Assembly: GCA_964542475.1 (NCBI GenBank)
Contig: CAZIUL010000009.1
Location: 65,818 to 129,817, forward strand
Origin: an uncultured Phycisphaerales bacterium
Lineage (GTDB): Bacteria > Planctomycetota > B15-G4 > CAYZWU01
Direction of reading: 5' to 3'
DNA: 64,000 nt
Shown here: one piece after another, positions 1-64,000 of the stretch
Position numbering within the stretch: the stretch's first letter is position 1
Layout: every line of letters starts with the position of its first letter
Notes under the pieces: generated by a model
Seen by the model: only the letters and a program-made list of their open reading frames with translations
Told to the model about the DNA's origin: nothing
The model's database searches: none
Made by a program: the position numbers and the translations under genes

Positions 1-2650
1 TCGCAAGGACTTTTCCGGTGGAAGATACCTTGATCGTGTGTGCGCTCTCTATCATGATCTTTCCGCCGCCGGATCCGCCACCCGCACCATGCAGCCAACG
101 CGGCAGCTGAAAGGGCGGCTGGAAAGTCGTCTTGTATGTTCCTGTGAGCTCGATGCCTGAACCGCCTCCCCCGGCGCCACCCATAGATTCAGGCGGATAG
201 ATGATGAAAAGCGTACCGATGTCCGCACCGACAACATCCGTAACGAGGTCGTGGCCGTTCTTTAGCTCTTCAACTGTCAGTGTATCAGCGGTGTTGCCTG
301 TAATCCTGAAGATCCAGTCGTTGGTTGTATTCGGATCCGCATCATCATAGTTGGGATTGACTCGATAATCAACGAGGCCGTCAGGTGCCCACGAACTCAG
401 GTCGGCATCGATCTGGAGCTGTACAGGAGGAGTTACTGAAACCACGGTCCCGGTCAAAACGACGGGGTCGCCTCCTGGTCCGCCGACTGTCTCGTCAAAG
501 CTGTTGCCGCCCATGCTGATGCTGGCATCCCAGTAGGTGGCGCCGGCCACACCCGCTTCCGATCCACCGCCTCCGCCGCCACGACCGGCAGCGGCAAGCG
601 TCAATATGGTCTGGGCAACCGACAAAGGATCTCCGCCTTTCCCGCCCGGATCGAAAACAGTGCCGTCCTCCCCATCGCTGCCCCTGAGATATCCCACAAG
701 GTATGGGTCGCCCGCCTTGACAATGGGCGGAGGCGGAAAACCCGGATTCTTGGACTGATCCGTGAGCATCCCGCGATACAGCGCATGTTCCGTGTCGCTA
801 TAAACCCAAATCTTGTTTGGATCCACGTCATCGACCTTCTCGATGTAGAACGTGTTGTGGTTCGTTACGAAAACATCGTTGCCGTCGCCCATTCCAACGT
901 TCGGCTGGAGCATCTGGTTGACGATGAATGTTTCTATCGTGGAAAAATCCACATTTGTGTCCACGAGATAGTAATCCCCTATCTCTGTGCTGAGCCCGCT
1001 TACTCCCTCGAGATCCGGGTCCGTGGGGCTGCTGAACACGCCGCCGAAATCCCACTCAAGATCCAGGGTCTCGGGATCGCTGTCTGAAGGCACACATCCC
1101 CCCTGTCCTCCCATATAACCACCGGCATAGCACACACCACCCGTGGTACCATCCGGACCCGAGCTTATATCATCGCTCCCGCCCTGGCCGCCGTTCACTT
1201 CCACGGTCCCATCGATCTCAACATTACCGGTAACCAGAATGTTCAAGGCCGGGAAAGCGTCGCCGACTTTCGCTGCATCTGGAAGCGATTTCGGCTTGAT
1301 CGTCCAACCCGAAGGCACTTTGAAGTAGCTGAAGTTGTAGGTATAAGGTTCCCATACATTACCAGGAAAGATCTCCCAGGACGTTGGCAGATATACGATG
1401 TTGTTTGAGCCGTCGACAACAACACCCAGGTTAACATCCTGCGGGTAATCATCGGGTGGGAAAAACTTCCCGTCCGAACCGTCTCCTCCCCCGCCGCCGA
1501 GGGTCAGGTAACCTTCGTTCCCTTCTGCGTCCCAGTTGGCGGAAGTCGCGCTTGTGTCCTCGTAGTGTGAATTAATGAAGTCTTCCTCGATAGGATCTAA
1601 ATCCGGACTGCCGACAATCTGGAACAAACGCTCGTCATGTATTCCGTATGGATCATTGTTACACAGACCCTTGGTGTTGCCCGCAAGGTCGGACACGGTC
1701 CCGTCGGCGATCAGGTGGAGATACTCGCCCTGATTGAGTTCCGGAAGAGACTGCAGTTCATTGTGCGGCCAGAACTCCAGGTAAGTTTCGTATGGATCTA
1801 CCGAGTTCTTCACGAAAAGCCATGCGCCCGGAATGGATAAGGGTACGCCGTATTGATCGTAGTAAACAACATGCAGCGCATCCGATGTATGATCCGTTGA
1901 GTTTATCAGGTATATGCTTCCCCATGCGAGAAGAACCGGTTCGCTGTATCTGATTCTGAACATCGGCCCTGACTCAGGCAGGTCCTGGATTCCTATCTCA
2001 GGGATTTCGCCCTCCTTGACCAGCACCTCTCCACCATTGTCAATCAAGTAAAACTTTGGCTCGGGCCATTCAGGATTGGTGTAGAGATCATATATCGTAT
2101 CCGTTGTGATGAAAGCAACCGGCTTGCCCTTGGGTATGGAAACCTTCTTGCCGGAGGTTGATTTCACAACATTTTGATCCGGCGAAAGAGTGAACTTGAT
2201 CTCATAAGCCGCATGGTCCAGGAAACCAAAATCAGGGTTGCCCTCCGGAGTAAAGCTTGTAATAGGGACTATATAAAGAGTGGACTTGTTGACTACAAAC
2301 TCCACCGTGGCTCCGTGTCCTCCTCCCCAGTGGACAAGGTTATCCGGGTCATCACCGTCAGGCACGGTAATCGTTCTCACCTGGATTGAATTATGGTTGA
2401 CGGAGGCGGGATCGATATCATCGTTGAAATAGAGTATTACCGGAATGTTCACACCATCCAGCATTGGGAACTCGTTCGATGTGCCTGATCCGGTGGTGTT
2501 CCCGAAAATCTCGGAAAACCCGAAACCCGTCCCCTCGAATCCGAAATCTTTGTCACCACTGCCGCCTCCACCCCCACCGCCTCCGCAGGAAGCGAAACCC
2601 AAAAAAAGAAGCAACAATCCTAAGCCGGTAGCAAGTTTGGTCGTGTCCAT
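1..2650 (-). CDS. Giant predicted surface lipoprotein, paralogue A (N-terminal ~880 aa; continues beyond window start)
   Basis: Reverse-complement of 2560-2650 translates MDTTKLATGLGLLLLFLGFASCGGGGGGGG (signal peptide, lipobox Cys, poly-Gly). Frame stays open to position 1, and no minus-strand ORF in that frame appears in the track. The antisense plus-strand ORF 2445-2681 shows the complementary poly-Pro. Same architecture as 14477-18575 and 18668-21952. Confidence 0.55.
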   Translation of the reverse strand, partial: MDTTKLATGLGLLLLFLGFASCGGGGGGGGSGDKDFGFEGTGFGFSEIFGNTTGSGTSNEFPMLDGVNIPVILYFNDDIDPASVNHNSIQVRTITVPDGDDPDNLVHWGGGHGATVEFVVNKSTLYIVPITSFTPEGNPDFGFLDHAAYEIKFTLSPDQNVVKSTSGKKVSIPKGKPVAFITTDTIYDLYTNPEWPEPKFYLIDNGGEVLVKEGEIPEIGIQDLPESGPMFRIRYSEPVLLAWGSIYLINSTDHTSDALHVVYYDQYGVPLSIPGAWLFVKNSVDPYETYLEFWPHNELQSLPELNQGEYLHLIADGTVSDLAGNTKGLCNNDPYGIHDERLFQIVGSPDLDPIEEDFINSHYEDTSATSANWDAEGNEGYLTLGGGGGDGSDGKFFPPDDYPQDVNLGVVVDGSNNIVYLPTSWEIFPGNVWEPYTYNFSYFKVPSGWTIKPKSLPDAAKVGDAFPALNILVTGNVEIDGTVEVNGGQGGSDDISSGPDGTTGGVCYAGGYMGGQGGCVPSDSDPETLDLEWDFGGVFSSPTDPDLEGVSGLSTEIGDYYLVDTNVDFSTIETFIVNQMLQPNVGMGDGNDVFVTNHNTFYIEKVDDVDPNKIWVYSDTEHALYRGMLTDQSKNPGFPPPPIVKAGDPYLVGYLRGSDGEDGTVFDPGGKGGDPLSVAQTILTLAAAGRGGGGGGSEAGVAGATYWDASISMGGNSFDETVGGPGGDPVVLTGTVVSVTPPVQLQIDADLSSWAPDGLVDYRVNPNYDDADPNTTNDWIFRITGNTADTLTVEELKNGHDLVTDVVGADIGTLFIIYPPESMGGAGGGGSGIELTGTYKTTFQPPFQLPRWLHGAGGGSGGGKIMIESAHTIKVSSTGKVLA

Positions 2651-3013
2651 GAATACCTCTGGCAATGCCTCAAGTGGATAGTAAAGCCTCTATATTATGA
2701 ACTTACGCCTTCACGTTTTCATATGGAGCACAATAGTGTATCTTAATTCCATCAAAAGTAAAGGCGTCCTGTTAAGAGTGTTTTAGCCTGAAGGCAGATC
2801 CTGCAGGTTCGAAAGGCCCAAGCCACATTAAAACCTTAATGACTTTAATTTCAAAGAGTTAAAACGTACACTATCATATGGCTCGGGAGGTGAAGTATCG
2901 GTTCTTTAAGCCGTTTAAGCTATATAGCAATGTTACTACTAGATAGTATCATACTAAACCCTTGAACAAAACCGACTACCGTAAAAAAGATCCGCTGAAA
3001 ACAGGAGCAGACC

Positions 3014-4009
3014 ATGAAATGGATTCAAGCCGCGACCTTGTTGATACTGGTTGTATTGTTGGGTTGCGTCTGGTTGTTCTTTCAGAAGCTCGACAAGATG
3101 GATCAACGCCTGAAGAAAACGCTCAGCTCAACGGAAGTGGATGAACACATCGATGGCTTGAGAGAAAGAATTGCCGTGTTGCGCAGCGACACGAACAATA
3201 CAATCTCCGGAATCTACGACCAGATCTCCGCAATAGAAACAGGAAGCGGAAAGCAGCTGCGCGGTCCTAAAACACCGGGCTTCCTTCTAACGGACCTTGA
3301 GCGCTGGATTCATCTGAAAAAGGATGCGGCTATGGAGCCCGACAATGAAAAGGTGGCCAAGGACAAGATCGAGGAGACTATCAACGCGCTCTTAAAGCTG
3401 CATTCCGAGGGTGAAGAGGTCTTATCGCTGATCTTTGACCGCACCAAGTTAAACAGCGGTCCGAATGTCAGGGCCGCACTAATCAGGGACGTTCTCTGGA
3501 GGTTCGGGCCGGAAGCTGTGGATGGGCTAATGGAGCTGTTCATCGACCGGGAGTTTTCCAGCAACCTCAGGAACCTGGCAGCCGGTTCCGCGCTCAAGTC
3601 AGGGGGCAGAGAGGATGAGCTTCTCGATACCTTTGCCCGGCATCTTGAGGATCCCGAAGAGTTCATGACAATAAAAACGGGCCTTGTTCAAAACGTGTTC
3701 ATGGATCATCTCCACGAGCGAGTGGTGAAGCTCTTGATCGAAGGGGCACGGAATCCTCAATACCCACAGCCGCATCGTATCGCATGCCTGAAAGCCCTTG
3801 GCAGCTATGACCATCCTGAAGTGATCAAGGCGCTCGAAGAAATCATCTACATCGGTGAGGATCAGGTTTGGGTCGTCAACTGCGCTATCCAGTCTTATCA
3901 CAAGCTTATGGGTGAAAAAAGCCTCCCGTTCCTTGAAAAGCTGCTCGAGGAAGGCAGGGTGGACAACACCAACCGGGCGAAGATCAAGAATATCTTGGGC
4001 GAGTACTAA
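3014..4009 (+). CDS. Membrane-anchored HEAT/ARM-like repeat protein (N-terminal TM helix plus coiled coil)
   Basis: AGGAG 8 nt upstream of ATG 3014. Hydrophobic helix ATLLILVVLLGCVWLFF. Repeated alpha-helical LxxL units typical of HEAT-like repeats. Bidirectional terminator downstream. Confidence 0.5.
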   Translation: MKWIQAATLLILVVLLGCVWLFFQKLDKMDQRLKKTLSSTEVDEHIDGLRERIAVLRSDTNNTISGIYDQISAIETGSGKQLRGPKTPGFLLTDLERWIHLKKDAAMEPDNEKVAKDKIEETINALLKLHSEGEEVLSLIFDRTKLNSGPNVRAALIRDVLWRFGPEAVDGLMELFIDREFSSNLRNLAAGSALKSGGREDELLDTFARHLEDPEEFMTIKTGLVQNVFMDHLHERVVKLLIEGARNPQYPQPHRIACLKALGSYDHPEVIKALEEIIYIGEDQVWVVNCAIQSYHKLMGEKSLPFLEKLLEEGRVDNTNRAKIKNILGEY

Positions 4010-4073
4010 GGGGATCAGGCTTTAGGGCTTTAGGAAGAGTCCGACAGGTCAGGCAAGTCCGACAACAGTGTTA

Positions 4074-4149
4074 ATCCGCATATTTCATCCTCTCTGCCAC
4101 AACTCAGTTTACGGCACCTCGCGACGAAGAGTATGAAATAAGCGGGTTA
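4074..4149. repeat. Family-A palindromic intergenic repeat (compact copy): ccgcatatttcatcctct ... agagtatgaaataagcggg
   Basis: Inverted copies of the ~38-nt motif cccgc(a/t)tatttcat(c/a)ctcttc..gcggcaccgtaa flanking a 36-nt spacer. The right arm is identical to the left arm of the 12331-12510 copy. Confidence 0.7.
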
Positions 4150-4161
4150 AGAACCACGAAC

Positions 4162-4200
4162 AAAAAAAAACCCCGGATCCGAGTCCGGGGTTTTCTTTGT
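4162..4200. terminator. Bidirectional rho-independent terminator
   Basis: A9 run, then hairpin ccccggatccgagtccgggg, then T-rich run. Serves the convergent genes 3014-4009 (+) and 4228-4950 (-). Confidence 0.75.
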
Positions 4201-4227
4201 GTGTGTTGAATTTTCAAATACTGCGGA

Positions 4228-4950
4228 TCAGTTGCAGCACGTCCAGATTCCGGTATCGATTGCCGGGTTCGGGCTGCCGCTGATGGACAGGTTGTCGGAC
4301 ATTAGTCCGGCACCGCCGTTTTCATAAGCAGCCAGTCCGGCGGGAACAGCGGTCAAGCTGGTGTACTGCTGGATCTGGTTGCTCGTCTGCAGCACGTCAC
4401 CGCGATGGTTGCTCATGAACGCCCTGTTACCGCTGTTGCCGCGCGATATCGGCCATGCGTAGCATGCCCAGAAGTCCTCCGACGGGTCGCAGCCGCCTGG
4501 AACCGCAGCCCACCCTTGAGCAGCGCCGCCGTCTCCACCGTTCGGTTGCTCCGGATAAGGGAGACAGGCGCTATCGGGAATGTACATCAGGAAGTAGTAA
4601 CCCGACTTGTTCACGTAGCCGTTTCCATCGACAATACCCAGCGAGGATGAAAGTACGGCAGGGCTCAGCAGCACAGCGGGTGAGGCTGCGTCGCACCTGA
4701 TGGTAACCGTACCCGCCATTTCAGCGAAATAGCCGTACTCACCGATGCCGTCCATGTCCACGTCGATCGCCACCTGGGAATGAACCTGTGATTGTGCGGA
4801 AATCACGTTCCTCAGGGTTGCAATCGCTGCGGATTCGTTGGTGTTCAACCGCGCTGACAGAAGGTTGGGAATGGCAATGGATGCAATAATCGCGATGATC
4901 GCCACAACAATCATCAACTCAATCAAAGTAAAACCCCTATTCTTCCTCAC
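4228..4950 (-). CDS. Type IV pilin / pseudopilin with prepilin-type N-terminal methylation motif (240 aa, unusually large; C-terminal CC pair)
   Basis: N-terminus (V/M)RKNRGFTLIELMIVVAIIAIIASIAIP is the class III signal with a G-F cleavage site and Glu+5. GTG start with AAGGAGAG SD 7 nt upstream. A prepilin peptidase is encoded nearby. Confidence 0.8.
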   Translation of the reverse strand: MRKNRGFTLIELMIVVAIIAIIASIAIPNLLSARLNTNESAAIATLRNVISAQSQVHSQVAIDVDMDGIGEYGYFAEMAGTVTIRCDAASPAVLLSPAVLSSSLGIVDGNGYVNKSGYYFLMYIPDSACLPYPEQPNGGDGGAAQGWAAVPGGCDPSEDFWACYAWPISRGNSGNRAFMSNHRGDVLQTSNQIQQYTSLTAVPAGLAAYENGGAGLMSDNLSISGSPNPAIDTGIWTCCN

Positions 4951-5044
4951 AGTAACTCTCCTTAACTAAATTCCCCAGAAATATATTTCTATACACAGTT
5001 GCATTCATCAGCCAGATTCATTGTTCCCTGTTCTGCGAACGGCT

Positions 5045-5707
5045 TCACATCCATTTCTTTTCCAAAAACCTCAGTTCGTACCCGCTTCTGTAGCTGAGGA
5101 TACGCTCGTACAGTTTTTGGAATGTAGTCTGGTCATCGAACAGATCTTCCCAATTAACTTGAAACGCCGGACCAAAGACCCCTGTTTCCAAGGCTATATC
5201 CATGTTTTCCTCAAAACACCTATCGTCATCGAGCATGAGTGAACTTAAGGCAATAATTAATCTTGATGCGACGTTTTCACCAAAAAACTCGAGATTAAGC
5301 CGAGCATAGCGTCTTGCATCGAAATATCGGCTGGTCTTCAGCGCAAGCCTGCTTATTGTATCGAGAAGAGCTCTTTCGATCTCAGGATGCCCCCCGGCCA
5401 GCGGAAAAGCCTTTTCGTAAGCTGCAAGAGCCTCGCCTGCATTGCCGGATTCGCTCCGGATATAAGCCTTCATCAGAATAGCGTAGAGGTTCTCAGGATC
5501 ACGCCTGAGGATCTCCTCGATGTTTTTTTCGGCAGCACCGATCTTCTTGATGGTCATGTTGATGGCAAGCGAAGCCTCGAGATCCCCAAGGCTCATCTGA
5601 GGCGCGGGTTCATAGACAAAACCAGCCATAAGAATGGTGACACAAACAGCTGCGCCCGCTGTGTAGAGTACAAATCGGCCCCAGAATCCGTTTCTTTTAT
5701 CATCCAT
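5045..5707 (-). CDS. Membrane-anchored TPR-like protein (possible T4P accessory)
   Basis: The ORF as given overlaps the pilC 3' end, so the likely start is the internal ATG (MDDKRNGFW) at 5707. One TM helix (FVLYTAGAAVCVTILMAGFV) followed by an alpha-helical TPR-like region (AYEKA...). Same strand and tight spacing with pilC. Confidence 0.45.
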   Translation of the reverse strand: MDDKRNGFWGRFVLYTAGAAVCVTILMAGFVYEPAPQMSLGDLEASLAINMTIKKIGAAEKNIEEILRRDPENLYAILMKAYIRSESGNAGEALAAYEKAFPLAGGHPEIERALLDTISRLALKTSRYFDARRYARLNLEFFGENVASRLIIALSSLMLDDDRCFEENMDIALETGVFGPAFQVNWEDLFDDQTTFQKLYERILSYRSGYELRFLEKKWM

Positions 5708-5720
5708 GACGCATTTATCC

Positions 5721-6953
5721 TCAACCGCCTTTCGAGAGAGTTTCCTGCAGCTTGAATATGGGCAGGAACACGGCAAGCACGATTCCACCCACTATGAATC
5801 CCATGACTCCGATCATCAATGGCTCGATCAACGATGTCAGGCTTTTCACCTGGGCGGATACCTGCTCGTCGTAAAAGCAGGAGATCTTCTCGAGCAGTTC
5901 CTCCAGCGAGCCGGACTTTTCACCGATGCTGATCATGCGCGTTACCATGGGCGGAAAAACCCAGCTCTTCGAAAGCGGATCCGACAGCGTGTTTCCGTTT
6001 CTCACGCTCTCCTTCGCCTCGGATACGGCATCGAATATGATGCTGTTTCCTGATGTGGCAGCCACTATGTCGAGCGAGCCCAGTATCGGAACTCCGCTTT
6101 TGATCAGGGTTGAGAACGTTCTGCTGAAACGGGAAAGGGCAACCTTCCTGAAGAGAGGGCCAAAGACCGGAGACTTGAGAAACAGCCAGTCCAGCATGCG
6201 CGATCCTCTCTTTGTCCGTTTGAAAGCACCAAGCACAAAAAACACGGCAAGCGCGCCACCGCAATAGATATACCAGTTGTCCTTCAGGGTTTCCGATACG
6301 TTGAGCACTCCCTGTGTAATTCCCGGCAGCTCGATATCAAGGTTCTCGAAAACGGGTTTGAACGAAGGCACAACCCCGATCATCAAGAACATCGTGATCC
6401 CTAGGATAAGGACAAGCGAAACAACCGGGTAGGTCATTGCCGACTTGATCTCCCGCTTCAACCTGGCAGCGGCTTCGAGATACTCGGCCAGGCGCACCAG
6501 GATCTCGTCGAGCTGACCCGAAACTTCGCCGGCGCGAACCATGTTCACGTAGATGTTCGAGAAACAGTTCGGAAAGTTGCTCAAGGCCTTGGACAGGTCG
6601 CTGCCTGTACGGATATCCTCCGCAACACGCTCAAGAACATTCGAAAAACGCGGATTCTCCGTCTGGCCCACAAGGATATCCAGGGCATCCATGAGCGTGA
6701 TCCCGGCTGTGATCATTGTCGAAAGCTGCCGGGTAAAAACAACGAGCTCGTCCTTTCTCGGTTTTCCGGGCTTCTTGCTGGTTCTTCTTTTCGAACCCAG
6801 TTGCCCGCCCTTCGTGGAAGCCTTGGAAATGTTCATGGCCATCAGGTTCTTTTTTCGAAGTTCGCCGATAACATCGGACTCGCCTGTGGCATCAATCACT
6901 CCCTTGACCGTGTTCCCTTCGGGATTCTTCGCAATGTACTTGTAACTGGCCAT
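5721..6953 (-). CDS. pilC: Type IV pilus assembly platform protein PilC (GspF family)
   Basis: 410 aa. Duplicated GspF domains, three TM segments, canonical PilC N-terminus (YKYIAKNPEGNTVKGVIDA). 4 nt downstream of pilB. Confidence 0.9.
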   Translation of the reverse strand: MASYKYIAKNPEGNTVKGVIDATGESDVIGELRKKNLMAMNISKASTKGGQLGSKRRTSKKPGKPRKDELVVFTRQLSTMITAGITLMDALDILVGQTENPRFSNVLERVAEDIRTGSDLSKALSNFPNCFSNIYVNMVRAGEVSGQLDEILVRLAEYLEAAARLKREIKSAMTYPVVSLVLILGITMFLMIGVVPSFKPVFENLDIELPGITQGVLNVSETLKDNWYIYCGGALAVFFVLGAFKRTKRGSRMLDWLFLKSPVFGPLFRKVALSRFSRTFSTLIKSGVPILGSLDIVAATSGNSIIFDAVSEAKESVRNGNTLSDPLSKSWVFPPMVTRMISIGEKSGSLEELLEKISCFYDEQVSAQVKSLTSLIEPLMIGVMGFIVGGIVLAVFLPIFKLQETLSKGG

Positions 6954-6956
6954 GCA

Positions 6957-8726
6957 TTACTCCTTTTGAGCCGGTATCACATTCCCGTCATGACTGTTGG
7001 CAGCCATTTCATCCTCGGCAGGCACTTCATCCCCCATGGTCACCCTGAGAACCTCTTCCATCGATGTTTTGCCGCGCATGACATTGAGCATTCCGCAGCG
7101 CCTCAAGGTCATCATGCCGTCCTTGAGTGCGGCCTGCTTGATATCGATGGCGGATTTACCGTCGATAACCAGCCGCTTGACCCGTTCTGTAACCGGCAGC
7201 GTTTCCAGCAGTGCGAAGCGGCCCTTGTACCCCCCGTTGCACCGGTTGCAGCCCACGGCCCTGTAAACAGTCCCCTCTTCTGCCTCTTCTTCCGTCAAAC
7301 CGTTGGATATCAGCCGCTCGGCGGGCACATCAATCCGCTCCTTACACGAGGAGCACAATACCCTTGCCAGCCGCTGAGCAGCCACGAGGAGCACAGAAGA
7401 TGCGACCATGAACGGATCAAGACCCATGTCTATCATTCGTGTAATGGTTGAGGCCGCGTCGTTGGTGTGCAGAGTGGAAAGCACGAGGTGGCCGGTCAAA
7501 GCCGCCTTTACGGCTATCTCCACTGTTTCCGAGTCGCGGATCTCGCCGACCAGGATCACATCCGGATCCTGACGCAGTATTGAACGCAGCGCTCCGGCAA
7601 AGGTCATGCCCCGCTTGGCATTGACAGGCACCTGATTGATGCCTTCGAGCTGGTACTCGACCGGGTCTTCAACCGTAACGAGGTTTATCTCCGGGTTCCA
7701 TATCTCCTTTACCGCCGAATAAAGCGTTGTGGATTTCCCGGATCCCGTGGGTCCGGTGATCAGTATCATGCCGTACGGCTGCTTTATGGAATATCTGTAG
7801 TTGTCCAGGGCCTTCTTCTCGAACCCGAGGTTTTCGAGGTTCAAGGTAAGATTGGAAACGTCCAGAAGCCTTAGTACAACCTTTTCTCCATGCACGACAG
7901 GAAGTATCGATACCCGAAAATCAACCTGACGATTCTCGACCTTCACCTGAAACTTACCGTCCTGCGGTCTCCGCTTTTCAGCAATATCCAGGGAAGCCAT
8001 GATCTTGAGCCGCGAGACGATCGAATTCTGCATCGCTCTCGGAGGGCTCATGACCTCTTTCAAAACACCATCCTGGCGGTAGCGCACAACTATCTTCTTC
8101 TCGAACGGCTCGATGTGTATGTCGGACGCACGGTCACGGATGGCGTTTGCCACTATCAGATTCACAATACGGACTACAGGAGAGCCTTTCTCGGAGATAT
8201 CGAGATCCAGCTCATCGCCCTTCTCATGCTCCTCGTTTATCTCGACATCCACATTATTGATGTTGTCGAGAATGCTGGCCATCCTCTCCTCGTCATCACT
8301 GAAAGCCTTTTTTATGATCTCGTTGATCGACCTTTCCGAGGCGACAACAGGGCGCAGCTCGCAGCGGGTCAGGATGCAGATGTTGTCCATTTTGAGAATG
8401 TCGAACGGATTCGCCACAGCGAGGGTCAGGAAGTTGCCTATCTTCGCTACCGGAAAAACCACGTACTCCTCAGCCATCTTCTGTGGAATGAGGTTGAGAA
8501 GGCTGTCGTCCGCTGATAGACGCTCCGTGTCGATCGGCGGGAAGCCGCTCTCGCTGGCCAGGATCCCTATCAGCTCCTTTTCTTCGATCTTCCCGGCATC
8601 AACGAGGGCCGAGGCAAGGGACTTTTCCTGGCCCTGTGCGGTTTCCAATGCTTCGGAAATCACATCTTCTGAAAGGCTGGCTCCTTTGATCAGAACCGAG
8701 CGTACTTTGTTGTTGAAAGTGGACAT
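6957..8726 (-). CDS. pilB: Type IV pilus assembly ATPase PilB (GspE family)
   Basis: N-terminal GspE_N-type domain. Walker A ITGPTGSGKSTTLYS, Asp box, His box. C-terminal tetra-Cys zinc motif CSSCK...CNRCNGGYKGRFA. Confidence 0.9.
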   Translation of the reverse strand: MSTFNNKVRSVLIKGASLSEDVISEALETAQGQEKSLASALVDAGKIEEKELIGILASESGFPPIDTERLSADDSLLNLIPQKMAEEYVVFPVAKIGNFLTLAVANPFDILKMDNICILTRCELRPVVASERSINEIIKKAFSDDEERMASILDNINNVDVEINEEHEKGDELDLDISEKGSPVVRIVNLIVANAIRDRASDIHIEPFEKKIVVRYRQDGVLKEVMSPPRAMQNSIVSRLKIMASLDIAEKRRPQDGKFQVKVENRQVDFRVSILPVVHGEKVVLRLLDVSNLTLNLENLGFEKKALDNYRYSIKQPYGMILITGPTGSGKSTTLYSAVKEIWNPEINLVTVEDPVEYQLEGINQVPVNAKRGMTFAGALRSILRQDPDVILVGEIRDSETVEIAVKAALTGHLVLSTLHTNDAASTITRMIDMGLDPFMVASSVLLVAAQRLARVLCSSCKERIDVPAERLISNGLTEEEAEEGTVYRAVGCNRCNGGYKGRFALLETLPVTERVKRLVIDGKSAIDIKQAALKDGMMTLRRCGMLNVMRGKTSMEEVLRVTMGDEVPAEDEMAANSHDGNVIPAQKE

Positions 8727-8764
8727 TTCGCCTGCAGGTCTACCTCATATCGAAAAACACGCTT

Positions 8765-9829
8765 TTAATGATGCGTCAACATCCGTTCCAGCTCATCGGT
8801 TTCCGTTGTATGTGACATGGCATCTTCGTATGTAATCTGGTTGCTGTTGTACAAGTTCGCCAAAGACTGATTCATCGTTACCATTCCAAACCTGTGGTTG
8901 GTCTGGATTATGCTGTATATTTGGTGGGCCTTGTCGTCACGAATAAGCGCCTTGACAGCAGGATTGGTCAGCAGGACCTCTGCTGACAGAATTCTTCCCT
9001 TGGCATTGGCCGCGGGCAGAAGCTGCTGACAAAATACTCCTGCCAGCGTAAAGGAAAGCATTGTCCTTATTTGCTGTTGCTGGTAATCAGGGAACACATC
9101 CACGATCCGGTTGATTGTCTGAACGGCATCTGAAGTATGAAGCGTTGCCAGGGTCAGGTGCCCTGTTTCCGACAGTGTCAAAGCCGCTTCGATTGTTTCG
9201 AGATCGCGCATCTCGCCGACCATGACAACATCGGGATCCTGCCTAAGCACCGAACGCAGCGCCTTCTTGAAGGCATGCGTGTCCGAGCCCACTTCCCTCT
9301 GGGTTATCAGCGCGTTCTTGTTCTGGTGCAAAAACTCGATCGGGTCCTCGATGGTCACTATGTGACAGCGCCTTTTCGCGTTGATCTGATCCAACATGGC
9401 AGCCAGCGTCGTGGACTTACCGGAACCTGTCGCCCCGGTAACGAGAATGAGGCCTTTTGGGAGGTTGCACAGGTTTTCGCAAACCTTGCGCGGCAGCCCA
9501 AGGTCATCGAAGTTATCGATCCTGTACGGTATGACCCGCAAAACCGCTCCGACGGCACCGCGCTGCACAAAAACGTTCGTTCTGAAACGGCCGAGCCGCT
9601 GCAGCCCGAAGGAAAAATCCAGTTCCAGCTCCTTTTCGAACTTTGCGATCTGATCGGAGGTCAATATCGAATAGATAATCGACTTCGTGTTCTCCGGCAT
9701 CAGAACATCGTACTCCGTGTTCTGAAGCACTCCGTTGATTCTCAGCTTTGGTGGTGACCCGGCAGCAATATGAAGATCCGATCCTCCCCTTTGAGTCAAC
9801 ACTTCAATCAGCTCTTGCATACTCAACAT
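8765..9829 (-). CDS. pilT: Twitching-motility (retraction) ATPase PilT
   Basis: 354 aa. Walker A VTGATGSGKSTTLAAM. PilT-type AIRxLIRE-like segment ALIRDDKAHQIYSIIQT. Immediately upstream of pilB. Confidence 0.85.
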   Translation of the reverse strand: MLSMQELIEVLTQRGGSDLHIAAGSPPKLRINGVLQNTEYDVLMPENTKSIIYSILTSDQIAKFEKELELDFSFGLQRLGRFRTNVFVQRGAVGAVLRVIPYRIDNFDDLGLPRKVCENLCNLPKGLILVTGATGSGKSTTLAAMLDQINAKRRCHIVTIEDPIEFLHQNKNALITQREVGSDTHAFKKALRSVLRQDPDVVMVGEMRDLETIEAALTLSETGHLTLATLHTSDAVQTINRIVDVFPDYQQQQIRTMLSFTLAGVFCQQLLPAANAKGRILSAEVLLTNPAVKALIRDDKAHQIYSIIQTNHRFGMVTMNQSLANLYNSNQITYEDAMSHTTETDELERMLTHH

Positions 9830-10103
9830 GTTGAACTCCCCAATCCCATTCTCTACAGAACAAATTCCCGCATTTCACGGAAACATGCGATGACTTCCAC
9901 AAAAGAAGATTTATAGAATATATCGAGATTCTTCGAGCCCAAGTTGAGAGGAATGATTTCCAGTATTACTAAAGTTCGGCAGGAATTGGGGTTGGCATTC
10001 GGGATCGGGGTCGGGAAGGGCACGTCAAGGGGTGCACACGCGGGCGCGCCCCTGCGCGATCAACGTAATATTGACATTATTCGTGTTGGGGCACAGGGAG
10101 CGG

Positions 10104-12146
10104 TCAACCCTCATCTTCTTCTTTGTTATACTTGGCGATGATTGCTTCTGCAATCTTGGATGGGACCAGATCGTAGTGGGAAAACTCTATGGTATAGGAC
10201 CCCTCACCGGCTGTGATTGACCTCAGATCCGTTGAATATGTCTGAATTTCCTGAAGCGGCACCGTAGCCTTGATGATCTGAATGTCGCCGATGGAATCCA
10301 TTCCTTGAATCCTTCCCCTTCGTCCGTTCACGTCAGAGGTGATGTCCCCCATGAACTTCCCGGGAATCGAGACTTCAATATTGGCGATCGGCTCAAGCAA
10401 AACAGGCCGCGCCTTCATAAACGCGTCCTTGAAAGCTTTTGTGGCAGCAACCTTGAAAGAAGCCTCTGATGAGTCAACGTCGTGGTAGGAACCGTCTACC
10501 AATCTCGCCTTGACATCGACCACTGTATAACCCGCAATCACCCCGGCATCGAGCACTTCCCTTATCCCCTTCTCGACCGCTGGTATGTACTGCCTGGGTA
10601 TAACGCCGCCGACGATCTCGTCGGAAAAAACGAAACCCTCTCCTCTCTCAACGGGTTCAAGGATCAGCTCAACTTCACCGTACTGGCCGTGACCGCCCGT
10701 CTGTTTCTTGTGCTTGTGATGCCCCCCTGATGTCCCCTGTATTGTTTCTTTAAGAGGAATCTTCGGCAGCTTCGTCTCAACTTCCACCTTGTAGCGCGAC
10801 TTCATCCTCTTGATGATGTTTTCCAGGTGAAGCATACTTATCCCAAGAATGATCATTTCAGCGGTCTGGGGATCCCGCTTGGCTTCGAATGTAGAGTCCT
10901 CGGTGTTCAATTTTTTCAGGGCTGTACCGAGTTTTTGTTCGTCATTCCGGCTTTTGGGAGAAACCGCAAGAGAAACCATCGGCGCAGGCATGTCCATGGC
11001 CGGCACAACGACATTACTCTTTTCATCGGTTACCGTGTCGGAGTTCTCCAACGTTTCAATCTTCGAAAATACCAGTATGTCACCCGCCACAGTCTGCTCT
11101 TGAACAGGCTCGAGCTCCTTTCCCTGGGGGCGGAAGACGTTACCGATCTTCTCGTTTTTCTCGGTCCGTGGATTGTATATGATCAGGCCGGGACTGATGG
11201 ATCCGGTGTACATCCTGATGTAGTTCATCTTGCCCACATAAGGATCTGTCACCGATTTGAATACGAAACCAACCGGGTCATCGCTTTCCCTGGGATCAAG
11301 GCGGATTTCTTCGTCTCCCTTGGAAGCGGAGCGAAAAGGTCCATCCAATGGGGAAGGAGCGTATTCAGCCAGGAACTCCATCGCTTCCGCTACTCCAAGA
11401 TCCTTTTCCACGGCCGTGCAAAGCACGGGCACCAGGCTCTTGTTGTTGATGGCAATCCTTAGCAGTTTTTTCAGATCCGCCGGTTCGATGGTTTCGCCCT
11501 CGAGATATCTCTCCATCAGCTCTTCGTCGTTTTCGACCAGCGCTTCAATGAGATCCAACCTTGTTTGTTCGACCCGATCCTTCATGGAGTCGGGCGCTTT
11601 TTCTGGAGCGTTGAGGCAATCGACCAGGGTGGAAACCTTGCCCCCGGTCGTATCCGGAATAAAGACAGGATAAATGTTGCTGCCGAAGAACTCCCTGAGG
11701 TTCCCTATGAGCCCGTCCCAATCAACGTTTTCCATGTCGACCTTGTTGATGATGATCACCTTGGCAAGGTCCAGCTTACCGGCTTCCTCCCACAGCTTGC
11801 GTGTATTGTATAAGATACCGTTGAAAGCATTGATATTGACCAACGCTGTTTCAGCGGCATAAAGCGATGATATGGCTTCACCGATGAAATCGGGGTATCC
11901 GGGTGTATCCAACAGGTTGATTTCGTGCTCGTTGTGGTTCAGGTGCATGATTGACAGGTTGATCGAATGTTTCTTGTCCTTTTCTTCAGGATCGTAATCC
12001 GAAACGGACGTGTTGTCATCGATCTTGCCGAGCCTGGTCACAGCCCCTCCCTTGAAAAGAAGCGCATCGACCAGAGAGGTTTTCCCTGAGTCCGCCCCAC
12101 CGATAAAGGCTATGTTTCTTATAGCTTTTGCCTCATAGTCAGCCAT
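10104..12146 (-). CDS. Elongation factor G-like GTPase (EF-G paralogue, divergent P-loop)
   Basis: 680 aa. Five-domain EF-G architecture (G domain, then domains II to V). G1 motif GGADSGKTS instead of the canonical AHVDAGKTT. DTPGYPDF (G3) and NKVD (G4) present. Confidence 0.75.
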   Translation of the reverse strand: MADYEAKAIRNIAFIGGADSGKTSLVDALLFKGGAVTRLGKIDDNTSVSDYDPEEKDKKHSINLSIMHLNHNEHEINLLDTPGYPDFIGEAISSLYAAETALVNINAFNGILYNTRKLWEEAGKLDLAKVIIINKVDMENVDWDGLIGNLREFFGSNIYPVFIPDTTGGKVSTLVDCLNAPEKAPDSMKDRVEQTRLDLIEALVENDEELMERYLEGETIEPADLKKLLRIAINNKSLVPVLCTAVEKDLGVAEAMEFLAEYAPSPLDGPFRSASKGDEEIRLDPRESDDPVGFVFKSVTDPYVGKMNYIRMYTGSISPGLIIYNPRTEKNEKIGNVFRPQGKELEPVQEQTVAGDILVFSKIETLENSDTVTDEKSNVVVPAMDMPAPMVSLAVSPKSRNDEQKLGTALKKLNTEDSTFEAKRDPQTAEMIILGISMLHLENIIKRMKSRYKVEVETKLPKIPLKETIQGTSGGHHKHKKQTGGHGQYGEVELILEPVERGEGFVFSDEIVGGVIPRQYIPAVEKGIREVLDAGVIAGYTVVDVKARLVDGSYHDVDSSEASFKVAATKAFKDAFMKARPVLLEPIANIEVSIPGKFMGDITSDVNGRRGRIQGMDSIGDIQIIKATVPLQEIQTYSTDLRSITAGEGSYTIEFSHYDLVPSKIAEAIIAKYNKEEDEG

Positions 12147-12330
12147 GGATATCTCCCTGCTTTGTTTTTAAGCGTGAGCATAAGCCTGATCATGGTAAAG
12201 CCAAATGCCATGACAGGATATACATTGATCCGGTCCACAAGCTATGTATCACTCGTGGTTATTTACAAAAACGATCTATACTAATTCCAGATCCTGTATA
12301 AATCAAGCTCCGGTTTTAACATTTCACATC

Positions 12331-12510
12331 TAACCCGCTTATTTCATACTCTTCGTCGCGAGGTGCCGTAAACTGTGTTGTGGCAAGGCGCATGTCAGGA
12401 GACGACCGCAGGCCTGTTCCTACAGGTTGAGGATCGTCTCCTGGCATGAAACGCAGCCACGGCGCAGGTTACTGTGCCGCAGCAGAAGAGGATGAAATAT
12501 GCGGGCTAAA
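12331..12510. repeat. Family-A MITE-like element, full-length copy (~180 bp) with ~40-bp terminal inverted repeats and an internal hairpin
   Basis: Left end taacccgcttatttcatactcttcgtcgcgaggtgccgtaaactg. Right end is the reverse complement of cccgcatatttcatcctcttctgctgcggcacagtaa. Internal inverted repeat caggagacga/tcgtctcctg. The same ends recur at 6 other loci. Confidence 0.75.
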
Positions 12511-12587
12511 CGGTTTCTACGCAAGAACCGCATCGGGGGATAACGCTTGGGTCATTATTTAAACTTCGAACCATTCATGTAACCCCC

Positions 12588-13469
12588 TTATCTCCATAGG
12601 GATGAAGCAAATCGCGGCCATTCCTCCAAGAGCTCGATGATCTCCGCCCTGAAGAATATAACGGTCACGACCCCCAATGAAAGGAAAGGCCCAAACGGGA
12701 CCTCATGCTTTCCGGTGATTAGCCTGTACGGCACGCCAACTATGCTGCCTGCCGCACAGCCCGCGACAAATACCATCAAAACACCTTCCCATCCGAACAT
12801 ACCACCCACAAAAGCCATGAACTTGACATCTCCCATGCCAAGGGCCTCCTTTTTCAGCGCGGCCTTTCCGATCCACCCAACGGCAAGGAGGGTTCCCCCG
12901 CCTACCAGAGCGCCGCCAAGCGAGGAGATGAGGCCCGCAAGATGGGCGTTTAAAGCCTCGATGAAAAGGCTGCTGTTCTCCTGCAAGCCCGGCAGGAGCG
13001 CGCATGCCAACGGTGCTGCCACAATCCCGGAATAGGTAATCTCATCCGGAATGATCTTGAAATCCAGGTCGATGAAAGTAACCACCAGCACGGTTGCTAG
13101 CATGTACATCTGGATGATGTAGATTCCTAAAAGTTGAAGACGTTCGGACCCGCTGTTGATGATGTCGGGTGCATGGCCGATGGTCAGGCACACGAATAGT
13201 ATTGATGTGAGGGCTTCGACCAAAGGATATCGCCACGAAAGCAAGCCGCCGCAAAAACGGCATCGGCCGCGCAAGCGGACGAACGATACCACTGGTATGT
13301 TGTCATACCATGGTATCGATTTTCCGCAAGCCGGGCAAAACGACCTCATTGGGCGTGTTACTGTAAGGGATTCCCTTGGAAGCCGGTAGATGAGAACATT
13401 GAGAAAGCTGCCGACCATGGCCCCAAAAACGCCCGCGACAACCGAAAACAAACAGATCGGAAAGCTCAT
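12588..13469 (-). CDS. pilD: Prepilin peptidase / N-methyltransferase PilD (A24 family)
   Basis: N-terminal tetra-Cys zinc motif (CPACGKSI...CRFCGG). Multi-TM body with the catalytic Asp region (GMGDVKFMAFVGG). 293 aa. Confidence 0.9.
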   Translation of the reverse strand: MSFPICLFSVVAGVFGAMVGSFLNVLIYRLPRESLTVTRPMRSFCPACGKSIPWYDNIPVVSFVRLRGRCRFCGGLLSWRYPLVEALTSILFVCLTIGHAPDIINSGSERLQLLGIYIIQMYMLATVLVVTFIDLDFKIIPDEITYSGIVAAPLACALLPGLQENSSLFIEALNAHLAGLISSLGGALVGGGTLLAVGWIGKAALKKEALGMGDVKFMAFVGGMFGWEGVLMVFVAGCAAGSIVGVPYRLITGKHEVPFGPFLSLGVVTVIFFRAEIIELLEEWPRFASSLWR

Positions 13470-13503
13470 CTATGGCTTCTCCATCCAGCACAAAAAACCG
13501 TAA

Positions 13504-14367
13504 TCATTGGCAGTCGCAATTGATCCATATATGACTGAACGTGTTTTCTATCCTATTCCCGCCAAAATCGGTAAAGCCCAGAAGATCCCTCCAAAGCTCG
13601 TAGCGGCGCCCTTTCAGAAAACCCCCTGACGGCTTCACATCAACAAACGAACTGCCGGTCCCTGCTGTGCTGATCGAACAGACAAGGTCCAATCCGCCAA
13701 AGTCATTGTCAACCTCTCCGCTCCCGCCTTTTGGCTCTTCACCAATTTTAACTACCTCATTCGAAACACGCATACCCGCTCTTTGGCCCAGCACGGAACC
13801 GGGAAACAAGGGCTCTGAAAACTTCAGCCGTAAAAGCGACCCCGGAGTCACATCAAGGCCGCGAATGTTTATTTCTTGCACAGGCTTGCTGTTCACCGCC
13901 ACGAGCACCGGGGCTGATCCGGGATCACAATCAACAAAATGAGAAAGTCCTACAGGTTCGCCGGATACGGTACTGAAAGAAGATGAATAACAGCGGTCAA
14001 GGTGAAACCCCCCTGTTGATAAAACAGCAATATATGATGGAAACCCATTGAAGCAGACCTTGTATTCGCATCCTGGAAGGAGACCTGAGTCCGAGCAATC
14101 CTGTGCTTGCGGAAGAGCGGGGAAAAACCTGGCCTCGCTGCCGTTGACAATCCAGCGCCCCCGGGCTGCCTCTCCATCCGCGTTCAAAATCGACACCGTA
14201 TCCGGGTTGATTGATGACCTGTCGACTTCTTTGTTGAATTTGAAAACCAGCGCTTCGTTCAGACAAACACCGTTTTTCTCTTCCTGGATAAAACTCAAAA
14301 GTGAAAAGTCGGAAGCTCTTCCGCAGCCAATCATAATCAGGCACAAAAAACAGAGAGCTTTTTTCAT
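13504..14367 (-). CDS. Cys-rich predicted lipoprotein, function unknown
   Basis: Likely start at internal ATG giving MKKALCFLCLIMIGCG (lipobox LIMIGC). Rest soluble with about 10 Cys. Co-directional between pilD and the giant lipoprotein genes. Confidence 0.5.
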   Translation of the reverse strand: MKKALCFLCLIMIGCGRASDFSLLSFIQEEKNGVCLNEALVFKFNKEVDRSSINPDTVSILNADGEAARGRWIVNGSEARFFPALPQAQDCSDSGLLPGCEYKVCFNGFPSYIAVLSTGGFHLDRCYSSSFSTVSGEPVGLSHFVDCDPGSAPVLVAVNSKPVQEINIRGLDVTPGSLLRLKFSEPLFPGSVLGQRAGMRVSNEVVKIGEEPKGGSGEVDNDFGGLDLVCSISTAGTGSSFVDVKPSGGFLKGRRYELWRDLLGFTDFGGNRIENTFSHIWINCDCQ

Positions 14368-14476
14368 GAACAGGGCCCGTATCAAATCGTCATCACGAAG
14401 CAGGGGGACAGGTTTTGATTTGTAACGTATCAAAACCCGTCCCCCTGCATTTTAAATCATGTCGGCAGTGCTGTCG

Positions 14477-17400
14477 CTAATACTTAAACCTCATCCGCAC
14501 GTAGTCGATTTGTGGTTTTTTGCTTTCCGGACTCAGGGTGCCAATCCAAGCTGAATCGAGCCTGATACGAAAACGGATGAACTGCTTCCCGGATAACTCG
14601 GTCAGGTCGTGTGTCCATGTGTCTTCGTTAACAACAGCTGGGTCTTCGTTCGCAACCTTTGATCCCGGGATCAGCGCATCGGTTCCCTGGAACTGAAAAG
14701 CCACATGGTTGTCCTCCGGGATATAGTCGATTTGGGCCACCTTACTATCCGGGGCTTCAACCTTGAAGTCGTTGGAGTCCTCATCATCGGGAGGAGTTGC
14801 ACCGTTCAACACATAATGACCGATAGTATATGCCTCAGCCCACGACTGTCCGCCTATGGTGGTTTCCCTGACCCCCCTGAAACCGTCCAGCAAGTCAGGA
14901 AATGTACCCGGTTCCGGGTTTTCGAACCAGAAATACGGCGGGATTTCATCGTTGATAGGGTTCCTGTCGATAATACGCCCCATGTCGATCCACTTGGACA
15001 CTGCATACGTATGCGAGCTTATGGTGGACTTGGTCTTATACGGATCCACAAGGCATTCAGTGGTTCTGGGAAACTCACCATAGTAGTTCTTGGGAGTGCC
15101 CTTGACCCGGACCTCAAAACGGGAATAGTAGACTTGCTGGCCTGCATTATAATGCTTCATCTTGTCAGGCTCCCATTGGATCTTGCAGATGTCGCATTCA
15201 ACCGATGTCCATTCTTTCGGCTCTCCATCAGGCCACCCCACCATGACCAGGTCGTTCTCCGGATCAGGCACCATAAGTTGAATGAGGCCGTATCCTCCAT
15301 ACCCGCCGTCTCCGCGTGACCAGGAACAAAAAGCCGAATAATTCAGGAGCCCGTTGCCTGGTTGGATTTTGCATGGCTCCAGGATTCCAACATAACCCAC
15401 TCCAGTGGTTTCCTTGGCGTCATCTCCCCAACCCCCAGCCACATTGAGACAACCGTTTTCTTCGATTGTGATGGTCTTTGCGGAGTTCAGGATGATGGCT
15501 CCTCCGCTGCCACCTCCCGCACCGCCTCCGAAACTGGAATGGCCGATCACTTCACCGCCCCCTCCTCGCCCGCCCATAGCATATATACAGCCGGTGCTCT
15601 CTATGCTGATTCCCTCCAGGCTGTGGATTGCGATGGAGCCGCTGCCGCCGCCGCCGCCGCCGCCCTTGGAATCGTAACAGCTTGCAGCCTTGGGAGGATT
15701 TTGCGCCGCGCCCTGACCCTTTGTAACCGGGCGCATGCTGTCCAGCCGTGAACCACCGCCACCCCCGCCCTGTCCGCCGATAAGCTCTTTCACCTCGCCG
15801 TATTCACCGATGAAATCGTTGTCCTCATCTCCATCCTTGAAAACCAAGTTTCCAATATCCCCGGGATGAGGTGCATGATCAATGTGCTCATCACCGGTGT
15901 TTCCGAACTCGTTTATCTTCGTCTGTTCATCAAGAGGATCGCCTTCATGCCATGTAGGATCGTATTCGTAAGATCCATCCCACCACTCCCAGACGTCCCT
16001 GATATAAAACTCCCCATCTTCATCCACACCATACTGCCCCTTCCCAGGATATCCTATATGTCCTTCCTGGTAAAAGGAGCCTCCTCCGCCGCCTGCGCCG
16101 CGGCTGTCAGGATCATTTTTCGAACCCTGCCAGGGAACAAACTTGTCCTTTGCGCCGCTCTCACCCCCAAAACCTCCTGTCTGCTTGATGTTGCCTGGAC
16201 CATAGCCTCTCTCGCCGGTCGGCACGGATTGAAGGTCTGTCAGGTTCTTGAAATTCGGGGGGATGGGAGGCTGACCCATGCCGCCGCGGCCGCCGCCGGG
16301 TCCCGGGGGGCCGCCAGGCGTCGGCATGAACGCAGAATTGAAAGTGGTGTCATTTGTTCCATTCTGCCCGGAAACGTCGATCGTGCCCCCTATCGTCACT
16401 TCTCCTGTAGCCGTAAAAACCAATGGTTTTGATCCCATGGCCATCACAGTCACACCGTACGGTATATTGATCTCCCTGAAATGGAACTCACCGGTCTTGA
16501 TAATAACAGGTTTTGTTATGTCAGGAGTTGCACCGTTGTTCAGAGGCAGCGGCTGGTAATCAGTATCCAGCATCACGATCGATGCCACACCAACCACGGG
16601 GCGGAAATCTCCGAGTTCCCCGCTACCGCTGAGACCGAGCCCGGCAAGAAGGTGCTTGTACTCAGGAGGTTGGCCATCCAAATCCTGAACGTTCCAGATA
16701 GCTCTGGCGTTGGCGAGCTCGTGCTTAGTCTGTTCCATCTCGTTATCGAGGAACTCTTCCATGAAGAAGTCTTCGATAACCGCATCACCTGGACCGGGAT
16801 CATAGGTTTCGAAGCTTCCAACGAATTCGGCACCGTACGGATCGAAGCCATAGTTTTCGTGCATGCTTCCACCGCTCAGGTTCTTCAATGAAAAACGCAC
16901 CATCATCTCGATGCGCTTTCCTATCGGGAGAATTCCGGAAGGTTCGAGCTTGACCGTAGCCCCGTGATATGAGTTGTTCAAAAGAGTAACCGTTCCACCC
17001 AGCTCGTAATGCCTGAGCGCGAAGTCTACCCTTCTATCGGAGGTCAGCTGTGCATCGTCGATCGCATGGGTTTCCTTCACAGACCCGGTTTGCAGGTCCA
17101 GATGGACCACCTCCATAGCGTTGGCCTCATAAAGAACCATTGTGTCGATATGAAAAAAATCCAAGCTGCAGTAATCGCCTGAAAGGCCGGACACCACGGT
17201 CTCACAGGTCAGGTTGGAGTTGATCTTTTCGATGGATGAGATGGCGTTCGGCGTGCCGGGATCATATACCCTAAGGCCGTAAAGAGCACCGTCCCTGCCC
17301 ATGGTCAGATCCACGAAGTCTCCAAGGCCGGCTACCAATGTTCCGAGCACGACCACAGCTCCGGTGTCCACGTCGATTTCCAAAAGGGAAGTTCCAAGGT

Positions 17401-18575
17401 CGTTCAAACCATAAAGCTTGCGCTGCAGCTCGGTATCCAGACGGATACAGATCGAACTTGCCTTGACTCCCAAAGGGCTGAATAACCTTTCGTTGGACAG
17501 CTCGCAGATCGTAAACGGCGGAGTGCCTGAAATATTCTCGAAGTCCGCGTCATAAAGGGCGGTCTCTGAGCAGACCAGCATCATGTGCTGTTTCGTTGCC
17601 ACAATCGACTTGACACCTACCTTGGTCATGTTGAAAAACGTATACCCCAGAAACTCGAACTCATCCGAGCCTGCTTCCATCATCGCAAGATATCCAAGCT
17701 CGGAGAATGTCTCGTCAACAGCCGTGTACATGACTGAATCATCGTATGCGAGAAATATGTTCTCCTCACTGACGGTATCCCCATCAAGGTCCGAGCCCTG
17801 GATGTTATCGCTGTCAAAATCAAGGGGCTGATCGAACTGAATCTCGATGTCCCTTGGCGCGGGAAAACCCTGCAACTCGCCTGAAACACTGTTGATGGGG
17901 AAATCCACGGTGCCGTCCACAGGATCGGTGGTCACCACTCCGGGTGGCAGGACCGGCTGGTTCTTGAAGAAAAAAGCAGGCATTTCTTCGGGCCAGGTTG
18001 TAAACTCGATCGGAAAATCCACACCTGGATCAATGGCAACCAGATCTTCGATACTCCCCGATGTTCCGGTCGGTACAAAAACGGTGTATGTATAACCCGG
18101 CAGAAGACCCGGGACGTTTTGGGCCACCGCATTTATCGAAAGATCGATCTCCCCCGTGGGTATATAGGGAGTAAAAACAACTACGTTGTCCATGATCTCG
18201 TATGTGCCCCTGGCAACGATTAGGTTCTTTGTCCCATCGAGAGCAACATCCGGGCCCTGATAATCCAAGCCGGGGTTGGCATTGATGAGAATGTTCCCTG
18301 AATGGACATCACCCGCTACCGGATCGGAAAAGGTGAACAGGACCTGCTGGCTCAACGGCACATTCGCAGGAGGTGTTTTCGTAGCTCCTGACAAGTCGGT
18401 GTATTCGGGAAAGGTTATGGATGTCAGCGTCTGGCCTTTGTATCCGGCCCCTCCATGTCCGCCGCCGCCGCCACCGCCGCCGCCGCCGCAGCTCGACAGG
18501 GCAAACGTAAACAGGAACGAGCAAAACAAAACCACTGAAAACCGAGCAGGATGAAATGCCTTAAACCGTTTCATG
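14477..18575 (-). CDS. Giant predicted surface lipoprotein, paralogue B (~1365 aa) with poly-Gly tether and internal Gly-rich / beta-helix-like repeats
   Basis: Likely start MKRFKAFHPARFSVVLFCSFLFTFALSSCGGGGGGGGGGHGG (AAGGA SD upstream). The track ORF begins 17 codons earlier at a GTG/TTG-type start. Internal tracts GGQGGGGGGS, KGGGGGGGSGS, GGRGGGGE, and the motif GGAIILNSAKTITIEENGCLNVAGG. Collagen-like PGGPPGPGGGRGG. Confidence 0.7.
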
Positions 18576-18667
18576 GTTCCAATTCCTTTATATTGAAAAC
18601 CGAGCCATACAATAAAAACTCGCATTTCCTGTACAAAAACTACGGCATCAGCTTCCAGATGCCATTG

Positions 18668-21600
18668 CTAATCTTCAACGATCAGATAAGGAATCACAAT
18701 CGAGTCTATGCTGGGAACCACCCCAGCATCCACATTTGCTGTAAACAGGGCCTTGAAACGAATATAATTGTAATTCTTATATGCCATATTCACATTGAAA
18801 CCCATAACCTCGCCAGGCTGAACCCACCCTGATTGACTGCCCGGGATATAAGGATTGGCCGTGGTTTGAAAGCTGAGGTCCAAGCCTGTCCCTTCAGGGA
18901 TATTTTCCAGATCCGGCAATATAATCGGGTTAATGAACTGCATGTCATAACCGCCTTGGATATCAGTGCCGAGATAAGGCGACACTATTGTAGATTTCCG
19001 TTTTACGTAGTCGAAGATCATGAAATACCGCGAATTGTCGCCGTATTTACCTGTAAAATTTGTCAAGGGGCCCTGGGCATTCGGATATTTGCCTGGTTGT
19101 GTACAACCGTAGACAAGGCCAATGACGGAGTTTGGACTGGTAGGATCGTCACCGCGTGTGTATACCCTGAACCTCGGCAGCGCGCTGGACAAGATCGCTG
19201 CATGATAGGTAAAACCGTTACTTATTGATGCGCTGGCCTTCGTGTTCGGGTCCGTCCTGTACTCGATAAGCATGGACTGGTTCGAGTCGTATTCAAAGCC
19301 CGGATTTCCGACCGGTTTGTCAAACTCCGGCCACGGTACGTAGTAAAAAAAATTCTGACTCCCAGCGTTTTTGGGCGCGTAGAGGTTATGCCAGTCCATT
19401 GAATAGGGCACACCATCATTGTTTTTCCCGAGCACAACTGTATGGACATAAGGCTGGCGGTTTTGATTGAAATTCTGAACGAGACCGCTTTGGGGGTGGT
19501 CCGGGATCCCATCGCAATTATCGTCGTTTGACAAAGGTACAATGTTTGTCAATGAAATGAGAATCGACATCTTCTCAATCACTGAGTTCGTTATCCAGCC
19601 GCCGATAGGAGCCCAGGAAAGGCCGATCAGATCCAGAACCGTATCCTCATAAGCAAGTATATCCGGGGAACAATCGCCCCGCCGGTATGTGTGTTGAAAC
19701 CGGCTCCCGTATGAACTGTTAACCGGCGTACCCGTGCCGAAGGGGAGTGCGAACAACGGATCCGGATAGTGCGGCGAGGACGGGGGTGGTGGATTCCATT
19801 CGTCGAAAATATGTTCAATGAACTCCACTGAATGTCCGCTCAAAAAACCGTTCAGGCCTAACGCGATGTCAGCGATGTGTGGACCATAGACCATGGGATC
19901 GCCTTGGCCATCGACCTGGTGGTCATAAAAGATACCACCCGAGATGGGCGGGTTTCCCACAGTTCCTGTTTCCGGCAAGCCCATGAACCTGTGCACCAAA
20001 ACGCCGTTCTCCGGACGGCTCTCCGGGTCAGGCGCTGCTTGAATGTTGAACTCGTACTTAAAATCCACCGCGGGCGGAAACGCCCCGTAACCCGTGCTGT
20101 CCGAATACGCCACGCACCATTTGCTCCCTTTATCGAAAAAGTAAGCGGGCAGCCCCAAAGCCTGTCCCCCGAGGCTCATGACCCCCAACACGCCGATCTT
20201 TTCCAGATCCTCTTCTACGCCCTCGGGCAGGTCATCGCCGAAAGAATCGTAAAAATCATTCAAGACCTGATCAGGGGGCACCGTGCGAATCGTCATGCGA
20301 AGAGATTTGGGCTGACCACCGAAGCCTACCAGCTGTTCCCCGGTAAGGCCGAACTGGTCGTCAACTATCGGTTCGAATGAAAGAATGCTGTTGCTTTTAC
20401 GTGCTGCCGTACGACCGACTTTCATGTAGTCGAAACCGGGATCTTCGATGTTCACGGAGCCTTTACAAACATAAAAAGTTTCGTACGGTCTGAACGAACC
20501 CGGATCCATGGCTTCTGAAAACCGGAAAGAAAGCCGCCAGTTGGAATCTACAGAATTGGTTCCGCTGGAGCCGGGATCGTAGTCAACTTCCTCCCAGATC
20601 TCATCGTTCTCGTTCCACTCCTCCCAGATCACGAAATTGAAAAGATCGGAGTTCTTGGCATCCTCAAGATCATCATCGTCTTTAGGGTAGTTATCCGGGT
20701 CTACGGCGGCCAAAGGATCTCCGGTTCCTGGGATCGGTTCGAAAAACTCGGCCCGCTGCAGGTGGTACTCGTCCGGATCCTGGACGCCTGGAATACCGGG
20801 ATCAGGCGGGACGTTGAACTGTCCCACTATATAAAGTGTGTCCGGCGTGTTGTGATCGACGCGTACTTTCTCCTCTGTCGCCGTATTTTGGCGCAGCGTC
20901 AACAGTGCTCCCGCCCACTCCCCATCGCCTCCGTTTGCTTCATCGTTGAAGCTGTTTTCCGGGTTCTGGGGGTCCCAGATCGGGCCCATATCCGGGTCAA
21001 CTATCGCTGTCAATCCGGAACCGTTGCCCACGGAACCCTCCTCGTCCTGATCGGAAGGATACCTTACTTCCCGTATGATCCTGGGCGGTGTCAGGTCAGG
21101 GAGAAAACCATTGAAAGAAATGTCTCCGAAGTTGATGAAATCGAGATAGGTATTTCCGGGATTGAAGCCTACCGGCTTGCCCGGTGTTCCCAGAAGATCT
21201 TCCCTCGCGCTCAATGAGGTGCCGGTAGCGGATTGGAGAACGTTGTTTCCTGTTCCTTCCGAGTAAATCCTGATTCTCAGGTATCCATCCTGAGAGGCTA
21301 TTGGGTTCCCTGCCTGGTCGAATATGAGGGGGCTAGCTGGAAAACCCACCGCACCCTCGACAACCGGATTCAAAACCAACCTGTCGCCAAACAGCACCGC
21401 TTCAACCGAAATCAAATTATCAATATCCGTCCTGATCTGGACCGGGCTCTGAGCCGTTAAAAAACCGTTACCGTCTAGGTTAAGGCACTTGCTGTCCAGC
21501 TCCTTCGAAAAATCCAGGATCAACACACTGTTTCTTGGAATAATCGGTACCTTGAAAGACGAGTTGGGGAGATCCGTGAGACCGAAAGAACCAAGGTCGA

Positions 21601-21952
21601 GCTTCTTCACTTGGTTAAGCGGCATGCCAGGATCGAAAAGCGATTTGGGGTAACCGCTCACCAGGAGTCCGGTGATGGGGTCCGTCTCGATAATGGTTTC
21701 CGGGCTGACCACTTCAGCAACATTCCCCGCAGGATCAAGCAGTGACCTTCCGAAATATATCTCTTCCAGATAAAATTCGCTATCCCCTTGTTGCCCACCG
21801 GGATTGGAAGAACCACCTCCTCCACCCCCGCCGCCCCCGCCGCCCCCGCCGCCGCATCCCCCAAGAACCACGGCGACGACAAGAAAAGAACCAAAGCATA
21901 CCTTACCGAATCTAACTGCTGTGGACCCACTCATGTAACTTACCCTCAGCAA
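18668..21952 (-). CDS. Giant predicted surface lipoprotein, paralogue C (~1090 aa) with poly-Gly tether
   Basis: N-terminus ...MSGSTAVRFGKVCFGSFLVVAVVLGGCGGGGGGGGGGGGGGSSNPGG (ATG at 21934 with GAGG upstream, or TTG at 21952). Long Asp/Gly/Pro-rich body. 42 bp downstream of paralogue B. Confidence 0.7.
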   Translation of the reverse strand: MLRVSYMSGSTAVRFGKVCFGSFLVVAVVLGGCGGGGGGGGGGGGGGSSNPGGQQGDSEFYLEEIYFGRSLLDPAGNVAEVVSPETIIETDPITGLLVSGYPKSLFDPGMPLNQVKKLDLGSFGLTDLPNSSFKVPIIPRNSVLILDFSKELDSKCLNLDGNGFLTAQSPVQIRTDIDNLISVEAVLFGDRLVLNPVVEGAVGFPASPLIFDQAGNPIASQDGYLRIRIYSEGTGNNVLQSATGTSLSAREDLLGTPGKPVGFNPGNTYLDFINFGDISFNGFLPDLTPPRIIREVRYPSDQDEEGSVGNGSGLTAIVDPDMGPIWDPQNPENSFNDEANGGDGEWAGALLTLRQNTATEEKVRVDHNTPDTLYIVGQFNVPPDPGIPGVQDPDEYHLQRAEFFEPIPGTGDPLAAVDPDNYPKDDDDLEDAKNSDLFNFVIWEEWNENDEIWEEVDYDPGSSGTNSVDSNWRLSFRFSEAMDPGSFRPYETFYVCKGSVNIEDPGFDYMKVGRTAARKSNSILSFEPIVDDQFGLTGEQLVGFGGQPKSLRMTIRTVPPDQVLNDFYDSFGDDLPEGVEEDLEKIGVLGVMSLGGQALGLPAYFFDKGSKWCVAYSDSTGYGAFPPAVDFKYEFNIQAAPDPESRPENGVLVHRFMGLPETGTVGNPPISGGIFYDHQVDGQGDPMVYGPHIADIALGLNGFLSGHSVEFIEHIFDEWNPPPPSSPHYPDPLFALPFGTGTPVNSSYGSRFQHTYRRGDCSPDILAYEDTVLDLIGLSWAPIGGWITNSVIEKMSILISLTNIVPLSNDDNCDGIPDHPQSGLVQNFNQNRQPYVHTVVLGKNNDGVPYSMDWHNLYAPKNAGSQNFFYYVPWPEFDKPVGNPGFEYDSNQSMLIEYRTDPNTKASASISNGFTYHAAILSSALPRFRVYTRGDDPTSPNSVIGLVYGCTQPGKYPNAQGPLTNFTGKYGDNSRYFMIFDYVKRKSTIVSPYLGTDIQGGYDMQFINPIILPDLENIPEGTGLDLSFQTTANPYIPGSQSGWVQPGEVMGFNVNMAYKNYNYIRFKALFTANVDAGVVPSIDSIVIPYLIVED

Positions 21953-22395
21953 TAAAACCCTCAGAATCCAATTAAGCTTGGCTGCAACACAAAACCAGTA
22001 CCGACAATTGAAAACTCAAGCCTTCAATCAGAAAACCTGGAGCCCTTGTAAAATCATATACAAAAAGCGCCTACCGGGATTTTTTGGTCGATTCGCAACC
22101 TTGGCTCGGAAAAGACACAATAAGATTTTCGAAACAATATAGCCAATATGAATTTTAATCGAAATATCGGTTAAATCAAACTAATAACCTCCATTCCATA
22201 GCCGATAAAGCACTTAAAGCAATTACCATTCCCTCTCGGAACACAATGGTTGCCTGCAACCACATAGTGTACAACGAATTACACAAACACAACTTTTGGC
22301 TCGGGATCAGGTTGGTATCACAATGAGTGCCAAATCGCTCATCTTCTGTTTCAGTGGTAATATACTCACAACTCTCAAAACAGTAACCGGCTATC

Positions 22396-22460
22396 TAACC
22401 CGATTATTTCATACTCTTCGTCGCGAGGTCCCCGAGCAGAATAGGATGAAAAAATCGGGC
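22396..22460. repeat. Family-A palindromic repeat (short hairpin copy)
   Basis: taacccgattatttcatactcttcgtcgcgaggt ... aggatgaaaaaatcggg, i.e. the motif plus a degenerate inverted partner. Confidence 0.6.
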
Positions 22461-22465
22461 TTAGT

Positions 22466-23701
22466 TCAGGGATGAGTCATGGGACATGGATACAGGTAGC
22501 TATCGAGCCTTGAGCAAAGCCTCGAATCGGGCGTTAGCGTCTCCAGGGCTTTTCTTGCTCTTCTAACCATCGCAAGCTGTCTTCGGTTCACCAACACTGG
22601 TTCTTCCCGGACAACAAGCTTCCTTAATCCCAGAGACAGGGCCATTTTTTCGAGAAGCGGTTCGAGCCCGACCCTATTTAAAGCTGAGACATTTACAGAC
22701 ATTGCTCCTCGACTCATAGAAAAGGAGGCCGGCTGGATTTCTTTCCCTCGCTTCATTAGGTCCACTTTGTTATGAACGATGATAAGCCTTTTCTTCTCGT
22801 TTGTCGGGCGCTCATGGCTCTTGCTGAACGATGCGAATGATTCGGCTTCCCTGCAGTCAACCACGAAAATGAAAAGATCACCGTCGCGCTTGAGGTGCCC
22901 GGCCACCTGAAAAGCTTTGCGCATCAGCTCGGAGCCGCTGCAGCTCTGTTCGCCCGGTAAATCGAAAAGGCGTACCGGAAACCCATCGAGCAGCAGTCCG
23001 GCCTCAACAGGATCCCTGGTGGTTCCCGGTGTCTTTGAGGTCAATGCCCGGTGCTCGTCAAGAAGGGCGTTGAAAAGCGTGGACTTCCCAGCGTTGGCAG
23101 GGCCATGGATAACTACCCTGGGTGAGCTGTGGAGAAACCTCCCCACGCTGTAGCTCTCCTCGAGACGAATCGCCGATTTCAAGGCCGATGGCACCGTCCC
23201 ATCATCGGTTTTATGCTCCTCGGAACGAAGCACCAGTAGTGCCCCGACCAGCTTTTGTAACTTCTCCCTGAGAGTACCTCCTAGCAGGTGGGCAATAACA
23301 GCGGCCTGATTGCCGCCCTCACCGCGAAGCAGGTCGGTCAACAGGTCGTGGTCCAATGTTTTTTTCTGTAAAAGCCGGTCCCAGGAGGTTGCTTGCGCTC
23401 CGTAAGATGTCAGCAGCTCCAAAATGGATGAGGCGGGAGCCGAACCTCCGTGACAACAGATTTCATAGGCGGGAGGAGCCGTGCTCGTGCACACAACAAG
23501 CACTTCATCCAGAAGCCTGCCGGCGCGCTCGATAAAACCATAAGCTGCACGGCTGTCCGCTGGAAGCGGTGGCCTGTCGGTTCGAGCCCGCCGGAAAAAA
23601 CGAGCCAGCAACCCCTCGGATCCGATGCCTGTCAGCAGAATGACGGCAACACCTGACGGCGACCGCGGAGTCAGGAGAGCAACAAGAGGCATGTCGATCA
23701 T
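22466..23701 (-). CDS. mnmE: tRNA modification GTPase MnmE (TrmE)-like protein
   Basis: N-terminal MnmE-type domain (start MIDMPLVALL at 23701). Central G domain with GPANAGKSTLFNALL and TPGTTRD. C-terminal helical part lacks the canonical CIGK tail, hence the -like call. Confidence 0.6.
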   Translation of the reverse strand: MIDMPLVALLTPRSPSGVAVILLTGIGSEGLLARFFRRARTDRPPLPADSRAAYGFIERAGRLLDEVLVVCTSTAPPAYEICCHGGSAPASSILELLTSYGAQATSWDRLLQKKTLDHDLLTDLLRGEGGNQAAVIAHLLGGTLREKLQKLVGALLVLRSEEHKTDDGTVPSALKSAIRLEESYSVGRFLHSSPRVVIHGPANAGKSTLFNALLDEHRALTSKTPGTTRDPVEAGLLLDGFPVRLFDLPGEQSCSGSELMRKAFQVAGHLKRDGDLFIFVVDCREAESFASFSKSHERPTNEKKRLIIVHNKVDLMKRGKEIQPASFSMSRGAMSVNVSALNRVGLEPLLEKMALSLGLRKLVVREEPVLVNRRQLAMVRRARKALETLTPDSRLCSRLDSYLYPCPMTHP

Positions 23702-23796
23702 CTTTTCACGAAAAGTAGATAAAAGTGTGCTGCTGTACCGCACGGGTATAGACGGTCTTCAAGAGGCCGGTGCCAAATAACACCACCACGTCCGAA

Positions 23797-24558
23797 TCAC
23801 TTGTGCGCCGCAAAAAAGGCCAATGCGAGCCCCTTCAAGACCAGGTCCGGATCGTGATAATCCACGCAGGATGTCCTTGAGACGAATAGCGGCCCATCTC
23901 CTCCGGTCACAACCACGCGACACCCTTTTTCAGCTTCCGCAAGAAACCTCTCGACCAGCAACTCGACCATGGCCAGATAACCGTTTTCAACACCGGAACG
24001 GATGGCTGATTCGGTGTCCCTGCCAAGCAAAGAAGGCTGTTTTGCAGCTCCAATGTCAACGCTTGGAAGCCCAGCACAGCCGACAGCAAGAGACCGCGCC
24101 ATGAGGCCCAGTCCAGGCGCAATCGCTCCTCCCATAAAAGCTCCTGTTCCATCGATACGGTTGAAGGTTACAGCGGTTCCACAATCAACCACTATCAAAG
24201 GAGAACCGTATATTTTTTCGGCAGCCAGACAATCCAACAGGCGATCATGGCCTGTTTGTTCGGGTAGAGCAGTCAGGTTCGTGATCGGTAATGCAAAGTC
24301 ACGGCCCAGCACCTGCATCGATTTGGGAAACAGATCGCTGAAGGATGAAAAAACAGGAGGGTTCACGGAGGAAGCAAGGATCGGAACATCGTTTCCACGC
24401 TCTCGGAGCAGCCAATCCATCAATTCGGGCCAGGACTCCCGCTCGGCAACTGCCGAGCGTTTTCTGGTCAGCACATCGAGGTCGTCCAGAATTGCGGATG
24501 ATATCCAGGAATTTCCAAAGCTGAGAACCGCCACTCTCAAGGGGAGCACTCCCTGCAA
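23797..24558 (-). CDS. coaX: Type III pantothenate kinase
   Basis: 253 aa. Acetate/sugar-kinase fold motifs VVDCGTAVTFNRID and GGAIAPGLGL, characteristic of CoaX. Confidence 0.8.
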   Translation of the reverse strand: MQGVLPLRVAVLSFGNSWISSAILDDLDVLTRKRSAVAERESWPELMDWLLRERGNDVPILASSVNPPVFSSFSDLFPKSMQVLGRDFALPITNLTALPEQTGHDRLLDCLAAEKIYGSPLIVVDCGTAVTFNRIDGTGAFMGGAIAPGLGLMARSLAVGCAGLPSVDIGAAKQPSLLGRDTESAIRSGVENGYLAMVELLVERFLAEAEKGCRVVVTGGDGPLFVSRTSCVDYHDPDLVLKGLALAFFAAHK

Positions 24559-24643
24559 CCAATCAAAACCGTTTTCCGGTCAACGCCAAAGTTCACCTGG
24601 AAAAAGCGCGGGAGCTCTATGCTGTCCACAGGCAACGACTCCG

Positions 24644-25732
24644 TTAATCATTGGGAACAAAAAAGGTTTTCGTGATGTGCTTGCCGTGCCGGCTTATGAC
24701 CACAACGTATTTCCCTTCGTTCGGATGATCCTTGAAGTAGTTGATGGCTCCGGCCTTGTTATGAACCGGAAATCCGTTGATTGAAACAAGAATATCTCCT
24801 GCCTGTAAACCATAGCTGGTTCCAAGCGAACTCTTCTCCATGGCTGTCAGTTTCAGTTCCGTCTTCCCTGTCTTGGGGTTCGTCATCGATGCCCAGGTTA
24901 TTTTCGCCAGCTCGTTTTCATAGCCGGTGCGTAGCTGATCATGATCGTTCTTGGACACGAAAAAGTGATCCGGTTTGAATTCGGTGGTCTGTTCGGGAGG
25001 GTTCTTGAGGTACTCCTGAACCTCCTCGAAATCCTCCGGGCTTACAGCATTCTTGGCATCGGAGCCGGATCCATCCGCATTCAGGAACTCGAGGGAAACA
25101 GCCGATTGCTTTCCGCAATAGGAAAAAATCACCCGGTCTTTTTCGATCTTGAGAACCTTCCCGTTGAAAGGATGAACATCGTAGGGCGGCTTGAGCGGAT
25201 CGCCCTCCTTGCTCCAGATCTGCAGCTTGAACGGTTTCTCGCTCTCCTCCGCTTCCAGTTCCGGATAGTAAATTCTGGCCATGCTTTCCGTGGGATCGGC
25301 GGATTTCAGAATTATGATTACAGACAGGATGTCTTCAATCGGCCCTTCTTCAAGTGCATCGATTGTATCGTTATCCAGCTCGGCGGCTTCCACCCTTTTA
25401 AATCCGCTTATCGGTGCCTTCCAAATAGCGGAATAATTGTTGATGTCGATTACGGTTTCGCCGCGCTTTATGTCCCCCCTTTTGACTCCCTTTTCATAGT
25501 CGTTCAGAAAAACCTTTCCGCTCGTGGGCTGGAATTTTCCTTCGGCCTTCTTTTGGTAGATCAATATGAATGTAAACGCGATGCATAGGATGATCAGGAT
25601 GTTTAACGTCCAGATCAGGGTCTTGCTCCGGCGGATGTTCATTCGAAAAAGCATGGATGTATGCTCCAAATACCTATGGGCCAAATTGGCGATGTGTACT
25701 GGTGTAAGGTTTTTCGCCCCTGCGGAAACCAC
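24644..25732 (-). CDS. PDZ domain-containing membrane protein (GspC/PilP-like candidate)
   Basis: N-terminal TM helix (TLIWTLNILIILCIAFTFILIY). C-terminal PDZ-like segment GLQAGDILVSINGFPVHNKAGAIN. Lies immediately downstream of a pilT-family gene. Confidence 0.5.
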   Translation of the reverse strand: MVSAGAKNLTPVHIANLAHRYLEHTSMLFRMNIRRSKTLIWTLNILIILCIAFTFILIYQKKAEGKFQPTSGKVFLNDYEKGVKRGDIKRGETVIDINNYSAIWKAPISGFKRVEAAELDNDTIDALEEGPIEDILSVIIILKSADPTESMARIYYPELEAEESEKPFKLQIWSKEGDPLKPPYDVHPFNGKVLKIEKDRVIFSYCGKQSAVSLEFLNADGSGSDAKNAVSPEDFEEVQEYLKNPPEQTTEFKPDHFFVSKNDHDQLRTGYENELAKITWASMTNPKTGKTELKLTAMEKSSLGTSYGLQAGDILVSINGFPVHNKAGAINYFKDHPNEGKYVVVISRHGKHITKTFFVPND

Positions 25733-25918
25733 CTGTTCGCGTATACGAGCGAAAAATTTTTCGCCACAACGGTATCATTTCCATGAAGAATGTAAAACAA
25801 AAACATTCCTGACCAAGCCGGTGCAAAGCGTCGGGTCAGGTTGATCTATGCTTCTATGACCGGCGTTTGTCCAGGAAAATTCCCGGCATCAAGCACGGGA
25901 AAAACAGTTGGTGCCGTA

Positions 25919-27013
25919 TCAAGATCTTATATCCGCGAGCCTGATGCCCCTCGAAATCCCGCTGATAACGAGCTTCAACTCGTCGGGGTTGTCCGCTGCA
26001 TCCAGCGCCTCGTGGTACCCTATCTTCCCTTCGCTGTAAAGCTGGGCCAGGGACTGGTTGAACGTGACCGTGCCAAAGTACTCCCCTTCCCTCAGCGCCT
26101 TTGTGAGCTCGATGGTTCTCCCCTCTTTTATGATCTCCTTTACTGTCGGAGTATCAATCAACAATTCGCAAGCCGGAACGCGTCCGGTTCCATCTATAGT
26201 TTTAACGAGCCTCAGGGAGACCACTCCGGAAAGCACCAGCGAAAGCTGGAGACGGATGAGTTCGTGCTGGTGAGGGGGAAAATGTGCGAGAATCCGCTCA
26301 ACGGTCTGAACAGCGTTTACTGTATGAAGAGTGGAGAGCACCAGATGCCCCGTTTCAGCGGCTTTTATCGCCGCTTCCATTGTATCCATGTCGCGCATTT
26401 CGCCCATGACAATCACATCCGGGGCCTGTCGAACGGCATGTTTGAGAGCTGTTGTGAAATCCTTGGAATCCCTGCCGACTTCCCTCTGGGTAATGACGCT
26501 CCCCTTGTCGGTGAACACGTACTCTACCGGATCTTCGATGGTAATGACATGGCGGTGCATGTTGAGGTTGATGTGCTCGATCATGGAAGCCATACAGGTG
26601 GACTTGCCGCTTCCGGTGACCCCGGTTACCAGCACAAGACCACGGCTCAAACTGGAAAGCCTTTCCAGCTGTGGAGCGGGTAGGTTGAGCTTTCTGAAGG
26701 AAGGCACTTCGGATTGAATGTAGCGGAAAACCAACCCGGGCTCACCCATCTGTTTGAAGATGTTTACACGAAACCTCCCTACTCCGACTACGGCATATGA
26801 CAAGTCTATCTCTTCACCCTTGACATACCGCTCCATCCCCTGATCCTCGAGCAACTGGGCAAGAATCAGGGTTGCGAAATCCCGGGATATCTCATCCTCG
26901 GATATGAACTTGAGACCACTTTTCCCCCGAACAGTGGGTCTGCACCCTGTTTTCAAAATCAGGTCGGACGCGTTCTCTTCCATCGTGATCTTTAGTAAAT
27001 CGTTTAGTTTCAT
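25919..27013 (-). CDS. PilT/PilU-family type IV pilus retraction ATPase (second paralogue)
   Basis: 364 aa. Walker A VTGVTGSGKSTCMASM, Asp and His boxes. A PilT-like C-terminal region that diverges from the 8765-9829 copy. Confidence 0.85.
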   Translation of the reverse strand: MKLNDLLKITMEENASDLILKTGCRPTVRGKSGLKFISEDEISRDFATLILAQLLEDQGMERYVKGEEIDLSYAVVGVGRFRVNIFKQMGEPGLVFRYIQSEVPSFRKLNLPAPQLERLSSLSRGLVLVTGVTGSGKSTCMASMIEHINLNMHRHVITIEDPVEYVFTDKGSVITQREVGRDSKDFTTALKHAVRQAPDVIVMGEMRDMDTMEAAIKAAETGHLVLSTLHTVNAVQTVERILAHFPPHQHELIRLQLSLVLSGVVSLRLVKTIDGTGRVPACELLIDTPTVKEIIKEGRTIELTKALREGEYFGTVTFNQSLAQLYSEGKIGYHEALDAADNPDELKLVISGISRGIRLADIRS

Positions 27014-27221
27014 TTCTCTTCCCTAGGATGCCTGTGGCTTTCCTTGTGAGCCAGGAAACCTGACCCCCTTAGTTTACCGTAACCGCATATAGACCAACAT
27101 GTTAATTATCGGTTCTTCGAGTATGACATCTTTAATGGAAAACCGGGTACTAGAAACAGAATCGACGAAAAGAGGGGGCGGCAGGCAAAATCCGGAGCGG
27201 GTCAACCTGTCACATGATCAC

Positions 27222-28217
27222 TCAATGGGCTTTCAGGTCGAGTTCACTAAGGATTGCACCGAGAAGACGGTTCAGGCCTTGGCCGCTGTGAGATGATATG
27301 AGGAAAACAGGACAGCCGATAGCTGTTGAGATCTTGCCAAGGTTCAAAGGAGGCCCTGTGAAAACGTCCGCCTTTGTGATAGCCACCAGCTGCGGCTTGG
27401 ATGCTATTTTAGATGAATAGCTTTCGAGCTCTCTGAAAACGGTTTCATAGGCCTTCTCGAAAGAAGATTCGAGACCCTCGCGACAATCGATGAGATGAAG
27501 CAGAATACGGGTTCTTTCCACATGTCGGAGAAACCGGTCCCCGAGTCCGTGGCCGGAATGCGCACCTTCGATAAGGCCTGGAATGTCCGCAAAAACGATC
27601 CGGTGAAAATCCACATCCACTACACCCAGCTGAGGCACAAGTGTTGTGAACGGGTAATCAGCGATCTGGGGAGTTGCTTTTGAAATCCGCGAAAGAAACG
27701 TCGACTTCCCTGCATTGGGCAGGCCGATGATGCCGACATCGGCAATCATCTTCAGCTCCAGAATGACCGACCGTTCCTCTCCCGGCTTGCCTTTCTCAAA
27801 CCTTCGCGGGACCTGATCCACTGACGTGGCCATGCCTGCGTTCCCACGACCACCACGCCCTCCTCGCAGCAAAACGAAAGGTTTTTCAGAATCGGTTAGA
27901 TCCTTGAGAATATTACCATGAGAAGCATCTTTGAAAACGGTGCCTGGCGGAACCTTCAGTAGCAGGTCTTCCCCGGATTTGCCGGTGCAGTTGCTCCCCC
28001 CCCCGGGCTTTCCGTTCTGAGCCGCGAAACGCTGGTTGTTATGGTATTTACCAAGGCTTGCAAGGCCGGGTTCCACCATAAAGACAACGTCTCCGCCATT
28101 GCCCCCATTCCCTCCGTCCGGACCGCCTTTGGGGATGTACTTTTCCTTGCGGAAAGAAAGGCAACCGCTTCCACCACTTCCGGATCGAGCGTGAATAAGA
28201 ACCTCATCCTTGAACAT
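27222..28217 (-). CDS. obg: GTPase Obg/CgtA
   Basis: Obg fold with Gly-rich GGPDGGNGGNGGDVVF. G domain GLPNAGKSTFLSR. Downstream of rpmA, a conserved arrangement. Confidence 0.9.
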   Translation of the reverse strand: MFKDEVLIHARSGSGGSGCLSFRKEKYIPKGGPDGGNGGNGGDVVFMVEPGLASLGKYHNNQRFAAQNGKPGGGSNCTGKSGEDLLLKVPPGTVFKDASHGNILKDLTDSEKPFVLLRGGRGGRGNAGMATSVDQVPRRFEKGKPGEERSVILELKMIADVGIIGLPNAGKSTFLSRISKATPQIADYPFTTLVPQLGVVDVDFHRIVFADIPGLIEGAHSGHGLGDRFLRHVERTRILLHLIDCREGLESSFEKAYETVFRELESYSSKIASKPQLVAITKADVFTGPPLNLGKISTAIGCPVFLISSHSGQGLNRLLGAILSELDLKAH

Positions 28218-28453
28218 CTACCCATCTATCCCCAAGGTATGCCGTACAGAATATCGTTTCTTCAGGCGACAGGCGAAAAAAGGAAGTCATGTCCATGAGG
28301 AATTAATTGAGACAACGGAGGTGTTTAATTATTAATGAGTTAGCGCAATCAAGCCCCTTTTCACCAGCCACGGTAAAAAAAACCGTGTTTCTTAACTCTT
28401 GTCGGACTTGCCTGACCTGTCGGACTCTTCCGGAAGCCTTCTTCGCTATGAGA

Positions 28454-28696
28454 TTACTGCGCGTCTACGGAGATCTTTTTCCCCGGATGATATGTAACAA
28501 CCCCATCCACCAGCGAATACAAGGTAAAGTCGCGCCCCATACCCACATTCTTTGCGGGCTTGAATGGTGTACCGCACTGTCGCACCAGTATGGTTCCTGC
28601 AGTCACATACTGCCCTGCATACCGTTTGATGCCACGGAACTGCGCTTTGGAGTCCCTCCCGTTTCTTGAAGATCCCTGTCCTTTTTTATGTGCCAT
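28454..28696 (-). CDS. rpmA: 50S ribosomal protein L27
   Basis: [29 protein letters not shown]... is the canonical L27 sequence. The track ORF is extended by 6 upstream codons. Confidence 0.9.
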
Positions 28697-28796
28697 AAAA
28701 CACCTCGTTATCATATGTCGAGCTGATGCTTTCCCTTTTCAACACATCCGGCTCTGATTCAGTTTCATGCTTCGTAAACGATGCCGTAAACAGTCG

Positions 28797-29120
28797 CTAT
28801 GATGCCTCAATGGACTTGATTTCAATCCTGGTATACTTTTGGCGGTGGCCTATGAGGCGACGGTACTTCTTGCGCCTCTTGAACTTTTGTACGCGAATCT
28901 TCTTCCCCAGCTCCTTCCCCTTTACAAGCCCCACGACTTTTGCCCCTTCGACAAAAGGTTCACCGATCTTTCCATCCACGAGAAGCACGCGGTCAAAACT
29001 GATCTCGCTGCCTTCAGCCGCCTGCTTCCAGTCGATGAGAACGCTATCGCCCTCTTTAACCTTGAACTGCTGGCCACTGTCCTGAAAAATTGCAAACACC
29101 ACTATTAACTCCTTCCGCAT
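28797..29120 (-). CDS. rplU: 50S ribosomal protein L21
   Basis: FAIFQDSGQQFKVKEGDSVLID...RRKKYRRLIGHRQKYTRIEI matches L21. Exact start uncertain; the true start may be a few codons inside the ORF. Confidence 0.8.
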   Translation of the reverse strand: MRKELIVVFAIFQDSGQQFKVKEGDSVLIDWKQAAEGSEISFDRVLLVDGKIGEPFVEGAKVVGLVKGKELGKKIRVQKFKRRKKYRRLIGHRQKYTRIEIKSIEAS

Positions 29121-29289
29121 GACCGGACGAGATGATTACTTGCCAGCCGATAACAACCGCGCAAAGGACTATCCGTTGCATCGTCCTCTGAAAACAAGGC
29201 TATTCCCGGCAAACAAAAGGCCGCAATCATATACATAACCGAAGCCTTGTTCAATCTTTTTTTCGAGTTGGTTCTGTTTTTTCAGGATT

Positions 29290-30846
29290 CTATGGGCGCC
29301 CATTCTCTGAGTTCTGGAAATCAACGGCTTCATTCTCGATTATGATCTCCCCTAACGGAACCCGCCAGGAACCGACAATGGTGACTTTTTTGTTGCTGAT
29401 ATCCTCTAACTCAAGTAATAAACGCCTTTTGTGGTTGTTTATGTAATCAGCTATCTTAGGGTTCACAACAATGTTCAGTTCCTTTTGCTTGTTTGTAACC
29501 CACAACCTGATTTTTCGAATGATGTTCAGGGTCGATGTCTCAAGAGAAGCCACGTAACCCGTGCCATTGCAGTTATCACACCGATCGAACACAGAAAGTT
29601 TTAAACTAGGGCGCACACGCTGCCTGGTCAACTCGATTATTCCAAATGGCGACATGCGGGCAAGCTTGATCCTGGCCCGGTCTGGTTTGAGGGAGTCTCG
29701 GAACATCTTTTCAACAGCACGTTTATGTTCATCCTCCTGCATGTCGATGAAATCACAGATGATCAAACCGCCAAGATCACGAAGCCGGAGCTGGCGTGCG
29801 ATCTCCTTCGCAGCCTCAATATTGATCTGAAATGCGGTCTCCTCCAGCTTTCCCCCCTTGAACTTGCCAGAGTTAACATCTATGGCCACCAAGGCCTCTG
29901 TCTGCTCAATGACAAGAGAGCCGCCTGATTTCAATGGTATGTCTCGGTCAAGAAGCATCACAAGTTCTTTTTCGACGTTATAGTGGTCAAAAAGCGGATG
30001 TTTACCCTTGTACAGCTTCACCGAATTCGCCTGTCTGGGCATCACGATCTTCATAAAATCGCTGATACGCTTATAAACATCTTCCGAATCCACCAGAACC
30101 TCCTCGACGTTCGAGGAATAAAGGTCCCTGAGAGCCCGTATGGCAAGATCGTTTTCCAGGTAAAGTGTGGCTGGAGCAGCCTGGGATTTGATTCGCTTCT
30201 GTATTGCTTTCCACAGGTTGTTCAGATATCTGATGTCCTTCTTGAGCTCCTGCTTGGTCTGTCCCGCCCCCGCTGTTCGTACGATCAGACCCATCTTCTC
30301 CGGAATATCCAGGCTATCAATGAGCTCTTTCAGCTTGTTACGTTCCGAATCATCCTCTATCTTGCGTGAGATCCCCCGCTTCGCTGTCCCTGGCATGTAT
30401 ACCAGATATCGCCCCGGCAAGCTGATGTATGTCGTGAGAGCCGGGGCCTTGTTCCCGATACCGTCCTTGGTCACCTGGACGATAAGGTCCTGACCCTTGG
30501 ATAGAAGCTTCCCGATGGACTGGGCATTCTTTTTGGAACTTTTCCTACCGGTTTTCTTTTTCTTGTCGTTTTCATCCGAGCCGGAACCCGATCCCTCTTT
30601 TTTCTGCTCCTTTACGTTTTCCATCAGATCTGAAACATGCAGAAAACCATGCCTTGAGCCTCCGAAATCAACAAATGCGGAATCTATGCTCGGCTCGATG
30701 TTAACGATCTTCCCCATGTAAATGTTCCCGATACGCGAACATAACGATGACCTCTCCATGTAGAACTCATCGAGCTTGTTATCTTCGAGTATCGCCACCC
30801 GGCTCTCTTCCGCCTCGGTGGCGTTAAACAGCATCACTTTTACCAT
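29290..30846 (-). CDS. rng: Ribonuclease G/E family endoribonuclease (Rng-like, 518 aa)
   Basis: N-terminal S1 domain (GNIYMGKIVNIEPSIDSAFVDFG). RNase E/G catalytic core with the DFIDM motif. Internal Lys/Ser-rich insert. Confidence 0.85.
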   Translation of the reverse strand: MVKVMLFNATEAEESRVAILEDNKLDEFYMERSSLCSRIGNIYMGKIVNIEPSIDSAFVDFGGSRHGFLHVSDLMENVKEQKKEGSGSGSDENDKKKKTGRKSSKKNAQSIGKLLSKGQDLIVQVTKDGIGNKAPALTTYISLPGRYLVYMPGTAKRGISRKIEDDSERNKLKELIDSLDIPEKMGLIVRTAGAGQTKQELKKDIRYLNNLWKAIQKRIKSQAAPATLYLENDLAIRALRDLYSSNVEEVLVDSEDVYKRISDFMKIVMPRQANSVKLYKGKHPLFDHYNVEKELVMLLDRDIPLKSGGSLVIEQTEALVAIDVNSGKFKGGKLEETAFQINIEAAKEIARQLRLRDLGGLIICDFIDMQEDEHKRAVEKMFRDSLKPDRARIKLARMSPFGIIELTRQRVRPSLKLSVFDRCDNCNGTGYVASLETSTLNIIRKIRLWVTNKQKELNIVVNPKIADYINNHKRRLLLELEDISNKKVTIVGSWRVPLGEIIIENEAVDFQNSENGRP

Positions 30847-31003
30847 TTTACATCCGTACGAATCAAACCCGGCATGCTGTCTCCCACAATCGAAAAAACG
30901 TTAACGGCACCAGATCAAGAACAAACATACAACTCCTGCTCTACTATATTCGTTGCTAACAATCAGCTATGCTCGATAAAAAAATAAAAATCCAAGGTCC
31001 GGA

Positions 31004-31735
31004 TCATCTGTTTGATTCAAGGCCGCTCTGAGGATTTCCATGGATAACGGGTGAATGTATGATTCTGAGCGCTTTGACCATTACATGTTCCTGCGAGGCC
31101 AGCTTGTAAAGGGCCCTGGCCAAGTCACCAATCCGCGGCTGCCTGCCGCCCATGCCTTCCAGCTCAAACAGCACAAACCCGTCTCTCATCTCATAACGTC
31201 GTATTAAAGGCCGAACATCCACGGTAAAACAACGGTCTTTTCGCGTGACGGTTGTTTCGATTTTTTCCATGGCGATCCATCTTCCAGCGGCTGATTCGAC
31301 ATCCTCGGCAGGGCCGTCAAAACAAAGAGTAAGCCCGATCTCTTCGGCATCCAACCCTTCCGGCCCGCCCCTGACAGCCTTGGTGATTGTAAAGCCTCCG
31401 GGCAGCTGTGCGTTGAGACTACTGCAAAGTTCCCCTGGGTTAACCTCATCCGCCAGTTTCACGGAGATCCATTCACCGTCGGTTTCGACCCCAACTGGAA
31501 CGGCCCTGAATGAGGACAGCCGGATATGCGGATTACATCCTTGTGTAAAGCAAAGAGGCAGGCCTGTCCTCCTCAAGGCCCTTTCAAGGATCCTGATCGT
31601 GTCCAGGTGTGAGAAAAAAACCGCATCACCGCTCTTGGTATAGATAAATGAAAACAAAGGACCCTCTGGCATTCTTGCCTTCGACTGTTCAACATTCAGC
31701 ATTCGACATTCGCCTGCCGGAGCCTGAAGAAACAA
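31004..31735 (-). CDS. DUF2344 (TIGR03936) family protein, commonly partnered with rng and a radical-SAM gene
   Basis: Motif FSHLDTIRILERALRRTGLPLCFTQGCNPHIRLSS is typical of DUF2344. Start may be an internal ATG (MPEGPLFSF). Confidence 0.6.
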   Translation of the reverse strand: MFLQAPAGECRMLNVEQSKARMPEGPLFSFIYTKSGDAVFFSHLDTIRILERALRRTGLPLCFTQGCNPHIRLSSFRAVPVGVETDGEWISVKLADEVNPGELCSSLNAQLPGGFTITKAVRGGPEGLDAEEIGLTLCFDGPAEDVESAAGRWIAMEKIETTVTRKDRCFTVDVRPLIRRYEMRDGFVLFELEGMGGRQPRIGDLARALYKLASQEHVMVKALRIIHSPVIHGNPQSGLESNR

Positions 31736-31826
31736 ACAGACAAAATACTACCTGTCAGCAAAAACAGGCAAGGAAAATATCATGGATGTATAAAGGGCCA
31801 GACCGGAACAGGGAGGGGAAAAGGAA

Positions 31827-31856
31827 GCCGGCGCCCTGTTGTCAGGATACGCCGGC
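31827..31856. terminator. Possible terminator hairpin downstream of pilQ
   Basis: gccggcgccctgttgtcaggatacgccggc is a 7-bp GC stem. On the minus strand it is followed by a U-rich stretch (ttccttttcc). Confidence 0.35.
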
Positions 31857-31929
31857 TTCCAACCGCCTATGATGTCCTTCGTGTTCCACGCCGCGTCAGG
31901 CGCATTCAGGCTGCCCTGCCTTTGGACGA

Positions 31930-33780
31930 TCAGTTTTCCTCTTCGATAACGACCTCGCCCACGCCCATGTCGCCCACGAGATCGGAGAACTCTTCTCCAC
32001 CGCTTTCATAGATTCTTAAAAATTCCTCGCTGAGGTCCATCTTTGCCTTGCTGGCCCCTCCCTCGATGATCCTTGGCCTGATCATGACGATCAGGTCTTC
32101 CTTGATCTTAATGCTCGATTTCGACTTGAACAGATACCCGAGGTAAGGTATGTCACCCAGCCAGGGAACTTTGGTGACAACCTCTGTTTCACGGTTGCTG
32201 ACGAGGCCTCCTATCACCCCGAACTGTCCCGACTCCAGCATCAGGTTCGTGACCACGGTCTGACTCCTTACGCGCGGGAGGTACATCTCGTTGAGAAAGC
32301 CTGCAGCGTATATGCTGAACTTGTCGAAGCCCTCCATGTTTGCGTCCGTGCTCTTGCCGCTGAGCGATTCGGCCTTAGGGATGATCGACATGACGATCCG
32401 GTTCGTGCCCGGAATGACGTGCGGCGTGACAAAAAGCTGAAACCCCAGATGAATGGGCGAGTTCGAGGCCTCCTTGATCGTGTACTGCAGATCACCGGCC
32501 TGGCCCGCCTTGGCCTCGATCTGGGCCCACCTGACCGTGTCTCCGACATTGATCGTGGCCTCGTGATGGTCCAGGGTCACAACGTGAGGGTTCTGAAAAA
32601 CCCTGCTCGAGGAGCTGATCTCCACCAGGTGAACCAGAAACTTGATCGGGGAAAAGTCCAGGGTTCCGTTGGTAACACCGGGCACCGGTGTCCAGTTGTT
32701 GATGTCAATATTAGGTGTCGGGCCCGGCATGACGGTGTCATTAAACCCGCCCTTGCCCAGATTGAAAGGAAAAGCAAGCGCCCTCTTGGCACCATCCCAG
32801 CTTGCGCCGATGCCTGTCCCGTTCAGCGGATCGGTAAACCCGAAAGATGCGTCGAAGTTGTCCCTCTTTTCGAAACTGATGAACTGAACATCGATCAGAA
32901 CCTGTAGCGGTTCCTGGTCAAGCCTCTCCAGTATCTCATCGATCCTGTCCAGGATGGGCTTGATGTCTTTCACGAAAATAACGTTGTCCTTCGGGAAAAA
33001 ATCAAGCTTTCCGTTATCCGAAAGCAGGCTTTCAATAGCCTTGAGGAGAGGAAAGTCCACCCTTGATTCGTGCTGTGCGGGCTGGTTTTCGCCTTCGATG
33101 TATTCGCTCGCGATCTTTGGAACATAGATGTTTCTCGGCCTTATGTACTTCAACTCGAAAACACGCGTTTCGAGCTGCTGCACGAGAGACTCGGAGGTGA
33201 CGATACGATACACGCCGCGGTTCTCCTCGACCATGTGGTAGCCCAGGGTCTTGACAACATTCTCCATCGCGTCTTTCCAGGGAATGTCGTCAACGTTCAT
33301 GTTCACGGTTCCCTCGACATCAGGCGCTATGATTACATCCGCGTTGCCGGCCAAGGCTATTGCGGTTATAACACGTTTGATGTCCTCATCGACGAAGGTG
33401 AACTGCACACGCTCGGGTTTTTCCACCCTGAATACCTTCGAGGATTTTTCTATCACGATACAGCCGGCCTTCTCCGCAACGATGTCAAGGGCATCGCGCC
33501 ACGGAACATTGTTTAGGGTCAGGCTTATCATTGCATCCTTGCCCTGCTCAAGCAGTATGTTGACGCCGACCTCGTTGATAATATGATCAAGCACGTCAGA
33601 CAACGGCCGCTCCTTGGCAACAATGCTAATCATCGCATCATCGTTTATCAGGCCCGGCACTTTCTCGCCTTCTCCAAGCACCTGGGCGCTTGAAGCCGAC
33701 CATGACGAACTCAACAAAAGAACAGCAACACACACCAACAAACACTCGATGCCACGCTTGAATACCGGAACAGGCGTCAT
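31930..33780 (-). CDS. pilQ: Type IV pilus secretin PilQ
   Basis: Signal peptide, N-terminal AMIN/secretin-N-type domains. C-terminal secretin signature VVTKVPWLGDIPYLGYLFKSKS. Last gene of the pilM-N-O/P-Q operon. Confidence 0.85.
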   Translation of the reverse strand: MTPVPVFKRGIECLLVCVAVLLLSSSWSASSAQVLGEGEKVPGLINDDAMISIVAKERPLSDVLDHIINEVGVNILLEQGKDAMISLTLNNVPWRDALDIVAEKAGCIVIEKSSKVFRVEKPERVQFTFVDEDIKRVITAIALAGNADVIIAPDVEGTVNMNVDDIPWKDAMENVVKTLGYHMVEENRGVYRIVTSESLVQQLETRVFELKYIRPRNIYVPKIASEYIEGENQPAQHESRVDFPLLKAIESLLSDNGKLDFFPKDNVIFVKDIKPILDRIDEILERLDQEPLQVLIDVQFISFEKRDNFDASFGFTDPLNGTGIGASWDGAKRALAFPFNLGKGGFNDTVMPGPTPNIDINNWTPVPGVTNGTLDFSPIKFLVHLVEISSSSRVFQNPHVVTLDHHEATINVGDTVRWAQIEAKAGQAGDLQYTIKEASNSPIHLGFQLFVTPHVIPGTNRIVMSIIPKAESLSGKSTDANMEGFDKFSIYAAGFLNEMYLPRVRSQTVVTNLMLESGQFGVIGGLVSNRETEVVTKVPWLGDIPYLGYLFKSKSSIKIKEDLIVMIRPRIIEGGASKAKMDLSEEFLRIYESGGEEFSDLVGDMGVGEVVIEEEN

Positions 33781-33900
33781 ACAACACCTCCTTAGCTACA
33801 CAAAACTTCTCTGGCGACTATCACATCGCATCGCCACCAGTGCCTTTTCCTTTGAATGGTCCCCGGAACCGGCAAAAACCCCTCATGATAATCTTATCCT

Positions 33901-35343
33901 TCATGGATTGATTTCGAAGGGCTGGTTCTTGTACCGGAACATGACTCTTTCTGTTTCGATTTTTTCGACAACCAGATCCTCCTGCACAAACTGCCCCTCC
34001 ATGAGAACCTGACCGTTTACAATTATGACGGATCGCTCCGTTTTGCTGATAATACCGCTGATCTTTATAGGAATCTTGTAGAACTCCCGGGCAGCGCGCG
34101 CCTTGATGTATATCTTCTCGATCTGGTTAATAACCGATCCCCTCTCATCATCCAACTCAGCAGCAGCCAATGCCTGGACTCCTATGTCCCCTTTCATCAG
34201 CTCGTAATCTCTCACGCACCTTTCATAATCCCCGGTGTCGAGCATCGTTTTGAGCTTGTCCCGCATATCCGTCAAGTGACCCAGCAAAACACCGGAAGGC
34301 ATAACCTCCTCATCCCCGGTGTTTATCTTGTTGATTTCCTTCAGGCCGGGCAAAATTATGCGGTCCATTTTTTTCACGCATGCCGGATCCGTGATCCACC
34401 TCTTTTCGATCGCCTCGTTGACCCGGTTGTTAATCTCGATTATTTTCTCCGCGGCCTCTTTTCTGATCTCTAACCCACGAATGAACGGCATACTCACCGT
34501 GTCCTTCATATACTCTAAAAGCCCGTTTACCTCGAATATCTTGTCCATCATGCCGGAAATGAACTCTTCCTGATCGGCCACATCCAGCCCGAAACCGCCT
34601 TTTCCCGAGGCGGCCCACCTTCTCGGGTCGATAAACGGGTCGCGAATTGTCGGGTCAGCAACATGTTCGTAGTGGTCGATCTTGAAATCACCCCGCCAGG
34701 TGATGATCTCGTCGATGATCATGTCCCGTTTTTTGTTATAATTTTGTATTTTCGTGGCACCCGCTTTTCCCTCGTTTCCATGATACACGTATGTCTCCAC
34801 GAGCATGTCCATTCCATGTGACACATCGCTCCGAAGCGTGTCCTCGTCGTACTCTCCGGCCTTGATCCTGATTTCGGTGATCTTCAAGAACCGCTCGTAG
34901 TTTTCGATCATGGAGATAAAATCGAGGAATTGAAAAATATTGCATCGCAAGTCGAGTCTGAAAGATTCCTTATCGAAAATCTGCGGGCCCTTTCTCTGTC
35001 GGATCGACCGCCTGTCGTCCCTCAAGCTCGTCAGCACGACATTGGACTTGTTCGCGAAATCGCTCAAACCCTTGACGAATTCGTTTACCTCCTTTGTATT
35101 CGGCAGGATCTTAACGTACCGGTTTACATTCTCACGGATTATGATGACTTCCTTCTCCAATGAAGCGACCTTGCCGCACTTGATCTTTGCAACGGCCACT
35201 TGACCCCGCAAAGCCTCCTCCTCCTCCACTACCCTCTGATACTCATCATAAATCCAGTAAGACAGGCCCCCGCTTCCCAGAAGAATCAACAAAGTGAAGG
35301 CAACCATGAAAATCTGGTATTTTTTCCGTGTCATCTTGGCCAA
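33901..35343 (-). CDS. Fused PilO-like / PilP-like inner-membrane T4P alignment protein (480 aa)
   Basis: N-terminal TM plus coiled coil plus a PilO-like segment (KILPNTKEVNEFVKGL). ~250-aa unassigned middle region. C-terminal PilP-like beta domain (ERSVIIVNGQVLMEGQFV...VVEKIETERVMFRYKNQPFEI). Sits between pilN and pilQ, where pilO and pilP normally lie. Confidence 0.55.
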   Translation of the reverse strand: MAKMTRKKYQIFMVAFTLLILLGSGGLSYWIYDEYQRVVEEEEALRGQVAVAKIKCGKVASLEKEVIIIRENVNRYVKILPNTKEVNEFVKGLSDFANKSNVVLTSLRDDRRSIRQRKGPQIFDKESFRLDLRCNIFQFLDFISMIENYERFLKITEIRIKAGEYDEDTLRSDVSHGMDMLVETYVYHGNEGKAGATKIQNYNKKRDMIIDEIITWRGDFKIDHYEHVADPTIRDPFIDPRRWAASGKGGFGLDVADQEEFISGMMDKIFEVNGLLEYMKDTVSMPFIRGLEIRKEAAEKIIEINNRVNEAIEKRWITDPACVKKMDRIILPGLKEINKINTGDEEVMPSGVLLGHLTDMRDKLKTMLDTGDYERCVRDYELMKGDIGVQALAAAELDDERGSVINQIEKIYIKARAAREFYKIPIKISGIISKTERSVIIVNGQVLMEGQFVQEDLVVEKIETERVMFRYKNQPFEINP

Positions 35344-35383
35344 CGCTACAGCTCCTCTACCTTTTTTAAGAACCAGTTGGGGA

Positions 35384-36061
35384 TCAATGGTTGTTTTCGC
35401 TCCCGCTCGTCGTACCGGCGCTCTTTTTCAAAATCGGTCTCTTCGCCGCAACCGTGTTTTTATCCCTGAGGTTCAATGTCCAAGCGTATTCGATCGCCTC
35501 CGGCGGGCACATTTTGTCGTCTATTACTGTTGTACCGGTGGGATTCGTTATCGAATCGAAGTCATCTACGAACAGATCATGGTTTTTCAAATCTTCGTTG
35601 AAATTGGACAATTGTTCGTACTGATCACCTGACAGATACCCCTTCAGATCAATCCCTTTCTGACGGGAATCGTTCATGCGGGCATGCATCTCCTTCAGCC
35701 AGACACAATGCCGTTCCGGATTCATTCGGTTGCTTACGACCTGGCACAGCTGATCCAGTTTCCTGGTCCAGTGAATCCGTGTGGCCTCGATATCCCTGAT
35801 GATGTTCTTGCGCTGCATAAACTCGGCTTTCTCCGCCTCAAGATCAGACGCATATTCCGCCATCGGTTTCAGATTCTCGAACTCCTCCTTGACTATGTTC
35901 CGCTCTGTCTCAGCGCCAGCGAGAATCACGAAATATAAATAGGCGACTATGCAGAGTGAGGATACGGATAGGACCGTTCCGGCGGCAACCATCAGATACG
36001 TCCCGGCCGTCCTTCTTTCGAACTCCCGATATTCTTGGGGGAGCAGGTTTATCTTCAGCAT
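35384..36061 (-). CDS. pilN: Type IV pilus assembly protein PilN
   Basis: Start MLKINLLPQEYRE at 36061 is the conserved PilN INLLP motif, followed by a single TM helix. The track ORF is extended 26 codons upstream. Confidence 0.75.
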   Translation of the reverse strand: MLKINLLPQEYREFERRTAGTYLMVAAGTVLSVSSLCIVAYLYFVILAGAETERNIVKEEFENLKPMAEYASDLEAEKAEFMQRKNIIRDIEATRIHWTRKLDQLCQVVSNRMNPERHCVWLKEMHARMNDSRQKGIDLKGYLSGDQYEQLSNFNEDLKNHDLFVDDFDSITNPTGTTVIDDKMCPPEAIEYAWTLNLRDKNTVAAKRPILKKSAGTTSGSENNH

Positions 36062-36086
36062 CTTTCCTTTTTTTACCTCCTCAGGT

Positions 36087-37118
36087 TCAACCCTTGATTC
36101 TGGATGCCAAGCCCATCGCCACCCCGAGGGACAGCGCATTCTCCGTGAGCAGTTCCGAATCCACCATGTCCGGATCCACGCCTACCCCGGCCACCGGGCT
36201 CCAGTAGATCGTTTTACGTTCAAAGATCTTTTCGAAGGCTTCGTCCAGGCCAAGCGCGCGACCCCCGCCGCCCGAAAGATAGATCGCCTCAACCTTGCTC
36301 TCGTACTGGTTTTCGTAATAGTCGAGAGAAAGGTTGATTTCGCTTCCCATCTCCTCGATTCCGGGGGCTATGGCATCCGCAACCTTGTCCGCTTCATCAC
36401 CGGGAGACCTCTTCATCTGCTCGCTTTCGAACAGCTCCAGGCCCTGCTTCTTTGCTATATATGAGGTGAAGTCGTTCCCACCCATGTAGATTTCGCGTGT
36501 AAAATACAACTCCATGCCCTGCAGGATGCTGATGCATGTCTTGTTTCCGCCTATGTCCAACAAGGCGACAACCTTGGTTTCCACGTCGTTTTCCGCGTTC
36601 ACGGAGTTCGAAAACTCGAAGGCGTTTGCCAGGGCAAAAACATCAACATCGGTAATCGCGGGCTGTAGGCCGCAGCCTTGCAGGAGCCGGTACTGATCTT
36701 CAACAACTTCTCTCATCACCGCGACCAGGATCACCCTCATTTCGTTTTTTGACAAACCGGTCGCTTCCTTCAGCCTCTGGCTGTCCAGCAGCACGTCATC
36801 GATCTCGAACGGTATGTATTTGTCAGCCTCGTACCGGAGCGCATTGTTGAGGTTATCGTCGGGCATCTCGATGATGTTGAGAAAGCGAACAATGACGGAT
36901 CTGCCGGAAACAGCCGTGGCCACACGTTTGCTTTTGAAGCGACAGGTGCGCAACAGCTCGCTCAAGGCGTCAGCCCTGGCATCTTCAGATGAAATATCTA
37001 TCTGGCCGTAACCGGTAATAATGTAATCATCTCGGTCAAATGAGAGCTCGATAGCCTTGATACATTCCGATCCCAGATCCAACCCTACGATAGACTTCCT
37101 TTTGCGCAAGAATACCAT
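36087..37118 (-). CDS. pilM: Type IV pilus assembly protein PilM (actin-like ATPase)
   Basis: N-terminus IVGLDLGSECIKAIEL. Actin/FtsA fold motifs (DIGGNKT..., GGGGRALGL). 343 aa. First gene of the operon. Confidence 0.9.
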   Translation of the reverse strand: MVFLRKRKSIVGLDLGSECIKAIELSFDRDDYIITGYGQIDISSEDARADALSELLRTCRFKSKRVATAVSGRSVIVRFLNIIEMPDDNLNNALRYEADKYIPFEIDDVLLDSQRLKEATGLSKNEMRVILVAVMREVVEDQYRLLQGCGLQPAITDVDVFALANAFEFSNSVNAENDVETKVVALLDIGGNKTCISILQGMELYFTREIYMGGNDFTSYIAKKQGLELFESEQMKRSPGDEADKVADAIAPGIEEMGSEINLSLDYYENQYESKVEAIYLSGGGGRALGLDEAFEKIFERKTIYWSPVAGVGVDPDMVDSELLTENALSLGVAMGLASRIKG

Positions 37119-37345
37119 TCCGGAGATCCTTATATATGCTGTTCGACGTGTATGATAGAACCCCTTTTCCCTTTAAACCCAGCCGATGTCTGATAGGGCA
37201 CAATCGGCGGTACTCTCGAATCTTCGGAAATTAACCTCCCTAACTTTAAACAAATCCCCATCCGCACGCCCACAAGGCAAAATTAGCGCGTCGAGCAATG
37301 CCGGCTGGTACGCAGGCAACCCACCCCTGAGGCTGTCAAGGGCTA

Positions 37346-37383
37346 TCCCGCATATTTCATCCTCTTCTGCTGCGGCACCGTAA
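37346..37383. repeat. Family-A repeat, solo copy (atcccgcatatttcatcctcttctgctgcggcaccgtaa)
   Basis: Exact match to the motif core. Generates the spurious ORF tail ...IPHISSSSAAAP in 37186-37383(+). Confidence 0.7.
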
Positions 37384-37445
37384 AGCGGGCTATGGCATCA
37401 AACGATATGAAAGGGAAAAAAGAGGGCGTGGGCAAAAAGCGATTA

Positions 37446-37706
37446 TCACTCGAAAAAGCCATTGGTCACGAGATCGACAAGCGAACAGATGAGCTCATCC
37501 GAATCAACGCCTTCGCTGATGAGTTCCATCTCATGGCCATAAGCACAGGCCAAGGTCATCAGTTGAATAATCGACTTTCCATCCACCGTGCAGCCATTGC
37601 ATGTAACAGTGAGACTCGCCTGGAACCGGGTGGAAATCTCCACGAATTTGCTAATAGGCCTCGCGTGAAGCCCGGCGCGGTTTGTAATCTTCACTTTCTT
37701 TCTCAA
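37446..37706 (-). CDS. ptsH: Phosphocarrier protein HPr / NPr
   Basis: KVKITNRAGLHARPISKFVEI... (the His-containing active-site region) and an overall HPr-like ~87 aa. No ATG in frame, so a TTG/GTG start near 37706 is inferred. The track ORF runs into the family-B repeat. Confidence 0.7.
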   Translation of the reverse strand: MRKKVKITNRAGLHARPISKFVEISTRFQASLTVTCNGCTVDGKSIIQLMTLACAYGHEMELISEGVDSDELICSLVDLVTNGFFE

Positions 37707-37744
37707 CTTATGGGCGTTCCGTACTCTGGCTGACCCTTGGTACA

Positions 37745-37903
37745 AGGGTCAGAGGTTGAGAGGTTGTGGAGAGCGATGATGATAATCGGACAATTCGAGG
37801 CTTGGCAGTCGGCACCGGTTCATCAATGTACAACAGGCCGAGGGTTTGATGCCGAGACTGATGCGGAGTTCAACGATGTCTACAGCAACCTTGAACCTCT
37901 GAA
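37745..37903. repeat. Family-B MITE-like element (~160 bp; TIR ggtcagaggttg ... caaccttgaacctctgaa)
   Basis: Highly similar to 42075-42236, including a conserved internal core (ccggttcatcaatgyacaaca.gc.gagggttt.at.cc.ag...agttcaacgat). Inserted between ptsN and hpr. Confidence 0.75.
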
Positions 37904-37917
37904 AACAAACGCGTGTA

Positions 37918-38379
37918 TCACTCGCTGAGTTCCTTGAGAATACCGCATATCTCTTTCCCGTTTTTAGCGTTTCTGACGAAACGACTGAAGTCCTGATGTC
38001 TCGCCATCCGGGAAATCCACTGGAGAATGCTCAAATGCTCTTCTGCGTGCCCGGTGGAAGAAACCAGGAGGAAAAGGATGTACACCGGTTCACCATCAAC
38101 TGCGCTGAAATCCACGCCCGCCTTCGAACGAGCCATAAGCATGAGCCGCTCCTGGCAACCGTCGATCTTCACATGCGGTATGGCCACCCCGTGCCCCAAC
38201 CCGGTGGATCCCAGTTTTTCACGATCGAGCAAAGCCTCAAAAGTGCTTTTCTTCTTGTTTTTCGGAAAGACACCTTGAGACACGGCGAAATCGAGCATCT
38301 CCTCGATCACCATTTTTTTCTCAACAGCCCCAAGGTCTTCGATTATATTATTTTCCTTAAACAATTGCAAATAAGACAT
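37918..38379 (-). CDS. ptsN: PTS EIIA(Ntr)-type nitrogen regulatory protein PtsN
   Basis: 153 aa. EIIA fructose/nitrogen-family fold with active-site His context GHGVAIPHVKIDG. Located in an rpoN cluster. Confidence 0.8.
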   Translation of the reverse strand: MSYLQLFKENNIIEDLGAVEKKMVIEEMLDFAVSQGVFPKNKKKSTFEALLDREKLGSTGLGHGVAIPHVKIDGCQERLMLMARSKAGVDFSAVDGEPVYILFLLVSSTGHAEEHLSILQWISRMARHQDFSRFVRNAKNGKEICGILKELSE

Positions 38380-38482
38380 CTATGCTCACCTCTTCAGTAA
38401 CGCGTCTTCGAAAAACAACAGTTAAGCATGCCTGATAAAGAGGCGCTCACGCATGCGCCAACGCTTGATTATAGAAAACATT

Positions 38483-38875
38483 TCAGGATTTCCCCTTGTA
38501 TTTTTTCCTGATAATTTCCTCGTAACTCAATTCATCATCCACATCCTGATCTGACTCAGGTTCGGGAGGTACACCTTTCACATGCCTATGGCCCCTCAAT
38601 CGCTCCTTGAAGCGCACCAGCTGTCTTTCCATTTTATCCATGAGCAAGTCTATAGCAGCATGTCCGTCCTGATGAGCCATACTCCCCACCAGCTGCTGAC
38701 CCCGCGAAACAGAAATGATCATCTCGACCGCATGCTTATCTTTTTCATTGTCGAGAATCACTTGCACCCTGGAGATGTTGTTAAAATACTTGATCAGCTT
38801 TTTCGCCTTGTCGCGAGCATAGTCCTTAATCTCTTGAGACTTGTTTTCATGCCTCCCGATTACTTCGATTTTCAA
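38483..38875 (-). CDS. hpf: Ribosome hibernation promoting factor (HPF / sigma-54 modulation protein)
   Basis: MKIEVIGRHENKSQEIKDYARDKAKKLIKYF... matches the YfiA/HPF family. Classic position downstream of rpoN. Confidence 0.85.
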   Translation of the reverse strand: MKIEVIGRHENKSQEIKDYARDKAKKLIKYFNNISRVQVILDNEKDKHAVEMIISVSRGQQLVGSMAHQDGHAAIDLLMDKMERQLVRFKERLRGHRHVKGVPPEPESDQDVDDELSYEEIIRKKYKGKS

Positions 38876-39029
38876 GTGGCCCTCCTTGCAATCAGCATAT
38901 TAAAAAGAGTCCTTTTCTCACCTACAACGCGCTACCCCTGTTGAAAACAGCAATAGCCCGGAGTTCATCCTGACATGCATCAGCAACCGATACGGGAAAC
39001 GATCCCTGGTTTTCCATAAGTAAGCCGAA

Positions 39030-39776
39030 TTAATAATTCACTCTCCACAAAAAAAGTCCTTTTGCCGGATATGTGGGCGGAGCAAGAGTCCTGTCCCCCG
39101 AATCGAGAATCTCTACAGCTCTCTTTTGCGATATGCTTCCGTCAGCCGTTGCCATGACGAAAGATACCATATTACGGACCATTCGGTAAAGGAACCCTTC
39201 TCCTGTGAAAAAAATTCTGACACATTCTTTTCGCCTCCTGACCTTGATCGACAGAATCCTGCGACGGCTGGACTTCACATCGGCGCCCGAAGCCCTCATT
39301 GCGGCAAAGTCCCGATCTCCCACTAGCAGCGAAGCAGCTTCGCGGATGGCTGCCTCACCAGGCAATTTACGAACACGGTGAAGGAAACGGCTTCTGAAGG
39401 GATCGTCAAACGGAGCTTCGACTATCTGATAAAAATAGGTCTTGTGGCGGACAGAGAACCTGGCATGGAAATCCAAGGGAACCCTCGATGCGCGAAGAAC
39501 TCTGATATCGCCCGGCAGAATGGCGTTCAGCCCCTTGACCAGGGTCTCTTCCGCGATCTCCTTGTCCAGATGAAACGAAGCAACCTGGCCAAGGGCGTGA
39601 ACTCCCGAATCGGTGCGTCCGGCGCCGGCGATGGAAACCTCTCTCCCGGTCAACCGGCTGATCCCGTCTTCGATAATCCCCCTCACTGTCCTTTCACCCT
39701 GAGCCTGTTTTTCCCATCCACAGAACCCCGTACCGTCATACGCAAAAATAAGCTTAAAGCAAAGATCCAAAGCCAT
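39030..39776 (-). CDS. truA: tRNA pseudouridine(38-40) synthase TruA
   Basis: FAYDGTGFCGWEKQ...AGAGRTDSGVHALGQV contains the catalytic Asp motif RTDxGVHA. Confidence 0.85.
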   Translation of the reverse strand: MALDLCFKLIFAYDGTGFCGWEKQAQGERTVRGIIEDGISRLTGREVSIAGAGRTDSGVHALGQVASFHLDKEIAEETLVKGLNAILPGDIRVLRASRVPLDFHARFSVRHKTYFYQIVEAPFDDPFRSRFLHRVRKLPGEAAIREAASLLVGDRDFAAMRASGADVKSSRRRILSIKVRRRKECVRIFFTGEGFLYRMVRNMVSFVMATADGSISQKRAVEILDSGDRTLAPPTYPAKGLFLWRVNY

Positions 39777-39867
39777 TCATCCGCCCAGGTGGTAAACTCG
39801 ACTCGTAAAGATCGAATTGAACCGATTCTTCAGCCCGCCCGGTTCGGCGCAGGCTTGTCTCTTTTCA

Positions 39868-41331
39868 TCAGTACACCCTTCTTTGCCGAGAGGAAGGCAC
39901 ATTCAACGCTTTTCTGTACTTGGTAACTGTCCGTCTGGCTATGCTGAGACCTTCCATCTCCAGGATTTTCATTATTTCCTGGTCTGACAACGGTTTCGTT
40001 TTGTTTTCGTTGTCGATCAGGTCCTTGACCTTCTGCTTGACTCCAACGCGCGATTCTACTTCACCGTCAGAAGACTTTGTAGCCCCGGTAAAAAAGCTCT
40101 TCAAAGAAAATATCCCCCTGGGCGCCTGGACATATTTGTCCGATATCGTACGGCTGATCGTTGAAACGTGGAGGCCAAGCTTGTCAGCCACCTCCTGCAT
40201 TTTCAGGGGTTTGAGGTGTTTTGTACCACGGTCAAGAAAATCACGCTGATGTTTCACAAGCACATCAACCACTCTTGAAAGCGTGCTTCTCCTCTGCTCA
40301 ATGGATTCGATGAGCCATTTGGCGGATTCGATCTTCTTGCGGAAGTGCATTCGCAGCTTTGGATCCAGGGACTTGTCCATGTACATCTTGAGATATGCTT
40401 CGCTGATTCCCAGTTTTGGGTAGTAGTCGTTCTGGAGCTGGATTTCGTACTCCCCGTCAATAAGCTCCAACACAACATCTGGATTGACATAAGGGATCGG
40501 GTCCGTCCTGAAAAGGCGTCCCGGTATTGGATCCAGATGGCTTATGTTCTCCAATGCATCCTGCACCTCTTCTATTGACCTGCTTGTTCGTTTCGCGATC
40601 TTGGGGAGCTGGTTCTTCGAAAGATCTTCGATGTGGTCTACAATGATCTTACGCATCAACTCATGGTCTGTGTGTGACGCATCCAGCTGGAGTAAAAGGC
40701 ATTCCCGAAGGTCTCTGGCACCGACCCCGGTTGGTTCGAAGGACTGAACCAGAACCAGGGCCTCTTCTTTCTTGGCTTGAGTATGATCTCCGGCTGATGG
40801 CATGTGGATCTCTTCCAGAGGATACAACAGGTAGCCGCGATCATTGATGTTGTAGATTATCTGCTCCGCAATAATCCTGATGTCCTGATCACAATCGGAC
40901 AGGCCCAGTTGGTTCTTCAAATGGTCCTGCAGCGTCATCGGCCGTGACATCGTGTTTTGCATCGCCCGGAACTTTGGATCATCCTCGCCGCTTTTGTGGC
41001 TGGAGCCGGTTCTCGTCCGATCCTTGTTCATTTCGATCATGTTTTTGAGACGCTCCATCTCTTCATCCAAGGAGAAGGAATCGTCATCGTCACCGTCTCT
41101 AGCGTCGTCCCCGTTTCCGTCGATGCTATCGCTCCGGTCAGAGCCTTCCGTCTGCTTGATCTCTTCCAGCGGCTCAACCTGCTCGAGAACTTCGTTTTCC
41201 ATCAGCTCGTTCTCTATGAGCTCCTTGAGATCCATGGACTGCAGCTGCAGAATCTCGATCCGCTGTATAAGCTGCGGAGACATCTTGAGCTTCTGCTCAA
41301 GACGCATGTTCTGCATGAGTTCCAGCTTCAT
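39868..41331 (-). CDS. rpoN: RNA polymerase sigma-54 factor RpoN
   Basis: N-terminal Gln/Leu-rich region I (MKLELMQNMRLEQKLKMSPQLIQRIEILQLQ). Acidic region II. C-terminal HTH and RpoN box ARRTVTKYR. Confidence 0.95.
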   Translation of the reverse strand: MKLELMQNMRLEQKLKMSPQLIQRIEILQLQSMDLKELIENELMENEVLEQVEPLEEIKQTEGSDRSDSIDGNGDDARDGDDDDSFSLDEEMERLKNMIEMNKDRTRTGSSHKSGEDDPKFRAMQNTMSRPMTLQDHLKNQLGLSDCDQDIRIIAEQIIYNINDRGYLLYPLEEIHMPSAGDHTQAKKEEALVLVQSFEPTGVGARDLRECLLLQLDASHTDHELMRKIIVDHIEDLSKNQLPKIAKRTSRSIEEVQDALENISHLDPIPGRLFRTDPIPYVNPDVVLELIDGEYEIQLQNDYYPKLGISEAYLKMYMDKSLDPKLRMHFRKKIESAKWLIESIEQRRSTLSRVVDVLVKHQRDFLDRGTKHLKPLKMQEVADKLGLHVSTISRTISDKYVQAPRGIFSLKSFFTGATKSSDGEVESRVGVKQKVKDLIDNENKTKPLSDQEIMKILEMEGLSIARRTVTKYRKALNVPSSRQRRVY

Positions 41332-41344
41332 GATCAGCCCAGCC

Positions 41345-41941
41345 CTACAGTTTCATCGCTATTCTGTCAGCGAGCGCGTCCGACAGCATGGCCTGGTTTG
41401 CGTATTCGATCTTAGATCCCGTGGCAATGCCGCGCGCTATCCTTGTGATCATTATTCCGGTTCCTTCCAGTTTCCTGGCCAGCAAAAGGGCGGTTCCATC
41501 TCCCTCGAAATCCGGATTTGTTGCAATAATGATCTCCTTCGCCTCACCTTCATTGGCTCGATTCAGAAGAGCCTCCAACGTCAGGTGCTCCGGCAACACA
41601 CCCTCAATCGGATCCAGCGCCCCTTGCAAAACGTGATACAGCCCCCTCCAGCCGGCATCCTCCAGGGCGGTTAAATCGCCCAGCCCTTCAACAACAAGGA
41701 TCCTCTCCCTGTCCCGGTCAGGGGACCGGCAGATGGGACAAGGATCGTCTTCCGAGGTATTGAAACAGATGGAGCAGGACCTGCTTTTTTCCGCAACCAT
41801 CCGAACGGCATCGGCAAGCGCAAGAGCATTGAGCTTGCCGCTCCTCAGAAGGAAAAGCGTCATCCGCTCCGCTGTTTTCTCTCCTATTCCAGGGAGCTTT
41901 TTGAACTCCCCTATCAAACTGTCAATACACTCGGGATACAT
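41345..41941 (-). CDS. recR: Recombination protein RecR
   Basis: HhH motif LPGIGEKTAERM. C4 zinc finger CSICFNTSEDDPCPIC. Toprim domain. 198 aa. Confidence 0.95.
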   Translation of the reverse strand: MYPECIDSLIGEFKKLPGIGEKTAERMTLFLLRSGKLNALALADAVRMVAEKSRSCSICFNTSEDDPCPICRSPDRDRERILVVEGLGDLTALEDAGWRGLYHVLQGALDPIEGVLPEHLTLEALLNRANEGEAKEIIIATNPDFEGDGTALLLARKLEGTGIMITRIARGIATGSKIEYANQAMLSDALADRIAMKL

Positions 41942-42074
41942 GTCATACCATCGCTAAAAAAGTGACAATCTCCTGTGGTAACAACTATCGGCGACCGGTT
42001 ACGCCTTCATGCATAGATTATACTCGAAAAAACCCGGGGTTTCCAGTTAGTGGGGAGAAGGATGGATTTCTTTT

Positions 42075-42236
42075 GGTTCAGAGGTTGTAGAGGGGGATGA
42101 TGAAAATCGAGTGATTCGAGGATAGGAGGATTGGCAGTTGCCGCCGGTTCATCAATGCACAACAAGCAGAGGGTTTAGATACCAAGGCCGATTCGTAGTT
42201 CAACGATCTCCACCGACAACCTTGAACCTCTGAACC
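42075..42236. repeat. Family-B MITE-like element, second full copy
   Basis: ggttcagaggttgtagagg ... caaccttgaacctctgaacc. Collinear with 37745-37903. Lies between recR and ybaB. Confidence 0.75.
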
Positions 42237-42247
42237 TCGAACCTCCG

Positions 42248-42568
42248 CTAAAACATGCCTGGAAACGTCAATCCTCCCGTCAGCTTGGACAGCTCATTTT
42301 CCTGCAGCTCCTTTGCCGCGGTGAGCCCCTGCTTCACTGCAGCCACGACCATGTCTTCCAGCAGTTCGACATCTTCAGGATCCAGAACGCTTGGATCTAT
42401 CTTGATCGAGAGGAGTTCCCTGCTTCCGTTTACCCGGGACACGACAGTCCCGCCTCCAGCCGATCCTTCGATAACCTTCGATTTCAACTCTTCCTGGATC
42501 CTTGTCACATCTTTCTGCATTCTCTGGGCTTGCTTCAAAAGGTTGGAAAAATCTCCTAATCCACTCAT
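42248..42568 (-). CDS. ybaB: Nucleoid-associated protein YbaB/EbfC
   Basis: Start MSGLGDFSNLLKQAQRMQ at 42568 (ATG verified) with a GGAGAG SD. The track ORF is extended 25 codons from a TTG. Confidence 0.9.
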   Translation of the reverse strand: MSGLGDFSNLLKQAQRMQKDVTRIQEELKSKVIEGSAGGGTVVSRVNGSRELLSIKIDPSVLDPEDVELLEDMVVAAVKQGLTAAKELQENELSKLTGGLTFPGMF

Positions 42569-42623
42569 GTGTCTCTCCTGCTCATATCCGTGGTTTACCG
42601 CACAACTCAGCATCCGGTCCCGG

Positions 42624-44303
42624 TCAGACGAGGTCCCCTTCAAAATGGTCTATTGTCTTCCGGACAATGGGAGGTATTTCCTTTTTGCCCGAATGCGGCG
42701 CCGCTTTCACAGAAAAACCGAACTGCCTTCCGAAAACGCTCTTCGAGGCGTTATCGACCGTTTTCATGTTCTCTTTGCTGTTCAGGCTAAAAACAGTTCC
42801 GCCCTCCTTCTCCTCTGGATCAAGCAGCTCAAAAGATTTACCGTCAAAGGAAATGATCTCCAGCCGTCTGAGATATGTTGCCAGGGTTTTCGATCGCTTC
42901 TCGACCTCACCGAGGATCTTCGAAAAGACGGCTGAAGGGGTTTCTCCCTCTAGAGACGAACCCGCCGGGACTGAAGAGGCGCTGCCACGCGACTCCCTCT
43001 TTTTTCCGCTCCCGGGTGGTGGTTGGGACGGATGCCCGGATACGGGTTTCCTTCCGGCGGGCTTGTTTCGCGGGGATCCCTTGCCGGTTTCAGGGTCAGC
43101 GCCGGATGGCGACGGAGCTACCGGACCCGCTTTCCCAGCGGCAGCCCCGCCTGCACCGCGGTCTTCTCTGCCGCCGCCTTCTCCCAGCGACCGCATGGCA
43201 TCGGACAGTGCCATCGAATAAGAAAAGCGGGCCATCTTCAGAAGGGACATCTCCGTAAGCACTCTTTCATCATCGAACCAGCGGGTCTTTCGCAAGGCTT
43301 CCAATGTAATCTGCAAGCAACCCAGAATACGATCCAGGTCGGTTCTCTCCGCCTGCTGCCTGCATCTCTCCTCAAGTCCGGACAGGCTGTTTGTGATGTC
43401 CTCCCTCGCCCCTGCCGCAACAAGCATCAAAGCCCGCAGGTAATCAAGCAGGTCTTTCAACAGATCCTCCCCCTGTGTACCGGATTCATACACGCGATCT
43501 ACAAAATCGAGAACCATGGAAAGGTCTTCATCCAGAACACCATCCATCAGATCAGCGATATCGCTCGGTGAAAGCCTTCCGGTAAGCGAGTTCAACGACT
43601 CGAAGTCCGCACATCCTCCACCCAGCGCGGCAACCTGGTCAAGGAGGGATTCGGCATCCCTCAACCCCCCCCTGGACAATGCGGCTATCCTCTGCAGAAC
43701 CCCGGTATCGCATTCAATCGACTCGGCCACGGCGATGTTTTCAAGCCTCGCTGCGATGTCCGAACTCGATATGCGCCGGAACTCATAACACTGGCACCGG
43801 GAGCGCACCGTCTCCGGCATCTTCTGCGGTTCTGTTGTAGCAAAAATGAACTTTACATGCTCGGGCGGCTCCTCAAGCGTCTTGAGAAGCGCGTTGAAGG
43901 ATTCCATGGTAAGCATGTGCACTTCGTCTATTATGTAGATCTTGTGACGGCTGTTGGCAGGAACATACCTGACGTTTTCCCTTAGAGCGCGTATGTGGTC
44001 TATGCCCCTGTTGGATGCGGCATCGATCTCCACAACATCCATATCATTACCGCTTACAATCGAGACACATCGCTCACACTTCAGGCACGGCTCAGCGGTT
44101 GGTCCCTCCTCGCAGTTCAGAGCCTTGGCCAGGATGCGCGCCATCGATGTCTTTCCGACTCCGCGCGGACCGGAGAACAGGAAAGCGTGTGCGACACGCT
44201 CCTTTTTTATGGCGTTTTCGAGTGTCCTGGAAATCCACTCCTGGCCGATTATCTCCTTGAATGTGCCAGGTCTGTACTTCCTTGCAAGAACTGTATACGA
44301 CAT
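42624..44303 (-). CDS. dnaX: DNA polymerase III subunit tau/gamma DnaX
   Basis: AAA+ clamp-loader motifs (GPRGVGKTS, DEVHML, SRC). C-terminal Pro/Gly/Ser-rich tau linker. In-frame A AAA AAG heptamer at 42999-43005. Confidence 0.9.
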   Translation of the reverse strand: MSYTVLARKYRPGTFKEIIGQEWISRTLENAIKKERVAHAFLFSGPRGVGKTSMARILAKALNCEEGPTAEPCLKCERCVSIVSGNDMDVVEIDAASNRGIDHIRALRENVRYVPANSRHKIYIIDEVHMLTMESFNALLKTLEEPPEHVKFIFATTEPQKMPETVRSRCQCYEFRRISSSDIAARLENIAVAESIECDTGVLQRIAALSRGGLRDAESLLDQVAALGGGCADFESLNSLTGRLSPSDIADLMDGVLDEDLSMVLDFVDRVYESGTQGEDLLKDLLDYLRALMLVAAGAREDITNSLSGLEERCRQQAERTDLDRILGCLQITLEALRKTRWFDDERVLTEMSLLKMARFSYSMALSDAMRSLGEGGGREDRGAGGAAAGKAGPVAPSPSGADPETGKGSPRNKPAGRKPVSGHPSQPPPGSGKKRESRGSASSVPAGSSLEGETPSAVFSKILGEVEKRSKTLATYLRRLEIISFDGKSFELLDPEEKEGGTVFSLNSKENMKTVDNASKSVFGRQFGFSVKAAPHSGKKEIPPIVRKTIDHFEGDLV

Positions 44304-44663
44304 TTGATCCCATCCAAACGACTACCGCAACGAAAAGGGCCGTGCGCCGTTTATCGAGGAATCCGCACTTCCTGAAAAACCCGCTGAAGCTCAGTCCGAG
44401 TACTCCCTCACACCTAAGATCAAAATGCTTATGGCTGCTCCCGTCAGGGCCTGACCAGGTTCACACCTTCTTACCGTAAAGGAACTCTTTCCTCAACACT
44501 CCAATCGGGCAACCGGAAAGCACCGATATCCCCTCAAAACGGCATCACCCCCGCGTATAGAGGATTTCGGGTACAAGGCACCCCTAATGCCCCGGCTGCA
44601 CGGCCAAATTATATATGCTAAAAACCTCTCTGCCGGTACACATCGTACAAGCAGGTTGATGGC

Positions 44664-44756
44664 TGGCGGAGAGGGCGGGATTCGAACCCGCGAGGCAGGG
44701 AATACCCGCCTACACGCTTTCCAAGCGTGCTCTTTCGGCCACTCAGACACCTCTCC
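44664..44756 (-). tRNA. tRNA-Ser (anticodon GGA), class II, CCA encoded
   Basis: The reverse complement folds by hand into a cloverleaf. Acceptor stem GGAGAGG/CCTCTCC. Anticodon loop TTGGAAA. Long variable arm. T-arm GCGGGTTCGAATCCCGC. Confidence 0.8.
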
Positions 44757-44885
44757 AGAACAGTTACATTACAAAAGAACGCTTCGATATCAGCCGACAT
44801 CTCTTTCAGCCCTGCATCAAGCGGGCTGTGTTATCCCCGGGCCCTCCTGTCAGCATCCCCGCTCCTCAAGGGACGGTGAAAAAAG

Positions 44886-44975
44886 TGGCGGAGAGGGAGG
44901 GATTCGAACCCCCGGGCCCATTACTGGGCCAACGGTTTTCGAGACCGCCCCGATCGACCGCTCCGGCACCTCTCC
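44886..44975 (-). tRNA. tRNA-Ser (anticodon CGA), class II, CCA encoded
   Basis: Acceptor stem GGAGAGG/CCTCTCC. Anticodon stem-loop GCGGT-CTCGAAA-ACCGT. Long variable arm. T-arm GGGGGTTCGAATCCCTC. Confidence 0.8.
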
Positions 44976-45149
44976 GCTTCTGGAAAATCAAACCGAAGAA
45001 ACCCGCTAACCGGGGTACCATCGGACAAAAACAGATCCAAAGAGGCCGGGAAGGCGCAACAGCAAAGGCAAGCCAAATAGCCTTTCCATGGATCTTCAGG
45101 GATTTTATCCGTTTTTTTGCAGAAATAAAAACAAAAATACGAGAGGGCA

Positions 45150-45240
45150 AGCCCGCATATTTCATCCTCTTCTGCTGCGGTACCGTAATCTGCGCTGCGG
45201 CTGCGTTTCATGCCGGGAAACGATCCTCAACCTGTAGGAC
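45150..45240. repeat. Family-A element, truncated copy (left ~90 bp) abutting the tadA stop
   Basis: gcccgcatatttcatcctcttctgctgcggtaccgtaatctgcgctgcggctgcgtttcatgccgggaaacgatcctcaacctgtagga aligns base for base with the right half (reverse complement) of the 12331-12510 element. Confidence 0.7.
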
Positions 45241-45242
45241 AA

Positions 45243-45713
45243 CTATCGCTTGGACCTGAAAAAACTCTGCAAAAGAGCCCGGCAGTCATGCTCCAGCACT
45301 CCAAAATCAATGGAAAGGGAATGGTTCAAGGCGGGATGCCCCGCTACATCGATGACAGATCCGCAAGCGCCCACTTTGAAATCAGGGGTTCCTATGACAA
45401 GGCGTTGCACTCTGGCGTGAACAAGTGCACCGATGCACATCAAGCAAGGTTCTTTGGTGACAAAAACCTCCACGGAAGTAAGCCTTTGAGCTTCCATGAC
45501 GGCACAAGCCTGAGTGATTCCGATCATCTCCGCATGCGCGGTGGGATCGCCAAGGCCCTCACATTGATTTCTCGACCGTGCAATGACCTTGTCGCCATGA
45601 ACGAACACGGCGCCAACAGGGATCTCTTCTTGATCAGCCGCTGCCTCGGCCTCGAGCAATGCGATTCTCATGTAGCCTTTGTCTCTTTCAGACACAGTCA
45701 TGTTGCACCTCAC
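45243..45713 (-). CDS. tadA: tRNA-specific adenosine deaminase TadA
   Basis: CMP/dCMP deaminase zinc motifs HAEMIGI and PCLMCIGAL. 156 aa (start may be the internal ATG MTVSER). Confidence 0.85.
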   Translation of the reverse strand: MRCNMTVSERDKGYMRIALLEAEAAADQEEIPVGAVFVHGDKVIARSRNQCEGLGDPTAHAEMIGITQACAVMEAQRLTSVEVFVTKEPCLMCIGALVHARVQRLVIGTPDFKVGACGSVIDVAGHPALNHSLSIDFGVLEHDCRALLQSFFRSKR

Positions 45714-46162
45714 CCAAAATCGTTTGCCTCATGAACCACAACAATAGGGCAAAAAAAACATGTCCTTATCCCGCATGCAGCATGGATAAGGATTGCATTG
45801 TTACCGAAGCCGACAGAGCCGCACTTACAGCTGCAAACTGTTCCTATCTGAGAAGGCCGTTTATCGAACAACCTATAGTAAGAAATTTTACAGAATTTTC
45901 TAAATTTTTACATCAAAGCACCGATTATAAAATTGGTTGGCAGTTTCTGTTCGTTTCTTCTTTTTGTCGGGTTCATTTCCATCTCAAAGTTCCCAACAAA
46001 AAACTGAAGAAATGCTTCTAACCTTTCAGGTTGAACTGTTTCAACAATTGTTCTTCATAAAATTGTCGTTCAAACACAGCGCCGCACCATGCATTTTGTC
46101 GTGTAAAACGAACCGATGATCAAAGTTCCTGCTAACAGGATATGGAACTTTTTAGTGGCGCG

Positions 46163-46193
46163 CTCGAGAGTTCTTGGTCTTTAGACTCTCGAG
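46163..46193. promoter_or_regulatory. Perfect 9-bp inverted repeat ctcgagagt-N13-actctcgag upstream of the histone-like gene (candidate operator)
   Basis: Palindrome centred ~45 bp upstream of ATG 46224. Preceded by a ~130-bp AT-rich tract (45880-46010). Confidence 0.35.
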
Positions 46194-46223
46194 AAAAATT
46201 CACTCTTTTAAGGAGTAGTGGAG

Positions 46224-46466
46224 ATGGCAGCGAAGAAGAAGACCAAGAAGGTGGCGAAAAAGAAAAAAGTCGCCAAGAAAAAGAAGGTGGTCAAGAAAAA
46301 GGTAGCCAAGAAAAAAACAAAGAAGAAGGCGAAGAAAAAGGTAGCCAAGAAAAAAGTCGCCAAGAAGAAGACAACCAAGAAGAAGACAAAGAAGAAAGCA
46401 AAGAAAAAGGTAGCTAAGAAGAAGAAGACAAAAAAGAAAGCGAAGAAAAAAGCAAAGAAGCGTTAA
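46224..46466 (+). CDS. Histone H1-like Lys/Ala-rich basic protein (about 80 aa of KKxAKKK repeats)
   Basis: AAGGAG SD 8 nt upstream of ATG. Entire ORF is (V/A)KKKxKKK repeats with strong codon periodicity. Terminator immediately downstream. The antisense ORF 46200-46508 is just the complement. Confidence 0.7.
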   Translation: MAAKKKTKKVAKKKKVAKKKKVVKKKVAKKKTKKKAKKKVAKKKVAKKKTTKKKTKKKAKKKVAKKKKTKKKAKKKAKKR

Positions 46467-46495
46467 TCGAGCAACATCTTCGTGACCGTAATCCG

Positions 46496-46530
46496 AAAGG
46501 GGCCGCAAAACTTGCGGCCCCTTTACTTAT
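46496..46530. terminator. Rho-independent terminator hairpin (bidirectional position)
   Basis: aaaggggccgcaaaacttgcggcccctttac, a GC-rich 9-bp stem. Lies between the convergent histone-like gene (+) and spoVR (-). Confidence 0.65.
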
Positions 46531-46548
46531 CTGCAGCGATCATTTCGA

Positions 46549-48075
46549 CTATGCGCCGTCTTCCTGCCCATCCGTTTCATCTTCTTCCTGAACATCAACC
46601 TGCCGAACTGTAACCTCCTTCCCATCATAGCTTAAGAGCGTTTCCTTTCCGTCGATGGCTGTCAGGATGTGCACGGGTCTGTTCCAAATCCTGCCGACAT
46701 TCTTCAGGGTGTCCAGTGCATGATTCGTCTGGAGCTCGATTCCGGTCCAGTTGTGGATAAGAAGCAGCTCGCCCCTGTTTTGATGGTTTCCGTCGCCGAC
46801 GTAGATAAAGGGTTGGCCAAAGTTGGTCAGCGAAAAAAGCAGGCTGTCCTTCACCTTCCTATGGTCCCTGTCAGCAATCTCATACTGCCCTGTCCGGGGG
46901 TCTCGCTTGTAGACGAATAGCTTCTGGGCTTCGCAGAACTCCTTCGTCATGAAGGTGTCTATAAAAGTGATATCGTTGTAGATTTTCCTAACATCAAAAA
47001 TCTTCTTGAGCCCTTCGTTCAACTGTTTATCCCACGTCTCCTTTTCGTAAAAATCATCGCACTCATCGTACTCCCTTCCGTAGCGCCCCTTGTTCCAGCG
47101 GTTCTCGATATCCCGGAAAAGCTCGATCCCGAGCTTGTAAGGGTTCAGCCTGCCCGGGGAAGATGCGAGTGTTCCCGAGTGATGATCCGCAAACTCCACT
47201 ACTTCCGAATCCCGCAGGATCTTTTCGGTCATCATGGTCGAATGCCAGTAACTCGCCCATCCCTCGTTCATGATCTTTGTTTGAGCCTGCGGGGCAAAGT
47301 AATAGGCTTCTTCCCTTACTATGGAGAGCACCTCCTGCTGCCACCTTGTCAATGGTGCGTGATCCAGCAAAAACCGCAGAACATCCTTCTGCGGCTCAGA
47401 CGGAAACTGTTTCTTCATCCTTATCTCTCTCTCGATGCTCTCCTTCTGCCTGGCGACATGCTCGGTCGGGTTGATATAGCGGTCCATGTACTGCTTGGCC
47501 TTCAGTTTCTTCACATCTCGCGGGCTTCGGGAACCGCCTTCATGACCAGACCGGTCGGCCGCGCCGCGCACGATGTAAGGAGCATGAGGATCGATGAGGT
47601 TGTCGAGAGAGAGACAGCACTCCAGGAAACCCTCCACTGCTCTGATGCCATGTTTCTCGATGAACTTCCTCATCTTGGTCCCGTGGTTCGCCATGTTGTC
47701 CATCATCTTCCGGTCCGTCTTCGAGAACCAGTAGTTGTTCTTGAAGAAGTCGCAATGAGCGTAAACATGGGCAATCACGATCTTTTGATCCACCAGATGG
47801 TTACACTTCAAGAGATAGGCATAGCAAGGATCGTTGTTGATCACCATCTCATAAATCTTCTGAAGGCCGTATGCGTATCCCTTGGAAAGGCGGTTATACT
47901 CCATGCCAAAGCGCCAGTGAGGATAGCGGGTGGGAAATCCTCCATAGGCGGCCACCTCGTTCAGCTCATCGAAATCGAGCACCTCGAAGATGGTTTCATA
48001 GAAGTCCAGGCCGTATCCCCTGGCAAACCCTTCGATCTCGATTTGTATCTTCCGAAGTTCCGATTCGATGCTCAT
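46549..48075 (-). CDS. spoVR: SpoVR-family protein
   Basis: 508 aa. Diagnostic N-terminal region [40 protein letters not shown]. Third gene of the prkA-yeaH-spoVR module. Confidence 0.9.
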
Positions 48076-49169
48076 TTGCCCTTACCCAGAAATTCCCTTA
48101 TCGAATCCATAATACCGTCCCGATCCGGGATATCAGACGTTATCAACCGGTTGTCGTCCCCGAAAACCTTGTCCAAATCTTTCTTGAACTGCCCGGACCC
48201 GTAAGCGGATTTTACCTGACCGTAACAAAAAACATTGACAGCGGGAAAGATGTCGTCCTTGAGAAAATCGATACACTTTTCCGTGTCCCTACTGCTCCAG
48301 TTGTCGCCGTCCGAAAAATGAAACGGGTAGATATTCCATTCAGAAGGATGAAACTTATCCTCGATCATCTTGATACAGAGCTCAAATGCTGATGAAATCT
48401 TTGTGCCGCCTGATTCGCGCAGATGGAAAAAGGTGTGCTCATCCACTTCCTTTGCGGCCGCGTCGTGGACAATGAAGCGCCTTTCGATGCTCTTGTACTG
48501 CGATTTGAGCCAGGTGTCGATCCAGAAGGTCTCCAGCCTGACGACATCCTTTTGTTCATTGCCCATGGAACCCGAAACATCCATCATGTAGATGATGACG
48601 GCGTTGTTGTCGGGGTTTTGCCGCTCTGTCCAGGAACGATACCGTCTGTCATCCCTAATAGGAATGATCACCGGATCTTCCAGATCGTAGTTCCCGGTGG
48701 AAAGCTCGCGCTTGAGCGCCTCCTTGAAGGTTCGCTTGAAATGACGCAGCGACTCAGGGCCGACGCGCCTGATACCTGAGTATCGTCCTCCTGACGAAGT
48801 GATGTTGTCCTTCCCTCTCGGCTCTATTCTCGGCAGCTCCAGCTCTTCACCAAGGATCTGTGCCAGCTCCTCGAGCGTCACCTCAACCTCCAGGATGTGA
48901 GATCCCGGCTGATCTCCGGCAGCCCCCCGCCCATCATCCCCATCTACCGGCGTTCCCGCGTCTCCTTCGCCCTTCCCCACACCTTCCTTTTTGTTGTCGC
49001 CGTAATGAAAACGCGGCAGATCGATCTGTGGAATCGGTATGCTTACGATATTCCGTCCCTTCCTCCCTATCATTTCACGACCGGAAATGTACTTCTTGAG
49101 GTTCTTCTTGATCTTGCCCTTGACTATCTGATCGAAGCGGCTCTTGTCCTTGTCTATCTTGCGAACCAT
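48072..49169 (-). CDS. yeaH: YeaH/YhbH (DUF444) family protein
   Basis: DUF444 signature with a Gly-rich acidic loop and a vWA-like C-terminal half. 4-bp overlap with spoVR, 66 bp after prkA. Confidence 0.85.
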
Positions 49170-49235
49170 GATACCTCGCGGCCCCGTTCTGTAAGAAAAC
49201 CTTTTCGAATCGCCTTGCCGGATGACCGGTTGTAC

Positions 49236-51290
49236 CTATTGCTCATCATCCTTCACATCACCACGGGCAAATATACTCGCCACGAAGTTCAACACATCGG
49301 TTGCACAAATATCGCAGTAACCGTGGTTCCTTATCAGCCGCGACTTGACAACATCAATCTTCTCCTGCGTGTCCTTGTCCACAACGGTGGAGATGAGGCT
49401 TGTCAGCTTGATCGTGTCTTTCTGATCTTCGAAAAGCTTCAATTCCAGCGCCTTTTGGAGACGTTCGTTCGACTGCCATGTAAAAGACTTGCCCTCAACC
49501 GCCAGGGCGCCTATGTAGTTCATTATCTCCCGCCTGAAATCGTCCTTGCGGGAATCAGGAATACCTATCTTCTCTTCAATGGACCGCATCAACCTCTCAT
49601 CCGGCTCATCGTCATGGCCGGTGTACTTGTTCTTGATCTTCTCCTTCTGGGTATATGCTTTCACGTTGTCCAGGTAGTTTCCGCAAAGCTTCGCGACCGA
49701 CTCTTCATCCGCTGATATTGCGCGCTGGACTTCGTTCTTGACGATATCCTCGTACTCTTCCTTTACCATGGACAGAAGATCCCTGTACCGCTTCTTCACA
49801 TCTTCAGATGTGATGAGGGAGTGATGGGAAAGCCCTTCCTCCAGCTCGTTCATGACCATGAACGGATTGACGCACGGCTCGCCTGTATCGGTGACCAGGG
49901 CGTTGGAAACCTTGTCCTGAATGTAGCGGGGAGAGACACCGTCCATGCCTTCCCTGACAGCCTCCATCTGAAGCTCTTTTATGTTGTCCTTGGTAAAGCC
50001 GGGCAGAGTCTTCCCGTTGTAGAGCTTGAGCTTCTGGAGCACCGACAGGTTGGCGTTTTTAGGCTCTTCCAGGCGCGTCAGAATGGCCCACATCGCGGCG
50101 ATCTCTACCGTGTGGGGCGCGATGTGCTTGCCCGATATAACGGTGTTGCTGTAGTCTTTGCGGTATATCTTGATCTCTTCGTCAAGCATGATGTTGTAGG
50201 GGATGTCGATCTTGATTGTCCTGTCCCTGAAGGCCTCCATGAGCTCGTTGTTCTGGAGCTTGCGGTATTCGGGCTCGTTTGTGTGGCCGATGATCACCTC
50301 GTCGATATCCGTCTGCGGGAACTTTTTCGGCTTGACTGAATGTTCCTGGGAAGCGCCAAGCAGATCGTACAAAAACGCAACATCCAGCTTCAGCACCTCG
50401 ATGAACTCGATGATACCGCGGTTTGCGATGTTGAACTCGCCGTCGAAGTTGAACGCCCTGGGATCTGAGTCGGACCCGTAAAGGGCTATCTTCCGGTAGT
50501 TGATATCTCCGGTAAGTTCGGTTGAATCCTGGTTTTTTTCATCCTTTGGCTGAAACGTTCCAATCCCCTTCCGGTCCTCCTCCGAGAGAAGAAGCCGGTT
50601 CGCCTTCACATGGCCAAGGATCTTATCCCACTCACCGTTGTATTTGTTCATCAAGCTGGTGAAGTAATACCGGCAGTGCGGACAAAGAGACCCTTCGACT
50701 GAAAGCAGATAATCGGAGCTGTGCTTCTGGTTAAGATCATCGACGATTTCCCGGCGCGCCTCCTCGGGGATAATTCGCAGCGGCTCCTCGTTCATGGGGC
50801 ATGGCGTCCACTCCTCCTCTTCCGACATTCTCCATGAGAAGGTGAACTGCGGACCCTTTTCCGAGTGGGAGTAATGCTCCAATCCGCGTTTCATCAGCCT
50901 CACTATGGTTGACTTGGAGCTCCCCACTGGGCCGTGCAGGAGCAGCACGCGTTTTTCCACGCCGTATCCGTAGGCAGCCGATTTCAGGTTAGATACAAGA
51001 CGCATCAAGGGGCGTACCAACCCGAAAACAGCGTCTTTCCCGTCCCCAAGGACATCGTCGAAAAACTTGTAACGAATCAGGTTGTCCTTGGGATCTCCTA
51101 TCTCGAACGAACCGTAGCTTATGATCATCTCGTAAAGCCGCTGGAACGCGTTCCGTATTACCAAGGGATTTTCCCTGACCTTTTCGAGGTACTCCTCGAA
51201 GCTGCCCTCCCAGTGAAGCTCCTGGAATGCAGCAGGGTCAACACGCTGCTTAACGATTGAAATGTAATCACTTTTGCCGCTTTCCATCAT
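49236..51290 (-). CDS. prkA: PrkA-family serine protein kinase (AAA+ / kinase fusion)
   Basis: 684 aa. N-terminal P-loop [18 protein letters not shown]. PrkA-type C-terminal domain. Confidence 0.9.
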
Positions 51291-51410
51291 TGCCTCCCTC
51301 CGCTAAGGAGCTTTTTTATTTTTTTACCGGTTTGCTGGTAGCGATACCGCCTGCTCACCACTGTTTATAACGTATACATCGCCAGGATAACCGAAGAAAA
51401 CAATAGCAAA

Positions 51411-51427
51411 GGTTCAGAGGTTCAAAG
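51411..51427. repeat. Family-B repeat, left-end fragment (ggttcagaggttcaaag)
   Basis: Matches the left terminal inverted repeat of the 42075 and 37745 copies. Together with the right-end fragment at 54656-54684 it brackets the YfhO gene 51500-54442. Confidence 0.5.
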
Positions 51428-51499
51428 TTCTAGGTTTAAGGATACAGCCTGTAAGCATGGGAACCTGTTGTCAATCATTGATTTAGCAGGTGGATCATG

Positions 51500-54442
51500 T
51501 CAGGCCGGGGTCTCCCGCTTTTGCATTAGCCTGGTCAGGCCAGGCACTACAATGAACGCGAGGCACAAAAGAAGCGATGATAAAGCGATGTAGATCCCGC
51601 CATAAAAGGATGAGGGAGAGTACCTGAACTCAACCTCGTGCAGCCCCTCCTTCGCAAGCGGAACAGCACGAAAGCATGCGGTTGTTTTCAGTATCTGGAC
51701 CTCTTCACCATCCACAAACGCCTTCCAGCCGGGAAAATGGTTGTCTGTCAAAACAAGAAGCACCGGGCCTTCGTTTTTCGCCGAGAGACGGACATACTCG
51801 CTTTCGTAAACCTGGATATCCACCGACCCTTTCCCGCCCTTGGCAATGGGAGGCTCATTATGAAGAACCGGTTTGTTTCGCAGGTCGCTCCTCAAAACAT
51901 CCTCTATCGGATGGTCTTGCAGGTTGATCCAATCACCAACGATAAAGGCCCGCTTTCTTGCGTTGGTGTTTTCGTAGATCCTGACCTTTCCGTCGAAAAC
52001 CAGTTTGAACTTCTCGATCTTCGTCAAATCAAATTCGTTTTTGACAAGAACATACTTGATCCCCATGAAATCAAACAACGGGTGTTCCAGGTTGAAGTTC
52101 AAAACATTCAACTCGCGCGGCTTGGCAAGATGATCTCTTTTTATGTGATTGCATACTTTCCAGTACCCGTCGATTCCCAACCGATCATCCCACTCCATGT
52201 GTTCTATTCCGTACGGAAAGTTCGTGTTGGGCTGGAGTATGCCTCCTTCCGCGAAGATCCTGAACGGTTTTTCCCGGCTTGCAAAAAAATCGGTCACATC
52301 GGTGGGAGGATAGATGTCCTCTGTCGCTGATGTCTTGTTGTACCCCAGTCCAAAACAGCAAAGATCCAGGCCCAGCACCACAATCACCAGGGCGGCACGA
52401 AAAGCCGGGGGAAAGGTCCTGCTGAGCAGAAACAGAAACACCGCGACCGACAGGCAGAAAACAAGAAGGTCCTTCCGCGTCACGGTCTTTTCCCGGACAA
52501 GGCGCACATCGACCCAGTCGCCGTAAACGGCTTCTGAATCACCCTGGTTCGCACCGCCAGACTTCGACGGCATAACCCGTAGCTTATAAGTGCCCTCATC
52601 CAATGTGTCCAACGGATACGATAGCTCAAAACTTTTCGGGTACTTTTCGAGAGTAGCCCTATCTAACGATGCCGAGGGTTGATCCGTGCCTTCCTGTACG
52701 GCCGCGGCCCGGCCGGATTCTGTCTCCAGGCCGGAGGCATCGACCGTGCGCACGTCGCCCGCGAAAAGGTTGTCCAGGGTCGCGCGGACGTGCTCCACAT
52801 CCCGCGCAGCCCTTCCCCTGATCACGAACTCGTCGAGCCCGTTCTGAATGGTGCCCTTGACAGGGGAAGAGATGAGGATCTTGGCCTCTGCCGGGCTATC
52901 CTCTCCCATCAGCTCCTTTCCGGTTTCGAAAAAAGTCCACCCTGACACAATGACAGCCCACAATACGACCAGAGATGCCACTACAACACCACAGACGGCA
53001 GCGCTTTTTCCCCTGATGTTTGCGGCCCTGAACAGGAGATCCTCCAAGCCGAACGGCGCGATCACCGCGATTGAAAAGGCGGTGACGCATAAGAGTGAGC
53101 TGTTGTGGATCCAGCCCAGGAAAGGGACGGCCTTCAGGATGTGCACGAGCCAGGGTATGCTGTGCACCGCGCCAAAAGAAAAAATGAATAAAAAGATGAA
53201 GAACTGCAGCGGCCGTCTTTTACAGGGAGCGACAAATGTATACAGGGCCAAAAAGGCGGTGATGACCCCTACATAACCGCCGTTCAGTGCAGAATACGAG
53301 ATATCTCCAACCGTCCGGCACCCCCCATTCGCTGCACCGTACAGCTCCGGGAACACCTGCATCAAAAGATGCGGCTTCGCACCCAGCCAGAACCCGATCC
53401 TGAGCGCCACGATGAGGCATAAACCGCCGAGGAGGCCGGACCATACACCGATAAAGATCGTGTTTTTCCGCTGCAGGAGACCGATGGACGCACCCACAAA
53501 GACCGGAAAGAGCAGGCCCATGAAGACACCGAAAAATGTCAGGAGCCTGCCCGCCCCCCCGTTTAGAAACTCGCTCCAGTTTCCGATTCTCATCTCAAGG
53601 CCATAGCTGTGCCTGAGGTATTCGAAAAAGGGCAGCAGCTGAAACGAGGCAAGGGCCGCGCCGAGTAAACCGGCTAGCGCGCCGTAAAAAAGCAGTGACA
53701 GGCCTTCGGATCCGAAAAACTCCGCCTCCTGCCTGATACGATACAGCAGATATAGCGCCCATGACAAAAACAGGACAAAAGAAGTTTCCGGGCTTCCTCC
53801 CAGGAACTGCAGTCCGAGGAGAACAGCGTTGAAAACGATCGTGACACCAGTTCTTCTTTTCAGGTAAAACTCCACTGCCAGAAACAGCGCCGGCAGGAAA
53901 AGAGCAACATTGGAATGGGGATGGTTCATCCAGCATACCTGGAATCCGCTGAACCCGAAGGCTATTGCCCCTACCAGGCAGCTCAAAAATCGAAGCCCAT
54001 AGGTACGGAGAAGCATGTAGGCGAACACAGCGCCGGCCAGGAGCTTCAAGCCTCCTGCCAGGCTCCAGAACAGATCGAACGGCACAACCAACCCAAGCCA
54101 GTTAAGGGGATAAAAACATGCACAGGACATGTTCCCCATGAACGGCGTACCCCCGCCGGCCAGGTGCGTCCACAAAGGGATTCTGCCCTGGCGAATAGCA
54201 TTCCATGTGTGCTGCATCCAGGGGAGAACGACAAGCGCCTGATGATCAAGGGCCGGATTGAACGCGGCTGAGCTGTCGCGTTCCGAGTTTTCCCACGGCT
54301 GGATCGAGTAAAGAGGTTCGATGCATATCCCGGCTCTTGAGCTGAACAGCCCGTCCGAAACCAGAAAGGCGGCAAAACACAAGAACAGGAGTACCGCAAT
54401 AATACCTTTTCTCATGGTTTTGAAATTTCCGCTGTCATTCAT
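51500..54442 (-). CDS. YfhO-family polytopic membrane glycosyl-/arabinosyl-transferase-like protein (980 aa)
   Basis: About 14 predicted TM helices in the N-terminal 500 aa. Large periplasmic C-terminal part ending with the YfhO-type motif VLTDNHFPGWKAFVDGEEV...HEVEFRYSP and a final TM helix. Confidence 0.65.
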   Translation of the reverse strand: MNDSGNFKTMRKGIIAVLLFLCFAAFLVSDGLFSSRAGICIEPLYSIQPWENSERDSSAAFNPALDHQALVVLPWMQHTWNAIRQGRIPLWTHLAGGGTPFMGNMSCACFYPLNWLGLVVPFDLFWSLAGGLKLLAGAVFAYMLLRTYGLRFLSCLVGAIAFGFSGFQVCWMNHPHSNVALFLPALFLAVEFYLKRRTGVTIVFNAVLLGLQFLGGSPETSFVLFLSWALYLLYRIRQEAEFFGSEGLSLLFYGALAGLLGAALASFQLLPFFEYLRHSYGLEMRIGNWSEFLNGGAGRLLTFFGVFMGLLFPVFVGASIGLLQRKNTIFIGVWSGLLGGLCLIVALRIGFWLGAKPHLLMQVFPELYGAANGGCRTVGDISYSALNGGYVGVITAFLALYTFVAPCKRRPLQFFIFLFIFSFGAVHSIPWLVHILKAVPFLGWIHNSSLLCVTAFSIAVIAPFGLEDLLFRAANIRGKSAAVCGVVVASLVVLWAVIVSGWTFFETGKELMGEDSPAEAKILISSPVKGTIQNGLDEFVIRGRAARDVEHVRATLDNLFAGDVRTVDASGLETESGRAAAVQEGTDQPSASLDRATLEKYPKSFELSYPLDTLDEGTYKLRVMPSKSGGANQGDSEAVYGDWVDVRLVREKTVTRKDLLVFCLSVAVFLFLLSRTFPPAFRAALVIVVLGLDLCCFGLGYNKTSATEDIYPPTDVTDFFASREKPFRIFAEGGILQPNTNFPYGIEHMEWDDRLGIDGYWKVCNHIKRDHLAKPRELNVLNFNLEHPLFDFMGIKYVLVKNEFDLTKIEKFKLVFDGKVRIYENTNARKRAFIVGDWINLQDHPIEDVLRSDLRNKPVLHNEPPIAKGGKGSVDIQVYESEYVRLSAKNEGPVLLVLTDNHFPGWKAFVDGEEVQILKTTACFRAVPLAKEGLHEVEFRYSPSSFYGGIYIALSSLLLCLAFIVVPGLTRLMQKRETPA

Positions 54443-54655
54443 GACCGCCCCAGGCGAACCTTTTTATGACCTGCCAAGGCAAGATATACTTTTCCGGACA
54501 GGAATACAAACAAAAGACCGTACTCTTCCGGCGGATCTGTTCGGTGTTCAGGAAAAGGGGGGTTCGCGAACCGCCTCTACACGATCAAATGAATCTATAC
54601 GTTCTTCTTGTGGGGCGGTCTCCTGCGGTTGCCCTCCGGGTTCGCGCGCCTTCCA

Positions 54656-54684
54656 CAACCTTGAACCTCTGAACCTTGAACCTC
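54656..54684. repeat. Family-B repeat, right-end fragment with internal duplication (caaccttgaacctctgaaccttgaacctc)
   Basis: Matches the right terminal inverted repeat of family B. Confidence 0.5.
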
Positions 54685-54958
54685 TTCATCCTCCTCCGCG
54701 ACCTTCGCGGCTTTGCGAGAGTTATTTCTTAAATTTCGAACATCCGGTGTATGGACAATCGCCTCGATTTTTGATTATCTGAACCCTTTGTTCGGGTGGT
54801 TTCATGAAACACTGCTCCTATACCAATACTGGAAAATGCTTACAGGCCCCTTTTCCCCTCAGGAAACGCGTGTTACCGGGGACGAAAAACGACCCCGGAA
54901 TAAACCCGAGCGGCCCGTTCCGGACAAGGACTAATCCTAAGGCCCCAGGCTGATATAA

Positions 54959-55675
54959 ATGTTCACAAGCGTAATCATACCGGTATTCAACGAGTCCTCC
55001 TGCATCGAGTGTAACATCGAGGCTGTCAACGCCTTCCTGGGGCAGCGTTTCCCGGACAAGAGCGAGATAATATGTGTTGACGACGGAAGCACTGACAACA
55101 GCCTGGAGATACTTGGCGGGCTGGCGGAACAAATGCCCCTGTCCGTGCTTTCCAACGGAAGCAACATGGGTAAAGGCGCGGCGATCCGGAACGGAATGCT
55201 CGCGGCCAAAGGCGAGATCCGCTTTTTCTTCGATGCCGACCTGTCAACGCCGCTGACCGAAATCGACAGGTTTCTGCCGCAGCTCGAAAAGGGCTTCGGC
55301 GTGGTCATAGGCAACCGCAAATCACGCGATGCCCGGATCAACAGGTACCAGCCCGTCTACCGCGTTCTGATGGGATTGGGATACACCCGCATGGTAAACC
55401 TCGTCATGGGCATGAAGGTATCCGACTACACGTGCGGCTTCAAAGCGTTTTCAGAAAAGGCCGCGGACCTGATCTTCAAAAGAGCCCGGATAAACGGCTG
55501 GTCGTTCGATGTCGAGATCCTCTACATCGCGCACAAGCTCGGCCTTGACTTGTGCGAGGTCCCCGTAACCTGGGAAGACAGGCCCGGGACCAAGGTGCGC
55601 CTGGTAAAAGACACAATACGTTCTTTTCTGGAGGTGCTCAGGGTGCGCAGGCTCCACCGCAGTTTGAGCGCCTGA
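54959..55675 (+). CDS. GT2-family polyprenol-phosphate glycosyltransferase (DPM1/ArnC/GtrB-like)
   Basis: IIPVFNES...ICVDDGSTDNS (DXD region) and a catalytic core ending before any TM. 238 aa. Divergent from the YfhO gene. Confidence 0.8.
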   Translation: MFTSVIIPVFNESSCIECNIEAVNAFLGQRFPDKSEIICVDDGSTDNSLEILGGLAEQMPLSVLSNGSNMGKGAAIRNGMLAAKGEIRFFFDADLSTPLTEIDRFLPQLEKGFGVVIGNRKSRDARINRYQPVYRVLMGLGYTRMVNLVMGMKVSDYTCGFKAFSEKAADLIFKRARINGWSFDVEILYIAHKLGLDLCEVPVTWEDRPGTKVRLVKDTIRSFLEVLRVRRLHRSLSA

Positions 55676-55823
55676 TGACCGATAAAGAACCGTGGCGGTC
55701 ATGGAATCGTCACTACAGGAATAGGCCCGGAATTTCGATGACAATCAAAACACATAACTTCGGACATACTGAAGAGTTGGCGGCAGAGAACTTCTTTTCA
55801 CAGCGCCGGCGGAATGACCAGAG

Positions 55824-57227
55824 ATGAACAAAGTAGTAACAATACTTGGAGCGGGGCTGACCGGGCTTAGCACAGGGTATGCTCTGGCGAAAGCCGGAGT
55901 CGCTGTCCGGATCATCGAAAAAGAGCACTATATCGGCGGACTCGCCACCAGCTTCGTCTCGGGCGATTTCACCTACGACCTGGGCCCGCACCGATTCCAC
56001 TCCCACGACGACAAGGTTCTCGATCATGTGAAGGATCTGCTTCTCGACAACTGGCACTACCGCGACCGACTCTCCAGGATCTTCATGAGAGACAGGTTCT
56101 TCAACTACCCGTTGAAAGCATCAAACGTGCTGAAAAACCTGCCAATGCCCTTCCTGGCCAAGGCGTTCGCGAATTACATCGGGATCCGAATCAGGAACAG
56201 CGTACGGCCGATACCTGACGACTGCTTCGAAAACTGGGTAATGAAGAGGTTTGGCAAAACCCTTTACGAGACGTTTTTCGGCATGTACACGGAAAAGGCA
56301 TGGGGCATGCCGTGCACGGAGATCTCAGCGGACTGGGCCGCCCAGAGGATCACCCTTCTTAACCTCTGGGACACGGTCAAAAAGACGTTGTACAAACCCA
56401 AGAACATGCCGAGAACGTACGTTTCCAAGTTCATCTATCCGATCAAAGGCGGCATCCGCGCGATCTGCGACCGCTACGCCGAAGAGATATGTAAAAACGG
56501 AGGCGAGATCATACTGGGGGCAAAGATCAAGGGGATCGAGACCAAAGGAACAAGAGCTCAAACGATTAGCTTTGAGGTCAAGGGTGCCATCCGCACGTTG
56601 GAAATCGAAAGGTTGGTTTCTACGATACCCTGCACCGTGCTTCTCGACTACGTTCATCCAGCCGCACCGGAACCGGTCAGGGCGGCGAACAGCGCCTTGA
56701 AGCACATCTCGATAGTGTTCGTAATACTCGACCTCGCGCTGGACAAACTGACAGACGATCACTGGATCTACCTGCCGGAGCACCACCTGACGATCCATCG
56801 CATATCAGAGTTCAAAAACTTCTCGGACCAATCCTCCCCTGCGGGCAAGACCGTGATCTGCGCGGAGATCACCTGCTCCAAGGGCGACAGGATCTGGAAC
56901 TCGGACCATGCAACAGTCAAAAACATCGTTGCAAAGGATCTACAGGTGCTCGGGTTGATCAAGCCGGGTGATGTGGGACGGGCGCGCATCCACAGGGCCT
57001 CTCACGCGTACCCCACTTACGATCTGAAATACAAGAACAACCTCGATACCCTGCTCGGGTACCACAACTCATTCGAGAATATACTCACAGCAGGGCGCCA
57101 GGGTCTCTTTAAATACAACAACATGGATCACTCGATCGAGATGGGGCTCGATGTGGCGGAATCCATCCTGACCGGAAAAAAACAGGGGCATGGAACAATC
57201 GCCTCCGAAAAGAAGTATTTCGGGTAA
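55824..57227 (+). CDS. FAD/NAD(P)-binding oxidoreductase (amine-oxidase / UDP-galactopyranose-mutase-like fold)
   Basis: N-terminal Rossmann motif VTILGAGLTGLSTGYALAKAGVAVRIIEKEHYIGG. 467 aa. Confidence 0.6.
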   Translation: MNKVVTILGAGLTGLSTGYALAKAGVAVRIIEKEHYIGGLATSFVSGDFTYDLGPHRFHSHDDKVLDHVKDLLLDNWHYRDRLSRIFMRDRFFNYPLKASNVLKNLPMPFLAKAFANYIGIRIRNSVRPIPDDCFENWVMKRFGKTLYETFFGMYTEKAWGMPCTEISADWAAQRITLLNLWDTVKKTLYKPKNMPRTYVSKFIYPIKGGIRAICDRYAEEICKNGGEIILGAKIKGIETKGTRAQTISFEVKGAIRTLEIERLVSTIPCTVLLDYVHPAAPEPVRAANSALKHISIVFVILDLALDKLTDDHWIYLPEHHLTIHRISEFKNFSDQSSPAGKTVICAEITCSKGDRIWNSDHATVKNIVAKDLQVLGLIKPGDVGRARIHRASHAYPTYDLKYKNNLDTLLGYHNSFENILTAGRQGLFKYNNMDHSIEMGLDVAESILTGKKQGHGTIASEKKYFG

Positions 57228-57244
57228 AACAAGGTATTGCTCAG

Positions 57245-58150
57245 ATGATGAACGAGCCGGCATACACGGAAGAGTTCCCTTGTCTGCTATGCAATGGCAG
57301 GGCCTACAACGTGCAGCACCGGAAAGAACCGTTCAAATCGGTCCGGTGCAAAGGATGCGGCCTGGTGTACATAACACCGCGCCTGGCCTCCAGGGCGATA
57401 ATCGACCTCTACAGCGAAAGCTACTGGAAATCCGACCGGGCCAAGGACTACGGCTACACCGACTACCTCGCCGACTCACAGCTCTACCTGTCGACTTTCA
57501 GGATGCGCTCACGCGTCATCGACAGGTACAAGCCCGTGCCCGGCAAGGTGCTGGATGTCGGGTGCGCCGCCGGTTTCTTCCTGAAGGTCATGGACGAAAA
57601 GGGGTGGGAAACCCACGGCGTGGAGGTGTCGGACACGGTGGCGGAGTTCGCCAGGACCCAACTGAACCTCTCAAACGTCCACACCGGAAACACGTCAACG
57701 CTGCAGGCCATGCCTGAAAAAGAGTTCGACGTGATCACCTTCTGGGACGTTGTCGAACACCTCGAAGATCCGGTTTCAGCGATCAGCGCCGCGCACCGTC
57801 TTCTCAAGGACGACGGAATAATAATCGTGGAAACGCAAAACGTCGAATCAGCCTTTGCCTACCTTCTTGGGCCGAGGTGGCAGCACTACAAGTACGAGGA
57901 GCACCTCTACCACTTCTCTCCACAGACGCTCAGGCTGCTGCTTTCCAGCGCCGGATTTCACATCGTGGAAAACACGGCCCGCTACGGCGGCAAAAAGGTA
58001 TCGATCAGCTTCATCGTCGAGAGGGTGGGAAAGCTGCATCCACTCTTAACAAAACTCTTGTCACCGCTGAAAATCATTGGAAACTGTAACCTGTACCTTA
58101 ACTTCTTCGATGAGATGATAGCGGTTGCCCGAAAAACCGGGCGCGGGTAA
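57245..58150 (+). CDS. Class I SAM-dependent methyltransferase with N-terminal Cys4 zinc ribbon
   Basis: CLLCNG...CKGCG, then methyltransferase motif I VLDVGCAAGFF, post-I and motif II. 301 aa. Confidence 0.7.
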   Translation: MMNEPAYTEEFPCLLCNGRAYNVQHRKEPFKSVRCKGCGLVYITPRLASRAIIDLYSESYWKSDRAKDYGYTDYLADSQLYLSTFRMRSRVIDRYKPVPGKVLDVGCAAGFFLKVMDEKGWETHGVEVSDTVAEFARTQLNLSNVHTGNTSTLQAMPEKEFDVITFWDVVEHLEDPVSAISAAHRLLKDDGIIIVETQNVESAFAYLLGPRWQHYKYEEHLYHFSPQTLRLLLSSAGFHIVENTARYGGKKVSISFIVERVGKLHPLLTKLLSPLKIIGNCNLYLNFFDEMIAVARKTGRG

Positions 58151-58152
58151 AG

Positions 58153-58929
58153 ATGCACGATCTGGCATATCATCAGTTTCTCAAGCTAGAGAAGTCGCAC
58201 TGGTGGTTCATCGGGCGGCGTCGCACAGTTTTCTCCATCCTCGAGCGGTATCTCGAACGGAACAAGAACGCCCGTGTAATGGATGTGGGATGCGGCTTCG
58301 GCGGCATGCTCGACAACCTGGCCGGGTTCGGCCACCCCATGGGATTGGAGATCGACCTGGAATCCGCGAGGTGCTGCAAACAGCGAGGATTCGAAGGCGT
58401 CTGCCTTGGTTCCGGATATTCCCTGCCGCTCAAGGACAACTCGCTCGACCTGATAACGCTTTTCGATACTCTCGAGCACATGAAAGACGACCGGAAGGTT
58501 GTCCGGCAGTGCGCAGCAGCGCTAAAGCCCGGCGGGCATCTCATGATCACCTCCCCTGCATACCAGTTCCTCTACGCGGACAACGATCGTATCGCCCAGC
58601 ACCAGCGCCGTTACACGCTCTCCAACCTGAAGCGGATTGTGAGCTCATCGGGCCTGGATGTTGTAAAAGGAACCTACTTCAACGTGCTCCTGTTTCCGTT
58701 GATTCTCCCAGCGGTGCTTCTGCTGAAAGCCAAGCAGGGGCTGTCGAGGATGCTCTTCAAAACAGCCGGAAGCGCGACAAACCTCTCGTACCGGTACCCG
58801 GGGCCGCTCCAAAGCGCTCTCAAATGCATCTTTTCTTTTGAACGCCACCTGCTGACAAGAATCTCTTCCCCTGCAGGGCACTCGATCGTGCTGATCGCTG
58901 TAAAACCGGAACCCGGGGAAAAAAGATGA
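58153..58929 (+). CDS. Class I SAM-dependent methyltransferase
   Basis: Motif I VMDVGCGFGGM. LKPGGHLMI (motif III). Start 3 bp after the previous stop. 4-bp overlap (ATGA) with the downstream YfhO gene. Confidence 0.7.
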   Translation: MHDLAYHQFLKLEKSHWWFIGRRRTVFSILERYLERNKNARVMDVGCGFGGMLDNLAGFGHPMGLEIDLESARCCKQRGFEGVCLGSGYSLPLKDNSLDLITLFDTLEHMKDDRKVVRQCAAALKPGGHLMITSPAYQFLYADNDRIAQHQRRYTLSNLKRIVSSSGLDVVKGTYFNVLLFPLILPAVLLLKAKQGLSRMLFKTAGSATNLSYRYPGPLQSALKCIFSFERHLLTRISSPAGHSIVLIAVKPEPGEKR

Positions 58930-61589
58930 TTCCGGGGCGAAGCAGCACCTTGCAGGCGATGGTGATTCTCGGCCTTGCCGCCCTCCTTCTCTTTGCGGAG
59001 CTGCTGTTTTCTGGAAGGCTTCCGTTCCCGGCGCACACCGACGCTTTCCTGCCATGGAGAAGCGGCTCAAGCCCGGAGCACCTGGCTGCGGTCAGGGAGC
59101 GCATGAACCACGAGGTCACGGACAAGCAGTTCTCGTTTCACCCGGACAACCAGGTCGCCTGCGACGCCTTTCAGGACGGCCGCCTGCCGCTCTGGAATCC
59201 GTACCAGATGGCAGGGCTTCCCTACCTTGGCCAGAGCCTCTACGGTGTCTTTTACCCGCTGAACCTTCCCATGTTCATTCCAGGCCCGCCGGAAAAGTGG
59301 TACGCGCCGCTCGCGGCTTTGCACTTCTTCATGGCCGGTTTTTTTACATATCTTTTGCTGAAACGTCTCGGTCTTTCAGGCGCGGCCGCGCTTGCCGGTG
59401 GACTGATCTTCATGTGCTCGGCGAACATGACCGCCAGGTTCCACTACTACATGACGATCTACCCCATGGCCTGGGCCCCGCTCATGCTCTACCTCGTGCA
59501 CAAATACAACAGGGACCGCTCAATCCTGAGCCTTTGCGGACTCGCCGCGGTGAGCGCTCTCACCCTTCTGACCGGGTTCCAGCAGGTGGCTGCCTACCTG
59601 TTTTGCCTGGTCATGGTTTTCAGCCTGTTCTGGTGCGCCCGAGACCGGTACGAGATCAGGGTGAAGCCGGGCCTGCTCGCTGTGGCAGCTGTCGGGGCCG
59701 CCGGACTCGCTGCTGCAGCCGCCGGCATGAATCCGTGGATGGCCTACACATTCGGCGCGCCCCTGGCGGTTCTATGCTTCTTCGCGGTAGGCAAGGGGTT
59801 TTTCCGGTGGATCTCGGCCGCGCTGCCCGTGGGGTTCGCGCTCTGCCTGAGCGTAGGCCTTGCAGCGGTGCAGCTTGCGCCGGTCCTGGCCTTGATGCCG
59901 CTTTCGATGCGGGTTCCCATCGCTCCCATGTCGATGATCAATGATCTGCACCTTCCGGGCGCGGGATTGATCGGGCTCATCATGCCCACCCTGCTGAACG
60001 ACCCGGTCTGGGCTCTTTCAAGCACTTCCTTCAACCTGGCGGGCACGGTGCTGGCGGGCGGGGTTAAAGGGCTGAACTACACGGAGAACAGCCTCTACAT
60101 CGGAGTGCTTCCCCTGGTCCTTGTCGCCTTTTGCGCGTTCAAAGGCAAGGGCAGCGGCAAAGCGGTTCTGATCGCTGCACTCTGTCTGGTTTGCGTGGGC
60201 ATCGCCTTGGGGATCTCCTTGGTCATTCTTCCCTACTGGTTAGCCCCGCCGTTCAGGTACGGCGATCCCAGGCGGGCACTGCTCGTTTTCTCGTTCCTGA
60301 TGAGCCTTCTGGCAGCTTTCGGATTCGAACGTATCCGAAAGGGCGCAATAGGGACAACGCGCGCTCTCGTGCCTGCCCTAGCTCTTGTGGCAGTTGCCGT
60401 TGCATGCGCGGCAGGAGCGGTTTTCGCATGCGTGCCGATCGCGGAGTTCTTTCACGGATGCCTGGTCGCGAGCTCCCCGGAAGCTGCATCACAGCTGCCT
60501 GGAGGTTTAACGGATGAGATCATCATGGAAAACGGCGGACAGGTCCGCTGGGCCCTGCTCCATCTCGCGCTCGCGTCCGCGCTCGGGGGCGCGGCCCTGA
60601 TGCGCCTGTCGTTCAGGCCGGGCCGCCTTGCCATCGCGTTGGTGCTTCTTGCCGTGGCCGTGGATCTTATGCCGCTTTCCTGGCGTGTAAACCCGCCCCA
60701 GGACCCAGAAGGTTTCCTGGGAACCGATCCGAGCATCGCTGTCATGTGCAAAGACACGGACAACGGCCCGTTCAGGATCTACCGCTACACCGAAGAGACC
60801 GCCTCCGCCGCCCGGATTCCACTCCCCCCTGACATGACGACACATTTCCAAATCGAGGATGTGGAAGGCCACGTGGCACAGCCGCTCAAAAGGTACTTCG
60901 AGCTCTTAAACGCGGTGCAGCCGGATCCCCCGGTTGCGCCCATAGGCTCCAAGGTGCTGCCGATCTCAAAAACCGAAGCGCTCGATTCCCCGCTGCTCGA
61001 TCTTCTCGGGGTCAGGTACATGCTAACAACCCGCGAAATCCCCGATGGAATGGGATATGAGAGCGTCCATGCCGCAAATGGAATCCATGTCTACGAAAAC
61101 AAGGAGGCGTTCCCGCGCGCTTTCCTCGTTCCATCGGCGCGGTTCATCGAAGCGGAAGATCAGGATGCCCGGGCCGAATCGCTGAAAGCCGTGCTTGAGC
61201 TCGGTCCGGGACAGGGCCTGCGCTCGCAAGCCGTGGTGGAAGGAGATCCTTTCGGTTTCTTTCCCGCTGAAGGCCCGCTGCCGGAGGCCAGGGTCATCTA
61301 CCGCTCCCCTGAGGAGGTGGAGGTCGCCTTTGACACCCCGGCGCCGGGCGGGTTGCTGGTGCTCACCGACACATACTACCCCGGATGGAAGGCCGAGATC
61401 GACGGGAAAGAACACCCGGTCATGCCTGCTGACCACGCATTCCGCTGCGTGTGCGTGCCGCGAGGAAGCCGAAAGGTCGTGTTTTCTTTCGAACCTCCCG
61501 AGGTAAAGGTGGGCATCGCTGTGAGCCTGGCGAGTGTTGCCTTGTTGCTCCTCGCCTCAGCCTGGGTCCTCCTCAAAAAACGCCCGTAG
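58926..61589 (+). CDS. YfhO-family polytopic membrane transferase-like protein (887 aa), second paralogue
   Basis: Many TM helices. C-terminal motif VLTDTYYPGWKAEIDGKEHPV...RKVVFSFEPP plus a terminal TM. Same architecture as 51500-54442. Confidence 0.65.
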   Translation: MIPGRSSTLQAMVILGLAALLLFAELLFSGRLPFPAHTDAFLPWRSGSSPEHLAAVRERMNHEVTDKQFSFHPDNQVACDAFQDGRLPLWNPYQMAGLPYLGQSLYGVFYPLNLPMFIPGPPEKWYAPLAALHFFMAGFFTYLLLKRLGLSGAAALAGGLIFMCSANMTARFHYYMTIYPMAWAPLMLYLVHKYNRDRSILSLCGLAAVSALTLLTGFQQVAAYLFCLVMVFSLFWCARDRYEIRVKPGLLAVAAVGAAGLAAAAAGMNPWMAYTFGAPLAVLCFFAVGKGFFRWISAALPVGFALCLSVGLAAVQLAPVLALMPLSMRVPIAPMSMINDLHLPGAGLIGLIMPTLLNDPVWALSSTSFNLAGTVLAGGVKGLNYTENSLYIGVLPLVLVAFCAFKGKGSGKAVLIAALCLVCVGIALGISLVILPYWLAPPFRYGDPRRALLVFSFLMSLLAAFGFERIRKGAIGTTRALVPALALVAVAVACAAGAVFACVPIAEFFHGCLVASSPEAASQLPGGLTDEIIMENGGQVRWALLHLALASALGGAALMRLSFRPGRLAIALVLLAVAVDLMPLSWRVNPPQDPEGFLGTDPSIAVMCKDTDNGPFRIYRYTEETASAARIPLPPDMTTHFQIEDVEGHVAQPLKRYFELLNAVQPDPPVAPIGSKVLPISKTEALDSPLLDLLGVRYMLTTREIPDGMGYESVHAANGIHVYENKEAFPRAFLVPSARFIEAEDQDARAESLKAVLELGPGQGLRSQAVVEGDPFGFFPAEGPLPEARVIYRSPEEVEVAFDTPAPGGLLVLTDTYYPGWKAEIDGKEHPVMPADHAFRCVCVPRGSRKVVFSFEPPEVKVGIAVSLASVALLLLASAWVLLKKRP

Positions 61590-61611
61590 GGGCGAAAACC
61601 CTTCCGCCCTC

Positions 61612-61651
61612 TAACCCGCATATTTCATCCTCTTCTGCTGCGGCACCGTAA
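61612..61651. repeat. Family-A repeat, solo copy
   Basis: taacccgcatatttcatcctcttctgctgcggcaccgtaa. Generates the spurious ORF tail ...NPHISSSSAAAP. Confidence 0.7.
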
Positions 61652-61652
61652 A

Positions 61653-61690
61653 CAAAAAAAAGGGGCGCTTTTCAGCGCCCCTGATTTTTT
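61653..61690. terminator. Bidirectional rho-independent terminator
   Basis: aaaaaaaa-ggggcgcttttcagcgcccc-tgatttttt. Lies between the convergent YfhO (+) and citrate synthase (-) genes. Confidence 0.8.
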
Positions 61691-61714
61691 CGATATATTT
61701 CCGCCTGAATGCTT

Positions 61715-63019
61715 TTAGTTGAAAAAGTTCTCCTTGGCGAACTTGGTGGTGAATGTTTTCGGCCGCTCGAGCGGGAGGAGCAGGCCGCGGTCCCAGACCA
61801 GGTTTCCGCACACGCCCATCGCCCTTGAGACGCCGAACAGCACCGTGTAGAAGTCGTACTCGGTCATGCCGTAGTGTACGAGCAGGCAGCCGGAATGGGC
61901 ATCAACATTGGGCCACGGATTCTTGGCCTTGCCTTGCTCCCTGAGGATGTCCGGCGCGACCTCGTAGATGCCGCTGACGACCTTGAAGATCTCGTCTTCC
62001 GGCAGGTGCTTCAGGGCGAACTCTCTCTGCGCCGAATACCTGGGATCGGTCTTTCTCAGCACGGCATGTCCGTAACCGGGGATGACCTGTCCGCTGTTCA
62101 GGGTGTCCCAGAGGAACTTGACGATCTGGTCCTTGGTGGGAACACCGCCGCCGAGCTTCTCCTTGACATCCATGATCCAGCGCAGCACCTCCTGGTTCGC
62201 AAGCCCGTGCAACGGACCGGCGAGCGCGTTGATGCCGGCTGACAGCGAGTAGTACGGATCCGAAAGCGTGGAGCCTACCAGGTGAGTGGTGTGAGCGCTC
62301 GCGTTGCCGCCTTCATGGTCCGAATGAATGGTCAGGTAGAGGCGAAGGAGCTCTTTGAACTTCTCGTCGTCGTAACCCATCATCTGTGCGAAGTTGCCGC
62401 CCCAGTCCAGGTTGGAATCGGCTTCGATCTTCTGGCCGCCCTTGTAGGAACGGTTGTAAACCATCGCGGCAAGCGCTGGGAGCCTGGCGAGGAGGTTCAT
62501 GACGTCCTCATATGTCGGATCCCAGTACTCCATCTTGTTGATGCCCTCGCGGTACTGCTTGGCAAAGATCGAATCTTTCTGCATGGAAAGGATGCCCAGG
62601 GAAAACTGGGTCATGGGGTGCATATCCGTTGGCAGGGAATCGAGCATCTTCACGGTGTAGTCTGGAAGCGCGCCGCGGCTCCTCCACTCTTCGGTTACCT
62701 CCGCGACTTGGGCAGCCGTGGGAAGCTCGCCTGTCATGAGAAGCCAGAACAGGCCTTCGGGCAGAGGCTCGGCTCCTCCCTTGGCCTTGGGCAGCTTCTC
62801 CTGGAGCTCCGGAATGGTGTAGCCCCTGAACCTGATCCCCTCTTCCGGATCCAGATAGGAAAGCTCCCACGACATGCACTTGATGCCGCGCATGCCGCCG
62901 TAAGCCTGCTTCAGGGTCACTTCGTGGATAACGTCATCGCCGTGCTCCTTGATGAGCGACTTGATCTCCTCTCCCTGTGCGAGGATTGCGGTTCTGACCT
63001 TTTCTTTTAATGTTCCCAT
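61715..63019 (-). CDS. gltA: Citrate synthase, eukaryotic (mitochondrial)-type
   Basis: 434 aa, collinear with animal mitochondrial citrate synthase (GGMRG, LHPMTQFS, HSDHEGGNASAHT, GYGHAVLRKTDPRY, NVDAHSG). This is not the usual bacterial hexameric type. Confidence 0.9.
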   Translation of the reverse strand: MGTLKEKVRTAILAQGEEIKSLIKEHGDDVIHEVTLKQAYGGMRGIKCMSWELSYLDPEEGIRFRGYTIPELQEKLPKAKGGAEPLPEGLFWLLMTGELPTAAQVAEVTEEWRSRGALPDYTVKMLDSLPTDMHPMTQFSLGILSMQKDSIFAKQYREGINKMEYWDPTYEDVMNLLARLPALAAMVYNRSYKGGQKIEADSNLDWGGNFAQMMGYDDEKFKELLRLYLTIHSDHEGGNASAHTTHLVGSTLSDPYYSLSAGINALAGPLHGLANQEVLRWIMDVKEKLGGGVPTKDQIVKFLWDTLNSGQVIPGYGHAVLRKTDPRYSAQREFALKHLPEDEIFKVVSGIYEVAPDILREQGKAKNPWPNVDAHSGCLLVHYGMTEYDFYTVLFGVSRAMGVCGNLVWDRGLLLPLERPKTFTTKFAKENFFN

Positions 63020-63164
63020 ACTCCTGCTCCTTGTTAAACAAACAAATATTGATTAATGCAACAATGCCTTACTTTACATGAATGCAAAACCGAGACTTTA
63101 ACAAAGAACGTCAATTTTGCAGTGCTGCCGAGTTGTTTTCAAGCATAAAAACAGGGGAGTTTTG

Positions 63165-63215
63165 GAAGATTAAGGAAGGAGGAAGGAGGAAGGAGGAAGA
63201 AGAAGAGGAAGAGAA
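63165..63215. repeat. Purine-rich simple repeat (aaggaggaaggaggaaggaggaagaagaagaggaagag)
   Basis: Tandem GGAAGGAG-like units in the gltA upstream region. Polypyrimidine on the gltA sense strand. Confidence 0.6.
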
Positions 63216-63241
63216 CCACGGATCAACACGGATAAATCATT

Positions 63242-63991
63242 TTATAGCGGTTCTCTTCTCCCGATCCCCACCCCGGCCAGGTAAAGGAAAAGCGTCACAG
63301 TCGCCAACAGGTGAAGGGCCGCGGGTACACAGCTAGAGATTGACCCGCCTGCCAGGGTGATGGGATCGAGGCGGCTGAACGCGGGTGTAAAAAGCGCCAG
63401 CGGGAGGGGGATGAAATCGGAGGCGTAACCCAGCACAAGGACAAGCGCGGCGCACACACATGCCGGGGCATATGAAAAAAACCTGGATATCATCAAGACA
63501 AGCGCACACACAGGCAGGCAGGAAAAAAAAGCGCACACTGTCCCGGTCAAGGGTCCTGCCCGGACGGCTGCCCTTGAAACGCAAATTTCCCAGACCACGG
63601 ACAGGAAAACGCCGCCAAGCAGGAAATAGATGAGAAGCGCCAGGGCAAACCCGGTAAAAAGGCCTGTAACAACCGCGTTCTTTCCAGGAGAAAGGGCGAA
63701 AAAAACCTCGCTGGCCCGGCGTCCTTTCGAAGGCACCAGCAGAAGGGGAACGAAAATCAGAGCGCTCAAGCAGCCCCCTGTGTAAAGCGTGGAAACTCCG
63801 GCATCCGTGTAATGGCGCGCGTCAGCCGCGATCCCCGGGGAAAACGGCACTGTACTCAGGCAGCTGAGCACGATAAAAAACGCGGAACAGATCAGGAACC
63901 CCGGGCGTCTGGCAGTGTCGAGAAAAGCGACCCTTGCAAAGGCGGTCATCTGGTTAATGAAAGCGGTGGATTTGTTCATCTTAACCCGCAT
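63242..63991 (-). CDS. Polytopic membrane protein, function unknown
   Basis: 249 aa, about 6 hydrophobic helices, no recognisable motif. Start uncertain. Confidence 0.4.
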   Translation of the reverse strand: MRVKMNKSTAFINQMTAFARVAFLDTARRPGFLICSAFFIVLSCLSTVPFSPGIAADARHYTDAGVSTLYTGGCLSALIFVPLLLVPSKGRRASEVFFALSPGKNAVVTGLFTGFALALLIYFLLGGVFLSVVWEICVSRAAVRAGPLTGTVCAFFSCLPVCALVLMISRFFSYAPACVCAALVLVLGYASDFIPLPLALFTPAFSRLDPITLAGGSISSCVPAALHLLATVTLFLYLAGVGIGRREPL

Positions 63992-64000
63992 ATTTCATCC
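63982..64000. repeat. Family-A repeat, copy cut by the window end (taacccgcatatttcatcc)
   Basis: Exact match to the first 19 nt of the motif. Confidence 0.6.

Follow-up and report, generated by a model that had tools for sequence, protein, structure and literature searches.

Two non-coding elements in the rpoN region of a Phycisphaerales bacterium as probable relics of an array-flanked PF05635 gene cassette

Two short inverted-repeat elements, here called copy A and copy B, lie in the rpoN region of an uncultured Phycisphaerales bacterium. Both are best read, with an estimated probability of about 0.8, as non-coding, internally deleted relics of a gene cassette in which a PF05635/TIGR02436 gene is enclosed by inverted arrays of GGTTCA units. 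The reading rests on remnants of the ribosome-binding site, start codons and interior of such a gene, which are found in the correct order between the arrays of both elements, and on full-length cassettes of the same layout in other bacteria. The main value of the elements is as a pointer to this broader, apparently undescribed, operon-invading cassette. All positions refer to the window, that is, the whole stretch of 64,000 nucleotides that was analysed.

Copies, termini and genomic setting

Copies A and B are 159-171 bp long, are both read on the + strand of the window and are separated by 4.3 kb, with unrelated flanks (Table 1). A blastn search of A against the window aligned the two at 78% identity over 160 nt (E = 3.7e-32), which becomes 73.5% over 170 columns when gap columns are counted. 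The alignment spans both elements in full; it contains one 8-nt indel and a few of 1 nt, and has no large gaps. Coordinates and blastn thus agree with the preliminary description, which had placed two ~160-bp inverted-repeat copies at these sites. The terminal inverted repeats that it reported are present, although the left end of A reads GGGTCAGAGGTTG, with one mismatch to the motif quoted, and carries a repeat unit beyond the repeat described (37746-37766), and the right repeat of B reaches further, to 42245. Nor are the termini simple inverted repeats. Each is a short tandem array built from an 8-nt unit (GGTTCARG / CYTGAACC), with GGTTCA(R)G units at the left and C(Y)TGAACC units at the right, and the left array of A matches the upstream arrays of the full-length cassettes L021, L063 and L071 considered below.

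The gene order around the copies is ybaB, B, recR, rpoN, truA, hpf, ptsN, A, HPr, with all neighbours on the - strand. One end of A lies 14 nt from the ptsN stop codon and one end of B lies 2 nt from that of ybaB. The flanking genes were confirmed as first described, one copy splitting ptsN from hpr and the other sitting between ybaB and recR, and the accompanying view that the insertions lie inside conserved operons is borne out for A but only in part for B. The ybaB-recR spacer also has a terminator-like hairpin and a promoter-like site, both between B and recR, so that recR is probably driven by its own promoter; relatives that lack the element already have spacers of 200-380 nt at this place.

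The best named RpoN relatives are Planctomycetota. By blastn and tblastn the element is absent from three genomes (L060, L061 and L062) that have 62-65% RpoN identity and keep the gene order, and their spacers at both sites are unrelated in sequence to those of the window. The orthologous loci therefore show no identical insertion in any of the three syntenic relatives. This absence argues for a lineage-specific insertion and not for an ancient regulatory feature, the alternative that had been raised for the pair. The window contains no rRNA, and searches for a full-length PF05635 gene found none there or in the three relatives.

Copy A is 100% identical in all six of the contigs retrieved from several metagenome assemblies. 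An additional 7 kb of the source contig holds no further copy, which leaves two copies within 71 kb of host genome (the window plus the extra contig sequence). Scans for an exact 19-nt core found no further miniature copies in 185,579 species genomes or in the JGI metagenome collection, whose samples do not include the source sample; both of these large collections gave PF05635 genes and chance matches only. Viral contigs contained neither the deletion junction described below nor the cassette ORF start.

Table 1. Positions of the two elements, their parts, further arrays and neighbouring genes in the window, with the operon sites of full-length cassettes in other genomes
Feature	Position	Strand	Remarks
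Copy A	37745-37903	+	
Copy A left array	37746..37766	+	GGGTCAGAGGTTGAGAGGTTG; ~2.5 GGTTCARG-type units, first unit GGGTCA
Copy A ORF start	37767..37814	+	RBS-like GGAGAG, ATG ATG, remnant of first ~13 codons MMIIGQFEAWQSA
Copy A mid-ORF remnant	37787..37889	+	frameshifted ..GTGSSMYN / GRGFDAE / TDAEFNDVYSN
Copy A right array	37886..37903	+	CAACCTTGAACCTCTGAA; ~2 units; 94% to L071 downstream array
Copy B	42075-42245	+	
Copy B left array	42075..42087	+	GGTTCAGAGGTTG; ~1.5 units; 12/12 identical to L063 upstream unit
Copy B ORF start	42088..42142	+	RBS-like GAGGGGG, ATG ATG, MKIE*FED(R)EDWQL
Copy B mid-ORF remnant	42140..42216	+	AAGSSMHN / AEGLDTKADS*FNDLH
Copy B right array	42217..42245	+	CAACCTTGAACCTCTGAACCTCGAACCTC; ~3.5 units; 85-88% to L063/L071 downstream arrays
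Further array	51411..51435	+	GGTTCAGAGGTTCAAAGTTCTAGGT; left of two arrays spaced 3.2 kb apart
YfhO-like gene	51500-54442	-	980 aa
Further array	54656..54684	+	CAACCTTGAACCTCTGAACCTTGAACCTC; 97% identical to copy B right array
pilM	36087-37118	-	
HPr (hpr)	37446-37706	-	
ptsN (PTS EIIA-2/PtsN)	37918-38379	-	stop codon 37918-37920
hpf	38483-38875	-	
truA	39030-39776	-	
rpoN (RpoN)	39868-41331	-	
recR (RecR)	41345-41941	-	
ybaB (YbaB)	42248-42643	-	stop codon 42248-42250
dnaX	42624-44303	-	
Cassette L021			between gatC and gatA; ~12 tandem GGTTCA(R)GG upstream, reverse complement downstream
Cassette L063-L070			between DUF72 and dinB within lexA-DUF72-dinB-dnaE2
Cassette L071-L076			between recB-like helicase and recD
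Cassettes L099 and L100			between DUF58 and DUF8413; two different organisms

Probable remnants of a PF05635 gene between the arrays

When the core GGTTCATCAATGNACAACA was scanned across 185,579 species genomes, 22 loci were returned, about the estimated chance number for an 18-base pattern. One of them, L021 in a Deltaproteobacteria MAG, aligned over 58 nt, and the match falls within a 127-aa gene that belongs to PF05635 ('23S rRNA-intervening sequence protein', E = 8.8e-29) and also to TIGR02436 ('four helix bundle protein'). The elements keep the order of this protein, namely an RBS-like GGAG with ATG ATG, residues 1-13, a gap of ~29 codons, residues ~43-67 and then the right array. The ORF-start block of A is 8 nt shorter than that of B and otherwise aligns with it column for column, and GAGGCTTGGCAGT of A corresponds to GAGGCATGGCAGT of L071. 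The mid-ORF block of A covers family residues ~39-64 and possibly also 92-102. In B, the ORF start contains an in-frame stop and one frameshift and matches L071 by blastn at 78% over 41 nt; the mid-ORF block is joined straight to it after the ~29-codon deletion, and a 29-aa gap is present at the junction of A as well.

The resemblance was assessed by four homology tests, for which the window as a whole provided the null. In the first, a protein HMM built from 120 family members and run with speed filters off over 1,784 six-frame window segments ranked segments of the elements first and second, each at E ~0.9; the values are no better than this because frameshifts fragment the signal. A frameshift-tolerant local alignment of protein to DNA, for which the 504 other 250-nt bins on both strands served as null, gave 66.9 for A and 62.2 for B against a null of 26.8 +/- 4.7 and a maximum of 57.0. 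Masking of the seed residues lowered the two scores to 57.1 and 40.1, against 25.7 +/- 4.5. By blastn against three cassettes, collinear DNA blocks were found for array, ORF start, mid-ORF and array.

The fourth test used an nhmmer profile, a nucleotide HMM made from five full-length ORFs with the arrays left out. Its top three hits in the window all fall inside the elements, on the + strand and in collinear order: 37787-37877 in A (E = 4e-7), 42140-42201 in B (E = 1.1e-5) and 42100-42142 in B (E = 0.019), with the fourth hit in the window at E = 0.12. The third of these, at hmm positions 1-44, covers the ORF start and is independent of the search seed.

In the frameshift-tolerant alignment a locus at +13956-14080 scored 57, equal to the seed-masked score of A. 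It lies antisense within a 309-aa ORF, has no arrays and was judged a chance outlier.

Arrays of this kind do occur apart from the gene. In viral contigs the array motif turned up at 20 loci, none with an adjoining PF05635 gene, and several of these are 'empty' hairpins of the form [GGTTCA]n - short loop - [TGAACC]n, from which it follows that the arrays are the constant part and the interior the variable part. The empty hairpins would also fit a generic native palindromic repeat of the REP/BIME type whose resemblance to PF05635 is coincidental. Such a coincidence is scarcely credible in view of the three nhmmer blocks, which are collinear and correctly placed between the arrays, and of the ATG and RBS, which sit just inside the left array.

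The relics of the PF05635 gene no longer encode a protein. A 63-aa ORF on the + strand of A was considered as a small protein and rejected, its only match among 5.8 billion proteins being itself. Copy B has no equivalent of this ORF, has a stop at codon 5 and is interrupted by stops or frameshifts in every frame. Given these frameshifts and stop codons a protein product is ruled out. Peptides of the elements repaired by hand are too short and too interrupted to reach any Pfam family at E <= 10.

The preliminary description had judged the interior to be more conserved than a decaying MITE would allow and had raised a small structured RNA. If the element were such an RNA, sRNA or cis-regulatory, its structure would account for the conservation. 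The positions at which A and B agree show no significant clustering, with P = 0.195 for the best 33-column window and P = 0.119 for the longest identical run, so that the premise of extra interior conservation fails. What conservation the interior has is explained by descent from a protein-coding gene, and the conserved GGTTCATCAATGYACAAC core corresponds to GSSMHN, the motif that the protein family conserves best. Folding predicts certain interior helices for A and B alike; in the consensus fold (RNAalifold, two copies) the terminal stem is found, whereas the interior helices are invariant or changed on one side and show no covariation, a comparison of low power with two sequences. No Rfam match was obtained at gathering thresholds for the whole window or at E <= 1 for 37300-42400, and folding z-scores against dinucleotide shuffles are -1.1 to -1.9 on either strand. 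With the interior collinear with a protein gene, no convincing promoter/terminator pair at the elements, and syntenic relatives that lack them, a structured RNA is very improbable and that proposal was not upheld.

Full-length cassettes and the probable formation of the miniature

The presumed parent has the layout [GGTTCARGG]n - leader of ~45-150 nt - PF05635/TIGR02436 gene of ~127 aa - [CCYTGAACC]n. Five full-length cassettes were found at four operon sites (Table 1), one of them (L099) on a 7.2-Mb Desulfobacterales chromosome. All five have arrays, which can pair over 26-63 bp at -44 to -89 kcal/mol, and in each of the five the cassette gene is co-oriented with both neighbours. The L021 protein has 5,575 relatives at E <= 1e-10 in a homology search. 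Among these, the top 120 distinct 90%-clusters show 85-100% identity throughout and come nearly all from contigs of a few kb or less, and the named members of those 120 are Desulfobacterales/Deltaproteobacteria.

The layout recurs around L037, a distant paralogue (35% identical), where the arrays are built from another unit, with ~15 x GGTGTTTG on the upstream side and the CAAACACC type downstream. The difference in unit suggests that the proteins are specific, each for its own arrays. Another PF05635 gene, L047, has no arrays around it. The cassettes encode no recognisable recombinase, and no reverse transcriptase, template repeat or variable repeat lies next to those examined. A weak Y1_Tnp match is located two genes away from one L063 cassette.

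Relative to this parent, the elements keep about one to three units per array, the RBS, the first ~13 codons and ~20-30 mid-ORF codons. The large boundaries are common to A and B: the near-absent leader, the ~29-codon deletion, whose junction is TGGCAGT-N7-GGTTCA in both copies, and the junction of remnant to right array. The 3' remnant aligns in two ways, either as a truncation near residue 67 (nhmmer) or with residues 61-91 lost in a second deletion, so that TDAEFNDVYSN is included (compare TDAEFQDVYDH of the family), and under either alignment the 3' junction is common to A and B. Each copy also has disabling mutations of its own: B has a stop at codon 5 together with additional frameshifts, and A an 8-nt loss with a -2 frameshift.

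The identical deletion junctions are most simply explained if the miniature arose once and was later copied to a second locus. A single miniature element would thus have formed and then been copied to a site 4.3 kb away, and the copying may have been a MITE-like mobilisation in trans through the terminal arrays. The alternative, in which two full-length cassettes inserted separately and were reduced at their own sites to miniatures of similar form that never themselves moved, is improbable. Deletions between short direct repeats can recur, and the arrays together with microhomologies (GAGG..GAGG, ..EF../..EF..) could favour given junctions; A and B, however, share every large boundary and differ by small indels only, and at least four identical independent events would be an improbable series.

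Against this account stands the ~22% difference between A and B, which means either that residence has been long or that the copies descend from diverged masters. It also counts against it that no full-length cassette that could serve as an autonomous partner was found in the 71 kb of host sequence examined. Since the closest full-length relatives belong to the Desulfobacterales/Deltaproteobacteria, while the host is a member of the Planctomycetota and three of its relatives lack the insertion, the element was probably acquired horizontally, as judged from this distribution of sequences.

Transcripts through the elements and comparison with known systems

Since the remnant is read from the + strand, opposite to the host genes on the - strand, the elements are antisense to host transcripts. 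This orientation is weak evidence, since recombination between inverted arrays could flip the interior. In whichever strand is transcribed, the inverted arrays would fold into a hairpin of ~20 bp, and here it would form on the antisense strand in the ptsN-hpr and dnaX-ybaB transcripts. The array duplex of A has 20 bp, with -27.3 kcal/mol in the sense and -24.0 in the antisense strand compared with -13.6 +/- 3.3 for shuffled sequence; that of B has 22 bp and -27.1 kcal/mol compared with -19.8 +/- 3.5. No T-run follows the hairpin on either strand of A or B and there is no terminator at either element, so a role as intrinsic terminator was rejected; termination is not expected, and transcription would be expected to read through. 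In Neisseria, RNase III cleaves the hairpins that Correia/nemis elements form in mRNAs. The stems of rRNA IVSs are likewise cleaved by RNase III (PMC4990558), and by analogy with these the hairpin of the elements would be a plausible substrate of the enzyme.

The element is most likely a tolerated selfish relic. A rather unlikely alternative, drawn from the same analogy, is that the hairpin has been co-opted as a signal for processing by RNase III or otherwise, or for stability, and that it breaks the coupling of ptsN to hpr and sets the 3' end of the dnaX-ybaB message. Co-option is compatible with origin as a relic and differs in present-day function only. It would account for the survival of a relic through ~22% divergence, and agrees with stems of 20-22 bp in both orientations and with two compensatory pairs that lengthen the terminal stem between A and B, in a consensus fold of two sequences that has no statistical power for covariation. 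A third pair of arrays, in which the motif of the termini recurs at 51411-51435 and 54656-54684, can also be cited in its favour. This pair brackets the YfhO-like gene, which is of native composition, and has a potential duplex of 27-33 bp (-34.9/-42.6 kcal/mol); inside it there is no leader and no ORF remnant of the sort that a cargo-carrying cassette would have. Against co-option, the outermost pairs of the A stem have been lost without compensation (GGG vs AAA), the duplex energy of B is just ~2 SD better than that of shuffled sequence, and the syntenic relatives manage without the element.

Among known systems, the 23S rRNA IVSs are comparable in content. Where these IVSs and their S23p/PF05635 ORF come from, whether they move and what they do have been open questions from the early 1990s onward (PMC4990558). 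The distribution of the IVSs is sporadic and so points to horizontal transfer; they have long been suspected of being mobile, but this has never been demonstrated (PMC4990558). The S23p ORF of Coxiella has undergone reductive evolution, the IVS ORF being prone to decay (PMC4990558). The elements resemble the IVSs of Leptospira and Coxiella burnetii in having an S23p/PF05635 interior, here only as a decayed remnant, and complementary termini that can form a stem. They differ in that IVSs sit in helix 25/45 of 23S rRNA, whereas the elements sit in the protein-gene spacers ptsN-hpr and ybaB-recR; the termini of an IVS are a unique inverted repeat, whereas those of the elements are tandem arrays of an 8-nt unit; and IVSs are 428-759 bp long, whereas the elements are ~160 bp and contain ORF fragments only.

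In form the elements are close to MITEs, especially the Correia/nemis elements of Neisseria and the ERIC elements of enterobacteria, which are 100-170 bp long and non-coding and have terminal inverted repeats. Correia/nemis and ERIC insert in operon spacers and are co-transcribed, their hairpins being possible targets of RNase III or RNase E, and MITEs of this type either arise by deletion from a larger element or accompany one as its non-autonomous partners. The original suggestion of a MITE holds as far as small size (under ~500 bp), terminal inverted repeats, lack of coding capacity and presence at two loci with the same junctions are concerned, with a dispersal of two copies in 71 kb. It does not hold for parentage and target-site duplication. 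The source of a classical MITE is an IS element that encodes a transposase, and insertion duplicates the target site, whereas the parent that shares its termini with the elements encodes only the four-helix-bundle protein of PF05635/TIGR02436. No direct repeat was found beside A, B or any of the five full-length cassettes, a comparison in which the exact empty site is undefinable from distant relatives.

Like REPINs mobilised by RAYTs, the elements are hairpin-forming inverted-repeat doublets dispersed in intergenic DNA, with a putative mobilisation in trans. REPs, however, are unique palindromes of 20-40 nt moved by a Y1 transposase, the RAYT, whereas the elements end in tandem arrays and no RAYT was linked to them, the one lead being the weak Y1_Tnp match near the L063 cassette. 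A further likeness concerns the cassette protein itself. The Avd protein of diversity-generating retroelements resembles PF05635 in sequence and structure (PMC10053308), a resemblance which hints that the cassette protein may bind nucleic acid or a polymerase. The cassettes examined differ in having no reverse transcriptase, template repeat or variable repeat beside them.

PF05635/TIGR02436 is a very large family whose annotation is merely 'four helix bundle protein'. It may be proposed, tentatively and with somewhat less than even confidence, that array-enclosed PF05635 genes are an unrecognised class of transposase-less mobile cassette which invades operon spacers and, within rRNA operons, takes the form of the classical 23S IVS, and that such cassettes ride on read-through transcription and are freed or insulated by cleavage of the array stem. 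If so, A and B would provide the first evidence that nothing beyond the arrays is needed for mobilisation in trans, and if the scheme is general the IVS would be one form of a broader operon-invading element. The window ties together the cassette architecture in several lineages, the 'empty' hairpins and a miniature derivative at two loci in another phylum. For annotation it serves as a warning that conserved intergenic 'RNA-like' repeats may be dead gene cassettes.

No description of array-flanked PF05635 cassettes outside rRNA was found in the literature, most subscription journals lying outside the coverage of the search, and the parent architecture in operon spacers is probably new to the literature. 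A PF05635-type gene between gmk and nadD in Flavobacterium has been given without comment (PMC5524665).

Inverted arrays around a YfhO-like gene

Besides the arrays of the two miniature elements, copies A and B, the window holds a third pair of inverted arrays with the same motif, which encloses a gene for a YfhO-like membrane protein (Table). The array at 54656-54684 is 97% identical to the right array of copy B, and the potential duplex between the two members of the pair amounts to 27-33 bp. No PF05635 remnant was found between them, and both GC and GC3 of the enclosed gene are normal. The pair could represent two half-relics, a cassette in which the cargo has been swapped, or a long-range RNA stem enclosing a native gene. 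Frameshift-tolerant PF05635 alignment yielded a sole high-scoring locus (57) outside the elements, at window 13956-14080 (+); this similarity was judged to be due to chance, as the locus is antisense within a 309-aa ORF (13504-14433, -) and is without arrays.

Table. Coordinates of arrays, repeats and associated features
Feature	Sequence	Position	Strand	Remarks
Third array pair	window	51411-51435 and 54656-54684		spacing 3.2 kb
YfhO-like gene	window	51500-54442	-	980 aa
Second repeat family	window	45130-45250; 12418-12507 (-); 37339-37383; 61615-61651; 4076-4097; 22427-22462 (-)		core CCCGCATATTTCATCCTCTTCTGCTGCGGYACCGTAA
Perfect 9-bp palindrome	window	37731-37751		TGACCCTTG-GTA-CAAGGGTCA; overlaps left end of copy A
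Terminator-like hairpin	window	42017-42046	-	AAACCCCGGGTTTTTT; between recR and copy B
219-aa gene	L063, L065-L067	4104-4763		weak Y1_Tnp (PF01797) match
Arrays around distant PF05635 paralogue	L037	11885-11990 and 12440-12515		protein 35% identical
'Empty' array hairpins	L079; L081; L082; L085	5290-5450; 290-370; 12000-12150; 9030-9090		[GGTTCA]n, short loop, [TGAACC]n; IMG/VR contigs

Insertion sites and their surroundings

The upstream array starts 0-3 nt from the stop codon of the host gene before it, both at gatC (L021, a full-length cassette locus, ~3266-3270) and, read in host orientation, at ybaB (window 42245-42250); in the cassette locus L063 (2423-2457) the DUF72 ORF runs through the array and stops at its end. 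An insertion preference for stop codons is possible. In the lexA-DUF72-dinB-dnaE2 locus, the gene with the weak Y1_Tnp match is situated two genes downstream of the cassette; Y1 transposases mobilise the hairpin repeats known as REPINs.

The left arm of the palindrome at copy A looks like one inverted array unit adjoining the element. Near copy B, the terminator-like hairpin overlaps a promoter-like TGGAAA-17-TATAAT, and a similar motif, TCCCTG.AACTC...GTTATGGG.TATATT, lies 5' of recR in the element-free relatives L061 and L062, so that recR seems to be transcribed separately.

Arrays in other genomes

The repeat unit differs in the arrays around the distant PF05635 paralogue (GGTGTTTG x ~15 / CAAACACC-type), which suggests that array sequence co-varies with the protein. 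The 'empty' array hairpins have no PF05635 gene nearby, and some are bordered by an A-run and a T-run, resembling bidirectional terminators.

Other repeats and features of the window

A second repeat family is dispersed in the window in at least six copies (37-90 nt, 81-97% identity), one of them in the pilM-HPr spacer ~350 nt from copy A; within the region compared with Rfam, the family gave no match. A tandem 12-15-nt repeat (46239-46469) encodes a lysine/alanine-rich tail (KKKVAKKK...) resembling a histone H1-like protein. CCGCC-rich low-complexity stretches (2547-2587, 15496-15779, 18435-18499 and 21804-21865), glycine-rich in the minus-strand reading, recur in large ORFs such as that of 1,382 aa at 14477-18625. 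The stretch directly upstream of dnaX on the minus strand (44340-44975) codes for two tRNAs and for a bacterial SRP RNA of the large type (129 bits).

Follow-up and report, generated by a model that had tools for sequence, protein, structure and literature searches.

We describe here a cluster of six genes that, judged from their sequences, may together make a ring-contracted, methylated sugar, load it onto a lipid carrier, and attach it to an extracytoplasmic target in the cell envelope, a reading that we favor tentatively. The cluster lies in a 64,000-nt stretch of DNA (the window) and encodes a short glycosyltransferase (GT2), a flavoenzyme resembling UDP-galactopyranose mutase (UGM), two methyltransferases (MT1 and MT2), and two polytopic membrane proteins (YfhO-A and YfhO-B). 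By analogy with characterized counterparts, it most likely represents a variation on glycosylation machinery of a well-known kind. An earlier interpretation of the same DNA (the first-pass annotation), as a compact cluster for the modification of a lipid-linked glycan, is partly supported.

Organization of the gene cluster

The ORF list of the window places all six genes exactly at the coordinates of the first-pass annotation, and Pfam searches confirmed the families named there. The features are as follows.

51500-54442, minus strand: YfhO-A (980 aa)
54443-54958: divergent intergenic region (516 bp), presumed promoter region of both transcription units
54959-55675, plus strand: GT2 (238 aa)
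55824-57227, plus strand: UGM-like flavoenzyme (467 aa)
57245-58150, plus strand: MT1 (301 aa)
58153-58929, plus strand: MT2 (258 aa)
58926-61589, plus strand: YfhO-B (887 aa), final gene of the operon
61661-61682: bidirectional hairpin resembling an intrinsic terminator (from its stem and T-runs), between YfhO-B and a convergent citrate synthase gene
63242-63991, minus strand: orf249, predicted 7-TM protein (from hydrophobicity)

Gene callers predict the same genes on public copies of the metagenome contig, with YfhO-A starting 9 codons downstream (971 aa) in one copy. YfhO-A is transcribed divergently from the operon across the 516-bp spacer, which matched no Rfam family, contained no convincing sigma-70 or sigma-54 consensus, and is weakly conserved relative to the spacer of a related locus (L010). 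Overlapping stops and starts had been described for positions 57245-58929; this is true of the MT2/YfhO-B junction (ATGA, 58926-58929), the sole overlap in the cluster, but not of MT1 and MT2, which lie 2 nt apart. The remaining gaps measure 17 nt (UGM-like to MT1) and 148 nt (GT2 to UGM-like), and the strong hairpin 3' of YfhO-B has a stem of 9 bp, 7 of them GC, along with a T-run on each strand. We count the short or overlapping spacing from the UGM-like gene to YfhO-B, together with the terminator that follows, as operon anatomy in favor of a common pathway.

A flavoenzyme of the UGM superfamily

By its sequence, the 467-aa protein is a full-length member of the UGM superfamily, of the pyranose/furanose mutase type. 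Its Pfam matches are Amino_oxidase, NAD_binding_8, and GLF, the last over a partial domain (30.4 bits vs a cutoff of 26.3). The first-pass annotation had raised the question of UGM-like homology, and this was found both by phmmer against the PDB (eukaryotic-type UGMs, 2e-26; bacterial UGMs, 1e-14) and with a profile of the UGM-like family, which aligned end to end with Aspergillus fumigatus UGM (AfUGM residues 9-475, 7e-39). In common with characterized UGMs (Glf), the family retains the FAD Rossmann motif G9-x-G11-x2-G14, which is invariant, and the GPHxFH flavin loop; also invariant is the block F151-F152-x2-Y155-T156-x-K158-x-W160, which we take to match the uridine-binding block of bacterial UGMs. 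Residues of known function in AfUGM (PMC3322874) are likewise kept, with invariant counterparts for the flavin-loop histidine (H63, here H56), the two essential arginines (R182 and R327, here R175 and R326), the four diphosphate-binding tyrosines (Y162, Y317, Y419, and Y453, here Y155, Y316, Y396, and Y431), and the uracil-stacking tyrosine (Y104, here Y95); R447 and N457 are kept as R425 and N433.

The protein differs from characterized UGMs in two respects. It scores far below the cutoff of the bacterial UGM equivalog TIGR00031 (68.8 vs 303.75 bits) and falls instead in the unnamed NCBIfam group PRK07208 (1649 clusters at E<=1e-30), where the "hypothetical protein" model PRK07208.1-4 gives it 382 bits (cutoff 389). 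In addition, among the AfUGM residues considered as galactose contacts, N457 and R447 are retained, but the sugar-contacting N207 and Y334 have V200 and F333, both invariant, in their place (the N207 position is Phe in prokaryotic UGMs), and because these two contacts are changed, the sugar may differ from galactose. The UGM-family assignment speaks against a net oxidoreductase, as the FAD protein had been labeled. The sugar modification suggested in the first-pass annotation would therefore be ring contraction plus methylation.

The glycosyltransferase and methyltransferases

GT2 (Pfam Glycos_transf_2, 96 bits) is, from its sequence, most similar to GT-A enzymes of the polyprenyl-phosphate sugar synthase type (DPM1/PpgS/GacI-like), in line with the earlier proposal that it makes a polyprenol-phosphate sugar. 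Its best NCBIfam models are PgfS, ArnC, a dolichyl-P hexose transferase, AglJ, and PpgS; orthology to any one characterized polyprenyl-phosphate sugar synthase is not indicated at NCBIfam equivalog cutoffs, since the top score was 74 bits (PgfS) vs a cutoff of 500 and every other cutoff was likewise far above the score. The best PDB matches were Pyrococcus furiosus DPMS (8e-14), ArnC (1.5e-13), and GtrB (6e-9), and both the DxD metal site, DAD at residues 92-94, and the D-x3-GF motif aligned to their DPMS counterparts. No TM or hydrophobic segment was predicted across the 238 residues, so that the protein consists of the catalytic GT-A domain alone, lacks the C-terminal TM helices of the GtrB/CsbB/ArnC subtype, and resembles the TM-less subtype (DPM1, PpgS, and GacI/WpsA). 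DPM1 and PpgS rely on a membrane partner. The TM-less enzymes GacI and WpsA also work with one (PMC10821137). Literature searches turned up no polyprenyl-phosphate-linked galactofuranose donor, and the loading of a furanose onto polyprenyl phosphate by GT2 would thus be without direct precedent.

MT1 and MT2 are class I SAM methyltransferases (Pfam Methyltransf_23, 100 and 67 bits, respectively). MT1 carries an N-terminal CxxC...CxxC motif resembling a zinc ribbon (with a weak Zn_ribbon match), and its PDB matches are generic, including the sugar 3-C-methyltransferase KijD1 (1e-6). MT2 scored 45 bits against the DVU_1556 family, under the cutoff, and contains a hydrophobic segment (residues 170-188) that possibly confers membrane association. 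Family matches this generic mean that both enzymes could act on other substrates.

Two divergent YfhO-family proteins

YfhO-A and YfhO-B are, on the basis of their sequences and structural models, divergent YfhO-family polytopic membrane proteins with a GT-C fold and an extracytoplasmic C-terminal domain. Pfam YfhO (PF09586, cutoff 28.5 bits) was matched at 32.1 bits by YfhO-A and 56.5 bits by YfhO-B, restricted in each to the C-terminal ~70 residues (profile positions ~762-835); the N-terminal part is bridged by a relative of YfhO-B (P0042, E=1e-26) that matches positions 4-551, and homologues of YfhO-A at 57% identity carry the NCBI name "YfhO family protein". The two proteins share 26% identity over their N- and C-terminal regions. 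YfhO-A has ~14 predicted hydrophobic segments. An extra beta-sandwich is inserted on its periplasmic side (~residues 520-650), and the protein also has a beta-sandwich at the C terminus and ends in a TM helix.

The AF2 models (pLDDT 86.3 for YfhO-A and 93.9 for YfhO-B) were compared with the PDB by Foldseek; no solved YfhO structure was found. YfhO-A matched STT3, AftD, PglB, Pmt4, DPY19, and Emb, and YfhO-B matched AftD first (1.5e-6), followed by STT3, ArnT, PglB, and Pmt4. All significant matches of both models are GT-C enzymes that use lipid-linked donors, and their low TM-scores (0.2-0.46) mean that they support the fold class only. The models are thus consistent with the first-pass view of these proteins as periplasmic-face transferases using lipid donors. 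The first outward loop of YfhO-B contains Asp66, a residue shared by 78 of 87 homologues as part of the motif D-x6-P...GRLPLWNP...GxP...FYP, which YfhO-A also carries, with its own Asp66; we infer that this loop faces outward because positively charged residues precede TM1 and follow the last TM helix.

Conservation and domain fusions

The genes of the cluster are co-conserved, so that the refuting condition set in the first-pass annotation, a lack of co-conservation, did not hold. The co-conserved loci come from MAGs of a single phylum-level group, with less strict parallels outside it. The UGM-like, MT1, and MT2 genes are adjacent in ~17 Planctomycetota MAG loci, 13 of which have a YfhO gene within 10 kb and nine of which have the GT2 and YfhO-A pair upstream. 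Synteny extends from relatives with ~50% protein identity to more distant MAGs, and this arrangement is, on sequence comparison, beyond chance juxtaposition. In L012 and L016, for example, GT2, UGM-like, MT1, and MT2 retain 43-54% identity and the YfhO proteins 25-40%.

Outside this group, two CPR loci (L056 and L059) carry, consecutively, a UGM-like gene, a short AglJ/PpgS-like GT2 gene, and GT-C genes, with additional GT2 and GT4 genes beyond the GT-C gene; a short AglJ/PpgS-like GT2 gene also adjoins a UGM-like gene in archaeal and Geobacter MAG loci. Domain fusions connect the same parts. Members of the UGM-like family are fused to a GtrA/DPMS TM domain (P0462) or to an LPG_synthase_TM domain of the MprF type (P0424), a GT2-YfhO fusion is known (P0343), and a fusion to Wzx-type flippase domains is seen in many distant homologues of YfhO-B. 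The GT2-YfhO and UGM-GtrA fusions point to a direct hand-off of a monosaccharide.

Comparison with known systems

Systems consisting of a GT-A enzyme, a flippase, and a GT-C enzyme, including YfhO proteins, are established (PMC8035078; PMC12041528), and the cluster shows the linked GT-A and GT-C genes expected of such multi-component transmembrane glycosylation systems. The closest architectural match is the Streptococcus mutans Pgf operon (PgfS, PgfE, PgfM1, and PgfM2), which has the same parts list, namely a GT-A enzyme that loads undecaprenyl phosphate, a sugar-nucleotide isomerase, and two YfhO-family GT-C enzymes (PMC12041528). PgfS is the best NCBIfam match of GT2, and the YfhO pair matches PgfM1 and PgfM2 weakly and C-terminally, with no score coming near its equivalog cutoff (74 vs 500, 30 vs 1500, and 20 vs 1400). 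The two systems differ in that the Pgf isomerase is a 4-epimerase, whereas the cluster has a UGM-type mutase plus two methyltransferases; PgfS has a C-terminal TM region (308-position model) that the 238-aa GT2 lacks; Pgf acts on Ser/Thr-rich acceptor proteins, none of which are encoded near the cluster; and the Pgf host is a Firmicute, whereas the host here is of a diderm type, Planctomycetota-like.

The first-pass annotation had drawn an analogy with the YfhO-CsbB glycosylation of teichoic acids, polymers that, to our knowledge, are not expected in the host lineage; the shared GT-A/YfhO logic holds, but Pgf is the nearer architecture. In the CsbB/GtcA/YfhO systems of Bacillus subtilis, Staphylococcus aureus, and Listeria, a GT-A enzyme makes a C55-P-sugar and a YfhO GT-C enzyme transfers it outside the membrane (PMC8035078), and here too the flippase need not be linked. 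The sugar in those systems is GlcNAc, whereas a methylated furanose is predicted for the cluster, which also has two GT-C enzymes per GT-A enzyme and a GT2 without the TM anchor of the CsbB/GtrB types.

The mycobacterial AftD/Emb system resembles the proposed one in that a polyprenyl monophosphate donates a furanose and the GT-C enzymes that deliver it are large and carry sugar-binding domains on the periplasmic side. YfhO-B finds its best structural match in AftD, at TM-scores (0.27-0.37) that indicate a shared fold class only, and mycobacterial PpgS, which acts with Rv3779, is a short TM-less GT2 like that of the window (profile match). A flavoenzyme also takes part in making the mycobacterial furanose donor, but the sugar is arabinose, which DprE1/DprE2, and not a UGM-type mutase, form on the lipid starting from PRPP, and it is not methylated.

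Proposed pathway

Starting from the observed gene set, family and fold assignments, retained catalytic residues, and co-conservation, we propose that the UGM-family flavoenzyme would first convert a UDP-hexopyranose to its furanose form in the cytoplasm. The substrate would most likely be UDP-galactose, notwithstanding the two sugar contacts that differ from known UGMs. The soluble DPM1/PpgS-type GT2 would then place the furanose on polyprenyl (undecaprenyl) phosphate at the inner membrane face, and MT1 and MT2 would O-methylate the sugar before it leaves the cytoplasmic side, a stage chosen because SAM is confined to the cytoplasm; the hydrophobic segment of MT2 may let this enzyme act on the lipid-linked form. 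A flippase encoded elsewhere, or orf249, would carry the loaded lipid across the membrane to the periplasm, where YfhO-A and YfhO-B would each transfer the sugar to a separate acceptor or position, presumably on an envelope polymer or protein. Both the order of these steps and the acceptor are inferred.

With regard to the acceptor, nothing in the window supports the giant lipoproteins or pilin suggested earlier: its proteins contain no Ser/Thr-rich disordered stretches of the kind found in streptococcal YfhO acceptors, the highest Ser+Thr fraction per 30 residues being 0.33. The cluster also proved less self-contained than the first-pass annotation had suggested. The window encodes no GtrA-type or Wzx-type flippase and contains no small 4-TM or Wzx-like ORF; in several known systems, the flippase gene lies apart from the others (PMC8035078, Table 1). 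The sole unassigned polytopic protein in the window, orf249, has 7 hydrophobic segments, no Pfam match, and homologues with 38-40% identity at the same position in L009 and L010, and is possibly a partner or flippase of the system. Just past the end of the window, it is adjoined by a second short GT2 gene (L001:18365-19060; AglJ 125 bits, PpgS 91 bits) of the DPM1/AglJ/PpgS-like kind. A series of GT2/GT4 genes follows shortly after citrate synthase, and its synteny holds in L009, L010, and L016.

Alternative readings

Because of this second short GT2, the 7-TM protein, and the adjacent GT2/GT4 run, an oligosaccharide-level pathway is a serious rival to monosaccharide transfer, even if we consider it on balance unlikely. 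Its model is lactococcal Wps (WpsA/B, Glf, WpsG, WpsH, and WpsJ), in which WpsA, a TM-less GT2 with a small membrane activator, makes GlcNAc-P-C55, to which further sugars are added, among them Galf that Glf supplies as UDP-Galf; a Wzx-type flippase then moves the product across the membrane, and the GT-C enzymes WpsH and WpsJ polymerize and transfer it, respectively (PMC10821137). By analogy, GT2 would prime polyprenyl phosphate, the neighboring cytoplasmic GT2/GT4 enzymes would extend the chain using mutase-made UDP-furanose, the methyltransferases would modify or cap it, and, after flipping, one YfhO protein would polymerize the repeat unit and the other would ligate it to an envelope anchor. 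The cluster shares with Wps a TM-less GT2, a UGM, and two outside-acting GT-C enzymes (those of Wps not being described as YfhO family), and the neighboring glycosyltransferase genes and the Wzx-YfhO fusions would suit such a pathway equally well, as would the extra GT2/GT4 genes of the CPR loci. The Wps cluster itself, however, holds elongating glycosyltransferases, a Wzx flippase, and a small activator, whereas the operon in the window holds none of these, and the neighboring genes, which are encoded on the other strand, are separated from it by a housekeeping gene (citrate synthase) and the terminator. Nor is a TM-less GT2 peculiar to oligosaccharide pathways, PpgS being one that works in a monosaccharide system. 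The same is true of GacI (PMC10821137), and the GT2-YfhO and UGM-GtrA fusions favor direct monosaccharide hand-off.

Ring contraction could alternatively take place on the carrier, with GT2 making a polyprenyl-P-hexopyranose on which the UGM-like enzyme then acts. The gene order (GT2, UGM-like, MT1, MT2, YfhO-B) matches such a sequence of steps, the fusions to GtrA/DPMS TM and LPG_synthase_TM domains place the UGM-like family at the membrane, the family is distinct from characterized UGMs (69 vs 304 bits for TIGR00031), and there is a parallel in the flavoenzyme DprE1, which remodels decaprenyl-P-ribose to decaprenyl-P-arabinofuranose. We nevertheless regard this route as improbable, since the uracil-binding Y95, the diphosphate-binding residues (four Tyr and two Arg), and the presumed uridine-binding block are all invariant, and a fusion may do no more than anchor an otherwise soluble enzyme at the membrane.

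It is equally hard to credit that the genes are mere neighbors, with the UGM-like enzyme and methyltransferases serving a cytoplasmic polysaccharide or small molecule, the FAD protein being a true oxidase or desaturase, and YfhO/GT2 forming an unrelated glucosylation system: the methyltransferases and FAD protein do bear only generic database names, the cluster halves are at least ~3 kb apart in five relatives (L015, L021, L023, L026, and L033; a two-component regulator pair lies in the gap in the last four), and many of the distant UGM-like genes stand without an MT or YfhO neighbor, but the cluster persists despite the divergence of its YfhO proteins, CPR bacteria independently show the grouping of UGM-like, short GT2, and GT-C genes, the UGM-like-flippase domain and GT2-YfhO fusions and the tight operon spacing link its parts, and the intact UGM catalytic residues speak against an oxidase or desaturase.

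Implications

If the proposed pathway is correct, its reach may extend beyond this organism. It is possible, if more doubtful than the pathway itself, that a polyprenyl-P furanose donor (e.g., undecaprenyl-P-galactofuranose, here O-methylated) exists outside Actinobacteria, made by an uncharacterized UGM branch together with a DPM1-like GT2 and used by an outer-face GT-C enzyme (YfhO or PMT-like), and that this module is widespread in uncultured Planctomycetota, CPR, and some archaea. Such a system would parallel the decaprenyl-P-arabinofuranose system of mycobacteria but arrive at its furanose through other chemistry.

Organization of the gene cluster

The six open reading frames described in the first-pass annotation were recovered at exactly the same positions, and their domain families agree with Pfam.

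Features of the cluster (protein families by Pfam)
51500-54442, minus strand: YfhO-A, 980 aa
54959-55675, plus strand: GT2 glycosyltransferase, 238 aa
55824-57227, plus strand: FAD protein resembling UDP-galactopyranose mutase (UGM-like), 467 aa
57245-58150, plus strand: methyltransferase MT1, 301 aa
58153-58929, plus strand: methyltransferase MT2, 258 aa
58926-61589, plus strand: YfhO-B, 887 aa
61661-61682: hairpin with a 9-bp GC-rich stem and flanking T-runs, ending the plus-strand unit opposite the convergent citrate synthase gene

Identical gene calls are present in public copies of the contig (JGI 3300009128 Ga0118727_1000626 and the ENA SUTE22-1 scaffolds). The overlapping stops and starts that had been proposed are found at the MT2/YfhO-B junction, which is formed by an ATGA, but not at the remaining junctions: MT1 and MT2 are separated by 2 nt, the UGM-like gene and MT1 by 17 nt, and GT2 and the UGM-like gene by 148 nt. 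YfhO-A diverges from the plus-strand genes across a 516-bp spacer, and alignment of this spacer with its counterpart in the homologous locus L010 revealed no conserved block. The spacer contains zero sigma-54 consensus sites, with overall matches to that consensus below chance; sigma-70 promoter-like sites are no more frequent than in shuffled sequence, and no Rfam family matches within 51000-64000 at E<=0.1.

The GC content of 58001-62000 rises to 0.59-0.60, compared with ~0.50-0.54 over most of the window. The GC3 of the cluster genes (0.65-0.76, versus 0.59-0.70 elsewhere) resembles that of the citrate synthase and PrkA genes and gives no sign of a foreign origin of the cluster; a protein rich in Ala and Gly is the probable cause of the high GC of the YfhO-B gene. 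A PrkA/DUF444/SpoVR operon of the YeaG-YeaH-YcgB type (46549-51290, minus strand) directly adjoins YfhO-A, and PrkA is kept beside the cluster in four homologous loci (L010, L012, L013, and L016). The citrate synthase (61715-63019, minus strand) is of the eukaryotic type (TIGR01793, 682 bits versus a cutoff of 620) and lies between two glycosylation gene groups, a position that it shares with its counterparts in L009 and L010.

The FAD protein belongs to the UGM family

Homologues of the FAD protein are annotated as protoporphyrinogen oxidase (JGI) or as FAD-dependent oxidoreductase (NCBI). Used as a single sequence, the protein is matched by eukaryotic-type UGMs at 2e-26, and a profile of 18 family members matches UGM at 7e-39 over residues 4-451. 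Roles as amine oxidase, phytoene desaturase, or protoporphyrinogen oxidase were rejected because hits to such families cover just the ~70 N-terminal residues of the dinucleotide-binding segment, while the alignment with UGM runs end to end, catalytic residues included.

Residues of Aspergillus fumigatus UGM (AfUGM) and their counterparts in the family, all invariant in the family alignment (mapping read from the alignment in AfUGM numbering; chain 3UTE is offset by +3)
H63: H56
Y104: Y95
Y162: Y155
R182: R175
W315 / Y317: W314 / Y316
R327: R326
Y419: Y396
R447: R425
Y453: Y431
N457: N433

AfUGM requires R182 and R327 for activity, holds the diphosphate through the four tyrosines, stacks the uracil on Y104, and contacts galactose through N457 (PMC3322874). 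The flavin loop of the UGM-like protein, GPHRFHS, has the bacterial GPHxFH form, and two changes from AfUGM to the family are found on the sugar side (N207 to V200 and Y334 to F333). Judged by the UGM alignment and the retained functional residues, the FAD protein is predicted to be a mutase for a nucleotide-diphosphate sugar; the substrate is most likely UDP-Gal, with the identity of the sugar not certain. The protein scores 382 bits, against a cutoff of 389, to the unnamed PRK07208 group of NCBIfam, and PRK07208-type proteins account for 1649 clusters at E<=1e-30 in a set of 1.84 billion representatives. Literature searches for UGM in Planctomycetes returned nothing relevant.

GT2 and the methyltransferases

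The GT2 protein has no predicted hydrophobic segment. Its best solved relatives are Pyrococcus furiosus dolichyl-phosphate mannose synthase (DPMS), ArnC, and GtrB, and its best NCBIfam models are PgfS, ArnC, dolichyl-phosphate hexose transferase, AglJ, and PpgS, all of them enzymes that load a sugar onto polyprenyl phosphate. The DAD metal site and a D-x3-GF loop align with DPMS. By its size and absent TM helices, GT2 resembles DPM1, PpgS, or GacI/WpsA rather than GtrB/CsbB; its scores to all NCBIfam models fall far under the equivalog cutoffs, too low to assign a specificity. MT1 and MT2 are class I SAM methyltransferases that could not be assigned more specifically by PDB or NCBIfam searches; MT1 carries a four-Cys motif at its N-terminus, and residues 170-188 of MT2 form a hydrophobic stretch.

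Two predicted YfhO-type transferases

Both YfhO proteins exceed the Pfam YfhO cutoff with a match confined to the last ~70 positions, but homologues of YfhO-B (e.g., P0042) match profile positions 4-551, and homologues of YfhO-A carry the name YfhO family at NCBI. YfhO-A and YfhO-B share 26% identity in their N- and C-terminal regions. Their AlphaFold models are confident (pLDDT 93.9 for YfhO-B and 86.3 for YfhO-A), and all significant PDB matches of these models are GT-C enzymes that use lipid-linked donors (AftD, STT3, ArnT, PglB, Pmt4, DPY19, and Emb), with AftD as the top fold match of YfhO-B. The loop that follows TM1 of YfhO-B carries Asp66, a residue shared by 78 of 87 homologues. From positive residues preceding TM1 and following the last helix, both this loop and the C-terminal beta-sandwich are predicted to be extracytoplasmic; the YfhO-A model contains an extra beta-sandwich at residues ~520-650.

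A paralogue of YfhO-B (47% identical) occurs at L007:8740-15301 in another gene context, with a DRL-type oxidoreductase, a GT4, a 394-aa GT2, and a DUF3352 protein as neighbors and without UGM-like or methyltransferase genes. Many distant YfhO-B homologues (P0014-P0016, P0018, P0025, and others), mostly from Anaerolineae/Chloroflexota-type MAGs, are ~1350-aa fusions of a Wzx/MurJ-type flippase (PF01943, PF13440, PF03023) with a YfhO domain, which suggests that some YfhO enzymes handle Wzx-flipped oligosaccharides.

Conservation of the cluster

The whole arrangement, flanked by PrkA and, at the opposite end, by citrate synthase, is kept in L009 and L010 at ~50% identity. Between MT2 and YfhO-B, L010 carries an extra B12-binding radical SAM gene (8407-9843, minus strand), which may be a third methylation-type enzyme of the cluster. 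Eighty genome loci were retrieved with the UGM-like profile, and their ORFs were searched with the window proteins and the YfhO HMM. The UGM-like, MT1, and MT2 genes are adjacent in ~17 of these, nearly all from Planctomycetota MAGs (UGM-like identity 45-53%); 13 of the ~17 have a YfhO gene no more than 10 kb away, and nine carry the YfhO-A and GT2 pair upstream. No cultured organism with the full cluster occurs among the 80 loci.

In four Planctomycetota MAG loci, a response regulator and histidine kinase pair splits the YfhO-A/GT2 half from the UGM-like/MT half (~7000-9900 in L021, L023, and L026; 3244-5798 in L033), which hints at regulated expression of the system. The same four loci have an extra MT2-like gene after GT2.

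Identities to L012 and L016 are 72-73% for PrkA, 47-48% for GT2, 49-52% for the UGM-like protein, 49-54% for MT1, and 43-50% for MT2, compared with 25-27% for YfhO-A and 30-40% for YfhO-B. Such apparent conservation of the cytoplasmic chemistry alongside diverging outward transferases is as expected if acceptors vary by lineage.

Outside the Planctomycetota-type clade, the methyltransferases are no longer present, but a looser module recurs. Two CPR genomes (L056 and L059) contain a UGM-like gene followed by a short AglJ/PpgS-like GT2 and one or two GT-C genes, amid further PMT-type GT-C genes, and archaeal and Geobacter-MAG loci have an AglJ/PpgS-like GT2 beside the UGM-like gene. Three fusion proteins point the same way: P0462 (UGM-like with a GtrA/DPMS TM domain), P0424 (UGM-like with an MprF-type LPG_synthase_TM domain), and P0343 (GT2 with YfhO). 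The CPR loci (Microgenomates, Gottesmanbacteria; L056:1-12600 and L059:6700-17700) are rich in PMT, PMT_2, PTPS_related, and PIG-V-like genes and include GT4 and ABC-2 transporter genes, with an additional epimerase gene in L056. Two further proteins, P0431 and P0473, have N-terminal extensions of 225-330 aa with no Pfam match.

Flippase, acceptor, and a second glycosylation gene group

No GtrA-like flippase was found among the small polytopic ORFs of the window. The giant lipoproteins and pilin had been suggested as acceptors, a proposal that found no support here: a search of the window's proteins, with both giant ones and the pilin-like one among them, turned up no Ser/Thr-rich regions. The giant proteins (14477-18625, minus strand, 1382 aa; 18668-21952, minus strand, 1094 aa) have no Pfam domain on record; next to them come a 309-aa ORF and then a prepilin peptidase, in a type IV pilus/T2SS neighborhood.

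Near the window end, orf249 (63242-63991, minus strand) encodes a 7-TM protein with no family match. It adjoins a second short GT2 of 231 aa (AglJ 125 bits, PpgS 91 bits) beyond that end, followed by a 405-aa GT2 and a GT2/GT4 fusion (set within L001:18365-21404). L009 and L010 keep these genes in synteny, as L016 does in part, and the group may represent a second system for lipid priming, supplying either the acceptor polymer or the other YfhO enzyme.

A proposed pathway and its alternatives

The earlier description of a lipid-linked glycan modification cluster was borne out as an observation, and its interpretation, with a modified sugar made by the FAD oxidoreductase and methyltransferases, was supported in part and can be sharpened to ring contraction plus methylation. 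The most economical reading, to which we give somewhat less than an even chance, joins the observed families, folds, catalytic residues, operon anatomy, and co-conservation into five steps, of which we infer the sugar, the order, the flippase, and the acceptor. The mutase would supply a UDP-furanose, whose sugar the DPM1-like GT2 would place on polyprenyl phosphate; because SAM is found in the cytoplasm, MT1 and MT2 would methylate it ahead of export; the lipid-linked sugar would be exported by the neighboring 7-TM protein or by a flippase encoded elsewhere; and the two YfhO enzymes would attach it to two acceptors or positions. That the donor is specifically a furanose on lipid is put forward more tentatively.

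The pathway could instead operate on oligosaccharides, as in lactococcal Wps, where C55-P is primed by a TM-less GT2, cytoplasmic GTs add sugars including Galf, and two GT-Cs polymerize and ligate (PMC10821137). We regard this as somewhat unlikely; in its favor are the second AglJ/PpgS-like short GT2, the 7-TM protein, and several GT2/GT4 genes just beyond citrate synthase, the synteny of those genes in L009, L010, and even L016, and the Wzx-YfhO fusions common among distant homologues. The two pictures may also be combined, with one GT2/YfhO pair installing a polymer that the other decorates. Action of the mutase on a lipid-linked sugar would fit the flippase-domain fusions and the gene order; the intact uracil and diphosphate pockets count against it, and it is improbable. 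A true oxidase, or genes sharing no pathway, has a similarly slim chance and is disfavored by the gene families, UGM residues included, and by the co-conservation.

Relation to known systems and significance

The closest chemistry is found in mycobacteria, in which AftD and Emb use a lipid-linked furanose and PpgS makes polyprenyl-P-GalNAc. To our knowledge, mycobacterial arabinan is the sole case of extracytoplasmic furanosylation from a lipid donor, and in all characterized cases known to us the addition of galactofuranose takes place in the cytoplasm or Golgi, with UDP-Galf as the donor. In architecture, the nearest counterpart is the Streptococcus mutans Pgf operon, which combines a GT-A and an epimerase with two YfhO GT-Cs (PMC12041528). 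The window system is an orthologue of none of these. It misses all equivalog cutoffs by wide margins and has neither a linked flippase gene nor a nearby Ser/Thr-rich acceptor. We found no report of a polyprenyl-phosphate galactofuranose donor in literature outside subscription journals, which is weak evidence of absence.

If the cluster serves only for the routine decoration of a local polysaccharide, it would be one further uncharacterized MAG glycan locus. The system yields a concrete, testable prediction. If it acts as its parts suggest, it would provide a second lipid-linked furanose donor and a function for a large unnamed UGM branch (the 1649 clusters), and would extend YfhO-type glycosylation from the teichoic acids and proteins of Gram-positive bacteria to the envelopes of diderms and candidate phyla.
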